NCBI GenBank assembly: GCA_963708075.1 | Contig: OY970194.1 | Span: 2,560,001 to 2,624,000 of the forward strand | Origin: Sedimentisphaerales bacterium | GTDB lineage: Bacteria; Planctomycetota; Phycisphaerae; Sedimentisphaerales; Anaerobacaceae | Length of the DNA stretch: 64,000 nt | Direction: 5' to 3' | In this document: positions 1 to 64,000 of the stretch, one piece after another | Layout of the letters: the number at the start of each line of letters is the position of its first letter | Position numbering within the stretch: the stretch's first letter is position 1 | Program-made: the position numbers and the translations under genes | The notes under the pieces: generated by a model | The model's input: the letters and a program-made list of their open reading frames with translations, nothing else | The model's database searches: none | What the model was told of the DNA's origin: nothing

Positions 1-672
1 TAATCCGCGGGCCAGCAGCGCCGCTTTCGCGTTGTCGCCGGCGCCGACTCCATCGATAATGCCCGCAGCGATCGCGATGACATTTTTCATCGCGCCGGCC
101 AACTCGACACCCACAACGTCCACATTCGTATATACACGAAGCCACGGGCAGGTGAACGTTTGCTGAATGCTCCGGGCCAGATCCTCATTCTCGGACGCCG
201 CGCAGGCGGTCGCGGGCAGCTTCCTCGCCAGCTCGTCCGCGATAGTCGGGCCGCTCAAGACCGCCAGTCCCCTGCCATCGCCGAGCACGTCCGCAATGAT
301 CTGCGTCGGGCGCTGCAGGGTGCCGTTCTCGATGCCCTTGGCGACCGAGACGATGGGCACGTCGCTGGGGACATGGCCCTTGTTGAGACGTTTCCACACG
401 CCGCGCATATACTGACACGGCACAGCCGAGACGATCAAGTCCGCCCCCGCCATCGCCCGATCATCCCGCGGCTCAAAGATCAGCGCGTCGGGCAGCCTGT
501 AGCCGGGCAGAAATTTCGTGTTCTCCCGCTTGCGCTCGATCTGCGCCAACTGCCCCGCGTCAAAGCCCCACATGCGCGTGGCAATCCCTTTCTCGCACAA
601 TAGCATCGACAGAACGCTCGCCATCCCGCCGTCGCCGATGATCGTGACATTGTGATGTTCGCTGATCGCCAT
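1..672 (-). CDS. gpsA: NAD(P)H-dependent glycerol-3-phosphate dehydrogenase (runs off window edge)
   Basis: Manual translation from ATG at 672 gives MAISEHHNVTIIGDGGMASVLSMLLCEKG...RENTKFLPG, then KGIE, LSGPTIA and DVVGVELAGAMKNVIAIAAG, all typical GpsA motifs. Absent from the ORF track because it has no stop in the window. Confidence 0.92.
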   Translation of the reverse strand, partial: MAISEHHNVTIIGDGGMASVLSMLLCEKGIATRMWGFDAGQLAQIERKRENTKFLPGYRLPDALIFEPRDDRAMAGADLIVSAVPCQYMRGVWKRLNKGHVPSDVPIVSVAKGIENGTLQRPTQIIADVLGDGRGLAVLSGPTIADELARKLPATACAASENEDLARSIQQTFTCPWLRVYTNVDVVGVELAGAMKNVIAIAAGIIDGVGAGDNAKAALLARGL

Positions 673-970
673 CCTGACCTCTGATCTTCCCGGTTCCGTC
701 CGCAGATGCGCCACAGCGGCGCCCCTACTCGGCAGATTAGACCGGCAAACGTCAAGCATGTCAATTCGGCCTTCTGCCTAACGACCCTCCGTTAGGTTGA
801 TGCCGCGAGAAGCGTGGACACATTCCTCAAGATAATCTGCACGCGCCGCTAATCCGGGCCCGACGTGCAGCCGATATGATCTCCCAGAATTGAAGCTTCG
901 CGATAGGGTGGTGATAACCAGAAAGCGAGCGGCCGACAAACCGCTCGCTTTTATTTTGCGCACTCAATAC

Positions 971-1834
971 TCAGCGTTCGCGGTACTGCCAATCGAAGTT
1001 GCAGATGTCATCCGCCGTGCCGTAGAGACCGTCGCGGCCAGCACTGACCAGGATGTAAGACTCCGCCCGGTAAGGTAGAGATATCTCGCGGACACGGGTA
1101 TTTTGTGTGTTGAGGTAGAATCGCTTTGGATCGGTTAGCGGATGCATCTGGCCCGGCTTGCCCGGCACGCCAAGCTTGATGAGGGTCTGGTTGTCCTTGT
1201 AGTCGTAGATGTTTTGGGAATTGTCCGGCTCGTTCGCGTCGTGCAAAGTCGCTGAGGTGTCGGCACGGTAGTAAAGGATGGGCATGCCTGTCTTCTTCCC
1301 ACTTGGACGATCTCTTTCAAAGATATCGCATAGGACCAAGATATCCTCGCGAAATGAGCCCATGTTGCCCTTGCCGAAGACTTCCACCAGCCGGTGTGCG
1401 TTGGTGTTTTGGAGAGGCAGAAACAGCGCCAGCCTGGCCTTGAGAGTATCCGCTGTGTACAACGGTGCCAGGGTGTTCGGGTCCAGACCGTCGGCTCGAT
1501 AGCTCGACATCGCATGGAAGCCCCTCTGATCCTGCCCTATCATCGCCTCTGCCAGCTTCATCGCCCCGCAATAGGGCGAGCCCGTTGTATCGTTCGCATC
1601 AGAGGGGGGATACCTGCCAAACGTACTGTCAAAAAGCTCAATCGCGCTTTCCACCGAGGCGAACATGGCACGCTGTTCTATGTCCATCGCGAAGTGAACA
1701 GCGCCCCTGTACGCGAGAAATCCGAGAGTAAGGAGGAGTGTGATCACAACAAGGAGCAACATTCGCCTCTTAGCTGCTCCTTTGCAGCGTGCGGAAGACG
1801 TGCTTGGGAGTGGGATCATTCGCGGTAGCTCCAA
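971..1834 (-). CDS. GspG/pseudopilin-like protein
   Basis: N-terminal hydrophobic helix, FGRYPPS motif, C-terminal YILVSAGRDGLYGTADDI tail typical of T2SS G-like proteins. Start uncertain. Confidence 0.65.
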   Translation of the reverse strand: MELPRMIPLPSTSSARCKGAAKRRMLLLVVITLLLTLGFLAYRGAVHFAMDIEQRAMFASVESAIELFDSTFGRYPPSDANDTTGSPYCGAMKLAEAMIGQDQRGFHAMSSYRADGLDPNTLAPLYTADTLKARLALFLPLQNTNAHRLVEVFGKGNMGSFREDILVLCDIFERDRPSGKKTGMPILYYRADTSATLHDANEPDNSQNIYDYKDNQTLIKLGVPGKPGQMHPLTDPKRFYLNTQNTRVREISLPYRAESYILVSAGRDGLYGTADDICNFDWQYRER

Positions 1835-1919
1835 GCGAACGTTCGTCTCATGACCGTTTCACTCCAGATTCGCTATCCGCTCATCTGCTGCTGGCAATGT
1901 CGCACGTCGATACTGTGCC

Positions 1920-3239
1920 TCAGCCCTGGACGATTTCGAGCTTGTCGGGGTGGAGGCGCTCGAGCTCGGGCAGTTGCTTTTGGCCCATTCTGACGTCGAT
2001 GAGGACGGAGCTGTCGAAGTATTGCTCGCTGAGGATCTGGCCGTGGGCGCGGAGGAAGCTCTGCACCTTGCCGTTGGCCTGGCTGCTGAGGACCCGCAGG
2101 ACGACATCCGGGCCCCGGTAGTGCTGCGTGACCCTGCGGCAGAGCTCATCAAGGCCCATGCACGTCTTGGCTGAGACGGACACCGCCTCGGGGTGGAGCG
2201 TCTGCAGCAGCTCGAGCCGGCCGATCTCCTTGATGGCATCGACCTTATTGAACACCTCCAGGATGGGCTTGTCGCCGCAGCCGATGTCCGCCAAGACCTT
2301 GTTCACCGATTCCATCTGGTTCATGACCTCAGGATTGGACACATCGATCACGTGCAGCAGCAGGTCGGCGAGAACGGCTTCCTCCAGCGTCGCCTTAAAT
2401 GAGGCCACAAGCTGGTGAGGCAGGTTTCGCACGAAGCCGACGGTATCGCTGAGGAGCACCTCGGCCCCCCTGGATGGCACCCACTTCCTCGTGCGTGTGT
2501 CCAGCGTGGCAAACAATCTGTCCTCGGCGAGGACGCCGGCGTCGGTGAGGGCGTTCAGGAGCGTGCTCTTGCCGGCGTTCGTGTAGCCGACGATACAGAC
2601 CTGGAAGAAATCTTTGCGGCCCTTGATCTCGCGCAGCTTGCGCAGGTCGATTCCTTCCAGCTCATCGCGCAGCTCGTTGATCCGCTTGCTGACGATCCGG
2701 CGGTCGATTTCCAACTGCTGCTCGCCCGGACCACGCGTGCCAATGGCGCCGACCGCGCCGGGAGTGCCGGCACCGCCCGCCGCTCCGGCCACTGTGTCCA
2801 AGTGCGACCACATCCGCGTGAGGCGAGGGTAAGTATATTCCAATTGGGCCAGTTCGACCTGTAGCTTGGCCTGCTTGGTCTGTGCCCGGGTTGCGAAAAT
2901 ATCGAGGATCAACTCGCTGCGGTCTACCACCTTGGCCTGGATCACATCCTCCAACTCGCGAATCTGGGCCGGCGACAGGTTGTTGTCAAAGATGATAACA
3001 TCCGCCTTATAGCGTCGGACCCGCTGACCAAGCTGAAGAACCTTGCCCTTACCGATGTAGGTGGCAGGGTTGATTTTGCGGATTTTCTGTTGAAACCGGT
3101 CCACGACAACCGCTCCGGCACTCTCGGCCAGGGCGGTCAATTCCGCCAAGTCATCCCAGCCATCCGCGTTCGGCAGATGTGCGGCCACCAGGATGGCCCG
3201 CTCTTTTCTGACTTCTAACGTCTGACGTATCTTCTCCAA
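1920..3239 (-). CDS. hflX: GTPase HflX
   Basis: LILDIFATRA, AKLQVELAQLEY, RGPGEQQLEIDRR, G1 VGYTNAGKST, LFATLD, DTVGF, NKVD. Confidence 0.97.
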   Translation of the reverse strand: MEKIRQTLEVRKERAILVAAHLPNADGWDDLAELTALAESAGAVVVDRFQQKIRKINPATYIGKGKVLQLGQRVRRYKADVIIFDNNLSPAQIRELEDVIQAKVVDRSELILDIFATRAQTKQAKLQVELAQLEYTYPRLTRMWSHLDTVAGAAGGAGTPGAVGAIGTRGPGEQQLEIDRRIVSKRINELRDELEGIDLRKLREIKGRKDFFQVCIVGYTNAGKSTLLNALTDAGVLAEDRLFATLDTRTRKWVPSRGAEVLLSDTVGFVRNLPHQLVASFKATLEEAVLADLLLHVIDVSNPEVMNQMESVNKVLADIGCGDKPILEVFNKVDAIKEIGRLELLQTLHPEAVSVSAKTCMGLDELCRRVTQHYRGPDVVLRVLSSQANGKVQSFLRAHGQILSEQYFDSSVLIDVRMGQKQLPELERLHPDKLEIVQG

Positions 3240-3356
3240 CTAAGAAGGCACCTCCAAAAGTGCTGGCATTCTATCGCATTCTCGGTCCTTCTTCAAGCGC
3301 CGCCCGCAGAGAACCCGTTAGGCCCTGTAAAAAAAGCGGCAAAACGATTTTTCGGC

Positions 3357-3385
3357 TTGAAAAGGGACGATAAGCATGTTAAAGT
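3357..3385 (+). promoter_or_regulatory. Putative sigma70 promoter of rpsU
   Basis: TTGAAA-17 bp-TAAAGT with extended -10 TG, upstream of the rpsU RBS (AAGGAG at 3459-3464). Confidence 0.5.
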
Positions 3386-3472
3386 GCTGAGTTTGAGTCT
3401 TCCAACAATCTATATATACGTGTCGCCGTCACAAGTGTTTATCAGTTGAAACGGTTTTAAGGAGTGTACTGA

Positions 3473-3649
3473 GTGTTAAAAGTCAAGATGCGTTCAGGCG
3501 AGTCCGTGCAGCAGATGATCCGGCGTTTCAAGAAGCTGTGCGAGAAAGAGGGGCTGATCCGCGATATGAAGCGCACCGCCTACTACGAGAAGCCCTCGGA
3601 GCGGGAACGCCGGCGCATGCGAAAAGCCCAGCGTACCATCAGGCACTAA
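3473..3649 (+). CDS. rpsU: 30S ribosomal protein S21
   Basis: GTG start after AAGGAG. 58 aa: MLKVKMRSGESVQQMIRRFKKLCEKEGLIRDMKRTAYYEKPSERERRRMRKAQRTIRH, with the S21 signature YYEKPS. Not in the ORF track (shorter than 60 aa). Confidence 0.96.
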   Translation: MLKVKMRSGESVQQMIRRFKKLCEKEGLIRDMKRTAYYEKPSERERRRMRKAQRTIRH

Positions 3650-3799
3650 GCCGGGCCCATCCCCCAATTCCAAATACCCACCGGGTAAGCAGAATCTCCT
3701 CCAATTCCTGCTCGGTTCCTCTTTTCCCATCCCAGAGACCTATCCCTGGTCCGGCGGCAATCCAACTTCTGTGGGCAGGCTGTCGGTCTGCGGCACGGC

Positions 3800-5626
3800 T
3801 CACGGCCTGATGACGGATGATCGGGGCGGTGTTGCCATCCCCTCGCCGAAGTAGAAGCCCGGCTGCGTCGGCTGGTTGTAGGCGACGTTCTGCCAGGCCA
3901 CGCTGAGCCGGTAGATCGGGTCGTGCATCAGCGAGCAGAGCCGGCGATCCGCGGGGATCGTCGTAGTGAAGATGCGAAGCTCCTTGCCATCCTTCGTCCT
4001 GGCAACCAACTCCTCACGCCAGTCGCCCAGAATATCCGCGCACAGGCACGGATTCGATTTGGACCCGTTGTTGCGGACGCAATCGTAGTCGCCACCGGAG
4101 AACAGCCGAGTCTGGGTTCCGGCGACATGATCCCACTTATCGATCGTGACGCCGTCGAGAATCTCCCGAAGCACGTCACCATCCCACCAGATGCCCATGT
4201 TGCAGGCCCGGGGCTTGGAGTCCGAGATCTTCTCACCCTTGCAGTTGTACAGGCCGTCGGAGCTGCTCGCCCAGCATTCATAGCCCGGGTGACGCGGGTC
4301 GATGTCCATCGCCAGTCCCCTGCCGGGGTCCTGCAGCTTCAGGCCCCAGATTACCTTGCCCGTGGCGGCATCGAGGAGGCTCGCTCCATACGGGTGAGGC
4401 GGATTCTCATGAATCGACCAGACCTCCAGACCGGGCCTGTCCGGATCAATGTCCGACAGGTGCATTGCGTCGCCGTGGCCCAGCCGGGTGGTATAGAGTC
4501 CCTTGCCGTCGTGATCGATCGCGCAGGCCCCATAGACAATTTCATCCTTGCCGTCCCCATCCACGTCGCCGACACTGAGGTTGTGGTTGCCCTGTCCCCG
4601 GTACTCCCTGTTGCCCGGCGTGCCATCGTCGCTGTCGAACGTCCAGACGTGCGCCAGTTTGCCATCGCGGAAATTCCATGCCGCCAGCACGGCCCGCGTA
4701 TAATAGCCGCGGCACATAATCAGGCTTGGCCTCTCGCCATCCAGATAGGCGATGCACGCCAAGAAGCGATCCACTCTGTTGCCGTAATCGTCGCCCCAGT
4801 CCGCCACTCTGCCCCTGGGCGGGACGTAGTCGGTGGTGACAAGCTCACCGCCGGTTTGACCGTCGAATATCGTGAGGAACTCCGGCCCATCAAGAATGTA
4901 GCCTCGCGGGTTGCGGTAATCCGCGTCGGCATCGCCGATCACCTTGCCTTTACCATCGACCGTGCCATCGGCGGTCTTGCACGCCACCTCCGCCCTGCCA
5001 TCGCCGTCGAGGTCGTACACCATGAATTGCGTATAGTGCGCCCCCTCGCGAATGTTGCGCCCAAGGCTGATTCGCCAGAGAAAGCCGCTGTCGGGATCGT
5101 ATGCCTCCAGGACGGGCGGATCGGTCGTTCCGCTCGATGCATTGTCACGTCCCCTGCCCGCCTGGTGCAGGACGATCTCATATTCGCCATCGCCATCCAA
5201 GTCCCCCACGGAAGCATCGTTCGGCGCGTACCCATCAGGAGTCTGAAGGGGGATGGCGATATATGGCTGCGCCGGGGCATCTGCCGGGAGCGTGAAAGGC
5301 GCACTGGCCTCCCGCTCCTTGCCGTCCTCCAAGGGTCTGACGAAGTAGCCGTTTGACTTGCTCAGATCGACGCCAGTGTCAACATAGTTCGTGCTCTGGA
5401 AGATCGGCTGATCGTTGAGCTTGACGGCCTGCCCTCCGCCGGTCGTGCGATATACGTTGAAGGCAACGTCATTCGGATCGGTCCCCAGAAGCCGCCATCC
5501 GACATAGATCTTGCCCCCGCCCTGATGAATCGCGACCACCCCTCGCCCAAGACTCTCCATTTGCCGCGCGTCAGCCCCGGCCCCAAGAGCAAGGAACATC
5601 ATCCCCATCGGAAATACTGGATTCAC
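3800..5626 (-). CDS. Rhamnogalacturonan lyase (PL11, YesW/YesX-like), secreted
   Basis: Signal peptide, RQMESLGRGVVA, NDASVGDLDGDGEYEI, NIREGAHYTQFMVYDLDGDG, RGYYTR, GQGNHN, GHGDAMH, WQNVAYNQP. Confidence 0.93.
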   Translation of the reverse strand: MNPVFPMGMMFLALGAGADARQMESLGRGVVAIHQGGGKIYVGWRLLGTDPNDVAFNVYRTTGGGQAVKLNDQPIFQSTNYVDTGVDLSKSNGYFVRPLEDGKEREASAPFTLPADAPAQPYIAIPLQTPDGYAPNDASVGDLDGDGEYEIVLHQAGRGRDNASSGTTDPPVLEAYDPDSGFLWRISLGRNIREGAHYTQFMVYDLDGDGRAEVACKTADGTVDGKGKVIGDADADYRNPRGYILDGPEFLTIFDGQTGGELVTTDYVPPRGRVADWGDDYGNRVDRFLACIAYLDGERPSLIMCRGYYTRAVLAAWNFRDGKLAHVWTFDSDDGTPGNREYRGQGNHNLSVGDVDGDGKDEIVYGACAIDHDGKGLYTTRLGHGDAMHLSDIDPDRPGLEVWSIHENPPHPYGASLLDAATGKVIWGLKLQDPGRGLAMDIDPRHPGYECWASSSDGLYNCKGEKISDSKPRACNMGIWWDGDVLREILDGVTIDKWDHVAGTQTRLFSGGDYDCVRNNGSKSNPCLCADILGDWREELVARTKDGKELRIFTTTIPADRRLCSLMHDPIYRLSVAWQNVAYNQPTQPGFYFGEGMATPPRSSVIRP

Positions 5627-5656
5627 AGATGCATCTCCTATACAGGTGCATACGGC

Positions 5657-7822
5657 TCAGGGAAGACGTTGCAGGCCTTCCCATCGCACTTTCCACGTTC
5701 CATTATCCGGGAAGCCCGGAGCCGGCCGGTCGGGGCAGCCGTCCCAGCCGGCGGCCATCATAGCGACCGCCGTTAGCAGGCCACCGTTGCCCGGCAGGTA
5801 TAGAGGCAGCCGGGCCGACTGGTAATTGTGCCCATTCGCCAGCCAGCGATTCTTGGGCGAATCCATGAACAGGGCATCCACTGCCTTCTCAGGCTCGCCG
5901 AGCCGGGCGGCCGTCATCGCCATCATCGGGTAATCCCAACCCCACGTGCTCGACCAATCCCACGATTGCAGGACACGCTCGTATGTCCGCTTCATCACGT
6001 TCGGGTCGATCAGCGGAGTTGGCGGGACAAACCCGTATGCAGCCAGCATCGACGGGTGATCGCGAGAGATCGTGTACGGCGGAGTCTCAATCCCCGTGTA
6101 CACCCCGTCACGGACATTGGGGCGAGAAAGCCCCCGTATCACGTTGTCCCATTTGGGCTCGCGCTCCCGGCCCAGGCGCTGGCGCCATTTCTGCGCGGTC
6201 TCCAGGCCCCAGTGCCAATACGCTAATTCAAACGTCGGATTGAGGTTGCGTGCCTTGTCCGAGCCATAGCTCTCCTGGGCGGGGATCATCGCGGGTCCAA
6301 GCACATACCGGTGATTCCCCTCGTCCCATGTGGGGTACGATGCCATGAACTCAGCCATTTCGAAGACGATTTGCTGATAGCGATCTAATGTCTCTCGACT
6401 TGGATGAGCGCGGTAGCACAACTCGGCGTAGTAAATCGGATGCGGCTGTTGCCAGATCAGAAATACGCCGACATTGCTGGGGCTCTCCCGGCCATCCGGA
6501 CCGACCATCTTCGGCCAGCGGGCACCCTCGTAGCCCTGCATCGAGGCGGTAGCTTTGGCCGCAGGAAGAATCGATTCATACCAAGGCAGGCTTCGCTCCA
6601 GAAGCTCCAGCCGATTCCACAGGGCAAGATGTACGCCGTGCCACCAGTGCATCTCCAGGTGAGACTTGCCGTACCAACTGTTGCAGGTCAGGCCCGTCTC
6701 CTGCGGCGGAGACGGTCCGGCGCACTGAACGGCCATGAGGTACTGCGAAAGCACGACCCTGCGCTCCAACTCGGCCGCACGCGGGTCGCTGCTGCCGGAA
6801 AAATCTATCGCAGCCCCGCGCGTCCAGAATCCCGACCAGTGATCTGCCGCCGCCTTGCGGACCTCGTCAAAACCAGGCAGCACACCTCTGAACTCGGCGG
6901 GCGAGAACGCGACGACAATCTCCAGGGACTCGCCATCTCGCCGGGTAATCTCGTACTCATGCTGTGATTTGACCTGGATTTCACCCCCGGCCGACCACGC
7001 CGCACGGACACAGTACCGATCCGCGTCAAGTACTCGCGTCAGATCAGCTTGGCGGCCCTCAATCCGATGCTGCGTTGTGTGGCGATCCGGGTGGTCCCAA
7101 TCCGCGGCCTTGCCCCATTCTGTGCTGCCGTAAGGGAACTTGAGCGAAATTGCCAACTGCCCCTGCTCCAGCAGCGGCGACTCGAGATGCACCGCGATCA
7201 AATCCTGTTTCGGGTGACATACGGTCAGCACACGAACTGCTCGGTCCTGCACGTCGAACCGGCTCGTTAACAGGCCGGTCCAGAGATCAAGTGCCTGATG
7301 GGTGTTCGTCAGGTCCTGGATATCCGCCGCGGATCCATCGGATTTCGCGATACGTAAGCCGACCTGTCCGAGATGCAGGCGATGCGGGTTGGCTCGCAGC
7401 CAATTTGCCGCCGCTGAATAACCGCCCGAGGCCGCCCCGCCCGACGCATACGGCACCTTTCGTCCGGCCACAGAGTACTCGTTCATCGCATCCGCCAGCT
7501 TGTACCCTTGCGGGTTCGGCAGACTGTGCCAGCCCCATTGCGATTGCGTCGTCAGGGACATTCCCCGCTCGTGGAACTGCGGAAATGTCTGCAGCCCCGT
7601 GATGTCTGCCGTGAACGCAAATCCACCATTGCCCACAGTCAGCGGCGTCAGCGAATCAGGTTTATCAAGCGTCACGTTGTGCCGCGTCACCAGCGCATGC
7701 CGGTCAATCCGACGATTATTCGGATCCTCCAAAGCTGACGTCAATCCAACTGCCAGCAACATATGACCAGCGAACACAGTGACTGGAGCCCATCTCATGA
7801 TAGGAGGTACATTCCACGCCAT
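5657..7822 (-). CDS. Six-hairpin glycoside hydrolase (GH65-like), secreted
   Basis: IDRHALVTRHN, VGNGGFAFTADITGLQT, PPQETGL, WYGKSHLEMHWWH, TWGWDYPM, YLPGNGGLL. Substrate not determinable. Confidence 0.7.
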   Translation of the reverse strand: MAWNVPPIMRWAPVTVFAGHMLLAVGLTSALEDPNNRRIDRHALVTRHNVTLDKPDSLTPLTVGNGGFAFTADITGLQTFPQFHERGMSLTTQSQWGWHSLPNPQGYKLADAMNEYSVAGRKVPYASGGAASGGYSAAANWLRANPHRLHLGQVGLRIAKSDGSAADIQDLTNTHQALDLWTGLLTSRFDVQDRAVRVLTVCHPKQDLIAVHLESPLLEQGQLAISLKFPYGSTEWGKAADWDHPDRHTTQHRIEGRQADLTRVLDADRYCVRAAWSAGGEIQVKSQHEYEITRRDGESLEIVVAFSPAEFRGVLPGFDEVRKAAADHWSGFWTRGAAIDFSGSSDPRAAELERRVVLSQYLMAVQCAGPSPPQETGLTCNSWYGKSHLEMHWWHGVHLALWNRLELLERSLPWYESILPAAKATASMQGYEGARWPKMVGPDGRESPSNVGVFLIWQQPHPIYYAELCYRAHPSRETLDRYQQIVFEMAEFMASYPTWDEGNHRYVLGPAMIPAQESYGSDKARNLNPTFELAYWHWGLETAQKWRQRLGREREPKWDNVIRGLSRPNVRDGVYTGIETPPYTISRDHPSMLAAYGFVPPTPLIDPNVMKRTYERVLQSWDWSSTWGWDYPMMAMTAARLGEPEKAVDALFMDSPKNRWLANGHNYQSARLPLYLPGNGGLLTAVAMMAAGWDGCPDRPAPGFPDNGTWKVRWEGLQRLP

Positions 7823-7856
7823 TTTCGTCCTGCCTATTGGTACAGAGCATCGTCCA

Positions 7857-9200
7857 TCAAACCTTCATGCGGTAGCCCAGCCGGGTAATCAGCCCGGCGA
7901 CACCGACCACGAAGAAAGCCATCATCAAACAACCAAGGATATTCACGAACACAGGCAGCTCGGAGCTCTTGTAGAACCAGAGCGGAACGCCTGTGATCCC
8001 CGCAACGAGATAAAGCATGGGATGGAGGATGTAAGCCAGCAAAGGATTGACGCCCGCCGGACGGACGACGACGCTCCACGCCCGATATCGGCGCACGTCC
8101 ATCAGCCAGTAGAGCACCATCCACACCATGGCAGCCAGGAATGCGCACGTGAAGCACCACGCCGGCGTCGCACGGATCTTGTTGATGCCGAACAGCGGGT
8201 CAAAAAGCAACGCGGCCGCCGCGAGCCAAACCCCGAACCCAACCGTCCAGCGCAGATGCGCCCCGTGGGTCCGCAAGTCCGAGCCTGGCACGAGGATTGA
8301 TCCGAGGCAACAGCCAGCCATGCTGATCGAGGCCAGCGAGCCGAGCGATTCCCCGATCGACACGCGCGATCTTACCCAGAGGAACACGCTCTCGACCTGG
8401 CGCATCGCCGGCGCCGCCCACCCCAGCCAGTCCCTGGAATCCACGCGGGAGAACAGCCCTTTCTGCTCGGCCACGTAGAGCAGCGCCAGCATCGCCGTGG
8501 CTCCGATCAGCCACTCGCGGCGACGGCCGAATGCCAGATAGATCAGCGAGGCCGTCAGGTACGCCCAACCGATCAGACCCAGGATGCCCCACCACGAGTG
8601 GCGAAGCCAAACCGTATCGCCCGGAACCAGCAGCGGCCCAAGCACTAAGGGTTGCCCCTTGTCCGTGCGGTACGCCAGGGCCAGAACGATCAAGGCCACA
8701 ATGCCCGTCACCCGAGCCGCAAGCCATGTCTTTCGCCCCCGCGCGGGGTCGCGAGGCGGTGACATGAATGCCAGGATCATGGCAAGATAGGCGAGGAGTC
8801 CCCATGAGCCTCGGTACCAGGGGTTGTGGTTCTCCCCGTTGACCATCATCACGCCCATCACCAGCAAGGCAAACGTTCGCGCGAGCACTTTGAGCACAAG
8901 CCGAGCCTTCGTCTGGCCGCTCGCCGACGCTCGCTGCAAAGACAATGGGATCGACATCCCCGCAATGAACAGAAACGCCGGGAAGACAACGTCCGGCAAT
9001 GTCATGGCGTCCGCGTCGACACTGACGTGTTTCAACCAGGATGGCGCCCGCCCAACGCCCGCTACGTCATTGACAAAGATCATCAGCAGGATCACCAGGC
9101 CGCGCAACGCATCGACCGATGCGACGCGTTCCTGCGAGGCGGCAACCGAAGATGGGTCCGCAATCATTGTCCCGTCGGTGTTGTCCATCGCATGCATCAT
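7857..9200 (-). CDS. DUF5009/heparan-alpha-glucosaminide N-acetyltransferase-like membrane protein
   Basis: RVASVDALRG, MIFVND, DVVFPAFLFIAGMS, WWGILGLIGWAY, INKIRATP, multiple TM helices. Confidence 0.8.
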   Translation of the reverse strand: MMHAMDNTDGTMIADPSSVAASQERVASVDALRGLVILLMIFVNDVAGVGRAPSWLKHVSVDADAMTLPDVVFPAFLFIAGMSIPLSLQRASASGQTKARLVLKVLARTFALLVMGVMMVNGENHNPWYRGSWGLLAYLAMILAFMSPPRDPARGRKTWLAARVTGIVALIVLALAYRTDKGQPLVLGPLLVPGDTVWLRHSWWGILGLIGWAYLTASLIYLAFGRRREWLIGATAMLALLYVAEQKGLFSRVDSRDWLGWAAPAMRQVESVFLWVRSRVSIGESLGSLASISMAGCCLGSILVPGSDLRTHGAHLRWTVGFGVWLAAAALLFDPLFGINKIRATPAWCFTCAFLAAMVWMVLYWLMDVRRYRAWSVVVRPAGVNPLLAYILHPMLYLVAGITGVPLWFYKSSELPVFVNILGCLMMAFFVVGVAGLITRLGYRMKV

Positions 9201-9227
9201 ACAAAGCTACCTTCCGGCATGACCCCG

Positions 9228-9659
9228 TCACTTTCCGGGACCAACGACTCGGATCGCTCCGGCTTCCAGCAATGGCTCCAGCATGTTGGCGGCGCCGCCG
9301 TGCTCCACGATTCGGCCGTCAATTACTTTCTCTATGTTGACCCCCGTGAATTCGAGGGCCTTGCCAGTCGCTTTCATACCCAGCCATGTGCCCCGATGGG
9401 TGCCGCACGCCGTGATTCGGGATACGACCCAGTCGCCCTCGGCAATCTGCTGCTCAATCCTCACGTGCAGGTCGGGATACACTTCGCGAACACCGAGCAC
9501 GTGCCTCTTCGCCCCTTCGAGCCCTACGGGATACCTGACGTTATTGAAGACCTCCGTATAGTCTGCTGAGATGAACTCCGATAGTTTCCCCACATCGCCG
9601 GTGTTCACGACCTCCTCGACGTAACGACGGACGAGCAATTTGTTCTCTTCTGTGGACAT
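9228..9659 (-). CDS. SnoaL-like/ester cyclase family protein
   Basis: Probable start MSTEENKLLVRRYVEEV at 9659; YPDLHVRIEQQIAEGDWV, GTHRGTWLGMKATGK, DGRIVEH. Confidence 0.85.
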   Translation of the reverse strand: MSTEENKLLVRRYVEEVVNTGDVGKLSEFISADYTEVFNNVRYPVGLEGAKRHVLGVREVYPDLHVRIEQQIAEGDWVVSRITACGTHRGTWLGMKATGKALEFTGVNIEKVIDGRIVEHGGAANMLEPLLEAGAIRVVGPGK

Positions 9660-9661
9660 GA

Positions 9662-11149
9662 TCACACCACCTGTGCCTTGAAACCGCAGAGTTGACAGAA
9701 GTCTCTTACCTGATGCTTGTAGTCGCCGTAGAAGAAGATCTGGTGGAAGCCGGGGAAGTTGAGCACTTCCTGGCCGCCGTCGAACTTGACTTTCACCGAG
9801 ACGACGCATCCGCCGCTGGGCGGGACCTCTTTGTTCTCGACGACTGTCCCGGCAGACACAAGGACAGTGGACCGGGCCTCCTCCCCCGTCGCTCCGTCGC
9901 GTCCGGGCAGCAGATCGATGCTCGTGACACGCCGGCCCTTGCGCCAGAGGGTACGGGGTACGGCGTCGCGGTTGCCGTGGTGGTGCTTGATGTCGAACGG
10001 CTCGGGAGCCTCGTCGTAACCGTTCAGCCGCGTCGGGCAGGAGCAGTGCGCACCGATGATGGTGTCGTCGGCCGTATCCGCCACAGGGTCCTGCTGGAAG
10101 CCCGGCCGATCGAACAGGTAATGGACCATCACCAGCGAGGCCACGGCCCCGTAGTCCGCCTCGCATGCCGCCGGGATACCGTCATCGTTCATCCGCGACC
10201 ACGCGATGCACGGCAGGCTCACCTGAATATTGCCCAGCGCGCCGAGACAATCCATCGTGATCGCGTCACCGCCCTCGCGTTCGAGCAACTTGCCAGCAAC
10301 ATAGTAACTCTTGAGCCCGTTGATGACATCTTGGCGGGTCGCATCGACTCGCCGCCGAGCCCGTTTCATGTACTCATCCGCCATCGCCAGGATGTCCTCG
10401 CTGTCCGGCGTCCGTCGATATTCCTCAATAAATGTTGAGGCGGGGACATGCTTGAGCGTGATGCCCGTGTCGGCCAGCACGGAATCGTATCGTTTGTTCC
10501 CCTGGATCGCCACGCAGCAGGTCTTACGCATTTTCGCTTCCGCACAGAGCATCTTCATGCCGTATGCCGCCTGACTGAAATCGTCCGTCGAGTACACCAC
10601 ACATCCCGGCGCCCCCGCGAACTCAGCGGTGTTCGTCGTGAAGGACGATCCCAGCGGCGAATAGACAATCGACGGAATGCCGCTCTGGGCCACCTTTTGC
10701 GCCGTCGGCCAGGCATGCTCCTGCCGGTCCAGCATCACCAGCACGAGACCATCGACTTTCGCGGCCTGCGCCTCCGCCAGCCACGCCTGTCCCTCAGCGA
10801 GGCTGTAGATTGGCTCCTGTCGCAGTCTCAGTTCCGCTCCAAGTTGCGATGCGGTATCGGTGACCTTCGCCGTGTACATCCTGAGTGCCGCCTCACCGTC
10901 GTAGACCGCTCCGGGCCACCGGATGCCGTACTCCCCCTTCCGCCGCACGAATGCCGCCCGCAGCGTGGGCGTGTACTTCGCCGCCGGACCGCACTGCCGG
11001 ATGGGGGCCACATTGGCCCGCCGACTCAATGACGAGCACCCCGCCACCACAGACGAGCCGGCAAGAAGCACCGCAGAGCCTTTGAGAAACCTGCGCCGAC
11101 TCACACACCCTTCGCCGTGACAATGCACAGGACACCTTCCAGCAGTCAT
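9662..11149 (-). CDS. Tat-exported L-fucose-isomerase-like protein
   Basis: SRRRFLK Tat motif, DAITMDCL, PCIAWSRMNDDGIPAACEAD, AHC, C-terminal GFHQ. Confidence 0.6.
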   Translation of the reverse strand: MTAGRCPVHCHGEGCVSRRRFLKGSAVLLAGSSVVAGCSSLSRRANVAPIRQCGPAAKYTPTLRAAFVRRKGEYGIRWPGAVYDGEAALRMYTAKVTDTASQLGAELRLRQEPIYSLAEGQAWLAEAQAAKVDGLVLVMLDRQEHAWPTAQKVAQSGIPSIVYSPLGSSFTTNTAEFAGAPGCVVYSTDDFSQAAYGMKMLCAEAKMRKTCCVAIQGNKRYDSVLADTGITLKHVPASTFIEEYRRTPDSEDILAMADEYMKRARRRVDATRQDVINGLKSYYVAGKLLEREGGDAITMDCLGALGNIQVSLPCIAWSRMNDDGIPAACEADYGAVASLVMVHYLFDRPGFQQDPVADTADDTIIGAHCSCPTRLNGYDEAPEPFDIKHHHGNRDAVPRTLWRKGRRVTSIDLLPGRDGATGEEARSTVLVSAGTVVENKEVPPSGGCVVSVKVKFDGGQEVLNFPGFHQIFFYGDYKHQVRDFCQLCGFKAQVV

Positions 11150-11305
11150 CGTGACCTCCCGTAACTAAGACAATGGAGAGCAGCACGGGCCCAGGCCCAT
11201 CCTGCACGGCCTATAGCAATGTATGGTAAGACGTGCGACGGGGAATTCAAGGATTTCCCGAGAACAAGTATGGACACGATTCTCGTGCCGCGCTATCATT
11301 TTGCT

Positions 11306-12289
11306 ATGAGAGCGCAATGTCCATTCTTGTGTGTCCTGATGGTTGCTGTGATGGGCGAAGCCGCCGAGGGGCCAACTGTGCCGGACGGCCTGCCTGTCTT
11401 TCGGCACCATTCCATTGTGCTCGACTACAAAGACCTCAAGTACAATCCCTGCAATGATGTCATTATCCCGAGTGTGGTCCGTACGCAGCCGCACTTTTCA
11501 AAGCCGTTGGGGCGCTGCTATCTGTACTACGCGCCTCACAACGCGCCGGGTGGCATCTGCCTGGCCTACGCTGACCGGCTGGAGGGACCGTGGAAGGAGT
11601 ACGAGGCGAATCCGATCATCCGCCGGGACTGGCCGCCCCACCACAAGGTGTCTCACGTGTCAGGCCCAGAGGCGATCTGGATCGAGGAGGAGCACAAGCT
11701 GTTTCTCTACTATCACGGCGAGAACAACGTGACGCGCCTGGCCTCCAGCACCAACGGCATCGACTTCCAGTATGAAGGCGTGGCCGTCACGGCGGACATG
11801 TTCGACCGCGTCAGCGAGGCGTCCTACGCGAGGGTGTTTCGCTACACGATTCCCGGCCAGGACAACCGCTATATCATGCTGCTGATGGGCAACAATGAGG
11901 GCACGCGGAAGATCTACCTCGCAACGTCAGGCGACGGACGCAAGTGGCAACCTCGTCGCACACCGCTGCTGGTCCCGCCGCCCGGCGCCAGTCAGGTCGC
12001 CCAGGCCTGGTATTTCCCCTGGCGAGGCAAGCATTACGTCATCTACCACGCCCACCAGGCGGGGAACGAGACATATGCCTCCTTGCACGTCAGTGAAGTG
12101 GACGCCGCGTTCGAACACACGCAGCACCTCGGCGTGTTCTACGACCGCACGTCCGTCTCGCCCGACAACGTGGCGCAGATGAGCCCGTGCTTTGTCACCG
12201 AGGGCAGCCGGCTCTATCTCTTCACGAACATCGGCCCGCGCCTGAACCAGAAGATCGCCCTGGCCATCGCGGACATCCCAGCCAAGTAG
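11306..12289 (+). CDS. Secreted five-bladed beta-propeller glycosidase-like protein
   Basis: Signal peptide, YLYYAPH, GICLAYADRLEGPWKEY, HVSGPE, LFLYYHG, SYARVF. The ORF track starts at 11219; 11306 fits the signal peptide better. Confidence 0.6.
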   Translation: MRAQCPFLCVLMVAVMGEAAEGPTVPDGLPVFRHHSIVLDYKDLKYNPCNDVIIPSVVRTQPHFSKPLGRCYLYYAPHNAPGGICLAYADRLEGPWKEYEANPIIRRDWPPHHKVSHVSGPEAIWIEEEHKLFLYYHGENNVTRLASSTNGIDFQYEGVAVTADMFDRVSEASYARVFRYTIPGQDNRYIMLLMGNNEGTRKIYLATSGDGRKWQPRRTPLLVPPPGASQVAQAWYFPWRGKHYVIYHAHQAGNETYASLHVSEVDAAFEHTQHLGVFYDRTSVSPDNVAQMSPCFVTEGSRLYLFTNIGPRLNQKIALAIADIPAK

Positions 12290-12469
12290 ATTTCAGGGCC
12301 CTCCTCTGTCAAGATGAGAGACACGGGTGGCAGCGGCAAGCGGAGTCTTCGGAGCTTGCCGATGGTGTTGATGCCTGTCCTACGAGCCATCGGCAAGCTG
12401 CGCTTGCCGCTGCCACCCATCACAGGGCCGAATGCAAAGCGACGTACATCCACCGTTGCAGGGACGACT

Positions 12470-14161
12470 TCAAGGATTTACGGGCCAGAAGACGGAGTCG
12501 CCGGTCTTCGTGTCCCACATCCGTGGATTTCCCTTGCGGTCCGTGCCTGGGGTGCCACCGTCATCCTTGAAATCCGATCCCACGCTGTAGAGCGTGAAAT
12601 GATCCGTGGCGGGCCTGTAGACCAGCGGATCGCGGCTATAGGGATCGGCCGGCAGAGCGTCGATGTATCCGGCCTGTTTCAGTTCATCGAGCGAGGCCGG
12701 GTAAGCCCCCTTCTCCTGGCGGTACCGCTGGAGGGCCAGGACTGTCATTGTTGCTTCGTGGAAAGCCTTGCCACGAAATGCAATTTCCGCCGCCCGATCC
12801 AGTGCCGGGGCCAGGAGGTGAATCACGGCATATCGATATTCCGGCAGCGACCTCAGAGGATCATCCGTTCCTGGCGTTTGCCCGGTGTGCTTTTCGTAGG
12901 GGCTCAGCTTCGCAAGCCTTACCTGTTCATCGAAGAACCAGTTGGCCTTTGCGGTCGTCTTGCTGCGTCCTGCGTGGACCAGGCTCATGGCCGCAAAAAG
13001 CGGCACTACAATCGGTCCGGAATCGTCATTGCGTGCTTCCGTCCCTGCCATGAAGTCGTACAGCCTCATGGCTCCGGAGAAGGCCATGTGTCCGCCGCCG
13101 GGACCGCCCTCGGTGAAGACACGCTGGATCGTGTCCAGGATTCCCAGCCGTTCCGCCTCGAGATCGATCGGCGGATACCGCCCTGCATAAAGGGCGGCCA
13201 TTTGCCGTTGCAGGTTCGCCAACTCTGCGGCAGGCAAATCGCGCGTGCGAACGATCCTGAGCATCTCCTCGTGCGCCCTTTGACTCATCGCCAGGCCCAC
13301 AAGTTGTTCGATCAGGATTTCGCCCTGCTGCCAATGCCGTCCGGCTCGCGCCACCGCCAGACAATCCTCGACCGCCTGTTGAGAATCGCCTCGCTCCAAA
13401 GCCACCCGCGACCGCCAGATAGCACATCTGCCGAGGTCACGAAGCGAACTCAGGTGCGGCAGGAGGACACCCATGACCCACGGGTCCTTCATGTTAGGAT
13501 CGGTGGCATACGGCCTGCAGCAGTACAACATGGCGGCTGCCGTCGTGAATTCCTGCAACGCGGCCTCGTTTTTCTCGACCCACTGCGAGATTGCCGCACG
13601 CGTCTCGTCGGACAAGGCACTGATGGACCGATACTCGTGTCCACGGGATCCCCTGAGAACGGCCTGTAGCTCTGGTTCGTCACCTGGCTCCACGAACGCG
13701 GCAATCGCCTTCTCATAGTGCGGCCAGGCGTTGTCCTGCTCGGCAATCTCCGGCCGGCTCATCTGGTTCAGCACGGCTACATAGTCCACGCTTGGACTCG
13801 GCGTGCCGCTGAGAGACCAGCCCGCGTAGACAACGAACAAGAGCAGCAACACGCCAGCGCCTTGGGCCGTGCGAACCATCGCCGTCGCCCACAGGGGTCG
13901 GCATCGCTTCTTCGCCCGCCGGCACAGGATCGCCAGCAGCTTGGCATCGCCGAACTCCGAGATCAGCCGCTGTACCCTCTGCTCGCGCTCCTGGGCACTC
14001 GTGCAGCCGCGCAAGTCATCCTCGAAGTGTGCCGTCAGCTCAGCCTGCACGTCCTCTGCGGCCTTTTTGCGGTATCGCATCCTCCGACCGATCTGCCGGA
14101 TGAATTCCGCCGCACAAGCAGGCAGGTCCCCGCCACGGTTTTCACTGGGCTTGTTCTCCAT
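12470..14161 (-). CDS. PadR-associated membrane-anchored protein (permease-prefix-like N-terminus, GspG-like C-terminus)
   Basis: N-terminal AEFIRQIGRRM...AELTAHFED...FGD, one TM, C-terminal GAYPASLDEL...DPY...LYSVGSDFKDDGG. Directly downstream of padR. Confidence 0.65.
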   Translation of the reverse strand: MENKPSENRGGDLPACAAEFIRQIGRRMRYRKKAAEDVQAELTAHFEDDLRGCTSAQEREQRVQRLISEFGDAKLLAILCRRAKKRCRPLWATAMVRTAQGAGVLLLLFVVYAGWSLSGTPSPSVDYVAVLNQMSRPEIAEQDNAWPHYEKAIAAFVEPGDEPELQAVLRGSRGHEYRSISALSDETRAAISQWVEKNEAALQEFTTAAAMLYCCRPYATDPNMKDPWVMGVLLPHLSSLRDLGRCAIWRSRVALERGDSQQAVEDCLAVARAGRHWQQGEILIEQLVGLAMSQRAHEEMLRIVRTRDLPAAELANLQRQMAALYAGRYPPIDLEAERLGILDTIQRVFTEGGPGGGHMAFSGAMRLYDFMAGTEARNDDSGPIVVPLFAAMSLVHAGRSKTTAKANWFFDEQVRLAKLSPYEKHTGQTPGTDDPLRSLPEYRYAVIHLLAPALDRAAEIAFRGKAFHEATMTVLALQRYRQEKGAYPASLDELKQAGYIDALPADPYSRDPLVYRPATDHFTLYSVGSDFKDDGGTPGTDRKGNPRMWDTKTGDSVFWPVNP

Positions 14162-14179
14162 GGTACACCTCCCCGGCTC

Positions 14180-14524
14180 TCACATCGCCGCTTTCAGAGC
14201 ACCACCCAGGATAATGTCCAGGCCTTTGGTCAGTTCCTGGAGCTGGGCCTTCTGCCGGGCGAGGTCCTCCTCGCCTTTGCCGGTAATCGAGTAATAGCGT
14301 CTCTTGCGACCGGAGTCGGTCGTCTCCCACTTGCCCTTGACCAGCTTCTTGGCCTCCAGATTGTAGAGCAGCGGGTACAGCGTCCCCTTGCCCAGCGTCA
14401 GGATATCGCCGCTTCGCTGCTCGACGGCCTGGCTCAATTCGTACCCGTACATGGGCCCCCGCGACAGAATCTGCAGTACCGCCACGGGCGCCACGCCCTT
14501 GAGCAATTGACTTTCGAATCGCAT
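14180..14524 (-). CDS. PadR family transcriptional regulator
   Basis: GGAGG RBS before MRFESQLLKG; PMYGYEL, GTLYPLLYNLE, GRKRRYYSITGKG. Confidence 0.93.
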   Translation of the reverse strand: MRFESQLLKGVAPVAVLQILSRGPMYGYELSQAVEQRSGDILTLGKGTLYPLLYNLEAKKLVKGKWETTDSGRKRRYYSITGKGEEDLARQKAQLQELTKGLDIILGGALKAAM

Positions 14525-14563
14525 GTCAACCTCCTGTTCTCCAGTATCGTGCATTGTTATGTT

Positions 14564-14598
14564 TCACATAGTATGTTATGCATACTATGTGATGTCAA
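14564..14598 (-). promoter_or_regulatory. padR promoter overlapped by a perfect 12-bp inverted repeat (putative operator)
   Basis: TCACATAGTATG-ttatg-CATACTATGTGA at 14564-14592. On the minus strand, TTGACA (14598-14593)-17 bp-CATACT (14575-14570). Confidence 0.75.
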
Positions 14599-14712
14599 AC
14601 AAAAAAAGCCGGCCAGGGAAAAAATCTTCGCTCCCCAAAATCCCTGTCACATTTCCCCGCGGCCGGTTTCTATGATAGAAAGAGGTCGTACGGAAAGTAC
14701 TGGAGATTCGGG

Positions 14713-17700
14713 ATGTTCGGAAGGCTGAGAAGAAAGACGGCCGAGGCACAGGATGTCGCGTCGCTGCTAAAGGCGAGCCTCCAGGGCAGCACGCAGGCTT
14801 TCGAGGCGATCGTCGGGCGATACCAGTCGCTCGTCTGCACGATCACCTACAGCGGCACCGGCAGCGTGGAGAAGAGCGAGGAGCTCGCTCAGGAGACGTT
14901 CCTGCGGGCCTGGAAGAGCCTGGATCAGCTCCATGACCCGGCCAGGTTCCGCGCCTGGCTGTGCAGCATCGCCCGCAGCACGGTGCAGAACTGGTTTCGC
15001 AGCCGCAAGCTGGATGTAGTCGGCAAGGCGGCCCCGCTGGACACCGCCGTCGAGAAGGCCTCCGAGGAGGCTGGACCTGTGGAGGCCGCCATGATGAAAG
15101 AGCAGCAAGCCGTCGTCGCGCACGCCCTGAACCGCATCCCCGAATCGCTCCGCGAGCCGCTGATCCTGTTCTATCGCGAGCAGAAGTCCGTACGGGAGGT
15201 CGCCGGGCAACTGGGAGTCTCGGAGAACGCCGCCAGGCAGCGAATCTCGCGAGGCAGAAGCATGCTCCGCGACCAGGTGGCCGACATCGTGGAGACGACG
15301 ATCTCTCGCACGAAGCCCGGCAAAGCCTTCACCACGGCCGTTATCGCCGCCGTTGCCGCCACAGCCGCAAAGACCACAACCACCGCCGTAGCCGCAACGG
15401 CAGTCGCCGCCGTCGTGACCAACTCCTCCGGCACGACGGCCGTCTTGTCAGGCGTGACAGCCAAGGTCATCGCACTGGCTGCCGGTGTCGTCATCGTCAC
15501 TGGCGGCGTGGTCGCCTACAGGCACCTGACCAAACCAGACCAGTCGCCGGTTGCCAGTTCTCAGTTGTCAGTTGGCGGCTCCGCAGAAAGCGACCTACAG
15601 CCAGAGGCCGGCGAATCGCAGGCGGGTGCCGCGGTGCCATCATCCGTCGTCCCTGCTGCAGATCGAGATTCCGCACTCCGCATTCCGAATTCCGAACTCG
15701 TCGCCCCATATGCAGAGCGGGACAGGTCAAGCGCCATCGTGACTCCGGCGGAAACCCGCCCTTACGAGTTCTCGCCCAAAGGCGTCCTCAGCGGCCGAAT
15801 CACGGATGTTGACACCGGCGAGCCCGTCCGTGATGCCATGGTTCAGATATCGATGAGTCGCATATTCTACGCTCGAACCGACGCCAACGGGTTCTATTCG
15901 TTCGACAGGGTCCACGAGGCCGGAAGCTTTCAGGTTCTCGGTCTTTTCGTTGGAGTACGTGGGCGTCGCACGGGATGCAAGGAATCCGGCCGTGTATCTC
16001 AGCAATGACAAGCAGGCCATCAAGCACTTCCAACTGCCCAAAGCGTGCATGGTGGATGTCTGGGTGACGGACCCGAACGGGGTCCCGCTGCCCAAAACAA
16101 ACGTTATTGTCACGTCGCTGGTCGACGACCGCTCGCGCGAGATCGGCGATTCAGCCCGCCTGCGGCAGACCGATCCCAACGGCTACATCCTGCTCGGCGG
16201 CATCCCGGCGGCCCGAACAGATTACCTGATCACGGTCTGGCACACAGCGGAACGGAAGCCGGACGAGATGCGCGAGGAGTACGACTACGCCCCGGCCGGC
16301 ATGGTCCTGCAATTGACAGATCCGAATGTGGTCAAGCAGGTGCGGATCACGTTGCAGGAAGGCCAGGACGTGCACGGATATGCCCAATATGCAGACGGCG
16401 TGCCGGCAAGCGACATCGAGATTTCCCCCAAACCCGCCTGGTGGCACTGCAACTACAGCGTTCTGCACGTTCCGGTCGATCCCAACGGCACGTTCACCCT
16501 CAAGCACATCACCCCCGGCATGTATAAGATCGGGATGTATGTCCCCAGGCCGGATAAGCGCGGCGGCACCCTGAGCACAATCGGGCAGGCCCAGCTTCCG
16601 CCGGACGACGGGCAGCCGCTCATCGTCCAAATCCCGGGCAAGTCTCCCCAATCGCTGGCCTCCATCAGCGGCAGGCTCATCTTCGTCGGCGAGAAGAAAC
16701 CGGACTCCGTGGATATCACCACCCGCTCTCCGAGCGGCGACAGTACCTTCACCAATGTCATGCATAAGCCGAATGGCGAATTGGATGACACCTTCACACT
16801 GGATCGGTTGGAGCCCGGGATATACACGCTGCAATTCTCCGGCACGAACATGGAAGACAAGACGATCCGGAACGTCGTGGCGCCAAGCGAGGGACTTGAG
16901 GTCGAGTTAGTGTACGCGGCCAAGCCCCGCCTGACAGGTACGGTGATGGACGGCAAGACGGGCGAGCCAATCCGCAACTTCCGCGTCCGTATACGGAAAG
17001 TCCGGACGCTCCGTGACCCCAACTACACACAGCAGGACCGGTGGACACATGTCGAAAATGAGCGAGGCTCTTTCAGTATAGATACGGTCGGGCCGGGGGT
17101 ATACCAGGTTCAGGCGGCCGCCGACGGATACGCCCCGCGGTGGAGCGACGAAATCAACACCGACCGGCCGGGACAAACAACGGTCGCGTTGTCACCCGGG
17201 GGGACTGTTACAGGCATGGTCGTCAATAACAGAGGCGAGCCGGTTGACGGGGCCAGGATCATCCCGCTATCTCTGGCCGGCGGAGCCATGCCTCAGACGA
17301 AGGATGACTTCGTGTACGAGGAGGGAGCGGCTACGACGGCCGCCGGCGCGTTCACGTTGTCGAATCTGCCCCCCGGCGTCGAAACGCTCAGGGTCACGCA
17401 CCCGGACTACGTATTCGCAATCGCGGACAACATCCCCGTGGTCGAAGGCAAGACTGCCGATGGAGTGCGTGTCATTCTGACTTCCGGCGGCACAGTCGAG
17501 GGCTATGTGTATGATGATCAGGGCAAACCACAGGCGGCTCAGGCGATCTACTTCCGGAATGAGAGCGGCTACAGCGGAACGGCCGAGGAAGCCGCCGGAC
17601 TACTTGGCTCGGCCGTAACCGACAGCAATGGGTTCTATCAGGTCTCTCACCTGCCCGAGAAGCTGTGTCACGTCATGAGGGGCGATGGCTGGTCCGGCAC

Positions 17701-18822
17701 GGGCGTCGTGTACAGAGTAGTCGTACCCAGCAGCGGCGAAGTCGCCCGGCTGGACTTCGGCGGCACGGCTCTCGTCACTGGTGTCGCGGTCATCGATGGG
17801 ACGCCGCTGGCCAAAACCCGGCTCCTGTTGGGGGCCACCGATTCGTACTATTCCGGCCCGTTCCGCTGCTTCGCCACGACCGATGAGCAGGGCGCCTTCG
17901 TGTTCCGCGGGGTGTCGCGGGGCACACACGCCGTCTACTACGCCCGGTCGGACAGACAGAACGATTGGCTCAAGGTCGCCACCTTCACGGTCGCTGATAC
18001 GGACTTGGACCTCGGCGTAATTCCGCACGAAGCATCAAGCCTGATGGTGACCATCGATGTTCCTGAAGCGGATCCCGCCTGGCAGATTGAGGACGTGTTC
18101 ATCTCGGACAGCGATCGGCCGACCGTTGGCAGATACCGCGACGCGGAGGCGCCGACCGTTGCAAGCGGGCCGTGGCTGTTTGACAACGTTGCGGCAGGCC
18201 TCTACACGCTGACAGTCGCTCGCCGGGATGGTGTCCGCTGGCGAACGAAAGTCGATCTCAAGCCCGGTCAAGGTCCCTGGCAAATCACTGTAACCGCTCC
18301 CCAAGGCAGTGCGAGAGTGTCCGGGCGTGTCCACGGCGATGCGAATTGGCTGGCCCTCTGGCGGGAAGGGAAAGACGTGTGGTCTCTGGTCCTCGCGAGA
18401 AACGGGCGCAGTTCTCCATTGCCGACCTGCCCGTGGGCAAGTACTTCATCGGCACCGACCCTGCCTTCCTCTTCGAAATGCCTGCCCTGATGGAGTTTAC
18501 GCTCCGTGAGGGCGAGGACAAAGTAATCAATGTGGACACATCGGCGGAGCCAAAAAGCCAGATGGGTTTCCTGGTGGTGCTCGTCGTGGACGAGAAGGTC
18601 GCTCCACGCAACGATGTTCATGCCTGGCTCGAAGGGCCGCAAGGGGCCGTAGAGCCGCTCGAATGGTCGGTATCCGGCCACTGCTTCGCCGCTGCCCCCG
18701 GCACGTACACGCTTCATGTGGAAGCCGCCGGATACAAGCCGATCAGGACAAGCATAACCCTCAGACCCTTCGGACCGGCAGGCGGCAAAGCACAAACTCG
18801 CACGGTTCACCTGCAACCATGA
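14713..18822 (+). CDS. ECF sigma factor fused via a TM helix to repeated carboxypeptidase-regulatory-like beta-sandwich domains (two frameshifts, ~15935 and ~18405)
   Basis: Sigma region 2 (AFEAIVGRYQ, EELAQETFLRAW, FRAWLCSIAR), region 4 (LREPLILFY, AARQRISRGR), Ala/Thr linker, TM, then repeats such as LSGRITDVDTGEPV and TDANGFY continuing through ORFs 15950-18490 and 18346-18822. Confidence 0.85.
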
Positions 18823-18917
18823 AGCGTGCAAAGGCTGGCGGACGGCGGTAAAATGCGCATGTCGGAGGTCCGAACGGGACCATTGACAGATATTGTCCCA
18901 ATATGCGCGGGGCCGCG

Positions 18918-18986
18918 GTGCAACGAGATGAGGAACTGATCGAGCGGATGAACGAGGGCGATGCGGACGCCTTCGAGGTCCTCTAC
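18918..18986 (+). pseudogene. N-terminal stub of an ECF sigma factor
   Basis: VQRDEELIERMNEGDADAFEVLY resembles an ECF N-terminus. Similarity ends at the stop codon of the opposing R-M remnant. Confidence 0.55.
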
Positions 18987-19460
18987 TCCGGTATCTCTCT
19001 CACCCCATATAGCGTGCACACTAGGCCATCGATTTCTTTCTCGTGCGCCTCTACCTCACGCTCAAGTTGCTCTCGCTCGTGGTCGGAAAGATGTGCATCT
19101 GCCAGCCTCTTCTTTCCTTTGATGATTCCGACCACACGGTCATTTACCTGCTTGCCAAGGTGCTTTTCCTCTCGTGTCTTTGGGACCTTGATGGGCAATT
19201 GTCCCATGAACTGCGGAAATGGGCGAAACCAACCGCCACGTAGGGTCGTCGAGATGCTTTTCAGATAGTCACTGAGCAAACGGCTATTCAGGAGACATAG
19301 GAAATACAGCAGTAGGTCAGCGTGGGCACCCGAGGAGTTTCCAAAGAGGATCGATGTACTCCTGCCTGATAACTGCCTCAGGCGTACCCTGATCCTTAAG
19401 GGCTTTGTGATTCTCCCGAAAGGCTTGCACAAGCTTTCTGACCTGCGTCACATCCTACAT
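18983..19460 (-). pseudogene. Internally deleted type IIG (Eco57I-like) restriction-modification gene
   Basis: ATG at 19460 is followed at once by TAG, then VTQVRKLVQAFRENHKALKDQGTPEAVIRQEYIDPLWKLLG (type IIG N-terminus). This joins out of frame near 19327 to LYFLCLLNSRLL...LRGGWFRPFPQFMGQLPIK...EIDGLVCTLYGV (typical C-terminus). Confidence 0.75.
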
Positions 19461-19912
19461 CCGCGCGTGCTCCAAAGCGTTTTCCCAAAGTGCGGCTGTC
19501 CGCCCTCTCAGCTGGCTACGGATTATGGGTTGGCGATGGCAGGTCGTCAACCCTGGTTGCCCCTGCCGGGTCCATTAACCACGCCAGAGAGCCGCCGAGA
19601 GGCCCTATAACCCTATCGGTCAGATTCAGCAGACAACTTGACCTTGTCTGGAAGCCGTGGAAACAGACCTCCATTGATGGATGCCTTCTGCCCCAGCCGT
19701 AAAAATACAGGGCTGCAAGTCTCTGGGCTACAATGGTTTGCAGGTATTTTCACTACCCAACAGAAATCTCTGCAACATCCCGACTCCCGGGAGCGTCTTT
19801 AGCATATGGTCTGATGCCCATGTCTCACCCGGCGCCGGCGCCAGGCCAGGCGGCCTTGCTCAATCATAAATCGTCATTCATAAATGCCCGGAGGACTTCC
19901 AATGGCAAGTAT

Positions 19913-20315
19913 GCGAAACAAAGCCAATTACGGGCCGGAGGCCCTTGGGATTGCGGAATGTGGTTTGCGGATTGCGGATTGAAGAGTACGAGAGTGTCAT
20001 GGCGGGCCTCCAGCGGCAAGCGTGCGAAACAAAGCCAATTTCAAGGAAGCGGGCAGGAGGCAACGACCGGCATCGCGTGAAACAAAGCCAATTTACCCTG
20101 GCAGACAGATGGCGTGCACGGCATACCCCACGAGTGGCGGCGAACGCGCTGCGCCAAACAAAGCCAATTTTCGAGGCCAACCCCCTGCGCAGCAGGGACG
20201 CATCGTGCGAAACAAAGCCAATTTGCATGGACGGCAAGTGGATCGTAAGTACTGGTCTGGGAAAGAGTTATAAGGAAGAATGAGAACGATGCGTCTGCGA
20301 AAACAAAGCCAATTT
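19913..20315 (+). repeat. Six irregularly spaced direct repeats, core AAACAAAGCCAATT
   Basis: Identical 14-bp core starts at 19916, 20027, 20080, 20156, 20210 and 20301 (periods 111, 53, 76, 54, 91), mostly in the context GCG-core-T. Confidence 0.95.
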
Positions 20316-20399
20316 ACGGGGCTTGGTTCCTCGTATTGAGAGAAACGGTACAATGCCCGGGATCGTGTCGGTCGGAGTGCATGTGTCGAGGTCAATAAG

Positions 20400-20975
20400 A
20401 TGAAGATACTGGCGGTGGTTGGGAGCCCACGGACGGGCGGGAATACGGATATTCTGCTGTCGAAGATCGGGGAGGGAGCACAGATGGCCGGGGCGGAGGT
20501 CGAGACCGTTCATCTGGGCGGGTTGCAGGTGCGCGAGTGCGATGGGTGTCACGCGTGCTGGAAAGGCCGGGTGTGCAGCAAGGATGACGACATGCGGCCG
20601 CTTTATCCCAAGATCGCCGGCAGTGACGCGATCGTGTTCGGGACCCCCGTGTATTGGTACGGGCCGACGGCACTGATGAAGGCGTTCATCGACCGGTTTG
20701 TGTACTTCAACTGTGAGGCGAACCGGCCGCAGGTGCGCGGCAAGAAGGCGGTCGTGGCCGTCGTGCTGGAGGAGGACCGCGAAGAGACGTGGAGACCGGT
20801 CGTGGAGTTCTTCGAGCGGAGCCTTGGTTACTTGGAGATGCAATTGACCGGGATGATCGTCGTGCCGGGCGTAGGGGCAAAAGGCGCGATCCGAAGAAAG
20901 CCGGAGCAGCTTGAAGAGGCGATGCGTCTTGGGCAACGGCTCGCCGCGAGTGCAGGCGGCCCGCCGCAGCCGTGA
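20400..20975 (+). CDS. Flavodoxin family/iron-sulfur flavoprotein
   Basis: VVGSPRTGGNT, CDGCHACW...CSKDDDM, GTPVYWYG...KAFIDR. Confidence 0.9.
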   Translation: MKILAVVGSPRTGGNTDILLSKIGEGAQMAGAEVETVHLGGLQVRECDGCHACWKGRVCSKDDDMRPLYPKIAGSDAIVFGTPVYWYGPTALMKAFIDRFVYFNCEANRPQVRGKKAVVAVVLEEDREETWRPVVEFFERSLGYLEMQLTGMIVVPGVGAKGAIRRKPEQLEEAMRLGQRLAASAGGPPQP

Positions 20976-21017
20976 GCTTCGAGCGAGCCCACGGCACGAC
21001 AAGACCAGCCTGTCACA

Positions 21018-21959
21018 TCAGTTGTTGATGAGACGGAGAAGCTGGTCGGCGAGGCCGGCGTCCAGCGTCTGGAGAATCCGCTGCTGTTCGATCGCCAGGC
21101 CGCGGTCCCCAGCCCCGAGATACGCCCTGCCGAGATTGTAGTACGCCCGGGCATGGCTCTGATCGATAGTGGTCACGTCCTTGTAGCACTGGATCGCCTG
21201 CTCGTAGAGTCCGGCCTCCATGTAGGCATTGCCGGAGAGGACCTGGACCTCGTTGACCTGCGGATCGAGTTGCTTGGCTTTCTGAAAGGCCTGCATGGCC
21301 TCCTCGTAGCGGCCGGAACTGGAAAGGGCCAGGCCCAGCGACGTATGGGCCGCGGCGGATTCCGGCTTGATCTTCAGCGCACGCTCGTAGGAGTCGATTG
21401 CCTCCGGGTAGCGACCCAGCGCGGCATACGCCTTGCCCAATCCGAAATGCCCGTCGAAGCTGTTAGGGTCCAGTGCTACAGCCTTCTGATAGGAGACGAC
21501 GGCCTCTTCGGCACGGTTCTCGTCGCTGTATGCATCGCCCAGCAGTATGTTGGCGCCCGAGTCTTCCGGCCGGATGGCGACGAGCTTTTCGCAGGCATCC
21601 ACCGCCTCTTTGGCGTCGCCGGAGGTGTTGTAGTGCTTGCCCAGGTAGCTGTAAGCGCCGGCCCGGTCCGGAGAGATGGCGGCAATGTGGCGGAGAATCA
21701 CCGCCCGGAGGCCATCCAGTTTGATGGGCCCGGACTTGATCTGCAGCAGGATGATGGCCAGTAACAGGGCCACAAGGAGCAATACGTATCGGATATAGGT
21801 TCGCCGGTTGGAAGCTGCGAGACGATGAGTCGCACGCAACTGGGGGCATTCGGCGGGCGGCAGGTCCGCACGGCTTCCTCGCCTGCTAAATGCACCGGCG
21901 AAACGATCCAGATCTTCGATGTGTAGCGGTTCGTGTCTCCCTGATTTTACCTGTGCCAT
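21018..21959 (-). CDS. Membrane-anchored tetratricopeptide repeat protein
   Basis: One TM helix, then about six TPRs (LGKAYAALGRYPEAIDSYERALKIKP, AYYNLGRAY). Confidence 0.85.
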   Translation of the reverse strand: MAQVKSGRHEPLHIEDLDRFAGAFSRRGSRADLPPAECPQLRATHRLAASNRRTYIRYVLLLVALLLAIILLQIKSGPIKLDGLRAVILRHIAAISPDRAGAYSYLGKHYNTSGDAKEAVDACEKLVAIRPEDSGANILLGDAYSDENRAEEAVVSYQKAVALDPNSFDGHFGLGKAYAALGRYPEAIDSYERALKIKPESAAAHTSLGLALSSSGRYEEAMQAFQKAKQLDPQVNEVQVLSGNAYMEAGLYEQAIQCYKDVTTIDQSHARAYYNLGRAYLGAGDRGLAIEQQRILQTLDAGLADQLLRLINN

Positions 21960-22322
21960 ACCGTACCGATCCCAATGCTGAGGCGCCCGAAGGCCCGCCT
22001 ATGTGCCTCTCGACGCACACACGGAGTAACGTGAATACTTTACATCTACTGAAAGCATATGGAATAAGAACGGACCGTCAAAATAGCTTGGCCGTGAACA
22101 GGTGCGATAAAAACCGGGAGAACACGGGACCAGGAGCATCAAATAGGGGAAATACGCAGTTCAGGGCCACCCGGCATGGGATTCATGGGCCTCAAGCTGT
22201 CGCAGCGCTCAGGCATGAGGGAAAATCCTGTCAGATGAATGCGGGGAATGCGTGCGCCGAAGAGATCATCCGGTGCGTACAATCGGGAATAAGAGGACTA
22301 CGTATGGAAAGGAGAACATCTC

Positions 22323-22556
22323 ATGTCACTGACGAGACGCATGGGTCTTGTTGAAGCGGACCGGGTCGAGTCTGTCCTGAAGGATCTCGATCAGAGCACG
22401 ATCAAGATCACGGGCATCAGCCTGTTCCACCTTCTGACCGTGGGGAGCATTGCCGCGTCGATTGCCCTGTTCGTGAGCGGAAGGAAGTGGGCGAGCATCT
22501 TTGTCGGCTTATGGCCGCCAACGTTCCAGGCGTTGAAGTCCGCCTCGGAACGTTGA
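22323..22556 (+). CDS. Small membrane protein
   Basis: AAAGGAG RBS; SIAASIALF...SIFVGLWPPTF hydrophobic hairpin. Confidence 0.65.
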   Translation: MSLTRRMGLVEADRVESVLKDLDQSTIKITGISLFHLLTVGSIAASIALFVSGRKWASIFVGLWPPTFQALKSASER

Positions 22557-22629
22557 CGGCTCGCTGACAATGGCGATTGCCGTCGGCTTGCAGCAGGCGG
22601 CAATCGCTCTCCGGCGGGCAGACACGGCG

Positions 22630-23688
22630 CTATTTCAGTTTCGCACTCTTGCCGATCACTTTGATCAGATCGGTTCCTCGCAGAGTGGTATGGTTGGGCA
22701 ACTTGCCCTTGACCGTGACAACGGCGACTCCCGGCTGCAGGAGGGCCTGCACGGCGGACCGGTCGAATTTCACCATGCGTTCCAGGATGCCGTCCCCGTC
22801 ATGGTCCATTGTGTTGCTTTCATTGGCCTGCGGCGAGGCGTAGTCTTCCTGGCCCATGTGGGCGCTGACACCCTCAAGAGTCACCGTCTGGCCGTCGATG
22901 TCGTTGACGTCGTAGCCGGTGGGCAGCTCGATGTAGCACGTGACCCAGTTGCCGTTGCTGTTTAGATTGATGGCGTTGGGATCGACATCAACGACGGCGT
23001 CGATGACTACCTCGTCCGGCATCTTCACCAGCCGCACGTTGTCCCACTGCGCCCAGTTTGCGACGAGAAACTGACCGCTCACTCTGGCCCTGATGCAAAG
23101 CTCGATGCGATGCGGGTCCGGGCCGGGCACCCTCGAGATATCCACCTGCTGGTCCAGGTACGTGCCATCGACGCTTTGGGTCCAGAGGGGGACGTCATCC
23201 ACAAGCAGCATCGCATCGAAATTATTGAACACCAGGTTTGTACTCGTGCCATAAGCGGCCAGACGGGCATCGAAGGCAATGGCGGCCATTCCCGTCAGGT
23301 TCACCATCTGGTAGATGCTTTGGTAACTCCCCGCGCCGAAGGTTCGACCGTAGCGGCTGAACAGACCCGCAGCGCGCGAGCCCTCCGTCTTCCACGCGTA
23401 AGTAACCTGGGACCCAAAAATCGTGTGGTCCGTGTTCTCCAGCCGCCAGTACTGGGGAACGCTGTCGGGCGATGGTGTGACGCTGTACGATTGCTCGAGG
23501 CCGCCGTTCAGAAAGTCGGCCGTCGAGACAGCCGGCCACAGCAGCAGTGCAAGGACTGCCAGATATCGGACGTGAACGTCAGGCCTGTCTCCCTCTGGGC
23601 CTCTGCAATTGCCTGTACATACACGGGTCATGAAAACACTCCTCCGGAGCTGACATGCTCCTACGAAGTCGGTACGGAACGAACACAA
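22630..23688 (-). CDS. Secreted hypothetical protein (N-terminal jelly-roll-like domain plus C-terminal beta domain)
   Basis: Signal-like LAVLALLLWPAVSTA, FLNGGLE, WDNVRL, C-terminal VDVDPNAINLNSNGNWVTCYIELP...DHDGDGILERMVKFDR. True start probably downstream of 23688. Confidence 0.6.
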   Translation of the reverse strand: MCSFRTDFVGACQLRRSVFMTRVCTGNCRGPEGDRPDVHVRYLAVLALLLWPAVSTADFLNGGLEQSYSVTPSPDSVPQYWRLENTDHTIFGSQVTYAWKTEGSRAAGLFSRYGRTFGAGSYQSIYQMVNLTGMAAIAFDARLAAYGTSTNLVFNNFDAMLLVDDVPLWTQSVDGTYLDQQVDISRVPGPDPHRIELCIRARVSGQFLVANWAQWDNVRLVKMPDEVVIDAVVDVDPNAINLNSNGNWVTCYIELPTGYDVNDIDGQTVTLEGVSAHMGQEDYASPQANESNTMDHDGDGILERMVKFDRSAVQALLQPGVAVVTVKGKLPNHTTLRGTDLIKVIGKSAKLK

Positions 23689-24106
23689 TAAGACGACAGA
23701 ACGTCAAAGGGATGGATGGCCGTTGCATCAGCACGCCATATGCAAGATCTTTCCGAGTGAAATCAATAGTGCGGTATGAGATTCGATGCTACTTCTATAA
23801 CGCGTACCTATGCAAACTATACCCCAGGATCCGCCGCCTCCAAACGCCGGCGCAGAATTCTGCGGAAGACCTGCACAGGGCGGCCCCACGACGATCGCAG
23901 CTCCGCCCTGGCGTGTCCCGCCGTCCTATTATCGGCGGTTTGCCTTTCCGGAAGTCACGCAAGAACTATTGTCGCCATCGTGCGGCTCATCTGTAGTTGA
24001 GATCAATGATTGACGCGGCCAAGAAAGCCGCTACCCTGACAGGCTGAACTTTGTCTGTTTGGGGTGGTGGAACGCCACGATACGCACTTTTTGGGGGGGA
24101 CGAAAC

Positions 24107-24799
24107 ATGAAGCATATCACACTCATCATCGGCTTGGGTCTGCTCGTCGCCAGCCCGGCCCTGGGGCTCACTTACCTGGGCACGCCGACAACCATCATGA
24201 AAGCGGGCCAATTCGCCATTGGCGCCAGCTACGCCGACAGCGAGCAGGATATCGAACTCCAGGGAAATATCCGGGTCGAGGATCTGGACGAAGAATCGTG
24301 GCTCGGGCGAGTGGCCGTGGGGATCGCCGATAAGCGGATGGAGATCTTCGGCCTGTTCGGAGCTGCCAACCTGGACGAGGATGGTCTTGAGACGGGTGAC
24401 GAATTCCTCGTCGGCTTCGGCACGCGAATCACCACGAATCGGGGCGATGAGCTGGATTGGGGCGTCGTCGGGCAGTTCACGTGGTTCACGAACGAGGACA
24501 CCGTCGACATTGTCGGGGTTCCGACACCGTATGAGTTGGATGTGCTCGATGTCCAGATCGGCTTCGGTCCCTGCTGGCGACCGGGGCCGTTCATCCTCTA
24601 CGGCGGGCCGATGATCCAGTGGATTGATGGCGATGTCGAGTCGCCGCTTTTCGGCGAATTCGATGTCGATGGGGAGTCGTGGTTTGGCGGCTTTGTCGGC
24701 GGCGGAATCGAGCTTGCCAAACACCTGTGCATCACCGGTGAGGTCCAGGCAACTGCGGACGCCAACGCATGGGCCGCCTCGATCCAGTGGCGGTTCTGA
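24107..24799 (+). CDS. Outer-membrane beta-barrel protein
   Basis: Signal peptide MKHITLIIGLGLLVASPALG, alternating beta-strand pattern, C-terminal AASIQWRF BAM-type motif. Confidence 0.75.
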   Translation: MKHITLIIGLGLLVASPALGLTYLGTPTTIMKAGQFAIGASYADSEQDIELQGNIRVEDLDEESWLGRVAVGIADKRMEIFGLFGAANLDEDGLETGDEFLVGFGTRITTNRGDELDWGVVGQFTWFTNEDTVDIVGVPTPYELDVLDVQIGFGPCWRPGPFILYGGPMIQWIDGDVESPLFGEFDVDGESWFGGFVGGGIELAKHLCITGEVQATADANAWAASIQWRF

Positions 24800-24953
24800 T
24801 TCGTTAACGGGCTTGGCATTTCCGCAGACAGCCGTCAGGAGGTCATCCGAGATCGGGAGTTGATGCGCATCAAGGCGCAGAGTGAGGCCCCGGCGGCGAA
24901 TGCGCGGGAAGCCTCAGAATTGGTCGGGCCGAAGACCGGGTCTTGAGCCCGAG

Positions 24954-25020
24954 GACCGGAGAGGCCAGGATTCGAACCCGGGGTAGGGGTTACCCCCCCT
25001 GCGACGGTTCAGCAAACCGT
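24954..25020 (-). repeat. Degenerate copy of the 3' part of tRNA-Ser(GCT) (att-like direct repeat)
   Basis: 67 bp matching 41296-41361 with four substitutions and one indel. Covers anticodon arm to 3' end; lacks D-arm and 5' acceptor strand. Confidence 0.93.
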
Positions 25021-25052
25021 AGGGACTGTGCACCTGACAGCTTGACACACCA

Positions 25053-26793
25053 TCAGTTGGGGTTGCTCGCCATTGATGAGGGGCCGGATGTCTCCACCTG
25101 ACCCAAATCGGATGCAGGCCGACCTGCATCAGTCCTCGGCCCGCCGAACAATGCGAAAGCCAAACCCCGGTGAAAGACTGCGCAGACAGGCTGAGGAAGG
25201 AGTAGCTGATACTCTTGTCTATAGTGGTCTTCGCGTGCAATGAAAGCTACACATCTCCTGGAGGCATTCTCAGCAACGAATCGGGCAAGCTGTTCCGTAC
25301 CGACAAGCCTGTGCTGCCCATCTTCATAGGTCAGGCCGTAGGAGTATTCTCCCGTGTTGCCGGTGATGAAGGCATCCTCCCGCTTATAGTACCAGCACAC
25401 GGAAGCGGCAAGTGCATTGTCTGCGACAAGGATGGAGTCCGCAGGGATTATCGTGGCGTTGGATAGGAGAAACGCTCCTGGCGTCTTTTTGACCTTCACC
25501 GCCACAGGAGAGACAAAAGGCCAACTGAACATGAAGAGCATGGGTCCGGCACAGTAGAGCAGAATCCGCCTGCGGATATCCATCGGGCCGGTGGCCGCCT
25601 GGCAGAGCGTTGTCCAGAGCAAAAGACCTGCCGCAGCGACAGCCCATTTCCAAGGGGCCATCGATTTGGACAGTTCCGGCACGGTGATCAAAGCCACGAG
25701 CATTCCGACAAGGGAGAGAACCTGCCACTGCAACGACCACTCGTGCACCGGTGACAAAACCTTTCACGTCGCCTCCTCTGAGGCATGTGAGCACGCCGGC
25801 GGCGATCAGGAAGGCCAGAGGAGGATAGCACGGGAGCACATAGGTGCCGAGTTTGCCGCTGCAGACGGAAAAGAAAAGGAAGGGAAACACCAGCCAGCAG
25901 ACGGCCAATCGGACCATTGGGTCCTTCCTGCTTGTCTGTCGGAGGCCTTGAACGATCGGCCCAAGAAGGGGCGTCCAAGGCATGGCTCCAGCGAGCAGGA
26001 TGGGAACGTAATACCAAAGGGGCTCAGGATGTTGGCGGCCGCGAGGTGAGAGGAATCGGTCGATGTGCTCAACCCAGAAGAAGTAGTGCCAGAAGTCGGG
26101 TTCTCGCCGGTAGATCAGAATACTCCAGGGAAGAGCCGTGAGAAGAGCGGCAACCAGGGGGACCCAGGCCATCCTCAAGCATCTCTTGAATTGGCCCTGC
26201 CAGATCATAAATGGAACGATGACCATCACCGGCAGTGCCAAGCCCAGGAATCCTTTGTTCAGGAAGGCCAGGCCGCAGGCTACGCCTGCCAGGATGAGTA
26301 AGGGCATCCTCTTGCGGGCCTCCTGCGCTCGACAGGCAAAGAACAGTGCGATGATCGCTGCCGTTACCCACAGCGACAGCATGCTGTCGAGCACGCAGAA
26401 CGTCCCGACGGCCAGAACCTCGAAAGACAGCAAAAAGACAGTGGTCGCCAACAGGGGCGTTGCCCTATCATCTGAAAACTTGTGAGCCCAGACAAACAGC
26501 AGCACCGCCGTCAGCCCAACTGCCACTGCGGAGGGAAAACGAACAGCGAACTCATTTTCGCCCAACAACTGGATGGCCGTGGCGTTCAGCCAGTAACCCA
26601 GCGGGGGTTTCTCGAAATACTTCAGTCCGTTCAGACGCGGGACGATCCAATCGCCGGAGATTAGCATCTCCCTGGAGATTTCGGCGTACCTGGCTTCATC
26701 AGGGATCACAAGAGGCCGTACGCCCAGGGGCAGGAGGTACAGGAACAGGAATACCCCAACAAGCATCAACGATAGTATCAATCGCATTCCCAT
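25053..26793 (-). CDS. arnT: 4-amino-4-deoxy-L-arabinose transferase (frameshift ~25718)
   Basis: RPLVIPDEARYAEISREM, YFEKPPLGYWL, EFAVRF, FLNKGF, FFWVEHIDRF, GKLGTYVLP. C-terminal GEYSYGLTYED lies in ORF 25053-25757. Confidence 0.85.
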
Positions 26794-27749
26794 CTCGCCG
26801 GAAGATATGTGTAAGGGACTTGATAGTAGTCGAAGACTCCCCATGCACGATGGCCTGTGAGTCTCTCCAATAGATAGGTCATGTTCAGCCCGATGCCAAC
26901 GTAGCCATAACGGTGTTGGCCATCGAAATCGTCATCGTCGCCGGAGACATAGCCCCGCGTGTAGTAACCCACCTGCACCTCCAGGGCCTTCAGGACCGGG
27001 CTGCCGGTCCTGAGCCAGCCATCCAACTTGAAGGCAAGCAGAAACTTCTGGCCGGAATAGTCGGTAAGGATGTCGAAACGCTCTCCACTGCGGGCGGCTG
27101 GAGAGGGGAACCACTCCCACCGAAAATCCACCCTTTCCCGGATAGCAGGAAACCGGTGGCGCAGATAGGCCATGCCTACGCCTACGGTGTTCATGACTTC
27201 ATCCTGCCAACTGTACCCTTCGCTCACACTGAAACCATCTCCGATCTCGATCAGCGACATCGTCAGCCAACTGCTCGCCGCCCCGATCAGGATGGCGTCA
27301 TTGTCCGAGTATCCCCAGTCTTTATAGATCCGGTTATAGGCGCTCGCCAGAGCGTAGCAGGTGAACACGTGCCCGAGTTTGTCGGCGCCCCCATAGGGGG
27401 TATCACTATCGAACCAGCCTTCATCGGACGTGTTGAATGAGTGACTGCCGTAGTCCCACCCGGCAAAGCCGATCGCCGCGATGGCGGCTACGGTCACTGC
27501 ATTCAGTGCGACCACCTTTTTCTCTCGCGGCCAGTCCCCCACGGACCACCACGGAGGCTTCTGGGGAACGTTCACGTCGCTCTCGTCGTTCAGTCCAAGC
27601 ACATAGCTGGGGCTGAGCGATGAGACGGCATATGCACCGTCAAGCGGGCTGTGTCCAGATGCTGATGCGCCGCACCTGAGCATCACGAGCCACACGGCCA
27701 GAGCAGAGATTGTTACGATGTCTTGCATCTTTGTCTTCATTGCACCCAC
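26778..27749 (-). CDS. DUF2279/YfiM-like exported protein
   Basis: EGWF...YGGADKLGH, IEIGDGFS, GYSWQD...N, DYSGQKFLL, VGYYTRGY, FDYYQVPYT. Confidence 0.75.
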   Translation of the reverse strand: MGAMKTKMQDIVTISALAVWLVMLRCGASASGHSPLDGAYAVSSLSPSYVLGLNDESDVNVPQKPPWWSVGDWPREKKVVALNAVTVAAIAAIGFAGWDYGSHSFNTSDEGWFDSDTPYGGADKLGHVFTCYALASAYNRIYKDWGYSDNDAILIGAASSWLTMSLIEIGDGFSVSEGYSWQDEVMNTVGVGMAYLRHRFPAIRERVDFRWEWFPSPAARSGERFDILTDYSGQKFLLAFKLDGWLRTGSPVLKALEVQVGYYTRGYVSGDDDDFDGQHRYGYVGIGLNMTYLLERLTGHRAWGVFDYYQVPYTYLPARWECD

Positions 27750-29471
27750 TCAATTCGGTTCCGATCTGCCGCTTCCTGGATTCACGCCCCATCCCGCCTG
27801 CACATTTTGCGACTTGTCCAGTGTGAGCACCACAAAATCCTTGTGCCCGATCTTGCCACGGCCGAGGGATCTCATTTGCCCGGCGTCGCCTGCCGGCATC
27901 GAGCGGAACGTCTGTTCTTGCATCAGGACATAGAGAGGGCCCGGCAATTCCCGGAGTTCATCGAAGGAACTCGGAAACCGGGGCACAAGAGGCTTGGATA
28001 GATTCACCATGAACCTGATGTCTTCCGCGTCCGGACCGACCCGGAAAAACACGACCGTGCCGGGGTTCCTCTCATACAGGGCCTCCACCTGGCTTACAAA
28101 GGGCCTTGTTTGTTCCTGACTATAGCGGATGGGCTCGATGATTCCGATGTACAGGGTGACGAATGCCGCCACGGCAGTCGCGATCCCGGCCGGAACGCTT
28201 ATGGGTTGATCCATCCACCTTCTGCGCAATCCGGTGCTAATCGCGATCAGGAGAACCAGCGTCGTGAGGGTGCTGAAATAATGAGCCTTCCAGGAAGGCT
28301 CGATGCGCCAGGCGAACAGGAAGATGGCCAGCACCACCACGGCCACACAGGCAGGAAGGAAAAGACAGAAACCCACAAACCATCGCTTGACCCTGAGGAG
28401 CATGCCCCCGGCAGAGACAGCCATGGGATAGGAGGCCATCAGGGCAACGGCAGGGACGATGGGCAACACATATCGTATCTTCTTGGCAGCCGGAATCGAC
28501 ATGGCGGTCAGCACGATCAGGATCCAGACGGCCAGACTGCCCAACAGGGCGTCGTCCTCGCCGGCGCGTCGGAGTATGTCCTTGAAACAGCAGGCCGCCA
28601 CGGCAATCGCAAGAGGACAGGCCAACGCATACGCAGTGAAGCACCGGCTCCAATAGTACGTGACGGCTTCACCCTCGCCATACTGACGCCCGATCATCTG
28701 TGCATCAAGCACGGCTTTGGCAAATCCCTCTCCACCCTGCATCTTGGCAGCGGTCAGAAGCCCGCCCAGACAGAAGGCCAGCGTGACGCCGGCCAACACC
28801 GCCGCGATCGCCAACGGTTTCCAACGGCGATGCCAGAGATAATGACTCCACACGACAGCGGCAGGCAACATCAGGCCGATCGGCCCGCGAAAAGCGAAGC
28901 CGAAGATCCAGACCGGCGCCAGCAGCCAGAGACGCTTCGGCCGGCCCAGACAGTCGCCGGAGTAGACCAGGTAGAAGGACAACGCAACCGCCAGGCTGGT
29001 GTACTGGTCAAGAGCGATCCCGCGGGATGCAGAGAGGAACTCAACCGTGAATAACGCGAACAAGACAGCCACCAGGCCCCATTGCCGGGAGCGCATGGCC
29101 CCGATCCAATACGTGACGACCAGAATCGATGCCGAGACAACGGCCGTCGGCAAGACCCCCGCCAGTGGAGTGACTTGTCCGATCAGCCGCGAGACCAGGT
29201 AAATGAGCAAGGTCGATGTCGCCGGATAGTCCGGGTAGGGCCTGTGGTATGTCGTGGGGAAGAACGTCGGTCCGTCCCGGAGCATCTCCTGGGCGAACAT
29301 GGCGAAACGCGACTGAAAGCCCTCAAACTCCGGTGTCAGACCGGACGTGAAAACAAGGATGGCGCCCAGGAAGATCAGCAACGAGTCTCCAACGCCACGT
29401 CGCGCTTGCCCGAACACGGCGGTCGACGTCGCCCCTTCCGAATGCAGAGGGTTCTCCGTCAGCATAGTCAT
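27750..29471 (-). CDS. ArnT-like GT-C glycosyltransferase (divergent)
   Basis: SRFAMFAQEM, PYPDYP, FRGPIG, KKIRYVLP, many TM helices. ATGA overlap with the arnD stop. Confidence 0.75.
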   Translation of the reverse strand: MTMLTENPLHSEGATSTAVFGQARRGVGDSLLIFLGAILVFTSGLTPEFEGFQSRFAMFAQEMLRDGPTFFPTTYHRPYPDYPATSTLLIYLVSRLIGQVTPLAGVLPTAVVSASILVVTYWIGAMRSRQWGLVAVLFALFTVEFLSASRGIALDQYTSLAVALSFYLVYSGDCLGRPKRLWLLAPVWIFGFAFRGPIGLMLPAAVVWSHYLWHRRWKPLAIAAVLAGVTLAFCLGGLLTAAKMQGGEGFAKAVLDAQMIGRQYGEGEAVTYYWSRCFTAYALACPLAIAVAACCFKDILRRAGEDDALLGSLAVWILIVLTAMSIPAAKKIRYVLPIVPAVALMASYPMAVSAGGMLLRVKRWFVGFCLFLPACVAVVVLAIFLFAWRIEPSWKAHYFSTLTTLVLLIAISTGLRRRWMDQPISVPAGIATAVAAFVTLYIGIIEPIRYSQEQTRPFVSQVEALYERNPGTVVFFRVGPDAEDIRFMVNLSKPLVPRFPSSFDELRELPGPLYVLMQEQTFRSMPAGDAGQMRSLGRGKIGHKDFVVLTLDKSQNVQAGWGVNPGSGRSEPN

Positions 29472-30352
29472 AACGTCACCTGACAGGCCACCCACCCTTC
29501 GCGCCCGTGAATCTCTTTTGCGGCAATCCGGGCCACGACCGGTTGCGAGTCCTGGATCAGAGCGCCCAAGGGGACAAATCGATGCCCCTGCGACAGGGCT
29601 GCCCTGACGAACTCCTCGAACATTTGCAGGCAGACAATGCCCTCAACTTCGGCGTGGATGGTGAGTACGTTGAGCCTGTCGGGGCGAAGCAGTCCGAGCA
29701 TATGCGCGTTGTAGTTGTCGTTCGACACGCCGTCTCGCCCGATCACTTCATCATACGTGGGCAACGTCACGGGGATTTGAGGCTGCGACAACTCTCGACC
29801 GCCGGCGACGGGCCCGAAGACGCTGTCTCCCCTGCAATCACTGTTGTAGTGGAATGGGAATCTGGCCTTCTCCTCCAGGACGAGGTCATTGCACTTCCAG
29901 CCGGGGACGGCCGAGCAGGTTGGCGGATGCCCCAGGAGCTGCGTGAGCAATTCGACGCCGCGATGCAGCGACTGGTAGATAGCGTCGGCGCCCATTCGAT
30001 CAATGTGAGCCTGCCAGGCGTGATGGTCCCAAGCGTGGAGTCCCACTTCATGGCCGGCCTGCGCGGTGTCGCGGATGACATTGGCGAGCTTCTCTCCAAT
30101 GATCGGTCCCGGCCAGAAGGTTCCACGGAGCAGGATCTCCCAGCCATAGAGACGGGAGGCCCGTGTCCGAAGCATCTTCCACAAAAATGCCGGGCGAAGC
30201 AGCCGCCACAGATGTCGGCCCATATTGTCCGGCCCGACGGAAAAGAAGAAAGAAGCTTTGATGGAATAGTCTGCCAGAACCTTGCACAGATTAGGCACGC
30301 CGTACTTTGTGCCGCGGAAGGTATCGACGTCGATGCGGAGACCGATCTGCAT
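29468..30352 (-). CDS. arnD: 4-deoxy-4-formamido-L-arabinose-phosphoundecaprenol deformylase
   Basis: IGLRIDVDTFRGT, FFFSVGPDNMGRHLWRL, HEVGLHAWDH, YNSDCRG, QIPVTLPTYDE, TIHAEVEG. Confidence 0.95.
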   Translation of the reverse strand: MQIGLRIDVDTFRGTKYGVPNLCKVLADYSIKASFFFSVGPDNMGRHLWRLLRPAFLWKMLRTRASRLYGWEILLRGTFWPGPIIGEKLANVIRDTAQAGHEVGLHAWDHHAWQAHIDRMGADAIYQSLHRGVELLTQLLGHPPTCSAVPGWKCNDLVLEEKARFPFHYNSDCRGDSVFGPVAGGRELSQPQIPVTLPTYDEVIGRDGVSNDNYNAHMLGLLRPDRLNVLTIHAEVEGIVCLQMFEEFVRAALSQGHRFVPLGALIQDSQPVVARIAAKEIHGREGWVACQVTL

Positions 30353-30356
30353 GAAT

Positions 30357-31985
30357 CTACTCTCCATTCACGAGCTTTCGCGCGGCGACGACCATCGTGT
30401 CATGACCGATCGTGAACTTATGCAGTACGTCGAGGTCTGGGACATTCTGTATGCTCAGCTCGTGGGCGACCACGACGGATCGTTCCGGTGCGTTCAGGAA
30501 GGCGATGACCTCTTCGTCCTGGAACAGCTCGGGCACAGTCTCTCCCAGATACAGGACAGCCGCGCCGCTGACGCGCTCTTTCGGGTATACCAGGCCGATT
30601 CGCCTCCCTTCCGATTTGAGAGTCCGGCAATAAGCGAACAGAGGCTCGAACGAGTTTCTTGAGTTGAAGATCGGGTAGACCGCGGCATGGATGGTCAGAT
30701 AGATGGCCAGCAGCGACAGGAATAGCGCCCGAGCGAAGCGTCCCATTTCGTTTTGAGCCAGGCGGCGATGGGCCGATATTGCCAGATAGACAGCGGGAAT
30801 GCTGATCAGGGACCATAGGGTCCAGGGCTGTTTGTAGTAGATGAACATCCCCACAAAGACAAGCGGTGTGATGCAAGCCGTCCATACAAGTATACCGGCG
30901 GGAAGGGTAAACCAGTTGGTTGGAGGGTCTTCGCCTTCGATGATCGCACCCAAGACTTGTCCGATAAAGAGAGCTGCGGCCGGATATAAAGGCAGAAGAT
31001 AGAGGCCGCGTTTCCCGGCGGATATGGAAAGCAGAACGAAAGGAACCGCGAACCACAGCAGCATGAAGACGGAGGGACTCTCGTTTCGGCGCTGGCGGAG
31101 TTGACGGACGTGAAACGCGATAGCCACAGGGAGAAAAAGTATCCAGGGGAAGAACTGCGGCGGCGATTTGACGAGGTAGTAGTAGAAAGGTTCTGCATGC
31201 TCGGGGTATCCACCTGTGAATCGTCCCAGGTTGTTGGCGATGATGGCGGAATAGGTGGTTTCCGCCCCGAGGCGTCCGCTCAGCAGATAAACCCACACAG
31301 CCACCGGGACAAGAGAGAGGAACGAGCCGAACACCAATACGAGCCATGTATGGAGGGAGAAGTCTCTTCTGACGATAAGCCAGACAGTCAGCGCCGAGAG
31401 CGGAATTGCCATGCCCACCATTCCCTTCGTCAGGAGGGCACAGGCCAGGGAGCCCGCGAAGCCGAGAGCCCAGAGATTTCGGCGTGGACCGGGTCGCACG
31501 GCCTGAAAGAAACACAGCATGGCCGCCGTCGTCCACAAGCACAACATCATGTCGACCAGACACTGGTGACCGAGGTTCCAGTACTCTGCGAAAGTCGCCA
31601 ACACCAGAGCGGACAATCCGGCAGCCAAGGCGGACATGCCCATCTTTCGAGCCAGGACGAAAGTCAGAAGGACGCCTGCGATAGCCGCCAGGGCCGATGG
31701 CAGCCTGGCGGCATAGGCGCTCTCTCCCAGCAGAGTGAAGATCGGCCCGGCAATCCAGTAGTAAAATGGCGGCTGCTCAAGAAAGGGCTTGTCGTTCAAT
31801 CGGGGGACGATAGGGTCCCCGGATCTGGACGTCTGCGCGGCTATTCCGGCAACGCGAGGCTCGTCGGGACCCCAGAGATCGCGCCGGCCCAAGCCCGCGA
31901 GAAAGAGGACTGAGGCGAAGACCGCCACTGCCAGGAGAGGCCTTCGCGTTGCGAGGTCGTCACTGTCTGCAGACAACACTTTCAT
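30357..31985 (-). CDS. ArnT-like GT-C glycosyltransferase
   Basis: DLWGPDEPRVA, PFLEQPP, ARLPSA, LLTKG, KRGLYLLP. Confidence 0.85.
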   Translation of the reverse strand: MKVLSADSDDLATRRPLLAVAVFASVLFLAGLGRRDLWGPDEPRVAGIAAQTSRSGDPIVPRLNDKPFLEQPPFYYWIAGPIFTLLGESAYAARLPSALAAIAGVLLTFVLARKMGMSALAAGLSALVLATFAEYWNLGHQCLVDMMLCLWTTAAMLCFFQAVRPGPRRNLWALGFAGSLACALLTKGMVGMAIPLSALTVWLIVRRDFSLHTWLVLVFGSFLSLVPVAVWVYLLSGRLGAETTYSAIIANNLGRFTGGYPEHAEPFYYYLVKSPPQFFPWILFLPVAIAFHVRQLRQRRNESPSVFMLLWFAVPFVLLSISAGKRGLYLLPLYPAAALFIGQVLGAIIEGEDPPTNWFTLPAGILVWTACITPLVFVGMFIYYKQPWTLWSLISIPAVYLAISAHRRLAQNEMGRFARALFLSLLAIYLTIHAAVYPIFNSRNSFEPLFAYCRTLKSEGRRIGLVYPKERVSGAAVLYLGETVPELFQDEEVIAFLNAPERSVVVAHELSIQNVPDLDVLHKFTIGHDTMVVAARKLVNGE

Positions 31986-32134
31986 TCAACGGCTCCCTAT
32001 CCGGCTCCGCATGGAGAGTCACCGAACCCACGGCATCGCCGCGGCCTGAATGCCATGGCGCGCGAAACGAGAGGGACGCGGACAGCCGATCCGCGTTCCC
32101 CGCAAGGTGTCAACGTCAGTCCACAAGCCCGCTC

Positions 32135-34246
32135 TCATGGCACATTCAGTTGCGTGGGCTTTCGGCTGTGCGCAGACGGAAGCGAAACGATGAGCGTCGG
32201 CTTCGGTGATCTGCCCGCAGCGGGTATGTTCAGGACCTCCGCGCGGTCATCATCAATCGTGATCTCTCCGGTGCGCACGGCTTCCCGGAGAAAGAAGTCG
32301 AGCGTCTGCTCGACCGACTGCTCCAACCCCACAGTGGGGGTCCATCCAAGAAGCTTTTGGGCGTTCTTGATACTCGGTCGCCGATGCTCCACGTCCTGGT
32401 AGCCGGCGCCATAGTAGGAACCGCTTTCGATTTCGCGGAACCCTGCAAACGGTGGGAACTTGGGCCGCAACGGATGCTCATCGAACTTCCTCAGAAGCAT
32501 CTCGGCCAAGTCCCGAATGCTGGCCTCGTTCTCCGGGTTGCCGATGTTGATGATGCGTCCATCACAGACGCCATCCTGGTTCCGGATGATTCTGAACAGG
32601 CACTCCACGCCTTCCGAGATATCCGTGAAGCAGCGTTTCTGGAGTCCACCGTCGACGAGCAGGATGGGCGCGCCTTCAACCAGGTTGAGAATCAACTGCG
32701 TGATGGCGCGAGAGCTGCCGATTCTCGCCGAAGTCAGACTGTCGAGCCTCGGTCCGATCCAGTTGAACGGGCGGAACAGGGTGAACTTGAATCCTTCTTT
32801 CTGCCCATAGGCCCAGATGACCCGATCCAGAAGCTGCTTGCAGCATGAATAGATCCATCGCTGCATCCGGATCGGCCCGAGGATGAGTCGCGAATTGTCC
32901 TCGTCGAACTCTCCATCATCGCACATTCCGTACACTTCAGATGTGGACGGAAAGATGATGCGTTTGTGGTACTTGACGCAATAGCGGACGATGCGGAGAT
33001 TCTCTTCGAAGTCCAGTTCGAAGACGCCCAATGGGTTTCGCGTGTACTCTATGGGAGTCGCGATGGCCACCAGGGGCAGGACGATGTCGCACTTGCGGAT
33101 GTGGTACTCGATCCATTCGCGATGGATGCGGATATCCCCCTCGTCAAAATGGAATCCGGGTCGGCCGAGGAGGTGCTCGACGTAGTTGGATCGGAGGTCC
33201 ATGCCATGAACTTCATACTCTCCGCCGGCCAGCAGTCGTTCGCTCAGGGCACTGCCGATGAAGCCATTGGCGCCCAGGATCAGGACACTCTTCTTTCTCG
33301 CGGACCGGACGCGTGTGCTTGCATGGGGTCCGAATCTCATGCCTTGCACGAGGTTCAACTCCCTGGCAAGTTGCACGCCGGTCACGTACACCCCATCGGC
33401 GACTTGGCCGGAGTCAACGCGAACCGCTCCACCGCTACAGGCGATCACCAGCGGTTCGGTGGAGACAATGGTCCCGGGTGGCGACTTGCCGGGGTCGTAA
33501 GGTACGGCGGACACAGTCCAGAAGAGGCATTTCCTATCCCCCACGTAGCTGAACGCACCGGGGTACGGCCGCGTCACGGCCCTGACCAGGTTGCGGATTT
33601 GATGGGGCTCTTTTGTCCAATCGATTTCGCCGTCGGCCGGACGCCGCCCGCCGTAGTATGTAGCCCGGGCTGCATCTTGCGGCACACGGGGGGCTGTGCC
33701 ATCCTTGATCTGGGGAAGAGTCTCGGCGAGCAACTCGCGAGATGCTCGGGCCAGCTTCTCGTGCAGGCTTCGGGCCGTGTCATCATCCGAGATAGCTACC
33801 TGTCTCTGAGATACGATGTCGCCGGCATCAGGTCTGGCCGTCATGTAGTGCAGGGTGACCCCCGTTTCGGTCTCCCCATGGATCAGGGCCCAGTTCGCCG
33901 GGCATCGTCCACGGTACTTCGGCAGCAGAGATCCATGCAGATTGAGACAGCCGGCCGGCGGGATGTCAAGAATCGCAGGCTTGACCATGTGCCGATAGTA
34001 AAACGAAAAGAGGATATCCGGGGCCATGTCCTGGATTCTGTGGACCCACAAGGGATGGTTGATATCCTCCGGGGCAAACACGGGAATGTTGTGGCTTGCT
34101 GCCAGTTCCGCTACCGAATGGAACCAGAGATTTTCCTGAGGGTCATCCGCATGCGTGAAGACGGCCGCAATCTCAATACCATTCCTCAGCAGTTCCTCGA
34201 TGCCCATGCATCCGATATCGTGATAAGCTAGGACTACTGCTCTCAT
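32135..34246 (-). CDS. arnA: Bifunctional UDP-L-Ara4N formyltransferase/UDP-glucuronate oxidase-decarboxylase
   Basis: N-terminal [13 protein letters not shown] formyltransferase domain; C-terminal [44 protein letters not shown]. Confidence 0.97.
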
Positions 34247-35412
34247 TTGAGAACCTCCAGTTGTGACTGAGCAGGCATGTTCCGTTCCCTGATTTCCTGC
34301 CGGCCAATAACCTGATGAACAAAATAGCGAGGCCTCGCCCGCACATCATGATAGATGCGACCAATGTATTCCCCGAGCAACCCCATCGCGACAAATTGGG
34401 CGCCGATGAGGACGAAAAGAACGGCAAAGAGGGTGAAGACGCCCTCGGCTGCCCATCCCGGCCCATGGACCACTCGCATGATTAGCAGGAAGACGCCAAA
34501 TCCCATGCCCACGACCGATGTGATGCCGCCAAGGATACTGAGCAGACGCAGCGGGAAGGTCGTCATACTCGTCAACAGATCGAACTGGAGATTCACCAGT
34601 TTCCACAGGCTGTACTTCGAATCCCCACTGGATCGCTCGGCGTGGTGGACCTCGATTTCCGTTGCCTTTCGCGCGAAGCTGTTGGCCAAAACGGGAATGA
34701 ACGTACTTCGCTCGGGACACTGCAGCATGGCGCTAATGACGTGGCGTCGATAGGCGCGGAGCATGCAGCCGTAATCATGCATTGTCACGCCGGTGGCCCG
34801 CCGGGCCGCATGGTTGACGATCCGCGAGGCGACACGTCGAAACAACGGGTCCTGCCGAGGCGTGCGGATCGTGCCGATCACATCGTACCCTTCCGCCATC
34901 TTCCGAACGAGCTTCGGAATCTCCTCGGGCGGGTTCTGCAAGTCGGCATCGAGGGTCACGACGATCTCGCCTCGGGATTCGCCAAAGCCGGCCATCACGG
35001 CGGCATGCTGGCCATAGTTGCGGTTCAATAAGACCCCCACGACCCTTCCGGCGTTCTGTTCCGCCGCCTCGGCGATGATCTTCGATGAGCTATCCGAGCT
35101 GCCGTCATCCACGAGAATAATCTCGAATGACCCCTCCGTGCCTTCACAGCTATCCAGACAACGTCGGATGAGCTCCGGCAGACACCTCTCTTCGTTAAAT
35201 ACGGGGATCACCAGGGACACAGCCGGTCTGGTCTGCGGCGATGGCGAGACTGTGCGATGAAGGTCAGGTTGACAGATGCCTTCCTCCAATGTGTCGTCGT
35301 TAACGGTACGAAGCGGCGTCGCGTCGTGAGCGGCCGGTTGGGAATGCACCAAAACGGTCTTCGCATGTCCTGAGCTATGCAGACCTCGTACTTCGTCGGA
35401 CGTCTTGGCCAT
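34243..35412 (-). CDS. arnC: Undecaprenyl-phosphate 4-deoxy-4-formamido-L-arabinose transferase
   Basis: [62 protein letters not shown]-terminal extension of about 60 aa. Confidence 0.93.
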
Positions 35413-35415
35413 CGG

Positions 35416-36612
35416 TTAGCACCTTTCTTCAAGGATCGTCTTGCCTGCGGCAGAGGATGGCTGCTTGTGCAAGACGTCTTTGATTGTCTCGATAACGTCG
35501 TTGACGTCGCGTTCCATCATATCCGGGAAGAGGGGGAGCGAACAGATTCGGTCGGAGTTCCATTCCGTGTTCGGCAATGCGCCTCGGCGCATCCCCATGC
35601 ACTCCCTGTAGTACTTTTGCAGGTGCACGGCCCGGAAATGCAGGCCGGTCCCGATGTTTCTCTGCTTCAGTCGCAGCATGAACTCATCACGGGTCAGGCC
35701 TGCTTTGTCGATGTCCAGCCGGACAATGAATAGATGCCAGGCATGCTTCATCGGGTACGGGGGATCGGACAGGGGGATGATCTCCTCGATCTCCGCTAAC
35801 CGCTCGCGGTATTCCATGGCCAGTTCGGTTCGCCTGGCGTTGAGCTGATCCACGCGGGCCAACTGCCGCAATCCCAGGACGGCGGATATGTCCGTCATGT
35901 TGTACTTGTACCCGGGCTCCATGACCTCTGCCTGGGGCGAGCGTCCCTGCGTGTGGCGATCGTAGGCGTCCACTCCCAACCCATGAAATTTCAATCGCTT
36001 CACGCAGTCGAGGAGGGCCTCATCGTCCGAGCAGAACATACCCCCCTCGCCCGTCGTGATGTTCTTGATGGGGTGAAATGAGAAGATCGAGGTGCCGCTG
36101 TGGCCCACGTGCAGGCCGTGGTACTGCGTCCCCAGAGCGTGTGCCGCGTCCTCGATGAGGGGAATGTGCCTGGCGGCCGCCAATTGACGAATGGGTCCGA
36201 TGTCGGCCGGGGCTCCTGCAAAATGGACGGGGATGATCGCCCGCGTTCTGTCCGTCAGGCACGCTTCAATGGACTGGCAGGAAACCATCAACGTGTCACG
36301 ATTCACGTCGGCGAAGACTGGTGTGGCGCCGGCAAGAACAGTCAGATTCACGGTGGAAACCCACGTCATCGAAGGGGTGATTACCTCGTCGCCGGGACCG
36401 ACCCCGAGAGCCTTGAGGGCCAGGTGCATACCTGCCGTCGCCGAGGACAATGCCACGGCCCCGGGACAGCCGACGTACTCCTGGAATCTCTGCTCGAACT
36501 CTGTGGTTCTTGGGCCGGTCGTGATCCAGCCGCATCGCAGCACCTCCGCCACGGCGGCGATATCCTCCTCCGTGATCGATGGCCGCGAGAATGGTAGAAA
36601 ATCAGTTCGCAC
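35416..36612 (-). CDS. arnB: UDP-4-amino-4-deoxy-L-arabinose aminotransferase
   Basis: [36 protein letters not shown] (PLP lysine), [10 protein letters not shown]. Confidence 0.95.
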
Positions 36613-38488
36613 GACTCATACCCTCCGCAACCCCTGCCGCTTTCGAAGCATTCATGGGACACCCCCAGAACCAGGCTATCCATTTCTCCTTCTTGGAAGA
36701 CTTGGATTCCCACGGGTATAGTTGCTCACGAAGGCTCTGCTGCCTCCACAGCTCGCTGACGATTTCTTCGGGAAGCCCGGCCACATACCTGTTCTGGGTA
36801 ATGACCACGCCAGGAAGACTCGATTCCAGAAAATGGCGGAATTGGTCGGCGTCTTTGATGATCTGTATCGGCTCATCGGCATGGAGATAGAAAAGCAGGT
36901 TCGCGTTCGCCTTGGGGAACACAGCGATCCTCTCCGGCGGGAGCTCGGCTGACCTCGCCCGCAATTCACCGGCGAATGGGCGCTCCGTTCGATTCATGTC
37001 GAGGATGTTCTGTTGCCAGCAGAAGTAGCCTCCCAGCAACACAGCTGCGACTCCGATCCATGGCTGGATGACTCTGCGCTCGCTTGGGGAGAGCTTTGAC
37101 CATTGTATGAATTTGTCAAGGCTCACACCCAGGAGAATTGCGGCCGCCCCAATGCCAAGACTGACCAAATAGAATCTCAGAGGGGCTTGGAAGTGCAATA
37201 CTCTCCCGGCAATCGTCAAAATCAGGGGAATTGCCAGGTCGAATGCAACCGCCCCGATCAGCAGGGCTCTCTGGGCCGCCAGCCCCCATTGCCGAAGGTC
37301 ATCCATTCCAGGCTCACGGATCCAGGCGACGAAGACAGCCATCAGTAGAGCACAAAGCGGCAGGATCGGCAGGATGTAATAGCCGCGTCGCGAGCCGGAG
37401 AGGCTGAAGAACAGGAACACCAGCACAATGGCCCAGATCAGCCATCGTGTATGACTGTCGAGCCCCTTCCTGTACTTGGCCATGCCAACCGCCGCCAGCA
37501 CAAACAAGGGGGTCCAAGGCAGCAAGAGACGCGGCAGCTCATAAAGGTACAGGTAGATCGGACCTTTGTGGTCGAGGGGTTGGAAATAGCGAAGAATATT
37601 CTCCTGAAAGACCAGCGCCAGGCCGCTCGACTGATAATCGGCGGGCTGAGTCAGAGAGGCATACACAAACGGAGCCAGGTAGACAAGCGACGCAAGCCCG
37701 AAGGCCCCTATGTGCTTGATACTAAAGAGGATGCGCCAGCGTCTTTCCGTCAGCATATCCGGCAATACAATGAGAATGGGAACGACCACCGCCGCCAAAC
37801 CTTTGGTTAAGGCGCCGATAAAGGCGATCAGGTAGAAAACGAGCATGGTGGGAAAACCTGGACGATCACGTCTTGACCAATACCAGACGACCGCCAGCAT
37901 GATGGCCGCGAGATTCTCGGCATCGGCCGTGCCGGTCCGGGCCCAAAAGATGAAGGAATACGTTGTCAGGAGCAGCCAGCCGGCGATTCTTCCCGTCTGG
38001 GCCGACCACAACCGGGCCCCGACCTTCATCGTCGCCCAGACGGCCGCCACGCCGGCAACGGCGCTCGGAAGCCGTAAGACCAGTTCATTCAGCGTGCCGG
38101 TCATCGCAACGATGGCTGCACGGAGCCAGTACGTCAGCAGCGGTTTGTCAAAGTAGGGCTCTCCGCCAATCGTGGGATGAAAGAAATCGCCCGTCAGAAA
38201 CATCTCACGTGTGACCTGGGCCCAGCGCCCCTCCGCCGTCCACAGACTGCAAGTACCCAATCCCCACAATAGCAGGAACGCTCCAGTCGACAGCAGTGCG
38301 ATATCTGCCCACTGCACGTGCCCGCCAACTGTGGCATCCGACTCAATCTGCCGGACATTGTCCTTAACGCAACCGGAGTATATATCCATGTTTAGATTCC
38401 GCTCGAAGACCGGCCTCCGTAGTCTCCAAGCTGAACGCATTACATCGGGGGCAATGACTGATGCCTGACGAAGCATCGTCCCGACCAA
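36602..38488 (-). CDS. ArnT-like GT-C glycosyltransferase
   Basis: [44 protein letters not shown]. Start uncertain (possibly 38389). Confidence 0.85.
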
Positions 38489-38532
38489 CCGGTAGACTCC
38501 GACAGTCCTAGCCCGGAGGGTACAGATCGAAC

Positions 38533-38549
38533 CTTAATGGAAGATGAAG
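38533..38549 (-). promoter_or_regulatory. Possible PmrA/OmpR-type direct-repeat box upstream of the arn operon
   Basis: Minus strand CTTCAT-N5-ATTAAG; each half is one mismatch from CTTAA(T/G). Weak match. Confidence 0.25.
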
Positions 38550-38795
38550 AAATCGGGGGCCATAGTAAGGAAATTACTGATTCCCCGGGAATAAGTCCGC
38601 CACTGTCGTATTGGGGGGCCTTTTTTGCTCGCGCCATGCTGCCTCCCGAACAGGACACGGGTGGGGCCTGCGATGGCGAGAGTCACGGTTGCACATCTCT
38701 GCCGGGCAGGTACAATGGGCAGGTCTTGGCACTGAGGTCAAGGAACATAGGTTAGAGAACGTGGCCTGGGGGCCCATGGAATTGGTGGCCGGACA

Positions 38796-39474
38796 ATGAG
38801 AGTGTTGATTATCGAAGATGAGATCAGACTTGCGCAATATCGCCAAGGCGCTCAAGGAGACAGCGTCGTACGCAGTGGATATTTCCACCGATGGCGAGGA
38901 TGGCTGGCATCAAGCTCTCTCAAATCCCTACGACCTGATCCTGCTCGATCTGATGCTGCCGAAGGTGGGTGGGTTGGAGATCCTCGCAGAATTGCGCCGC
39001 CAAGGCAATCGGGTCCCCGTGCTCATACTTACCGCGAGGGACACCACCCGGGACATTATCCGGGGTCTGAACTCAGGCGGTGATGACTACATCACGAAAC
39101 CCTTCGACATGGGCGAGCTCCTGGCTCGCTGCAAGGCGATGGTGCGTCGAACCTATGATCGTCCCGACCCGGTTGTGCGTATCGGTGAGTTGTCGGTAGA
39201 TACATCCAGCCGGCTGGTGACCCTTCGAGGCCGGCGCGTGACGCTATCCGCGATGGAGTATCGGCTCCTGGAGTATCTCGTGTGGCGGGCCGGTCAGATC
39301 GTCAGCAAGGCGGAGATCATCGAACACCTGTATGATTTCAATGCCGAAACCTTCTCAAATGTTGTCGAGGTGTACATATCCACCCTTCGCAGAAAACTGG
39401 ATGTCGATCCCGAACGCTCCCTGATTCACACCGTCCGGGGTTTGGGATACGTCCTGGGAGAGGTATCCACGTGA
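38796..39474 (+). CDS. OmpR-family response regulator (frameshift ~38838)
   Basis: MRVLIIEDEIRLA in one frame, then NIAKAL...YDLILLDLMLP, VLILTAR, DDYITKPF, SNVVEVYI, IHTVRGLGY in the next. Confidence 0.92.
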
Positions 39475-40895
39475 AGCCTCTATCCATCCAGTTGCGGTTG
39501 TCTCTGATGGTGTTGATTCTCACTCTGGCCATCATTGCGGTCTTGTCTGTTGCGGCTTATGTTGAGTTTGAGGAGTCATTGCTGGGGAACACTGACGACA
39601 CTCTGAGAGCCATGGCCGAAGGGATACAGGCCGAACTCGATGAACGGGACAGCAGAGAGCACCAGGAAGCCGAACTGCGGGCCATCACGGGGTACGGCAC
39701 CTCCGAACGCTCCAGCCAGTATCGTATCTGGTTGGATGGAAGTGAAAGAGACATGTTTGCCAGCGAATCATCCAGTGATCCACTACCCCAAGCACTCCTT
39801 CGCCTGCCCCTCGGCGAACAACCTGACGTGAACGATTTCAGCCTGTTCAATATTACCGGCGATCCAGAATCGGGCACGGAATATACGCTCCGCGCCATAT
39901 GGATGCGCCATGTCTTGCATGAGGAGGTTGCCAATATCCTTGTGGCACGCTCGTGTGGATATGTGTATCACGAGGTGGCTGAGTTCCTTGGGCTCCTGTT
40001 CATGGCGGGAGGTTCCGTCACATTGCTGACTGTGCTGCTGGTGCCGATCATCATCTCGCATGGGCTGCACGCAATCACAGACCTCGGAGCGAAGTTGGGA
40101 CAAATCACGCACAGTAGTTTGAAGAATGACAGTGACATCATGCCGGACGTCCCTATTGAGCTGAAGCCATTCAAGGCGGCGTTGCAGGAGATGTTGTCGC
40201 GTCTGCATAAGACGATGCAGCAGCAGGAGCGGCTTACTGCAGATGTCGCGCACGAGCTGCGCACGCCTCTGGCGATCATCAAGAGCACGCTCCAGACGCT
40301 GCGAATACAAGCCCGACCGGCGATCGAATATGAGGAGGGCATCGACGATACGCTCAAAGACGTCGATCGCATGGAGCATCTCGTAAGCCAGCTTCTCTCT
40401 TTGGCACGACTGGACGCCGCCGACGCCGTCCACAATCCGGCGGAAATCCGCTTGGACACCCTGCTGAGATCGCTGACGGATGTATTCCACGACCGGGCCG
40501 GCCAGCAAGGAGGACGAGTGGTCTTCACGAACAGCGCCCCAGTCTCGATCCGGGGCGATGAAACCGAATTGTGGCAACTCTTCAGCAATCTGCTCGACAA
40601 CGCCATTCGACATGGACCGCGGGGAGGACTCATTCGCGTGGACCTCCAGAACGAGCCGGACACATGGGCAATGGTCTGTGTCCATGACGAAGGCGGCGCC
40701 ATTCCGGCCGAAAGCCTCCCTCACTTATTCGATCGTTTCTATCGGGTGGATTCCTCCCGGTCTCAGACCTCCGGCGGCAGCGGCCTGGGGTTGGCCATTG
40801 CCTGCGGAATCGTTCAGCGGCACCATGGAGATATCGCAATCACGTCAGACCCGAAAGCCGGGACCTCGGCCATCGTCCATCTGCCACGGCTATAA
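39471..40895 (+). CDS. Sensor histidine kinase
   Basis: Two TMs, HAMP-like linker, ADVAHELRTPL, NLLDNAIRH, FDRFYR, GSGLGLAI. Confidence 0.95.
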   Translation: MKPLSIQLRLSLMVLILTLAIIAVLSVAAYVEFEESLLGNTDDTLRAMAEGIQAELDERDSREHQEAELRAITGYGTSERSSQYRIWLDGSERDMFASESSSDPLPQALLRLPLGEQPDVNDFSLFNITGDPESGTEYTLRAIWMRHVLHEEVANILVARSCGYVYHEVAEFLGLLFMAGGSVTLLTVLLVPIIISHGLHAITDLGAKLGQITHSSLKNDSDIMPDVPIELKPFKAALQEMLSRLHKTMQQQERLTADVAHELRTPLAIIKSTLQTLRIQARPAIEYEEGIDDTLKDVDRMEHLVSQLLSLARLDAADAVHNPAEIRLDTLLRSLTDVFHDRAGQQGGRVVFTNSAPVSIRGDETELWQLFSNLLDNAIRHGPRGGLIRVDLQNEPDTWAMVCVHDEGGAIPAESLPHLFDRFYRVDSSRSQTSGGSGLGLAIACGIVQRHHGDIAITSDPKAGTSAIVHLPRL

Positions 40896-41248
40896 GCCCC
40901 GGAACCTGCATTCCCTCCTGTGCAACCACGCAATCCCCTCAGGTTGCCTTAAGGCGGCGGTGGTAAGCTGCATTCGAACCAGATCAATACGATCTCGTCT
41001 GCGGTGATGGGGTGGTTCGATGAAGTCGGGGCACGTATGAGAATAAGAGAGTGTCTACGGCGGGCGGGGCTGGCGTGCGATTTGGCGATTTCGCTGGGAT
41101 GAGATGCCGGCAATCGACTCCCATAAGTGGGAGAGCAAAATGGAGATGCGACGGCGGCTTGCAGGCCCACACCATGAGTGTACTACGGAATAGGGTGCCG
41201 GCCAACGGAACGGCCGGTGCGAGTCAACTGATGAAAAGCCAGAGGAGC

Positions 41249-41290
41249 ACGCTTCTGAGGTCAAAAGTGCAGACTTTGACTCAGAAAGCG
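41249..41290 (-). terminator. Hairpin immediately downstream of tRNA-Ser
   Basis: Imperfect inverted repeat CGCTTCTGAGGTCAAAAGT-gcag-ACTTTGACTCAGAAAGCG; no adjacent U-tract. Confidence 0.35.
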
Positions 41291-41298
41291 GTGGAGAC

Positions 41299-41388
41299 CG
41301 GAGAGGCCGGGATTCGAACCCGGGGTAGGGGTTAACCCCCTACGACGGTTTAGCAAACCGTTGCCTTAAGCCACTCGGCCACCTCTCC
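41299..41388 (-). tRNA. tRNA-Ser(GCT)
   Basis: GGAGAGG/CCTCTCC acceptor stem, D-arm TGGCCGAGTGGCTTAAGGC, anticodon arm ACGGT-TTGCTAA-ACCGT, long variable arm, GTTCGAATC T-loop. CCA not encoded. Confidence 0.97.
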
Positions 41389-41444
41389 AAACCGTCTATC
41401 TACAATGACTTACGTCAAATCCTCGTCTTCCGCTCAGCAGGCTA

Positions 41445-41504
41445 CTACAACTCTCACTGCAACCGCGATTATCAGTCGCGTTGGTTGTAGTTACTCGGTT
41501 GTAG
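41445..41504. repeat. Paired short direct/inverted repeats (possible integrase arm-type sites)
   Basis: CTACAAC (41445) and CTGCAACC (41457) face GGTTGTAG (41483) and GGTTGTAG (41497), between the tRNA and the integrase stub. Confidence 0.5.
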
Positions 41505-41540
41505 CCCATGTCCAGAACCTGGTGTCTGGAGGCACCTGTC

Positions 41541-41702
41541 ATGACAGAACCCAAAGAACAACATAAGCCCACACCGGCAAGGCGAAGCCGATACCCTCTA
41601 AGTCTACACCGAACCGGGCAGCGGTACAAGAAAATTCATGGCAAGTTCCATTACTGTGTGTGCGACTACATTTCGTGGGGGCAGGCTGGTATTTTTCGCT
41701 GA
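41541..41702 (+). pseudogene. Tyrosine integrase N-terminal stub
   Basis: GGAGG RBS; YPLSLHRTGQRYKKIHGKFHY resembles, from memory, the N-terminus of planctomycete phage integrases. Similarity stops near 41654. Confidence 0.65.
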
Positions 41703-41726
41703 CCCCCTGCAGAATGTAGTCGCACA
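41659..41726. repeat. 68-bp element with perfect 14-bp terminal inverted repeats (TGT...ACA)
   Basis: TGTGCGACTACATT (41659-41672) and AATGTAGTCGCACA (41713-41726). Imperfect pairing extends inward (GGGGG/CCCCC). Confidence 0.8.
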
Positions 41727-42162
41727 TGTTTTCGGTCACTCGGCCTTTACAGATTGTGGGGTGGCGGGTACATTCAACTGATGGCCCGATCTGCCATCCA
41801 CTTCGGCTTGGAGAGCCTGCAGCAGCGGCGCAGGTTGGCCTTGTACCCGGGCGGCAGTGTTGCGTTGGTCTATCGCTGAAGGAAGCGACAATGACAGCGG
41901 ATGTGGAGAAGGATTTGCTTGTCCTTGATCCGTGTGTGATATTTGCGCTGTTACGCACGACATGGGTTTCAGTCTGCGCAGCCTTACGGCTGATGGCGCA
42001 AAGGTTGCACGGGCACCGTGCCGTCGGCTCAGTATCGCTGAGACCCGCAAGGCGGCCACCGCCGGGCAACTTCTTCAGATGCCGGCCAGCGGCGGCGTGG
42101 CGATATTCTGCGACAATGTCCCCCTGCGCCTATTCCCGTGGCGATCGTCGACTGGGGAGAAC

Positions 42163-43500
42163 ATGGCTGGGTGTACCATGACTGAGAAAGCAACCCTGTT
42201 CATCAGCCATTCGACGCATGGACTTCCCAAGACCGACGCTTGTGTGCAGGTCCGGGACGCGCTGGCATCGACCTTCCGAGCAAAGAACTGGGACTTCTTC
42301 CTGGACATGAAGGCTATCGCTCCCGGGAACTCCTGGAGAGCGGACATCCTTCACAGCCTGGCCACGGCTCGCGCGGGGATCATCCTGTTCAATCAGAACG
42401 CCTGTGCTTCCACCTGGGTCACAGCGGAGGCTCTCATCCTGTGCTTCCGAAAATCGATCGATCCGGACTTTCCCGTCGTCCCTGTGCTCTTTCCAGGAGT
42501 CAGCCTGGACACCACCTGCATGAAGGCATACGAGCCGTTTCAACTCAATGAGATACAGGCGGATAGATATGACCCCGCTTCCGCTTTGTCCCCGGATGAG
42601 TTTGCGCAAGGGTTGGCGAAGAACGATCGTCTCAAAAGAGCCATGGAACGTCCGGGGAACGGCAGCGCCTGGGTGAAAGCCGTCACGGATTTGCTGAGCA
42701 GGTTGGATATTGATGTCTTGCGCCGCGCGGCCGAGCAACTGTCACTGGACTGCGGATCCCCCCTGCCCCCCGATGAGATGGCCCGCTGTCTGGCATGCTC
42801 CATCGCCAGCGTCATGCACGAGAGGCAGCCGCAGGATTGTGTACCAGCGTTTGGCGAGTTGATACCACCATTACTATCTGAAAAGGCGGCCTCATTGAGA
42901 CGCTATTTGGAGGCCAAATGGGTCGAGAACGAAAGCGTCGAGATTCTCCTCCACGCTTCGCACACGCCGGAAGCCCGAGGTCTTCTGGCGTTGAACACCT
43001 CACACGTACAGGTCACAAATCGCTATATAGATCGGGTGAACTACGAGCTTCCGGCGGGACGCACCCCCTTGCAGCGGATTTCGGTGCCCGAACCGAAAGG
43101 CGATTTCGAGGAACACGGTCTGATTCATGAAGTCGAGTCTGCCATCCGGGCCGTCCTCGTGAAGGATCCTCTCTACGATTCGGAAGGCAACGAACTCCCG
43201 TTAGAAGGGGCGGTGCGAGAGCTGTTATCGTCGGCGAAGAGATTTGCGATCTGTATCTTGCCCCCCCAATACACCTCCAAAGACGTCCTGCTGGAGTTGC
43301 GCAGACGTTTTTCCCGCATCATCTTCATTGTGGAGGCGGGCGACAAGAGCGAGCACATGACGAACTGCTTCGCCGCCGGTGCCAGGCAGCTCAATCCGCT
43401 GCTGAAACCGGCGAAATTGAACGAGTTTGCAGTTCTTCGTCGAGATCTGGACGCTACGTTCGATCAATACAATATCCTCAATTCTGGTGCGCACGTATGA
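42163..43500 (+). CDS. TIR domain protein with uncharacterised C-terminal region (VMAP/inactive-STAND-like adaptor)
   Basis: GGGGAG RBS; LFISHS...FFLDMKAIAPGNSWRADI...GIILF...STWVTAEA, with the catalytic-position Glu. ATGA overlap with the MoxR gene. Confidence 0.8.
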   Translation: MAGCTMTEKATLFISHSTHGLPKTDACVQVRDALASTFRAKNWDFFLDMKAIAPGNSWRADILHSLATARAGIILFNQNACASTWVTAEALILCFRKSIDPDFPVVPVLFPGVSLDTTCMKAYEPFQLNEIQADRYDPASALSPDEFAQGLAKNDRLKRAMERPGNGSAWVKAVTDLLSRLDIDVLRRAAEQLSLDCGSPLPPDEMARCLACSIASVMHERQPQDCVPAFGELIPPLLSEKAASLRRYLEAKWVENESVEILLHASHTPEARGLLALNTSHVQVTNRYIDRVNYELPAGRTPLQRISVPEPKGDFEEHGLIHEVESAIRAVLVKDPLYDSEGNELPLEGAVRELLSSAKRFAICILPPQYTSKDVLLELRRRFSRIIFIVEAGDKSEHMTNCFAAGARQLNPLLKPAKLNEFAVLRRDLDATFDQYNILNSGAHV

Positions 43501-44528
43501 AAACGACCCCACAATACGAACCGTTCCTCCCCTGGGCCAACCTGCCGCGGTACGGAATTCAGGGTGTATCGCCGGATGACCGATCCGGAGACATTTACCT
43601 TGAAGACGAGAGACTTCGGCTTGTGACCGAAGTGGCGATCGTCGCCAGGAGGCCATTGCTGATTCGCGGCGAGCCCGGCTCCGGCAAGTCCTCGTATGCG
43701 CCGTTTGCGGCCCGAAACCTCAACTGGCGTTACTACGAGTACACTGTAACGGGCCGGACGGAGGCAAAGGATCTGCTCTGGCGATTTGACGCGCTTGCTC
43801 GCTTGCGCGACGCTCAAGCGCAAGTGAAGCGAGAGCAAATGAAGCCTGCGCGTTATGTGACGCCGGGGGTCCTGTGGTGGGCTTTCAATCGGCAGGACGC
43901 GATAGCATTCTCCGCAACCGTGCACTCGAGGCGAACCGCGACCGCGACCCAGAGCCGGATCACGGAGCCTTTCGCCGAGGTGAACCGCAACCGCAATCCC
44001 GCGGGGGTGGTGGTCCTGATCGACGAAATCGACAAAGCGGATCCAGACGTGCCGAACGATCTCCTGGAAGTCATGGGGATGAATCGCTTTCGAGTGGAAG
44101 AAGCGGATCACGAGGTGGAGAGCCAACTGGCTGCCTCGCCGGGAGATTTCGACCCGGCGAATCGGTATGGTAGACTGCTGATTGTCATTACCACCAACGA
44201 GGAGCGCGACTTGCCGGCGGCTTTCCTGCGCCGATGCATCGTCCACACCTTGGAGGAACCGAAAGACAAGGAGTCAAGGATGCAACGACTGGGCAGCATC
44301 GCCCGCCTGCACATGGCGTCCCTGATCGAGAACCAACCCCAGGGTGTGGATTTTGTCAAACAGATCGCCGGGAAATGCGAGGATTTGCGTGAAGAGGCCC
44401 GACACAAGCAGCGGCGCGGGCCGAGCATAGCCGAATTTCTGGATGCCGTCCGGGTCTGTCTGACCCTCGGCGTTCCGCCTACCGATGCACGGTGGCAAAC
44501 GATTCAGCAAAATGTTCTGCTCAAGTAG
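43497..44528 (+). CDS. MoxR-family AAA+ ATPase
   Basis: RPLLIRGEPGSGKS, LLWRFDALARLRDA, VVLIDEIDKAD...PNDLL, IVITTNEERDLPAAFLRRC. Confidence 0.93.
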   Translation: MKTTPQYEPFLPWANLPRYGIQGVSPDDRSGDIYLEDERLRLVTEVAIVARRPLLIRGEPGSGKSSYAPFAARNLNWRYYEYTVTGRTEAKDLLWRFDALARLRDAQAQVKREQMKPARYVTPGVLWWAFNRQDAIAFSATVHSRRTATATQSRITEPFAEVNRNRNPAGVVVLIDEIDKADPDVPNDLLEVMGMNRFRVEEADHEVESQLAASPGDFDPANRYGRLLIVITTNEERDLPAAFLRRCIVHTLEEPKDKESRMQRLGSIARLHMASLIENQPQGVDFVKQIAGKCEDLREEARHKQRRGPSIAEFLDAVRVCLTLGVPPTDARWQTIQQNVLLK

Positions 44529-44579
44529 ATCACGATCCCTTTCAATAACGAGGACGTTTCCCCAACAGGAGAGGCCAGG

Positions 44580-45551
44580 ATGAACATGTGGCAAGGACAT
44601 CCGCGGAGCGAAGTGGGTCTTGCCGAGATGGTGCAAGCCTGCTATGTCCTCAATTTGTGCGAGGAAACCCATCTGCAGTGGCTGGCTCAGTCTCTGGGCC
44701 TGTTTTGGGCCAAAGTACCCGACCGCGAGGGCGATTCCACAGCCGCCGGAGCTGCGCCGAGCCCAGCGTCCTCTCCGCCCCCCGCCACCCCACCGAAACC
44801 CGAGCCACCCCGAAAGCTCCAATTGCTCGATCCGGTGGCTCAGAAGCCCATGGCCTTTGACGTGTTGCTCGCCGGGGATGCAGAGAGGGTCCGATCTGCG
44901 GCTCAACTCCGAGTTCCGGCCGCACCCACCAGCCGGGAATCCTCCTCGCACCAACCGTTGTTCGGGGATCGGTGGTTCCTCGGCATCATAAGTGCCATTC
45001 TCGCCACCCAAATGACCTCCCACGAAATCGACCTCCAGCTTCTGTGGCGGAGTATCATCCATGGTGAGGTCTTCAAGAAGCTTCCGCTGCGAAAGCATTC
45101 GAGTTTGATCAAGGGCGTGCATCTGCTCCTGGATCGCTCGGAATCGATGCAGCCGTTCTGGCGTGACCAGACCCAATTGGTGAGCCGACTGCGTCGCCTC
45201 CTCGGCAGACCCAAAGTTCAGACCACATGGTTCGAGTTTGATCCGCTCAGGCCCCGTGAGACACGTCTGATCTGGCCCGCGCGCATGCCGAATCGCTTTC
45301 GGGAGACAACCCCCGTTCTCCTCGTCACGGATTTTGGAATCGGAATGGACCCCCTGGCGGCTTACTACATGGAGTGGGAGCCTTGGCTTCCCGTTTTCCA
45401 GCTTGCCCGGAGTTGCCGCTGTCGAGTGCTTGCCCTGGTTGCGGCTCCGAGCAACCTGTGGCCCGCGGGCTTGGAACAGTTCGTCGATGGGGCTGTCGTT
45501 TGGGATCGTGAAACATCTCCACAGGTGGCCACACGCCTATGCCGAACGTAG
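44580..45551 (+). CDS. vWA-domain partner of MoxR
   Basis: Pro-rich linker, MIDAS-like LLLDRSESMQPF, PVLLVTDFG. Confidence 0.75.
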   Translation: MNMWQGHPRSEVGLAEMVQACYVLNLCEETHLQWLAQSLGLFWAKVPDREGDSTAAGAAPSPASSPPPATPPKPEPPRKLQLLDPVAQKPMAFDVLLAGDAERVRSAAQLRVPAAPTSRESSSHQPLFGDRWFLGIISAILATQMTSHEIDLQLLWRSIIHGEVFKKLPLRKHSSLIKGVHLLLDRSESMQPFWRDQTQLVSRLRRLLGRPKVQTTWFEFDPLRPRETRLIWPARMPNRFRETTPVLLVTDFGIGMDPLAAYYMEWEPWLPVFQLARSCRCRVLALVAAPSNLWPAGLEQFVDGAVVWDRETSPQVATRLCRT

Positions 45552-48500
45552 AGACAATCGCTCACGATGAATCGGGTGCCATCGAGGAGGCACGCTCTGA
45601 AGTGGCGGCTTGCGAAAGGAGGCGGCCTGACGTCGTGGCGTTGGCGGAACTCGCCTCCCTGGCTCGGTTCATCGAACCGGAGTTGCTTCGCGCGATCCGA
45701 CTGGAACTGGGCGAGCGAGCCGCCGGATCGACACGAATGACGGTGGCCAGCGAGTCGGCTGTCTGGTTCAGCCCATTTGTCGCAAGTCGGGGCGCGGACG
45801 GTATTACCTTCCTGCCGGAGTATTGCCACGTGCTTCGACCGCGACTGGCCGCCCATCGCCTCCTTCTGGAGGACACCAGGCGCGTCGTTGAGGAGTGCCA
45901 CAAATCGGCCCCCGACGTGCTTCAGTGGGAAGAGAGAATCGTATATCTCGCATTAACCGGACGGTTGGACGAACTGGAGAATGAAATCGTACGGGGCATC
46001 AAAAGCATCTCTCAAGGAACCAGGCCGCCGCTGGTCAATTGGATCCTCGAAATGGGGCCCCGTCTGCCGCAAGAGGTGTCCAACAACGCACTGTTGAACA
46101 AGCTCCACAGCCTGGCCGCCGGTTTGTCGCTGCGACGAACTCCCACCGGCGCCGGCAGCAAGGGACTGATTCTCGATTTCTCCTCCTTGCCGACGCGCGA
46201 ATTGGGGGTAGCGCTTCGAGAGAACAACTTCGTGATCGGGGACGTACCGCAAGCCACTGTCGGAATTCGAGTGCCCGACTGGGAGCCGGTGGAAATCGAT
46301 ATTCTGACACCCAAGGAATTGATTACCGGCCAACCCCTTGTTGTATCCCGCGACGGATTTGCGGAAGTCAGCGCCTCCAGGGGAGTCGTGCGGATTCAGA
46401 CGGTGGCTGGCCACGTCTACGAACTCGATCCGGCCTCTTTCCGGCCCCTCCAGTCTCATACGATCTTCATCAGCTATAGTCACGAGGATGAAGCGTGGAA
46501 AGACAAGCTGCTGCCGCATCTCAAGGTGCTGGAACCGGCCGGCATGAACATCAGAATCCGGAGTGATATGGAAATTGACGGCGAGGCAAACCGGCATTCT
46601 CAAATCCAGGACGCCCTCGCCGAAGCCGACGTCGCCGTGCTGTTGATCTCGCCTGACTACCTGGCCTCTCGTTCCATAATGGATAAAGAGGTCCCCGTTT
46701 TGCTGGAGCGTCAGAAGAGGGACAACATCCTCTTGATTCCTCTGCTCGTTCGCCCATGCAGGTGGGAGACACACCAATGGTTGAGGGACCGACCGATGCT
46801 GCCCCGAGACGGCAGATCGATGGCGACCGATTATCCGGGAGAGAAGGCCGACACCGTTTTGAGCGAGATAGCTCGTTACATTCACGAGCATCTCACCCGT
46901 CTCGGAGACCCTTCGCAACGTGAGGCGATGCCGCGGGGCAGTGACGAGTGGCCCCAGTTATCACCGAACGATGTCTCCATTGCCAGGCTCCCTACTTCCA
47001 GCGAGCACTTCCTGGGTCGCGACGACGAACTGGCCTTCCTCGACGCAGCATGGGCAGGAGAACTCGGCTCGAAGTTCGTGTTGCACGATTCCCGCTTCAC
47101 GTATCCCAAACCTCGGCCCACTGTTCTCACTATCGTCGCTTGGGGCGGCGTCGGCAAATCCGCCCTCATCAACGAGTGGCTTGCGCGCATGGCGCGCGAT
47201 CACTGGCGTGGAGCGGAGCGGGTCTTTGCGTGGAGCTTCTACAGCCAGGGCACGCGGGACCGCGTCGCTTCCGGCGACTCGTTCATTGCCGAAGCGCTCA
47301 AGTGGTTCGGCGACCCGGACCCCGTCGCCGGGTCCCCATGGGACAGAGGCGAGCGGCTCGCCCGGCTCATCCGCCGGCAGCGCACGCTGCTTCTTCTGGA
47401 CGGCTTGGAGACGCTTCAGCAGCCGCCGAACGCCCCGGAGCCGGGCCAGATCACCGACCCCGCGCTGGCCGCGCTCGTCCGCGAGTTGGCCATGGAGAAC
47501 CCGGGCCTGTGCGTCATCACCACCCGTGAGCCAGTGACCGACCTCGCCGGCACACACCGGGCCACCACCGCCCAACTCGACCTCGCACACCTGTCCCCCG
47601 AAGCCGGCGCTATGCTCCTGCGTGAGTTGGGCGTGCAAGGCGCTGACAGCGAGTTACGGCAGCTCGTGCAGGAGGTGCGCGGCCATGCCCTGACTCTCAG
47701 CCTGACCGGCAGATATCTGGTAATGGCCTACGCCGGCGACATCCGTAAACGTGGGGAATTGAAGCTCCTCAAGGCCGACGCCGCAGTGCAAGGCGGCCAC
47801 GCCTTCCACATCATGGAAACGTATGACAGGTGGTTCCTCCGCGAGGGCGAGCAGGGCCGGCCGCTGATCGCCATCCTGCATCTGCTTGGCCTCTTCGATG
47901 GACCGGCGGACTCAGGATGTCTCGCCGCATTGCGGAGGAAGCCACCCATCGCCGATCTCACGGAGCCGCTTATGGGTCTTACCGACGCCCAATGGAGACT
48001 CGCTATCTCGCAGTTGGCCTCCTGCGGTCTCGTGTCAGTCCAATCTGACGAATCCGCAATCGATTCTCATGCCTTGGTCCGCGAGTATTATGCCGAGCAG
48101 GTGCGAACGCGATTTCCTGCGGCATGGAGGGAAGGTCAGAACCGATGCTATGAACACTTCCAACAGATTGCACCCGAACGGCCCGACACGCTGGAAGAGA
48201 TGATGCCGCTCTTTGCCGCCGTGACCCATGGCTGCCAGGCTGACCAGCATCAACGTGCGTTTGACGACGTGTACTACCGACGGATTTGCCGCGAGAGTGA
48301 GTTGTATCAACTCCGCAGGCTTGGCGTCTTCGGTGCTGATCTTGGGGCTATTTCCGGCTTCTTCCTCCGGCCTTGGGATGAGCCGGTCCCGACTTTGCGC
48401 GATTCCAGCCAAGCATGGTTGTTGAACGCGGCGAGTTTCGACCTGCGAGCTCTGGGCCGTCCGGCGGAGGCGATGCAGCCGGCGCGAACCAAACTGGACG

Positions 48501-49471
48501 CACACGCGGCCAAGGAGGACTGGGAGCAGGTCGCACGCGCTGCTGGCCACCTCAGTGAGTCGAGCCTGACACTGGGAGCACTGACGGAGGCCGCGCAGTA
48601 TGCCAGGCAGAGTATGAACCTCGCTGATCGCAGCGAGAATATGTTGTGCCAAATCACCAGCCGCACGGCGCTGGCCGATGTCCTGCACCAAGCCGGCCAG
48701 TTGGAGGAAGCCGAAAAGCTGTTCCACGAGGCCGAAATCATGCAGACGAAGACGCAGCCGGAGTACCCGCTGCTCTGTTCATTGCAGGGCTACCGGTATT
48801 GCGACCTGTTGTTGACCCTGGGCGGTTGCGGGCCGTTGCTGTCGGATTCAGTCAGCCGATCTCAGAAAGCTCCTGTCGAATCGCCGACGCGTTCTGCCTT
48901 CACCCCGGGCTCTGCCTGCGAGCCCCAGTCCGCGATCCAAGCGTGCCACGCGGTGCAGCAACGCGCCACTCAAACGATCAGGATTGCCGAGCAGGGCCAA
49001 TGGCCTCTCGACATTGCGCTCGATCATCTGAGTCTGGGTCGAGCCATCCTGCTGGAGCATGTCCTGGGGCCCGATGATCAACCGCTGGACCCTGCATCCA
49101 AACACCTGAATGCCGCCGTGGACGGCCTTCGGCGAGCCGGAAGACAGGATTGCCTGCCTCTCGGCCTGCTGGCACGAGCCGCGCTGTGGCGGGTCGGCGG
49201 CGACCCGGTCGGCGCGGCGCGTGATTTGGGCGAAGCGAAGGGACTGGCCGACCGGAGCGGTATGAAGCTCTTCCTGATCGACGGTCTGATCGAGCAAGCG
49301 TGTCAATTGATTCAGGAGCCGGGGAGCAGGACTCAGAAGTCGACGGGCGAGCGGCTGGAGTCGGCCCTGGAGTGTGTGGCAAGAGCTAGGACGCTCATCG
49401 AATCCACCGGCTATCACCGCCGTGACAGAGAGATCCGTTACCTCGAACAGAGCATAGAAAGACAATCGTAA
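45539..49471 (+). CDS. NLR-like protein: N-terminal domain, TIR, STAND NTPase, TPR
   Basis: N-terminal LAELASLARFIEPELLRAIRL...ESAVWFSP; TIR IFISYSHED...AVLLISPDYLAS...DKEV; FLGRDDEL; Walker A AWGGVGKS; Walker B LLLLDGLE; CVITTR; GHALTL; TPR-like C-terminus. Confidence 0.88.
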   Translation: MPNVETIAHDESGAIEEARSEVAACERRRPDVVALAELASLARFIEPELLRAIRLELGERAAGSTRMTVASESAVWFSPFVASRGADGITFLPEYCHVLRPRLAAHRLLLEDTRRVVEECHKSAPDVLQWEERIVYLALTGRLDELENEIVRGIKSISQGTRPPLVNWILEMGPRLPQEVSNNALLNKLHSLAAGLSLRRTPTGAGSKGLILDFSSLPTRELGVALRENNFVIGDVPQATVGIRVPDWEPVEIDILTPKELITGQPLVVSRDGFAEVSASRGVVRIQTVAGHVYELDPASFRPLQSHTIFISYSHEDEAWKDKLLPHLKVLEPAGMNIRIRSDMEIDGEANRHSQIQDALAEADVAVLLISPDYLASRSIMDKEVPVLLERQKRDNILLIPLLVRPCRWETHQWLRDRPMLPRDGRSMATDYPGEKADTVLSEIARYIHEHLTRLGDPSQREAMPRGSDEWPQLSPNDVSIARLPTSSEHFLGRDDELAFLDAAWAGELGSKFVLHDSRFTYPKPRPTVLTIVAWGGVGKSALINEWLARMARDHWRGAERVFAWSFYSQGTRDRVASGDSFIAEALKWFGDPDPVAGSPWDRGERLARLIRRQRTLLLLDGLETLQQPPNAPEPGQITDPALAALVRELAMENPGLCVITTREPVTDLAGTHRATTAQLDLAHLSPEAGAMLLRELGVQGADSELRQLVQEVRGHALTLSLTGRYLVMAYAGDIRKRGELKLLKADAAVQGGHAFHIMETYDRWFLREGEQGRPLIAILHLLGLFDGPADSGCLAALRRKPPIADLTEPLMGLTDAQWRLAISQLASCGLVSVQSDESAIDSHALVREYYAEQVRTRFPAAWREGQNRCYEHFQQIAPERPDTLEEMMPLFAAVTHGCQADQHQRAFDDVYYRRICRESELYQLRRLGVFGADLGAISGFFLRPWDEPVPTLRDSSQAWLLNAASFDLRALGRPAEAMQPARTKLDAHAAKEDWEQVARAAGHLSESSLTLGALTEAAQYARQSMNLADRSENMLCQITSRTALADVLHQAGQLEEAEKLFHEAEIMQTKTQPEYPLLCSLQGYRYCDLLLTLGGCGPLLSDSVSRSQKAPVESPTRSAFTPGSACEPQSAIQACHAVQQRATQTIRIAEQGQWPLDIALDHLSLGRAILLEHVLGPDDQPLDPASKHLNAAVDGLRRAGRQDCLPLGLLARAALWRVGGDPVGAARDLGEAKGLADRSGMKLFLIDGLIEQACQLIQEPGSRTQKSTGERLESALECVARARTLIESTGYHRRDREIRYLEQSIERQS

Positions 49472-49949
49472 GCAGAGCCTGGGCGTCGTTCACAGATGCT
49501 TATGCATCGGGCAGGTTCAATCGCAGCCCGCACCGGTCCATGCGGGAGCGCGTTCACTGTCCCAATGTCAACAATGTATAGACGCTGTAGCCCGTTCCGC
49601 CGGCAGTGGCACCATCCAGCGGGTGGCGTTGGAGGACTTTGGGCTGTTGGTTTAGCATCCGTCGTCCCGGCTGGAGCATCCGCCCCGCAGGTCAGACTCG
49701 ACTCGACCGATCCGCCGGACTTCGCAGCGCGACCAACGGATGAGCTGCACGAGCTGCTCAAGCCGACCTTGGGGCTTGAGAATCAGTTCCGGCTATGTCA
49801 TAATCATGATCGGGCCTTCGCTCCATTTGCGCGGTTCAATGAGGAGACCGTATCGTTGACACACATACCGCAAACGATCTTTGTTCGCGTGGGAACGCCC
49901 AAAGGCATGTATCCCGAGGACTTCGCATGGCTGTTGAAAGGATACCGAG

Positions 49950-50993
49950 ATGGACACGAAAATCAGCGAGGACGCGGCGAACGTAGAAGCGTTGATTCGA
50001 AGGGCAGAGAAAGACATCGGCTCGGATGATCTTGAGGATTACCGCATCCGGCCGACGATCTTCCCTCAAACCACCCAGCGCCCGGCGCCGGAACTTGCCG
50101 ACGTATTGCGCGACAGTCTGCTGACTGAGACGGCGATGCGCTATGAAACGAAAGACGCCAAGGCGCAGGCGGCTCAGAGGTCACTCAAGCGGTTGGCGAA
50201 CTGTAGTACCTGGTCAGTTTTCGTCGTGACGGTAACGGGTGCCCTGCTTGCCAGCCTGAGTATTTTCTCTGCCGCCGACACGAGTTCACGTTGGAGGCCA
50301 GTGGTTATATTGCTGAGCTGTTGCGCCTTATTGGGCGGGGCGTTGGCAAGCTGGTGCCTTTGCCGCATCGACAAACAACATCTCCTTCGAGACTGGATGA
50401 GCGCGCGCGCTGGTGCGGAGTCAGAGAGGCTGGCCTACTTCGAACGGCTCGTTCAGCGCATCACGGAGAATCACGCGGAGGACCCGCGTGTGATGTTGCT
50501 CTGCCTGGAATTCTTTCGCCGCTATCAACTTGCCGTACAGCAGGTGTACTATAGGACGCGTACCCAGGATCATGGTAGCTCGCGAAGGAAAACGGTCGCC
50601 ATCGGGGCTGTTGCGGTAGCCATCCTTTCCGTCGGTTCCGGCGGTTTCGGCATATGGGCATCCATCCGACCTGAGGTGCTTCCGCTGGCAGCACTTGGGG
50701 CTATCGGAAGCGCCTTAGCCATCGTGGCCACTCGTCGTGAGGAACTCAACCAGGACGAACGTAACGCTGAACGATTTGAACGCACCTCAGATGCGTTGAG
50801 CCATGTCAGGGAGCGCCACTCCGCCGTCCAGAATGCTGTTGCACGCGGCAACTCGCGGGTCCTCTCACAATATGTCGCTGCTGTTCATGAGCAGGTTTCA
50901 CTTGAACATCGGCAGTGGCTTGCAGACGCTGAGACCATAGGCGTACAAATCAAGGAGTTGAACGCATCTCTCAAAGACCTTGGGGAGAAGTGA
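49950..50993 (+). CDS. DUF4231/SLATT-like membrane protein (two 2TM units)
   Basis: First TM pair followed by DWMSARAGAESER; QQVYY...; second TM pair; ends HEQVSLEHRQW. Confidence 0.7.
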   Translation: MDTKISEDAANVEALIRRAEKDIGSDDLEDYRIRPTIFPQTTQRPAPELADVLRDSLLTETAMRYETKDAKAQAAQRSLKRLANCSTWSVFVVTVTGALLASLSIFSAADTSSRWRPVVILLSCCALLGGALASWCLCRIDKQHLLRDWMSARAGAESERLAYFERLVQRITENHAEDPRVMLLCLEFFRRYQLAVQQVYYRTRTQDHGSSRRKTVAIGAVAVAILSVGSGGFGIWASIRPEVLPLAALGAIGSALAIVATRREELNQDERNAERFERTSDALSHVRERHSAVQNAVARGNSRVLSQYVAAVHEQVSLEHRQWLADAETIGVQIKELNASLKDLGEK

Positions 50994-51383
50994 GGTTGTC
51001 GACCACCTCTTCTGTCCATGGCGTGCAGCGATGGTTCCGTCGCTTCGTCCTCCAGCTCCAGAAGGTGTTCCCCGGGCTCCAGCCGGATCATCCGGTTCGT
51101 GTCACCTGGAATCGTCTCGCTGATTCTGCCCCCCGCCTCACATGGGAATTGTATTACAGGCCGCGCCGCGTCCGTTCTCTTGCCACGCACTTTCTGGGTG
51201 CACGACAAAAAAGTGGCACTCGATCCGGGTGGCAGCGTCAAGGCCGAAGGCCTTGGCGATGGTTATGCTGCGTCCGAGGCAGGCCATCGCCAAGCTGCGC
51301 TTGACGCTGCCACCCAAGAGTCTCATCCTCGCTCTGCCACAATCTTGTCGTACACCCCACTTTCTCAGGCCCGGAATAAATGC

Positions 51384-51413
51384 TTGCTCTCTCACGAGAA
51401 GAGGTAATATAAT
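51384..51413 (+). promoter_or_regulatory. Putative sigma70 promoter of the phosphoesterase-CHAT pair
   Basis: TTGCTC-18 bp-TATAAT; the gene at 51585 has an AAAGGAGG RBS. Confidence 0.45.
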
Positions 51414-51584
51414 CATGTCTTACTCGGTGCCCAAGAACTGTGGGGCCTCTGCAAGAGGACAGAACAGCAGTTATTTGGATTGAGGCGGGAAACAAAAATT
51501 TCGCAATTCGCCCACGTAGAAACAAGCGGCGTGTCTTGTCACTGAACAAGTACGGAGAGAACAAGGCCTTGAAAGGAGGTTCAG

Positions 51585-53139
51585 ATGACGACATGTATTC
51601 CGAACTACGACGCGCTCTATGTTGTCTCTGACATTCATATGGGGGGCGGTAAGCCGCGCTTTCAGATCCTGAACCAGGGGTCCCGCCTCGGGAAGCTGAT
51701 CCAAAGGCTGGCCGGAGAGCGCCCCGATGACGAGGTCGCACTCGTGTTGAATGGCGACGTCATCGACTCCCTCGCGGAAGATTCCATCGGGTATATTGCG
51801 ATAGACAATGCCGACCAGATGATGCGTCATATCTATCGAGATCCAGCCTTCGAGCCGGTGTGGCGCGGCTTGGCCGAATTTGTGAAGCAGGATCATCGCC
51901 ACTTGATCTTCGTCCTGGGCAATCACGACCTCGAAATGGCGCTCCCGCACGTCGAGTACTCGATACGCCAGCAGATCACACAAGGAGACACGCTGCGGCA
52001 GGGTCGCATCACGTTCGCTACGCGCGGTGGCGGCTATGCATGCAAGGTCGGCCACTCTCATGTGTTCTGCACGCATGGGAACGAAGTCGACGATTGGAAC
52101 GTCGTCGATTATGGCGCCCTTGGCAGGCTCGCACGAAGCATCAATGTTGGACTGAGCCTCAAACAGTCCGAGTGGACTCCCAATGCCGGGACGCGGCTTG
52201 TCATCGATGTCATGAACGGCATCAAACAGGACTACGCCTTCGTCGATCTGCTGAAACCCGAGAACCGAGACCGTCGTCCCCATCTTACTCGCTCTCGAGC
52301 CGTTGACAATAAAGGATGTCCTTGCGTTTCTGCCCGGCATTATGGCCGGCAAGTTCTGGGGCGGGCTTAGAAGGCGGGGAATCCTCTCCGGCGACGTGGA
52401 CAGCATGGAGGCGATCACAGATGCGAGGGCGGCGGGCGATGCCGTCCTCGATAGCTTGCTCGGCCCTCACTTCAAACAGGCCATCAAGCCCGGCGGCTCA
52501 TGCATGCCACAAGACACCGGCACCTTACTCCTTGACGTCGAGACATCCCTTGCCTCGGGCCCTGACAACCCAGACAGTGACGGGACGGAGCAGGGAGAGA
52601 CACTCGGAGTGATTCAGTGCGCCCAGTACGTTGCAGACCGCCTCAGGGGCGTCGATAAGGTAGAAGCGCTGCGTCGAGCCCTACAAGACTGGTTGTCGGA
52701 GGATGAGACATTCAAGCTCGACACTAAAGACAAGACCTACAAACGGGTGACTGACAAAGTCGGCTCCGCCGTGGATTTCGTCATCACTGGTCACACCCAC
52801 CTGGAGCGGGCCATTGCCGACGAGTCCAAGCGGCGTTTCTATTACAACTGCGGGACATGGGCTCGCTTGCTCCGTCTCGGGCCCAAGACTCTGTCTGACC
52901 CCGAGACGTTCCAAACAATCTGGGATGTCATACGCGCCGGAGAGATGCAGAAACTCGATGAGACAACTGTCAAGGCTGACGACGGATCGGAGGTGCCTCT
53001 GATTCTACTCAAGTCGACTGTGGTGAGAATCTCTTCCGAGAATGGCAAGGTCGAGGGCAGACTTTTTCATGTGAGAGACACCGGCGCCGAGGATGTGGAT
53101 CTGGACCCGGTGCCTGACTCAACGTTCGAGAGGAGGTAA
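51585..53139 (+). CDS. Calcineurin-like metallophosphoesterase (frameshift ~52263)
   Basis: All five metal motifs across the two ORFs: SDIH, NGDVID, GNHD, THG, GHTH; also YYNCGTW. Confidence 0.88.
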
Positions 53140-53142
53140 GGG

Positions 53143-54969
53143 ATGGCTGCGGTACACGAAATCACGCTTGAGTTGTTACGTGAGGGCCGGGCGCACAACC
53201 AACTGCTATCGGAGTTTACCCGATACCTTGCCATCTGTGGCGACGCATCCCCGGCGACGGTCAGCTTCGAGAACCGAGCACCGAGCGCTTCTCGATCGTC
53301 TCGATCACCTTCGATATCTGGACGTTCGCGAGGCGTCGCGTCAATCGGCGGTGCGCGAGCTCGGTGAGATCAGCGGTCGCTTTCTAAGCAGTATCCCGGA
53401 GCTCAACGCGGAGCTATCGAGCCGGGAAAGTGCCGACTCCGACATCGTCCACTTGAGATTGGTTCTGTTCGGTTCCGAGCTTGGATTGATACCATTCGAG
53501 TTAGCCACCCTCCCCGAGGGCTCCGTGGGCGAGGGCCTGCCGCTTCTTCTCCAGTCGGAAACGCCCGTCACCCTGACCCGCGAGGTACGCCGCTGCCGCC
53601 CAGTCCCCGTAAACTGGGACCGCAAGCCTCGGATTCTTTTTGTTTCTGCCGAGCCCGGGGACTCGAGGTGCCTGTCAGGGCGCACCTGGGGGCCTTGCGA
53701 CGCGCCCTGGAGCCATGGATCACGTGGGAGAAGACGCCGGAAGAGCGTCTGCGGCACGTGAACGAGTCGCTGACCGTTCTGACGGGAGCCAGCCTCGAAG
53801 CTATCCGGGACGCCTGTCGTTCCAAGCCTTTCACCCACGTTCATATCCTTGCCCATGGGATCCCCACCGAGGAGGCGGGCGAGAAGCGCTACGGCCTGGC
53901 GTTGAGCTCCAAGCGAGACCCTTCTTCACTCGATCGGATCACCGGACGGCAGATCGCCGTCGCACTCCGAGAGGGGCGACTGGGCCCTTCCGTGGTGACG
54001 CTCATGACGTGCGACAGTGGCAATCAGGCTTCGGTGCTGATCCCGGGCGGGAGCATCGCCCACGAGCTGCATGCGTTCGGCATTCCGTGGGTCATTGCAT
54101 CTCAGTTTCCTCTCACGAAGACAGGTTCCGTCACCGTCGTGCAGTCTCTCTACGAGGGTCTGCTCCGGGGTGACGATCCCAGGTTCGTGTTGCAGTCGGT
54201 GCGGCGGTCTCTTTACACACGAGCACACACCGACCACGATTGGGCCAGCCTCGTCGCCTATGCAACCTTGCCGCTCGATTTCGACCGGCAAGTTGCCGCA
54301 CTACGCGATCGACAACTGCGAACGGCCCTGGATGTCGCCCTCGACAAGGCAACGAAGACTCCGAGCGGCGATGAGGCCCTGGCGAACAGCCTGCAGCAGC
54401 TCGAACATCGACTTCTCGGCCTGTCGGAAAGCGACGAACTGGGGGCTCGTGCTGAGCGCTCCGAGTGGCTCGGTAAGAAAGCGGCGATTTCGAAGCTGCG
54501 AGCCGACATCCTGTACAAGCGAAAGCTGCCGACGGAAGCACGGGAACTGCTGCGCTCCTCTCGATCCTTGTATGGAAGGGCTCGGGAAGCGGATTTGAAC
54601 AACCATTGGGTCGCGACGCAGTTCCTCTCTTTGAGCGTCATTCTCGGCGAGAAGGTGGAGGACTTCTGGTGGGGCCTCGCTCGCTACAGTGCAGAGCAGA
54701 CGTTGCAGCGGGCTTCGAGCCTCGACCGGGCCTGGGCGCATGGGACGCTGGCGGAACTCGAAATGCTCAGCATCGTGAACGCCACGGATGGTATCCAGGA
54801 AATCCAGAAGAGGGTCAAGGAGCACTGTCGCGCGATCGTGCAGCTCGTCGGGAAAGATTCTTTCGTAGTCTTTTCGACGCGGCGGCAATTCACGCGGTAC
54901 ATAGAGTGGTGGGATTGCGATCAGTGGCGTCCGATCGCGCAAACGGCGGTCGAAGTCTTGAATGCCTGA
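53143..54969 (+). CDS. CHAT (caspase-like) protease with C-terminal TPR-S/DUF4071-like region (frameshifts ~53272 and ~53658)
   Basis: GGAGG RBS; HLRLV...ELGLIPFEL, PRILFVSA, catalytic HVHILAHG and VTLMTCDSG, VIASQFP, DWAS; tail WAHGTLAEL...STRRQF. Confidence 0.85.
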
Positions 54970-55086
54970 CTCACCCAATTACGCAATGATTCTTTGACGT
55001 ATTGTTTCTCTGATGGCCGTGACCGGGTGGACGCTCTTTCGGGCCACTTCCCCGCACAGACGGGAGAATAACCAGACATGGACGAG

Positions 55087-56922
55087 TCAATCTCCTTTCT
55101 CCGGGCCACCGGTCCAGTAGCGTGCGAAGACCGAGAAATCCCGCAGGTTCACGATGTCGTCGCCCGGCGGGCCCGAAAGGTCGGCCGCTGACGCCTCCGA
55201 GCGTTCCAGCCATCTCCCGCACAGGGTCCTGAGGTCCCGGAACCGCACGGCGGAGTCCCCGTCGAAGTCGGCCTTTACGGGGCAGGTCAGCTCGATGCCT
55301 TTGCCGGCGCCGAGATTACGCGAGTACTTCTTGTCGAGGGGATTGCTCCAGTGCTCGTGGACGCCGAGGCTCTCAAGCCGAACGCCATCACCATCAGGAT
55401 CATAGAATGTGCCTGAGGGCGGCCCGTCTGCCTTGGCCGCCTCTGTCAGGTAGTCGTCGGCCCCGCTCATGCGCGGGTAGTTCGACCACTCAGTCCACAG
55501 AAAGTCACAGCAAACGGAATCGATCGCCACCGGGTCCTGCGAGACGAAAACGCTCGACGGCCAGTCACCGCCGAATGGAAGAATGCTCCATGTCACAGGA
55601 TCGGACGACCAGTTCCGGCCGGCGAACAGGCCGTCCACAATGTACAGCAGTGTCTTGCCGCCGAGTTGGGGATGGCCCATGAGGTCCACGAGGGCCCGGT
55701 ATTTCCCTGTGCCGGAGGTATTCCTCGGCAGGCTGGTGTGCATGTCATAGTAGTTGTACCTCGTGCCCCGGAGCGTCCGATCGGGATTGCGGATCAGGGC
55801 GCCGTAAAGGTTCTTGCCGCAGACGGTGATTCCGCCCTGATCGTGACTCTTGAGAATGGCGAAATTGATGAAGTAGTCCGCCTCGGCGAACGACTTGGGC
55901 AGGAAATCCTGCTTCGTGCCGGCCGCCGCCTTCGTGCTCCAATAGAACGGGACATCGGAGAATTCCACCGCCGTCCGGCCATGCCCGCTGATGTTGGAGA
56001 GGTACTGGACTTCGGGAAACTCCGGATGAACCCTGTCGTAGATGAAACCGGGCATGATGCGGCCCGGATCGCCGATGCTGATGTCCTTCTGCGCGGCGCC
56101 GACCACGTTCACCAGTTGCCGAAGCAGTGCGGCGATCATCTGCGGCGAGTTGTCGATCCGATTCCTGTTCTCGGAGCGTTTCTCGAACGTGGTTGTGCTC
56201 GCGTTGTAGCAAAGCGTGTTGTTGATCTTGATAGCGATCTTCTCGCCCGGTGCAAAGCCGACGTCGCCCTTGCCGCGGGTTTGATTGAAGTGTCGAAGGA
56301 GTCTGTCCCAAGCCTCCTTGTCGGTGCTTTCGCCTGCCAGGCCGCGGATCGCTCGTGACACCATGCTCTGCACGACGTTGGGGTCCGTGTGCACATCATC
56401 ATACCAGGGCTCCAGCGAGCTGTATCCATCCCAGTCGGTGGCGTTCGGGTCGTGAATCCAGACAACCCGCCCCGGCTGCACGCCCCTGGCAACGCCCAGC
56501 GGCAGATTCGGCACAGGAGGGTTCGCAGCAGCAGGCTGCTCCACAGGATTCACAAGCAGCCATACGAAACCAACGCCAAGTCCCAGGCACATGACACCTG
56601 CAAGCAGTCTCGCACGAGTGAAATGTTGTCTCGCCCTGCGGAATGCGATGGCCGAGCCCGCCAGCCCCAGCAGCCACAGGACAAAGCTCGAAGCGAGCGG
56701 GAATGCCACCCTCTGGCATGGATACGCGGCCCGCGACGGTTTCGGGATCACCCGCAATAAGAACCATGCGACAGAGAACAGACCAATGATGGGAAAGAGA
56801 CATCGGATGAAGAGCCAATGAAGCCATCGAAGCCGGCAATAACGCCCCGCTTGCTCCCGGATGCCGTGTGCGCACACATTCGCATCCACGTGCCCTTTGC
56901 GTGCATCTGTCCGATGAGACAT
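55087..56922 (-). CDS. DUF362 domain protein with N-terminal TMs and C-terminal dockerin-like repeat
   Basis: RVIPKPSRAAYPC, GEKIAIKIN, INFAILKSH, ITVCGKN, SQDPVAIDSV, GVHEHW; ADFDGD...RDL and ADL...DDIVNLRDF. Confidence 0.8.
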   Translation of the reverse strand: MSHRTDARKGHVDANVCAHGIREQAGRYCRLRWLHWLFIRCLFPIIGLFSVAWFLLRVIPKPSRAAYPCQRVAFPLASSFVLWLLGLAGSAIAFRRARQHFTRARLLAGVMCLGLGVGFVWLLVNPVEQPAAANPPVPNLPLGVARGVQPGRVVWIHDPNATDWDGYSSLEPWYDDVHTDPNVVQSMVSRAIRGLAGESTDKEAWDRLLRHFNQTRGKGDVGFAPGEKIAIKINNTLCYNASTTTFEKRSENRNRIDNSPQMIAALLRQLVNVVGAAQKDISIGDPGRIMPGFIYDRVHPEFPEVQYLSNISGHGRTAVEFSDVPFYWSTKAAAGTKQDFLPKSFAEADYFINFAILKSHDQGGITVCGKNLYGALIRNPDRTLRGTRYNYYDMHTSLPRNTSGTGKYRALVDLMGHPQLGGKTLLYIVDGLFAGRNWSSDPVTWSILPFGGDWPSSVFVSQDPVAIDSVCCDFLWTEWSNYPRMSGADDYLTEAAKADGPPSGTFYDPDGDGVRLESLGVHEHWSNPLDKKYSRNLGAGKGIELTCPVKADFDGDSAVRFRDLRTLCGRWLERSEASAADLSGPPGDDIVNLRDFSVFARYWTGGPEKGD

Positions 56923-56988
56923 AGTTGCGCCCTCCAATATGGGTCGAGTGCTGCGCACTCGCCCGCCGCCTCGCTGCATCTGCAGTGA

Positions 56989-57480
56989 TTATCCGCCCAG
57001 AGGTTTGCTCGGCCGGCTGCACAGCCGCTGGATGTCCCGGGCGACAATCTCCGCCACCACGAGCTGCAATTCGCGCAAACCCTGTGGCGGCGACTCGATG
57101 ACGTGGGTCACTACGGCCGGACGCTCCGGTCGTATCTCGGGCTCCGTCTGTGCCTGGCCCGGCGCCTTCCTGCGTCTGGCCGCCATCTGCCGGTGCTCAG
57201 CCAAGACGTTCTCTGCCAAGTCAAACGTCGGGACCTCCACGGCGGCAGCCGGCGGCTCCACAGGGCTCGTATCTCCGGTGTCTGCCCCTGCCTTCTGCGA
57301 ACGGCGGCCCTTGCGTTCGCATCTTGGTGGCTGCACCTGCGATTGATCAAGCACCGGCTCCTTGGACGCATTCTCCGGCTGGTCCGCCTGTGCCGCATCC
57401 TGATTAAATGGGGGAATGACATCCGCCGCCCGGAGCACCCGTGGGCGTTTCGACCTCCTGTTGTCGTTTGTCTCTGCCAC
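56989..57480 (-). CDS. Hypothetical protein
   Basis: GGAGG RBS before GTG at 57480; motifs VLRAADVIPP, VPTFDLAENVLAEHR, VAEIVARDI. Confidence 0.55.
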   Translation of the reverse strand: MAETNDNRRSKRPRVLRAADVIPPFNQDAAQADQPENASKEPVLDQSQVQPPRCERKGRRSQKAGADTGDTSPVEPPAAAVEVPTFDLAENVLAEHRQMAARRRKAPGQAQTEPEIRPERPAVVTHVIESPPQGLRELQLVVAEIVARDIQRLCSRPSKPLGG

Positions 57481-57732
57481 AGTCGCAGAACCTCCTCTGA
57501 AAGCATGCAACCGTATCGCGAGCGAGCCGTGCCGCCCCTCGCGTCACGGGATCATGACTCATGTCCTATAATCTTGCCGGAAATCGCTGGTCTTGTCGAG
57601 CTTTTTCTTCCAGGGCACGGACAGATTTCGCAGGTTCTACAACGGTTGATATCGGCCATCTGCCGCGAGATTCTGCAATCCCCGCAGATCGTTTCTTCGG
57701 GTCGGACTACTGGCGTGCGGGCAAAGCCACGC

Positions 57733-59536
57733 TCAATCGATCCGGCGGAGTTGGACGGCCTTGATGTCACAGGCCTGTTTGCCGGGGATATCCAGGGCCT
57801 TGAGGACCAGGCGGGTTTCGCCTGTGTCCAGGTCCACTGTGCCCAGGGTCAGCGGGGCCCACACCTTTTCGTAGACCTCGCCGCGGGGCACACGGTCGGG
57901 GCTGGGAATTGGGTCGGGATCGTGCGCCTTGTCAACCACCGCCTCCACCATCCGACCACCAACCTCGACGCGGAGCTTCGTGCCGAGGTTCTCCTGCGGA
58001 CAGACGTACATAAGCGTGACCTCGAACCGGCCGCGCTTGACCACTTTCAGCGGCCACCACGCATAGGCGCCGGTATCCGTCCAATTCGTGATCCAGTCGT
58101 TGGCCCAGCCGTTGGCGCCCTTGTAGCTGATGCCCTGTTTCGGGGCCGGATCGAGAAACGCCTCATGTCCCGGCAGCACGACCACGGGCCAGTCCGGATA
58201 GCCGACGTGGGTGGGGATCGGATCGAAGCCCGCCTTGGCTACGTCCCGGACCATGGCCTCGAATGCGTCACTCAGTCGCGTCACAACTTGTGGATGTCTC
58301 TCCGCGACATTGGCCTTTTGGCCAGGATCATCGATCATGTCATACAATTCCCACCGCTTGGGGCTCTTGATCGCCCGCCACCGCTGCGTGCGGACAGAGC
58401 CGCGGATATCCTCGCTATTGCCGGCGGGGGAATGGAACGTAAACAGCATGCGGTCGGGCCAGTCCTTATCATCGCCCCTGAGCAGTGGCACGAGACTCAG
58501 TCCATCCTGCGGCAGCGTCTCGGGCATCGGCAATCCGCACAGTTCCATGATCGTGGGGAACAGGTCGATGTTGGCCGCAATCTGCTTGACTTCCGTGTTC
58601 GGCTTGATGCCTGCCGAGCTGCGGATGAACAGCGGCACTCGAACGCCACCCTCGTCGATGCTGCCCTTGCGGCCCTTCATGTCGCCGTCGTAGCGGTCGG
58701 AATTGGCTCCGTTGTCGGTGAGGAAGAGTACGATCGTGCGATCCCTCAGATCGAGAGCGTCGAGGCGCCGCAGCAGTCTGCCGACGTTGTCGTCGATGTT
58801 CTCGCACATGCCGTAGATGCAGGCAAGCTGATCGTCCAGGGCGCGGGCCTTGTACTTGTCGAAATACTTGTCCGGGACCTGAAGCGGAGCATGCGGGGCA
58901 TTGTACGCTACATAGCAGAGGAACGGCCTATCTTTGTTCTTCTCGATGAACTCGATCCCCGCGTCGGTGAGCACGTCACTGATGTAGCCGCGGGTCTTGA
59001 CGGGCTTGCCATTGCGCTCCAGAGTCGTGTCGAAGTAATTGTTCCAGTGGCCTGCGCAGAAGCCCAGAAACTCATCGAATCCCTGGCCATTGGGATTGTG
59101 CGGGTAGTGCGCTCCATTGTGCCACTTGCCGAAGCAGCCGGTGACATAGCCGGCCTTCTTCATCGCCTCGGCCAGGGTTACTTCCTCCTCGCGCATCGTC
59201 TCGTAGGTGCGTGTGACGCCATGCACACCGGTCCGCAGGTGATAGCGGCCCGTCAGCAGACCCGCCCGGGTCGGCGCAGACCGGGCTGACAAAGAACCGG
59301 TCGAACCTGGCGCCTTCGGAGGCCAGTCTGTCCAACACCGGGGTGTCGATCCTGTCGTTGCCGTGCGAGTGGAAGTCGCCCCAGCCCTGGTCGTCGGTTA
59401 CGATCAGCAGGACGTTCGGCCGGGTGTTCTTCTCGGAGCGAGCCATTCCCAGACACCCCTGGAGGCTGCCGGCGACCGTCCCGCAGGCGACTGCGCCGGT
59501 GACTTGGAGGAACTGCCTTCTGCTTGGATGACTCAT
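57733..59536 (-). CDS. Tat-exported arylsulfatase (frameshift ~59275 within the CxPxR motif)
   Basis: SRRQFL, RPNVLLIVTDDQGWGD, VSPVCA/PTRAGLLTGRY split across frames, FGKWHNG. Confidence 0.9.
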
Positions 59537-61287
59537 GAAATCCGCCTCACATATATGAAGTACGCGCCGCGCGACGTGCCATCGTCGGCAGTCAGCCATG
59601 TTTGCAGTTTCATTCTACCCGGTTCCAGCCGAACACGGAATGTCACCAGCCTGGCATCGTCAGCAACCGACAGGCTCAGGTCAAGGGAGCCAATTGTCAG
59701 TCGAGCCGTATTCGTCCGAATAGCCCGGCCGCCGGGGATCGGAGCGTTAATCGGCGCATCCACCTCTGTCGGCCAGCGACGCAGCGAGAATTCGTATTCG
59801 CCTGTCCGCGCCACTTCCACGGCCCAGAAGCCATTGGCTTCGGTCCCTTTGAGGATGTGCGTCTGGTCCCACGGGGGCAGATCACCGCCGTGCCAGTCGT
59901 GGCAAGTGAGCCGGCTGGGATTCTCTTTGTCGGAGCCGATGACGAGTTCGCAATACTCATCGAATCGCGGCGAGATGTCCCCCCACCACTTCTCATACAC
60001 CTCGCGCAAAGCCTTCACCGCATCGGGGTGCTCACCACCAACATCATTCTTCTGACCTCGGTCGGCATGGATATCGTACAGTTCTCTGCCGTTGACGAGC
60101 CGCCAGCGGTCGGTCATGACGGCAGAGTGACGCCATTTCTCCGGATGCTCGATGCGCTGTGAGTCAGCAATGAGGGTGCGGTCCGGCCAACTGCTATCAC
60201 GCCCTTGCAGCAGCAGCAAGAGACTCGTCCCGTCGAATTTCACGCCCTTTGGCATTGTCAGCCCGCATGCCGCGATCAGCGTCGGCAGTAGATCGATGTG
60301 GGCTGTAAGGCGAGCCACGTCCTTGCCGCCAGTGAGACCGCCCGCGGGCCAGTGGATAAAGCACGGGACTCGATGGCCGCCGTCGTACTCGCTGCCCTTG
60401 GCCCCGCGCATGGCGGCGTTGAACCCCCTGCCGGCCTGAAAGCCCGCGGCGGTGCCGTTGTCCGTCATAAAAATGAGGATCGTGTTCTCTTCGAGGCCGA
60501 GGGCTTTGAGCCTGCCGAGGAGCCGGCCCATGTTCTCGTCGATATTCGTGATCATGCCGTAGAAATTGGCGTTCGGGACATCCTTGCCCGCGTAGAGGCT
60601 GCTGTATCGCTCAGGGACATTGTACGGGGCGTGCGGCGCGTTCGTGGCCAGGTACGCGAAGAATGGCCGATCGCGATTGGCTTCGATGAATTGCGTCGCC
60701 GCGTCGAACCAGACGTCCGTACAGTAGCCGGCGTGCTTCTCCGGCGTGCCGTTATGCCAGTACGTGTCGTCGAAGTAGTCGTTGCCCCAATAGTCCGGCG
60801 TCTGACCGACCCCGCCGCCGCCGTGAACCAGGACTTCCTGGAAGCCGCGATCCTGCGGCCGGAATGGATAGTTGTCCCCCAGGTGCCATTTGCCGAAGAT
60901 GCCCGTGCGGTAGCCGCCGGCCGCAAAGATGTCGGCCATGGTCACTTCATCCCTGCGAAGCAGCGAGCGGCCCATGACCGTGTGCCACACGCCGGTCCGG
61001 TTACAGTAGCGCCCCGTCATCAGGGACGCCCGCGTCGGTGAACATGTGGGGCTCGCGTGAAAATCGGTGAGGCGGATACTCTGCCGATACAGCGCGTCGA
61101 TATTCGGCGTTCGGAGGACCAAGTTGCCGTGACAGACGAGATCACCGTAGCCTTGGTCATCCGTGAGAACCAGAACCACGTTTGGCGGCCTGGCCTCTCT
61201 CGTGGATGAGTCTGGCCGGACGCTGCCAATCAGGGCACCGCAAGCGGCCGCGCCGACAGTCCACAGGAATTGCCTTCTGCTTTCCAC
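59533..61287 (-). CDS. Tat-exported arylsulfatase
   Basis: SRRQFL, PNVVLVLTDDQGYGD, CSPTRASLMTGRY, FGKWHLG, GGHRVP. Confidence 0.95.
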   Translation of the reverse strand: MESRRQFLWTVGAAACGALIGSVRPDSSTREARPPNVVLVLTDDQGYGDLVCHGNLVLRTPNIDALYRQSIRLTDFHASPTCSPTRASLMTGRYCNRTGVWHTVMGRSLLRRDEVTMADIFAAGGYRTGIFGKWHLGDNYPFRPQDRGFQEVLVHGGGGVGQTPDYWGNDYFDDTYWHNGTPEKHAGYCTDVWFDAATQFIEANRDRPFFAYLATNAPHAPYNVPERYSSLYAGKDVPNANFYGMITNIDENMGRLLGRLKALGLEENTILIFMTDNGTAAGFQAGRGFNAAMRGAKGSEYDGGHRVPCFIHWPAGGLTGGKDVARLTAHIDLLPTLIAACGLTMPKGVKFDGTSLLLLLQGRDSSWPDRTLIADSQRIEHPEKWRHSAVMTDRWRLVNGRELYDIHADRGQKNDVGGEHPDAVKALREVYEKWWGDISPRFDEYCELVIGSDKENPSRLTCHDWHGGDLPPWDQTHILKGTEANGFWAVEVARTGEYEFSLRRWPTEVDAPINAPIPGGRAIRTNTARLTIGSLDLSLSVADDARLVTFRVRLEPGRMKLQTWLTADDGTSRGAYFIYVRRIS

Positions 61288-61324
61288 AGCGTCCCCTACC
61301 GACTAACACCGCGACCAGTACCAA

Positions 61325-62551
61325 TCAGGGGGTGGTCGCCGGGCCGAGGATGTACTGCGTGTAACTGTTCAGATCGATTTGACGAATGAACGAGTTGACC
61401 TGGCCTGCCTCCACCGCCTTGACCGCCTCCACATCCCGCTCGATGGAGCGATACTCGCCCAGGTACATCCAGTGAAAGCCCAGATCGACCAGGCGGCCCA
61501 TCGGCACTTCGTTCTTGATTACCAGCGCGCTGAGAACCTTGTTCTTCGCCTTGGCCAATTCCTCGTCAGCGATTCCTTTCTCGGTCAGGTCGCGGAAGAT
61601 GCCGTTGACGATGTCCATCACCCTGCCGGCATTTTCCGTGCCGGAGCAGAGATAAGTGTAGAACAGGCCGGTCCCGTCCATCGGACCGAAGTGCATCGCC
61701 GCCTCCTCGACGAGGGCCTTGTCCACCAGCTCCCAGTAGAATCGCGAGCCATAGTCATCGCCGATAATGAGGCTCAGCATCGCTGCGGCGAACCGCCGCG
61801 GGTCCTGGGCGGAGACGCCCGTGTGGATCAAGCAGATGTGCTCGCGTTTCAGGTTCGCCTTGTCGGCCCGCGCCTTCTGCTTCGTGCCCGGGAAATCGGA
61901 CAGCGGCCGCTCCACCGCCTGCGCCGGCCATCGGCCTGCCGTCGCCTCCAATGTCGCGACAAACCGGTCCCAATCAAAATTCCCCGTGCACGCGACGACC
62001 ATGTTGTTCGGGGCGTAGCGATTCGAGAAGTACTCGCGCATCTGTGCCGCCGTCAGAGCATCGATCGTTTCCGCGGTCCCGAGGACACTGCGTCCACATG
62101 GGTGCGTTCCGAAATGCAGGCTGCGGCACCGGTCCACTACGTCGAACGTCGGCGCATCCTGGTACATCGCGATCTCTTCCTTGATGACGTTCTTCTCGAT
62201 GTTGAAGTCTTCATCGCGCAGCGCCGGCCGCATCAGCTCCGCCCACAACTCCGTGACATCGATCAGGTACTCCGGCAGCACGGCGGCGTAGAAGACCGTC
62301 TGCTCTTCGCTGGTGAAAGCGTTGAACTGCGCGCCGCGGCTGTCGAATGCCTCGTTGACCTCAAGAGAGTTGAGCCGCTCCGTGCCCTTGAACAGCATGT
62401 GCTCCAGGAAGTGCGACACACCGTTGATCTGCAGGCTTTCGTCCCTCGCCCCGGCCCGGACGAAGAACCCGATGGCCGCGGATTTTGCCGCCGGATTGAT
62501 CTCCCCGATCACGACAAGACCGTTGGGCAGTGTTTTCTGCTGAAACTGCAT
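61325..62551 (-). CDS. M16B peptidase, catalytic subunit
   Basis: LPNGL, SHFLEHMLFKGT inverted zinc motif, NAFTS, EKNVIKEEI. Confidence 0.93.
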   Translation of the reverse strand: MQFQQKTLPNGLVVIGEINPAAKSAAIGFFVRAGARDESLQINGVSHFLEHMLFKGTERLNSLEVNEAFDSRGAQFNAFTSEEQTVFYAAVLPEYLIDVTELWAELMRPALRDEDFNIEKNVIKEEIAMYQDAPTFDVVDRCRSLHFGTHPCGRSVLGTAETIDALTAAQMREYFSNRYAPNNMVVACTGNFDWDRFVATLEATAGRWPAQAVERPLSDFPGTKQKARADKANLKREHICLIHTGVSAQDPRRFAAAMLSLIIGDDYGSRFYWELVDKALVEEAAMHFGPMDGTGLFYTYLCSGTENAGRVMDIVNGIFRDLTEKGIADEELAKAKNKVLSALVIKNEVPMGRLVDLGFHWMYLGEYRSIERDVEAVKAVEAGQVNSFIRQIDLNSYTQYILGPATTP

Positions 62552-62555
62552 CGCT

Positions 62556-63788
62556 TTATCCAAAACGGAGCTCCCTGGGCCCGATGGTGACCACCGTAAA
62601 GTCCTTGAACGGATTGCTTCTGAGAAAGCCGAGCACAGACCCGACACTGCGGGCCTCAATCTTTTCCTTGACTTCGTCCAGCGTCCGCACCCTGCCAAGC
62701 ATGTAGTAGTCGCTGCCGATGGAGCCGGACCGGCTGCTGGACGACTCGCTCTGCATGATCAGCGCAGATTTGAGGCCGATCTTGGCCCGCTCCAGCTCCG
62801 GCTCGCTGATCCCCTCCGCCAGCCGGTTGAACTCGCTCAGGATGACGTCGAGTGTTTCCTGGGCCTTGTCCGGCGTGGTTCCGGCATAGCACGAGATCCC
62901 CGCCGCCTCCTTGAGCGAGTGGTACCTGGCGCCGATGGCGTAACACAGGCCTCGCTTCTCGCGGACCTCCGTGAACAGGCGCGAGCTCATGCCACCCGAC
63001 AATACGGAGACCGCCGCCCTGGTGTCATAGTACCCCTCGTCCACGAACCTGGCGGTAGGAGTCATCAGCCCGATATGCACCTGCGCACCGTCGTGGGGGA
63101 TATGCGTGTACCTTGGCCCACGCGGCCCGACCACAATCGGGCTCAGCGGCTCGCCCTGCTGCGGCCCGAACACGCTCTCGACCTGCCGGCAGACGGCGTC
63201 AAAATCGTACTTGCCTGCCACGGAGAAGATCACCCGTGGAATGTTGAGGTAATTTTTGGCGAGTTCCCGGGTTCTTGCAGCGGTCAGCGTCTGCAGGTCG
63301 CCAAGCTCGCCCGCCGTGCTGCGACCCAGGGGGTCGGGATAAAACCGCTTACGCAGCTCCAGCATCACTTTCTGCCGGGGCTCATCGTCCAGCCCATGCA
63401 GTTCCTCGATCACGAGCTGTCTGGCCGGCTCGAACTGTTCGTCACTCAAGTGAGGATTGAGAATAATGTCGGAGTACAAGGCCAGCGCCTGTGCGAGGTT
63501 GCTCGACTCCAGGGCGGCCCCGATGTACATGTGCGAGCTGCCGACGGAACTTGATCGGTGCAGCCCCAGACCATCCAGGGCATCGCCGAGCTTACGGCTA
63601 TCCCAGGGCCCCGCCCCGCGGAAGATCCAGTCGGAAATGATGTTCGCCGCCCCGCAACAGCCTGGTGGCATCCATGCCACCCCCGCCGGGAGCATGAAGT
63701 CGAACGCCACAGACTCCACCCCTGCCATCGGCTCGCCCAACAGCACCATGCCGTTCGCCAGCACGTACGTATCTATCCGCTGCTCCAT
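62556..63788 (-). CDS. M16B peptidase, non-catalytic partner subunit
   Basis: LANGM start, no HxxEH, GGMSSRLFTEVREKRGLCY. Confidence 0.9.
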   Translation of the reverse strand: MEQRIDTYVLANGMVLLGEPMAGVESVAFDFMLPAGVAWMPPGCCGAANIISDWIFRGAGPWDSRKLGDALDGLGLHRSSSVGSSHMYIGAALESSNLAQALALYSDIILNPHLSDEQFEPARQLVIEELHGLDDEPRQKVMLELRKRFYPDPLGRSTAGELGDLQTLTAARTRELAKNYLNIPRVIFSVAGKYDFDAVCRQVESVFGPQQGEPLSPIVVGPRGPRYTHIPHDGAQVHIGLMTPTARFVDEGYYDTRAAVSVLSGGMSSRLFTEVREKRGLCYAIGARYHSLKEAAGISCYAGTTPDKAQETLDVILSEFNRLAEGISEPELERAKIGLKSALIMQSESSSSRSGSIGSDYYMLGRVRTLDEVKEKIEARSVGSVLGFLRSNPFKDFTVVTIGPRELRFG

Positions 63789-64000
63789 GCTCACCCGCAA
63801 AAGTTGTCCCTATGTCCACCCTGCGAACCGCCACGGATCCACTAGAGGCACTGCATTCTAACAACACCCATGCCCCCCTACAATCAGGATTTCCCCAACG
63901 GGCCATGGTGGATCTGTCTCCCCTGATTATACAAGTACGGCGTATCCACACGGCAACGAGGGTGAGCATCCCAGCGCTTCCCGCTTTCGCGGGAATGATA

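Follow-up and report, generated by a model that had tools for sequence, protein, structure and literature searches.

The seven genes between positions 42163 and 54969 of the window, as we call the whole 64,000-nucleotide stretch of Sedimentisphaerales DNA analysed here, raise the question of whether they form one immune circuit or several neighbouring systems. A preliminary description had proposed a possible single circuit with a STAND-TPR sensor, signal-making TIR domains, and a phosphoesterase that erases the signal, with the caveat that gaps of ~480 and ~590 bp might instead separate stacked modules. ORF and domain analysis of the window confirmed that all seven genes, co-oriented on the plus strand, are real, and it bore out both the domain calls (TIR_2, AAA_5/bpMoxR, STAND-TPR, Metallophos, and CHAT) and the defence-like character of the locus. 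The caveat was borne out too: the locus is probably a strain-level defence island beside a tRNA-Ser gene, composed of two independent units and one loosely attached gene.

The tRNA-Ser(GCT) gene (41298..41389) lies on the minus strand, so that the island sits on its 5′ side, and it was the only Rfam family matched in a scan of the locus. Nearby is a remnant of 45 codons (41520..41654, plus strand) that we take to resemble the N-terminal arm of a tyrosine integrase. It shares 40% identity with the opening stretch of a second ORF in the genome (E 7e-4), and neither sequence had a Pfam match, so the integrase label is putative. A similar remnant also adjoins the same tRNA in two relatives' loci (L140 and L142). 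Within the island, intergenic gaps of 478 bp and 591 bp separate genes 4 and 5 and genes 5 and 6, respectively. The region's best σ70-like promoter match, a consensus match only (10 of 12 positions with a TG extension), falls in the gap before gene 5 (49776..49804, plus strand). An ORF in this gap (49496-50029) was not counted as a gene, having no tblastn match in 92 loci. The locus as a whole matched no existing named model in PADLOC or NCBIfam; the nine window ORFs and the intact homologues tested gave no full-length match to a curated system model, only partial matches to TIR, AAA, and CHAT domains.

Contrary to the earlier view that the combination is not a named system, genes 1–4 (unit A) fit the TERNS3 type of MoxR-vWA ternary system described by Kaur et al. 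(2021, eLife; PMC8195603), an assignment made by architecture and by a proxy for homology; most of the locus had been predicted in 2021. The published arrangement, in the order third component, MoxR, vWA, and a separate gene for vWA-L plus effector, is that of the window and of all seven close loci with enough sequence. Further likenesses to the published account include the TIR fused directly to the third component, the length of gene 1 (440 aa, against the usual 400–470), and the effector string of gene 4, with vWA-L+TIR+STAND+TPRs occurring in 4 of the 79 TERNS3 rows tabulated there, two of them with SLATT+SLATT.

Gene 1 (42163..43500, plus strand), the putative third component, encodes a TIR domain, a helical region, and a degenerate AAA+/STAND-like domain; its homologues begin near the second ATG, at 42178. 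The TIR domain (TIR_2, E 1e-8) keeps Glu at the catalytic position. This residue, Glu84, is invariant in all 23 family members, and TIR_2 was found in every one of them. Fold searches with the whole protein were swamped by TIR matches, and the C-terminal domain was therefore folded alone. The resulting model matched ORC2 in VIA (Z 10.1, rmsd 4.8, 188 aligned of 215), followed by CED-4, Cdc6, and NLRs, and Foldseek likewise returned ORC2/Cdc6 matches (probability 0.99, E 2.6e-3). Walker A occurs in none of 26 aligned rows. On this model, the domain would fold as a nucleotide-dead ORC/STAND-type AAA+ domain, a reading that looks new, whereas PMC8195603 calls the TERNS3 domain a novel alpha+beta one.

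Homology of gene 1 to TERNS3 was assessed by proxy only: its C-terminal domain aligned with two Streptomyces plasmid proteins in the third-component slot of a SLATT-TIR-MoxR-vWA-vWA-L operon (hhalign 91.5%, E 9e-7; reversed control, 0.1%). No library model matched the domain, no gene-1 homologue carried an accession listed for TERNS3, and when named TERNS3 members were sought by profile, only three new unnamed proteins came back. The iSTAND and iSTAND2 systems also have as third component an inactive STAND-like module that lacks NTP-binding motifs (PMC7159879; PMC8195603), and in iSTAND2 the vWA and vWA-L are split too, with TIR+iSTAND2 in two of the rows. However, Pfam iSTAND was found in 0/23 gene-1 family members at E<=0.1, iSTAND clusters of the ESM Atlas scored only 0.78-0.81 against the domain, and no EAD or trypsin partner was matched by Pfam in the locus. 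The published TIR+iSTAND2 proteins also measure 382-388 aa (PMC8195603), against 440 here.

Gene 2 (43497..44528, plus strand) encodes a MoxR AAA+ ATPase (AAA_5/bpMoxR) with intact Walker A, Walker B, and arginine-finger motifs (GEPGSGKS, DEIDK, and FLRRC). Gene 3 (44580..45551, plus strand) had no Pfam match; it is the stand-alone vWA component, with the DxSxS, MIDAS-type motif in the form DRSES. Both proteins are predicted from these motifs to be active. A frameshift at the boundary of genes 3 and 4 was considered and ruled out, as the split is kept, with gene 3 a separate gene, in all seven close loci long enough to show it. Gene 4 (45539..49471, plus strand) encodes a vWA-L linker (about aa 1-300) followed by TIR, STAND NTPase, and TPR domains (TIR_2, NACHT-like STAND, and TPR in Pfam). 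Among seven relatives, the N-terminal part is conserved and the C-terminal part varies, with STAND-TPR, SEFIR-cNMP-STAND, NB-ARC-TPR, TIR, WD40-Roc, and Roc-TIR all found behind vWA-L. The preliminary description missed this linker and cast the protein as the sensor; since gene 4 begins with vWA-L, it is instead the variable-effector slot. With its TIR, intact STAND NTPase, and TPRs, gene 4 resembles Avs and other bacterial NLR-like STAND proteins, and stand-alone TIR-STAND-TPR relatives do occur (L033, L051, and L064). Here, by contrast, these domains are fused behind vWA-L, and the PADLOC Avs models had no match in the locus.

In such a system, sensing of an invader or scaffolding of the complex might fall to gene 1 through its dead AAA+/STAND-like domain. 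MoxR and vWA together could impose a threshold that depends on ATP, and consumption of NAD or production of an ADP-ribose signal would be the task of the TIR-STAND-TPR linked to vWA-L and of the gene-1 TIR. Gene 5 (49950..50993, plus strand) would then be the likely membrane effector for that signal. It encodes four hydrophobic/transmembrane segments in a tandem SLATT arrangement (SLATT_3/DUF4231-like plus SLATT_1-like) and is a predicted pore effector. Its own match to SLATT_1 is below threshold (27 bits, cut-off 41); in its family, 49 of 50 members match NF033634 at E<=0.01, 41 match Pfam SLATT_1, and 20 match DUF4231. The earlier association of SLATT with the MoxR module stands insofar as SLATT+SLATT flanks TERNS3 as an accessory in 14 of the 79 published rows (PMC8195603); membership of a single circuit was not supported. 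Those 14 rows are all actinobacterial, mostly with SLATT upstream, whereas gene 5 lies downstream and belongs to a diverged subfamily. Its profile gave no alignment to the Streptomyces SLATT+SLATT (0.3%), so that gene 5 may be a separate passenger. Only three other copies of the family were found, too few to settle linkage. A set of 400 same-phylum genomes gave one, whose surroundings lack any TIR or module match; 301 genomes of another phylum gave a partial match; and the third copy is on a viral contig, with a TIR-WD40 gene on either side. Plasmids, 221 genomes of a third phylum, and five cassette-bearing genomes yielded no copy. Whether gene 5 serves unit A is, in our estimate, an even bet.

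Genes 6 and 7 are a separate and apparently unnamed two-gene unit (unit B). Gene 6 (51585..53139, plus strand) encodes a calcineurin-like metallophosphoesterase (Metallophos) of about 517 aa, with all five metal-binding motifs conserved in its family and an insert of ~230 aa. Gene 7 (53143..54969, plus strand), of about 608 aa, encodes an N-terminal domain, a CHAT caspase-like protease (E 7.5e-18), and a weakly matched TPR-S region (E 0.0025, below cut-off). The protease dyad, His in HILAHG and Cys in CD, is invariant in 39/39 rows and present in gene 7. The assembled sequence carries three frameshifts, one in gene 6 and two in gene 7. Short-read contigs show two of them to be assembly errors: a contig of run X1 lacks the extra A at 52263 in gene 6, and the one at 53272/3 in gene 7 is lacking in X1 and X2 and appears as a loose end in X4. 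A systematic GAGACC miscall was considered as the source of both extra A's; the genome-wide skew was weak, at 0.83 and 1.14 of expectation. At the third frameshift, in the G run at 53657-60 of gene 7, homologues read straight through and the contigs were uninformative. Upstream of gene 6, 170 bp of the 591-bp gap are a recent insertion of a MITE (51196..51357), a strain-variable element of 162 bp that has terminal inverted repeats and a target duplication of 8 bp. It has five copies in the genome at 99-100% identity, and a contig of run X2 lacks it (a skip of 170).

The neighbourhoods of this cassette elsewhere bear directly on the single-circuit proposal. In 79 of 80 loci, the gene immediately upstream of CHAT-TPR-S is the phosphoesterase; the one remaining locus lacks it and has an alpha/beta-hydrolase nearby. 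The two genes are also adjacent in both of two further same-phylum genomes. None of the 80 cassettes, 53 of which have at least 9.5 kb upstream, matched the gene-1 C-domain, vWA, vWA-L, or gene-5 profiles, and one gave a weak partial AAA match. Conversely, genes 5, 6, and 7 had no match in 12 metagenomic gene-1 loci or in 17 same-phylum MoxR regions, a reverse test that is thin because only 5 of 13 ternary loci have at least 5.5 kb downstream. In one sample of 400 same-phylum genomes, MoxR (13), gene-5 (1), and phosphoesterase (2) matches fell in different genomes, and the phosphoesterase was found in none of five genomes with a TIR-type third component. Units A and B are therefore very likely independent of one another.

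A single seven-gene circuit, with the TIRs as signal makers, SLATT and CHAT-TPR-S as responders, and the phosphoesterase as eraser, does have points in its favour. The genes are co-oriented and contiguous, and a short-read contig joins the end of the SLATT gene to the gap before gene 6. In Thoeris, type IV pairs TIR with a caspase-like protein, type VII, which makes cADPR, uses SLATT as effector, and type VIII combines TIR with a TPR-bearing hydrolase whose TPR domains are presumed cADPR sensors (bioRxiv 2025.12.03.692087); TIR, SLATT, caspase-like, and TPR parts all occur in the locus. TIR genes of mixed type and position lie near 9 of the 80 cassettes, with a TIR-STAND-TPR gene like gene 4 directly upstream in two related genomes, and a diffusible signal would not need conserved linkage. 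Yet the other 71 cassettes have no TIR in their available flanks, which also undercuts the earlier reading of the phosphoesterase as eraser of a TIR signal; no cassette has a ternary module; a promoter-like site separates genes 4 and 5; and the calcineurin and CASPASE+TPR-S pair appears in 0/79 rows of the TERNS3 table in PMC8195603. Unlike type VII, moreover, the locus has no stand-alone ThsB-like TIR, both TIRs being fused in ternary proteins, and unlike type IV, its caspase gene has no conserved TIR neighbour. We consider the single circuit improbable. Just as doubtful is the related idea that TPR-S reads a TIR-made ADP-ribose signal, which would let the cassette plug in as receiver to whatever TIR the cell has, its TERNS3 neighbour among them.

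What, then, might unit B do by itself? A model of the phosphoesterase-protease pair, built on the homologous pair of locus L043 in place of the frameshifted genes of the window, gave an ipSAE of 0.71, compared with 0.00 for the best control. Of 157 solved pairs, 116 came up to this mark, as did 2 of 215 mismatched ones; the counts carry over only roughly to this case. The runs shared at least 59% of contacts, and partner pLDDT was at least 74. The modelled interface comprises phosphoesterase residues 303-326, a docking helix within the insert. Just after it, inside a variable stretch, L335 and G336 are invariant in 36/36 rows; L265-[S/G], conserved in 34/36, marks with Leu-Gly the two ends of the variable insert segment. 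The confident part of the predicted interface excludes the protease's catalytic His/Cys and Leu-Gly itself. Leu-Gly is also a common structural turn, which counts against its reading as a cut site. By sequence, the alignments found no solved-structure relative of the protease or of the phosphoesterase (one chance match, E 0.074). Viral contigs yielded no relative of the phosphoesterase.

In gasdermin, a Runella CHAT protease cleaves an exposed loop at Leu-Gly (bioRxiv 2021.06.07.447441), and caspase-cut hydrolase zymogens have been demonstrated (bioRxiv 2025.11.14.688446). By analogy and from the model, the protease probably binds and cuts the phosphoesterase, thereby switching it on, and we infer that gene 6 is a protease-activated effector rather than a signal eraser. 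The phosphoesterase would dock on the caspase domain through its insert helix; the protease, activated probably through TPR-S, would cut the adjacent loop at Leu-Gly; and the freed, active phosphoesterase would destroy a nucleotide or lipid-linked metabolite, stopping the cell. Activation of the phosphoesterase by cleavage is, on its own, credible at somewhat short of even odds. The fuller picture is more tentative still: a widespread, unnamed immune unit whose TPR-S-gated protease grips the phosphoesterase by the insert helix and cuts at Leu-Gly, or perhaps Leu-Ser, to release a metallophosphoesterase death effector. [quoted passage not shown] In contrast to these and to gasdermin-CHAT, the putative partner here is a calcineurin-like phosphoesterase. 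The source on the MBL-type modules names MPE, citing Krishnan 2020, as an uncharacterised protease partner, which may or may not be the gene-6 family.

If the units are independent, the phosphoesterase could conceivably be a bound regulator of a killer protease, either removing or making a nucleotide signal read by TPR-S or acting as an antitoxin-like restraint. In the model, the contact helix does lie on a surface remote from the catalytic residues that were listed, the phosphoesterase keeps all five of its metal-binding motifs, and effector-free caspase-like proteases can protect against phage. This reading nonetheless leaves unexplained the invariant Leu-Gly and the Leu-Ser/Gly at the ends of the variable segment, and no conserved signal-making enzyme travels with the pair; we regard it as unlikely. 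Less likely again is a regulator of stress or of lipid/nucleotide metabolism, with no anti-phage role, whose presence in the island is incidental. Many cassettes do lie among housekeeping or metabolic genes, which is not typical of defence islands. These surroundings are stable in Nitrosomonas, Methylobacter, Azotobacter, Shewanella, and Rheinheimera loci; RNase E adjoins the cassette in seven Nitrosomonas-type loci, four of which have a holB-like gene at its opposite end, and a hydrolase/ADC/patatin/GMC cluster lies nearby in 8-12 loci. PADLOC and NCBIfam, moreover, have no defence model for the phosphoesterase. Against this stand the patchy spread (2/400 same-phylum genomes, and no cassette DNA in 23 same-genus genomes), a minority of loci in which TIR, SIR2-TIR, Roc-COR-TIR, or TPR-S lies nearby, and the presence of CASPASE+TPR-S in conflict-system tables.

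For ternary systems, the modelled fold of gene 1 suggests a dead AAA+/STAND module behind the "novel" domain of TERNS3. Three classes would then be unified: with TERNS3 as a third inactive STAND, iSTAND, iSTAND2, and TERNS3 would share one ancestry. The other new point is the conserved phosphoesterase-caspase pair with its predicted interface and candidate cut site, intact copies of which occur in cultured Nitrosomonas, Methylobacter, Azotobacter, and Shewanella. If its activation by cleavage is true, it would be the first proteolytic switch-on of a metallophosphoesterase in the literature searched. The pair could extend protease-gated bacterial immunity by a new effector chemistry and offer a handle on TPR-S sensing.

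The interval 42163-54969 is filled by seven genes on the + strand, and the preliminary description's seven co-oriented genes, with their domains, were borne out by Pfam or motif. Gene 1 carries a TIR_2 domain, gene 2 a MoxR-type AAA domain, gene 4 a TIR, a NACHT-like STAND and TPRs, gene 6 a Metallophos domain and gene 7 a CHAT domain with a weak TPR-S match (all Pfam); gene 3 has a DxSxS motif and no family match, and gene 5 encodes four hydrophobic segments. TPR-S and SLATT were reportedly defined in Burroughs 2015. PADLOC and NCBIfam matched only partial domains in the locus. The island sits 5' of a tRNA-Ser. In a comparison with 23 genomes of the same genus its flanks match, whereas the matches listed include none of its coding DNA beyond short pieces of the STAND region in three genomes. 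Taken as a whole, the locus is a TERNS3-type ternary system with a SLATT neighbor and an independent phosphoesterase-caspase cassette, and its known part, as a predicted system, is ordinary for the field.

The phosphoesterase and protease genes (genes 6 and 7) are a unit of their own. Protease relatives numbered 705 among 8000 scored candidates, and a genome scan confirmed 269 loci, of which the best 80 were kept, so that cassette counts describe close relatives only. Within these best 80 of 269, the phosphoesterase sits directly upstream of the protease in 79, and profiles for the gene-1 C-domain, vWA, vWA-L and gene 5 matched at none; the earlier proposal that all seven genes form a single circuit is thus left without support. 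A weak partial AAA match turned up at one of these loci, another family's SLATT lies near one cassette, and TIR occurs in the covered flanks of nine, at least 9.5 kb upstream being covered in 53. No third gene common to most of the 80 was found. The cassette's hosts belong to many phyla, though kin among them are not independent, and phosphoesterase and protease distances correlate (rho 0.87), although adjacency alone would give the same. In one sample of 400 genomes of the same phylum, MoxR, gene-5 and phosphoesterase matches fell in separate genomes. The reverse test is thinner, because only 5 of 13 ternary loci are covered for at least 5.5 kb downstream. Five loci (L050, L051, L056, L059 and L121) carry a small gene with an RyR domain close to the protease gene, mostly directly downstream.

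Genes 1-4 and their close loci share the TERNS3 design, which the text of Kaur et al. 2021 (PMC8195603) gives as a third component fused to TIR, a separate vWA gene and a vWA-L with effectors. Scanning metagenomes with an alignment of gene 1 yielded 12 loci, and all seven that were sufficiently long have the order gene 1, MoxR, vWA and a separate gene whose start corresponds to residues 1-300 of gene 4; beyond those residues the counterpart varies from locus to locus. In the TERNS3 table of PMC8195603 (Figure 2-source data 1; 79 rows, counted by eye), the vWA-L+TIR+STAND+TPRs architecture of gene 4 appears in 4 rows, a SLATT+SLATT neighbor in 14, all actinobacterial, and both together in two. 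None of the gene-1 homologues bears an accession from that table, and the paper's supplement list shows no TERNS3 alignment. A Streptomyces plasmid encoding a SLATT, a TIR protein, MoxR, vWA and vWA-L-CHAT has a published TERNS3 layout; as a proxy for a TERNS3 member, the same slot in two plasmids was matched by the gene-1 C-domain profile at 91.5% (E 9e-7; reversed control 0.1%), and five proteins from the same phylum at 97.7%. A possible alternative label is iSTAND2, because it too has a split vWA and two TIR-fused rows. One close TERNS3-type operon (L037:232-9657) is preceded by a ThsB-like TIR, a TIR, a SLOG and two WD40 proteins, making another stacked island. A second STAND-TPR gene, with ~40% identity to the C-terminal part of gene 4 and split over frames, lies at G000:C1:1049843-1052242 (L150).

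Gene 5 heads a family with 582 representatives; in an alignment of 50 of them, matches at E<=0.01 go to NCBIfam SLATT_1 for 49 and to DUF4231 for 20. The SLATT gene of the Streptomyces plasmid has the same two-part design as this family. Whether gene 5 is functionally coupled to genes 1-4 is about evenly balanced: a direct link is weakened because its profile gave no alignment with the Streptomyces protein (0.3%; a single sequence), no ternary locus examined holds a gene-5 match, and a promoter-like site precedes the gene. Just three further copies turned up, and one of them lies between two TIR-WD40 genes. That relative, on a viral contig (L151:4763-12698), adjoins a patatin and a SLOG-like gene.

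In the assembly, gene 6 is split over two frames and gene 7 over three. The extra A at 52263 is missing from a short-read assembly (one contig of run X1, depth 3.9), and that at 53272/3 from contigs of runs X1 and X2, with a loose end there in run X4; these contigs are of low depth, and homologues agree with them. For the third shift, which falls within a run of G, homologues read across the site and short-read contigs gave no answer either way. Both genes are therefore treated as intact in the living strain, the third shift being unproven. Both extra-A errors (52256-52270 and 53266-53280) fall in the same word, GAGAACCGAG, and the genome-wide ratio to expectation is 0.83 for GAGACC and 1.14 for GAGAACC, which hints only weakly at a long-read miscall tied to the motif. 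The upstream response-regulator gene (38796-39474) also seems to carry a frameshift close to its start, as scattered indel errors in the assembly would produce. Between genes 5 and 6 lies a MITE of 162 bp (51196-51357) with an 8-bp target duplication; this element is missing from one X2 contig and has five near-identical copies in the genome. Target duplications of 8 bp characterize the family, and blastn with its 90-bp palindromic core gave ~200 matches in this genome and further ones in several genomes of the genus. No transposase was recognized as the family's parent.

The phosphoesterase keeps all five metal motifs, and an insert of ~230 residues separates the fourth from the fifth. Within the variable part of this insert, L265 and L335-G336 are invariant (36/36 rows), Ser or Gly directly follows L265 in 34 of 36, and the helix...Leu-Gly pattern fits 70 of 75 intact copies. 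A complex model of an intact pair (L043) reached an ipSAE of 0.71, against 0.00 for the best control. Among solved complexes 116 of 157 attained this mark, as did 2 of 215 mismatched pairs, figures that are only a rough guide with our own alignments. Runs agreed in at least 59% of contacts, with a partner pLDDT of at least 74; the confident interface places insert helix 303-326 on protease residues 187-224 and 343-351, and the catalytic residues and Leu-Gly lie outside it. The sole CHAT-TPR-S locus of the 80 without a phosphoesterase (L053:3786-11974) instead has two TIR genes, an alpha/beta-hydrolase and an ORF, without a Pfam match, that we take to be SLOG-like upstream of the protease.

The protease may cleave the phosphoesterase and so make an active effector. 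This cleavage-activated effector is tentatively favored, because Leu-Gly conservation, the modeled docking and the alpha/beta-hydrolase at L053 are joined by precedents: a Runella gasdermin is cut by a CHAT protease at Leu-Gly in an exposed loop (text of bioRxiv 2021.06.07.447441), hydrolases cut twice by neighboring proteases become death effectors (text of bioRxiv 2025.11.14.688446), and hydrolase+CASPASE+TPR-S fusions appear in the supplement of PMC8195603. That the phosphoesterase is a bound regulator or eraser seems somewhat less likely than cleavage activation. Against any defense role, many copies of the pair occupy housekeeping or metabolic neighborhoods; in nine gammaproteobacterial loci (L073, L075-L078, L080, L081, L088 and L100) a conserved cluster with genes for an alpha/beta-hydrolase, an acetoacetate-decarboxylase-like protein, a patatin and a GMC oxidoreductase lies upstream. 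No calcineurin + CASPASE+TPR-S entry appeared in literature searches for the pair or among the TPR-S matches listed in the supplements of both eLife papers (PMC8195603 and Kaur 2020, PMC7159879). The pair may be described in Burroughs 2015, in Krishnan 2020 or in the bioRxiv supplements; Krishnan 2020 is cited in the text of bioRxiv 2025.11.14.688446 as the source for an MPE-like enzyme, a protease partner that this preprint lists as yet to be tested.

For the third component, a model of gene-1 residues 226-440 has a pLDDT of 92. Archaeal ORC2 heads its structural matches (Z 10.1, rmsd 4.8, 188 aligned), ahead of Sir3, CED-4, Cdc6, BrxC, TnsC and NLRs, and Foldseek puts the same proteins first (probability 0.99, E only 2.6e-3). 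A Walker A motif is present in none of the 26 rows, and the acid is missing at the Walker B position. Because these losses accompany ORC/STAND-type matches, the domain would be an inactive AAA+ belonging to the ORC/STAND group. With a moderate Z score and a large rmsd, this predicted fold is supported rather than proven. TERNS3 was described as a novel alpha+beta domain in the text of PMC8195603, and no further relevant paper using the term turned up in a whole-word literature search. The findings worth following are the phosphoesterase-caspase cassette and the fold of the third component; if gene 1 is a TERNS3, the AAA+ fold would be a new assignment.

Follow-up and report, generated by a model that had tools for sequence, protein, structure and literature searches.

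The window, a 64,000-nucleotide stretch of a Sedimentisphaerales genome, contains four open reading frames on the forward strand between positions 42163 and 49471 (Table 1). The four genes are real and, as the initial annotation had claimed, tightly coupled: genes 1 and 2 share an ATGA (43497-43500), and genes 3 and 4 overlap by 13 bases (45539-45551). (The length of gene 1 is based on a start at 42163; the ATG at 42178 is another possible start.) The stretch with the locus also occurs in contigs of freshwater sediment metagenomes, and no RNA data set was listed with it.

Table 1. Features of the four-gene locus and the adjoining SLATT gene (window coordinates)
Feature	Position	Strand	Basis
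Gene 1, third component: TIR + TERNS3-N + TERNS3, 445 aa	42163..43500	+	ORF; Pfam TIR_2
TIR domain of gene 1	42193..42567	+	Pfam TIR_2, residues 13-113, E 1e-8
All-helical segment, residues ~166-246, TERNS3-N by position	42658..42900	+	AlphaFold2 secondary structure; boundary inferred
TERNS3 core, predicted P-loop/STAND-ORC-type fold	42901..43482	+	Model pLDDT 89.8
Gene 2, MoxR AAA+ ATPase, 343 aa	43497..44528	+	Pfam AAA_5, E 3e-12; motifs
Gene 3, stand-alone vWA protein, 323 aa	44580..45551	+	Alignment; model; Foldseek
Gene 4, 1310 aa	45539..49471	+	ORF; Pfam; locus comparison
Conserved head of gene 4: vWA-L (~20-200) and second conserved domain (~210-300)	45596..46438	+	Locus comparison; complex model
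TIR domain of gene 4, residues 309-455	46463..46903	+	Pfam TIR_2, E 2e-13
STAND NTPase core of gene 4	47111..47716	+	Pfam NACHT, E 7e-7; NB-ARC weak
SLATT+SLATT (two 2-TM units) membrane effector gene	49950..50993	+	NCBIfam, below cut-off

Gene content of the locus

The MoxR protein has Walker A (GEPGSGKS, residue 58), Walker B (DEIDK), and arginine-finger (FLRR, residue 243) motifs, and is 50-61% identical to its homolog in each of 13 related loci. Gene 3 consists of a short helical N-terminus, a Pro/Ala linker, and a vWA domain with DRSES (D185-x-S-x-S) and D251. It has no match in Pfam or NCBIfam. The best Foldseek match to its model is a chain of the NorQ-NorD complex, and vWA-domain entries of NorD are at ranks 5 and 8; the best E value is 2.2e-5, and the TM scores are low (0.26/0.33).

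Gene 4 encodes, in order, a vWA-L head, a conserved domain of about 90 amino acids, a TIR, a STAND NTPase, and TPR-like repeats (with weak Pfam matches). The name vWA-L is used here on the basis of position, conservation, and the docking model described below; in the ESM Atlas, the head reached unnamed clusters only. The head is 37-57% identical in 11 other loci, with 34 invariant columns. Among 8 complete homologs, the tails vary, in contrast to the conserved gene-4 head and the conserved genes 1-3. The tails include WD40; Roc+TIR; SEFIR+cNMP-binding+STAND+TPR (locus L006); TIR+TIR+STAND+TPR; NB-ARC+TPR; and a short TIR tail. The tail in locus L015 is CHAT+TPR. Relatives of the TIR-STAND-TPR part that lack the head are encoded in the same genome (C1:1049264-1052242, up to 40% identical) and in locus L006; the head thus resembles a tag that was grafted onto a ready-made receptor.

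The STAND core of gene 4 has both Walker motifs (AWGGVGKS, 534-541; LLLLDGLE, 617-624). Prokaryotic NLR-like STAND defence proteins (of the Avs or NACHT type) are likewise built as effector-STAND-TPR with intact Walker motifs, as is the tail of gene 4. Unlike those proteins, gene 4 has a vWA-L head and lies in a MoxR-vWA operon. Against this locus PADLOC gave TIR-level matches only, with no Avs model at E ≤ 0.01. Overall, Pfam, the motifs, and the homologous loci bear out the original proposal of a MoxR-vWA ternary conflict system whose fourth gene carries TIR-STAND-TPR.

The same proposal placed a TIR at either end of the system, each with a glutamate at the catalytic position. The first and last genes do encode TIRs, and both keep the glutamate (W85-V-T-A-E89 in gene 1 and I380-M-D-K-E384 in gene 4). 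But the gene-4 TIR is internal, behind a conserved head of about 300 amino acids, and it has isoleucine in place of the WxxxE tryptophan. Of 83 members of the gene-1 family, 82 retain E89 and 74 retain W85 (the other 9 have Tyr or Phe). With WxxxE intact, the gene-1 TIR is likely an active NADase. Pfam finds a TIR on all 8 full gene-1 homologs from the loci; nearly all homologs of gene 1 share a single architecture, and the TIR is fixed.

The initial annotation also proposed TIR-TIR contacts between the first and last proteins. In such a bridge, a gene-4 NLR oligomer would nucleate the gene-1 TIRs, and MoxR-vWA would chaperone the assembly. Of 8 complete gene-4 homologs from the close clade, 7 have one or more TIR-like domains (6 by Pfam, and L002 by inspection of its sequence), and the window's gene-4 TIR, lacking the WxxxE tryptophan, could be a scaffold. 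However, adaptor pairs are usually close relatives (the EAD principle), and these two TIRs, at 21% identity, are not. More broadly, pairwise identity among gene-4 TIRs is 14-30% (except for one close pair, at 55%), and their identity to the window's gene-1 TIR is 16-21%. They change subfamily, and they may be N-terminal, C-terminal, or doubled; in L009 none was detected, and the annotation of L015 shows none. The comparison lends little support to such a bridge, and we consider it unlikely.

Membership in the TERNS3 family

A profile of gene 1 without its TIR, searched against 1.84 billion proteins, gave 113 matches. We looked up 10 of these, chosen by lengths that agree with a published list. 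Two are listed TERNS3 proteins (KQP26499.1 and WP_169849771.1, with E = 5.5e-5 and 7.5e-4 against the window's gene-1 profile), and none of the 10 carries an accession from the iSTAND2 table. Because the TIR-free profile retrieved two published TERNS3 proteins, we assign gene 1 to the TERNS3 family. A held-out profile, built from 51 distant matches without either listed protein and without the 28 closest matches, scored the listed proteins at 165 and 138 bits and the window's gene 1 at 126 bits; 20 shuffled sequences and a reversed one each scored below 1 bit. Judged by homology, the locus is a further copy of the catalogued TERNS3 MoxR-vWA ternary system. By the same measure, gene 1 is in a divergent TERNS3 clade that includes archaeal loci, unlike the 79 published TERNS3 rows (PMC8195603).

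The table in PMC8195603 gives the TERNS3 order as TIR+TERNS3-N+TERNS3, MoxR, vWA, and vWA-L+effectors, which matches the order here. Gene 1, at 445 amino acids, is similar in length to the listed TIR fusions (mostly about 400-470). The four-gene form is not novel: that table already records it as TERNS3 with the same effector string, TIR+STAND+TPRs (WP_030935396.1, WP_153453600.1, WP_158626622.1, and WP_159049469.1). According to the sections of PMC8195603 on TERNS3, the module most often has a TIR fused directly at its N-terminus, is enriched in multicellular or aggregating hosts, and is predicted to act against invaders via an NAD-derived signal. Many of the rows have no TIR on the vWA-L gene. 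In the literature, we found no experimental test of any TERNS3 system.

The neighbourhood also fits TERNS3. SLATT+SLATT is a recurrent neighbour of TERNS3 systems (14 of 79 rows in PMC8195603), and the SLATT gene beside this locus has sub-threshold NCBIfam matches to SLATT_1 (E = 3e-6) and SLATT_3 (E = 0.006). Further neighbours are a metallophosphoesterase gene and a CHAT+TPR-S gene, and locus L015 has a DUF4231 gene. Our literature search found no description of the downstream TPR-S/caspase/calcineurin/SLATT set.

The system was not found in any of the 40 relatives that were compared (23 of them in the same genus) or in any of 400 other genomes of the phylum, and searches of 400 genomes around G401 gave no further copy. 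It is present on two Streptomyces plasmids and in methanogenic archaea. This patchy, mobile distribution is typical of defence loci. It argues against a non-defence role, in which the MoxR-vWA chaperone would fold or assemble a large signalling protein, as do the hypervariable TIR/STAND/caspase tails and the adjoining SLATT, metallophosphoesterase, and CHAT+TPR-S genes. MoxR-vWA pairs do have housekeeping functions, and the NorQ-NorD complex is the best structural match for gene 3, but we regard a non-defence role as very improbable.

The TERNS3 core, and genes 3 and 4

PMC8195603 describes TERNS3 as a novel alpha+beta domain. Unlike that description, our model of the core has a dead STAND/ORC-type fold. 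In VIA-align, this model, which was built from 9 sequences and is 6-15% identical to its top structural matches, aligned to ORC2 (Z = 10.3, rmsd 3.7 over 172 residues), CED-4 (Z = 9.2), and Apaf-1 (Z = 8.3). The core lacks Walker A (NTSHVQVT follows strand 1) and an acidic Walker B (the sequence is FAICILPP), and GxxxxGK[ST] is absent from the C-terminal part of all 81 full-length homologs. We predict that the core is a dead STAND/ORC-type ATPase. Foldseek with the gene-1 model found no match at E ≤ 0.001 (the best was 8.9e-3), and a homolog search with the C-terminal profile gave 3 matches. As a lead only, the C-terminal part is nearest to iSTAND clusters in the ESM Atlas (score 0.86). Pfam's iSTAND (PF19995) matched neither the window's gene 1 at E ≤ 0.1 nor any of 94 homologs at E ≤ 0.01. 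VMAP-C had no match in the window's gene 1 and one sub-threshold match (E = 0.0093) among the 94 homologs.

The split of genes 3 and 4 is natural. The vWA had been described as stand-alone, and a check for fusion in homologs agrees: all 21 other gene-3 homologs are stand-alone (316-353 amino acids), and of 13 related loci, 12 have gene 4 as an ORF of its own (in the remaining one, the contig stops before it). No fused form was found among 7994 longer candidates, which is weak evidence; vWA and vWA-L are fused in 4 of the 79 TERNS3 rows in PMC8195603. The order of gene 1, MoxR, and vWA is the same in all 9 loci that are long enough for a full first gene, and on the two plasmids.

We rejected the possibility that an assembly frameshift split genes 3 and 4, as all 21 homologs are short, the junction varies between loci, and the indels listed for the assembly include none in 44580-45600. 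One contig is identical over 44891-45571, ending 20 bases past the gene-3 stop, where 31 would be required to count as bridging. (The assembly does have errors of this type near these genes.) A programmed frameshift is also unlikely, since the junction offsets range from -13 to +16 across loci and occupy all three frames. A conserved cysteine codon overlaps the ATG at -13, which explains why this ATG recurs.

Complex modelling predicts that the vWA-L head docks on the vWA protein. The model of the gene-3 vWA with the gene-4 head scored 0.80, versus 0.00 for the best control, with shallow alignments (22 and 12 rows) and with partners that are the two parts of a gene fused in some systems, a kind of pair that is prone to pass. 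Of 157 solved complexes, 116 pass the mark used for docking, as do 2 of 215 mismatched pairs. Runs agreed in at least 73% of contacts, and the pLDDT of the partners was at least 83. The predicted interface includes invariant residues from gene 3 (P192, F193, R195, D196, W308, and D309) and gene 4 (P47, E48, L50, V69, E72, and W76).

If the model is correct, the vWA and the vWA-L head would rebuild, in two chains, the arrangement that VMAP systems have in one. The VMAP ternary system described in PMC7159879 also has a strict order of third component, MoxR, and vWA, with variable effectors after a helical linker, but its vWA and effectors are in a single chain. Here gene 1 also lacks a VMAP-C match, and gene 2 has neither N-terminal motif of VMAP-type MoxR proteins (WxhapG and PsWRxa). 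The iSTAND2 and iSTAND systems are also similar: their MoxR has no VMAP-type extension, and their third component is an inactive STAND type (here, by modelling). In iSTAND2 and a minority of iSTAND systems, as tabulated in PMC8195603 and PMC7159879, vWA and vWA-L+effector are on separate genes. Unlike iSTAND, gene 1 and the 94 homologs scanned have no Pfam iSTAND match, though the modelled fold is of the same class. The listed iSTAND2 proteins in PMC8195603 mostly carry EAD or trypsin, and their two TIR fusions are 382-388 amino acids; both identified gene-1 homologs are listed there under TERNS3 instead.

Direction of signalling

How might the four proteins work together? We see roughly even chances that this is a TERNS3-type anti-invader switch, in which gene 4 docks on the vWA, MoxR remodels the complex, and the gene-1 TIR is switched on. 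The TPR/STAND tail of gene 4 would sense the invader (a phage, for example), and this swappable NLR-like protein would dock via its vWA-L head on gene 3, as modelled. MoxR would remodel the complex, and its ATP use might set a threshold. The dead STAND-type core would be the oligomerising scaffold for the gene-1 TIRs, which, once clustered, would cleave NAD+ or make a cyclic ADP-ribose signal. A membrane effector may come from the SLATT gene. Genes 2 and 4 both have intact ATPase motifs, and the WxxxE TIR on gene 1 is near-invariant, which is consistent with the switch. However, gene-4 tails also bear effector-type domains (TIR and CHAT caspase), which fit the opposite direction.

That opposite direction is the published one: gene 1 senses and signals, and MoxR-vWA releases or activates the gene-4 effector, an NLR-like TIR killer. 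The dead STAND core would bind nucleic acid or protein from the invader, and the gene-1 TIR would make an ADP-ribose-type signal. In section 6 of PMC8195603, signal generation is ascribed to the TERNS3 TIR, and the effector role to the vWA-L fusions. That study also puts inactive STANDs forward as receptors for nucleic acid, and our model gives the TERNS3 core a fold of this type. WxxxE favours ADP-ribose cyclisation (10.1101/2022.05.07.491051), and gene 4 of L006 has a cNMP-binding domain. On the other hand, the variable part is gene 4, which is rich in receptor-type repeats (TPR and WD40), and gene 1 is near-uniform. In the window's operon we identified no receptor dedicated to an ADP-ribose signal, and PMC10907252 argues for the reverse direction in VMAP systems. 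We think that the published direction is possible but doubtful for this locus. The initial annotation's suggestion that the chaperone pair assembles or releases the gene-4 product is plausible.

As a discovery the locus is modest, since a table published in 2021 (PMC8195603) already contains its architecture. What is new is the dead-STAND model of the TERNS3 core, the predicted docking of the vWA on the gene-4 head, and the occurrence in methanogenic archaea. The locus also offers a test case: all four core genes are intact, E89 is a clear catalytic target for mutation, and the predicted contact of P192/F193 of gene 3 with P47/V69/W76 of gene 4 could be disrupted.

A speculative reading, somewhat less likely than not, is that TERNS3 is a third dead STAND ATPase instead of a new fold, that iSTAND, iSTAND2, and TERNS3 are one design, and that the vWA-L head is a plug-in tag. 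In that design, a dead-STAND scaffold would carry the output enzyme, and MoxR-vWA would gate the scaffold. The tag would put NLR-like, Roco, WD40, and caspase proteins under chaperone control, in bacteria and in methanogenic archaea. If both the dead STAND and the plug-in tag hold, then three MoxR-vWA subsystems would reduce to one mechanism, and which end senses and which end kills would become directly testable. If so, NLR-type receptors in prokaryotes would be subject to licensing by a chaperone.

The four genes and the boundary between genes 3 and 4

All four ORFs lie in the sequence where the initial annotation had placed them (see table), and the overlaps it listed (4 bases between genes 1 and 2, and 13 bases between genes 3 and 4) are present. 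Pfam and NCBIfam scans gave no family match for gene 3. It carries D185-x-S-x-S and D251, which are near-invariant across 22 aligned sequences, and the best Foldseek match for its model is a chain of the NorQ-NorD complex (E = 2.2e-5, with a low TM-score). The ATPase motifs of genes 2 and 4 are intact, and gene 4 does combine TIR, STAND, and TPR as had been read from the sequence. A catalytic glutamate had been claimed for both TIRs. Both have one (E89 in W85xxxE89 of gene 1 and E384 in gene 4), but in gene 4 an isoleucine replaces the tryptophan of the motif. The gene 1 TIR sits on a conserved module; E89 is kept in 82 of 83 sequences and W85 in 74 of 83.

Features of the window and of related loci (positions without a prefix are in the window)
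Feature	Position	Strand	Content
Gene 1	42163-43500	+	ORF; Pfam TIR_2
Gene 2	43497-44528	+	ORF; Pfam MoxR-type AAA+
Gene 3	44580-45551	+	ORF; vWA motif residues and Foldseek of model
Gene 4	45539-49471	+	ORF; Pfam TIR_2, NACHT, and weak TPR matches
SLATT+SLATT	49950-50993		Neighbouring gene
MITE-like element	51188-51357		Hairpin-forming, 162-170 bp, between SLATT and phosphoesterase genes
Metallophosphoesterase	51585-53139		Calcineurin-like; two ORFs
CHAT + TPR-S gene	~53143-54969		CHAT is caspase-like; in pieces
Gene cluster	25384-40895	-	By motifs, resembles an arn/pmr-type operon for modifying lipid A with aminoarabinose
Adjoining that cluster	38818-40895		Presumably a two-component pair
Gene 4 paralog, own genome	G000:C1:1049264-1052242		Outside window; frameshifted TIR-STAND-TPR, 27-48% identical in pieces, vWA-L head unmatched
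L001 gene 4 tail			TIR+TIR+STAND+TPR
L002 gene 4 homolog (Methanothrix)	L002:8905-13188		vWA-L head, then WD40; beyond it presumably a TIR-like domain, CxxxCxxC radical-SAM-like region, and Lrp-like repeats
L004 gene 4 homolog (Methanosarcinales archaeon)	L004:9007-12081		Roc GTPase and C-terminal TIR (Roc+TIR tail); Roco-like effector in an archaeal ternary system
L005 gene 4 tail			STAND+TPR+TIR
L006 gene 4 tail			SEFIR+cNMP-binding+STAND+TPR
L007 gene 4 tail			Short TIR tail
L008 gene 4 tail			SEFIR+STAND+TPR
L009 gene 4 tail			NB-ARC+TPR

It was important to check the split between genes 3 and 4 because the assembly carries indel errors: in two genes downstream, contigs from public sequencing runs are one base shorter at 52263 and (in two runs) at 53272-53273, and a gene 4 paralog elsewhere in the genome carries a frameshift. 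No indel is listed against such contigs across 44580-45600, and one contig is identical over 44891-45571, stopping just 20 bases past the gene 3 stop codon. All 21 other gene 3 homologs are short (316-353 amino acids), in agreement with the stand-alone vWA proposed earlier. In 13 of 13 fetched loci (two of which, L004 and L012, appear to be one sequence), the gene 3 reading frame is 291-353 amino acids long and closed by a stop. The gene 4 homolog is a separate downstream ORF in 12 of them, and the 13th contig ends before it. The junction offset varies between loci, from -13 to +16, with all three frames used. The short homologs, separate ORFs, and varying frames rule out an assembly error as the cause of the split. 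We take this comparative sequence evidence to be decisive: the split is real and natural.

Relation to published TERNS3 systems

In the VMAP and iSTAND systems described by Kaur et al. 2020 (PMC7159879), effectors are fused to the vWA. Kaur et al. 2021 (PMC8195603) added the iSTAND2 and TERNS3 systems, in which the linker domain vWA-L and its effectors have a gene of their own adjoining the vWA gene, and described TIR as the commonest fusion partner of TERNS3. By our count, their source table has 79 TERNS3 rows. Four share the window's vWA-L+TIR+STAND+TPRs and 14 its SLATT+SLATT neighbour, and in 4 the vWA is fused to vWA-L. A whole-word literature search for TERNS3 turned up that paper, one unrelated preprint, and nothing else.

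The supplement of PMC8195603 has no TERNS3 alignment, and we linked the window to the published set by accession. A TIR-free profile (gene 1 residues 166-445, built from 9 sequences) had 113 matches among 1.84 billion proteins. We looked up ten, picked for lengths equal to those in the table. KQP26499.1 (E = 5.5e-5) and WP_169849771.1 (E = 7.5e-4) proved to be tabulated TERNS3 proteins; the remaining eight are metagenome entries without a name or a newer protein from Streptomyces. A second profile, from 51 distant matches and excluding those two proteins and the 28 closest, gave the listed proteins 165 and 138 bits and the window's gene 1 126 bits, which is confirmation but not fully independent, because the first profile had selected the distant set. 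(21 shuffled or reversed controls scored below 1 bit.) Among 94 of the 113 matches scanned (mostly without fragments), none matched Pfam iSTAND and one had a sub-threshold match to VMAP-C. The window's system is real, intact, and natural, and is of the TERNS3 kind, with its exact architecture already tabulated.

The system is rare: it was not found in any of the 40 relatives searched, of 400 other genomes of the phylum, or of 400 genomes around another genome, G401. Named carriers are Prosthecobacter, Pyrinomonadaceae, and two archaea: Methanothrix, where it lies on a chromosome of 3.0 Mb, and a member of the Methanosarcinales. The archaeal members add to the published set, as none of its tabulated rows is archaeal.

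With the CHAT + TPR-S, SLATT, and phosphoesterase genes, the defence island reaches as far as about 55 kb. Since a contig has one base fewer at 52263, the two phosphoesterase ORFs are probably a single gene interrupted by an error of the assembly. The CHAT + TPR-S gene has, besides the break at 53272-53273, a second one near 53700, which is poorly covered. The genome has four other near-full copies of the MITE-like element, with identities of 99% or more, and blastn finds 311 pieces of it. A contig from run X2 lacks it, and 8 bases fit either side, like a target-site duplication.

The head and tail of gene 4

Conservation covers genes 1-3 and, in gene 4, the first ~300 residues (the head, at 37-57% identity); the tail behind it differs among eight complete homologs. 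A Streptomyces plasmid has the order DUF4231, TIR-X, MoxR, vWA, head+CHAT+TPR, with four core genes homologous to the window's; a second plasmid likewise holds the four. Headless TIR-STAND-TPR relatives occur in the window's own genome and upstream in L006. The initial annotation had proposed that TIR-TIR contacts bridge genes 1 and 4. A TIR is present in 7 of 8 close gene 4 homologs, but the bridge seems improbable because the two TIRs are just 21% identical and the gene 4 TIR shifts type and place between loci, or is missing.

For gene 3 with residues 1-301 of gene 4, the complex score was 0.80, whereas none of the 3 controls exceeded 0.00, with contact agreement of at least 73% and partner pLDDT of at least 83. 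The nearest predicted contacts pair invariant residues on the two partners. Among solved complexes, 116 of 157 reach the docking mark, against 2 of 215 among mismatched pairs; a pass here is less surprising because gene 3 and the head are halves of a sometimes-fused gene. The model predicts that the head docks on the vWA protein.

Signalling direction and the TERNS3 core

We give about even chances to a mechanism in which the variable, repeat-rich gene 4 chain would be the sensor, with its head docked on the vWA protein as modelled, MoxR would gate the signal, and the gene 1 TIR would be the output. The same direction was put forward for VMAP systems (PMC10907252). The published direction, in which gene 1 senses and gene 4 kills, is nearly as likely, because gene 4 tails bear effector domains and WxxxE is described as favouring cyclic products (10.1101/2022.05.07.491051). 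Our literature searches brought up no experimental test of a TERNS3 system. According to a 2026 preprint, a MoxR-vWA pathway of a related kind takes part in defence against epibionts; this lends support to the class, though not to the window's member.

The model of the gene 1 C-terminal part is confident (pLDDT 89.8). Its residues 82-275 match ORC2 (Z = 10.3, rmsd 3.7, 172 residues), followed by the Sir3 AAA+ domain (Z = 9.4), CED-4 (9.2), a plant NLR resistosome (8.4), and Apaf-1 (8.3); the 15 chains with Z of at least 8 are mostly AAA+/STAND ATPases. Foldseek found nothing at E ≤ 0.001, and the nearest ESM Atlas entries, iSTAND clusters (0.86), are a lead only. Walker A is missing from all 81 full-length homologs. 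PMC8195603 describes TERNS3 as a novel alpha+beta domain and leaves it outside the inactive STANDs. The structural matches lead us to predict a dead STAND fold for the TERNS3 core. The main value of the locus lies in this reading of TERNS3, together with a docking model that can be tested.
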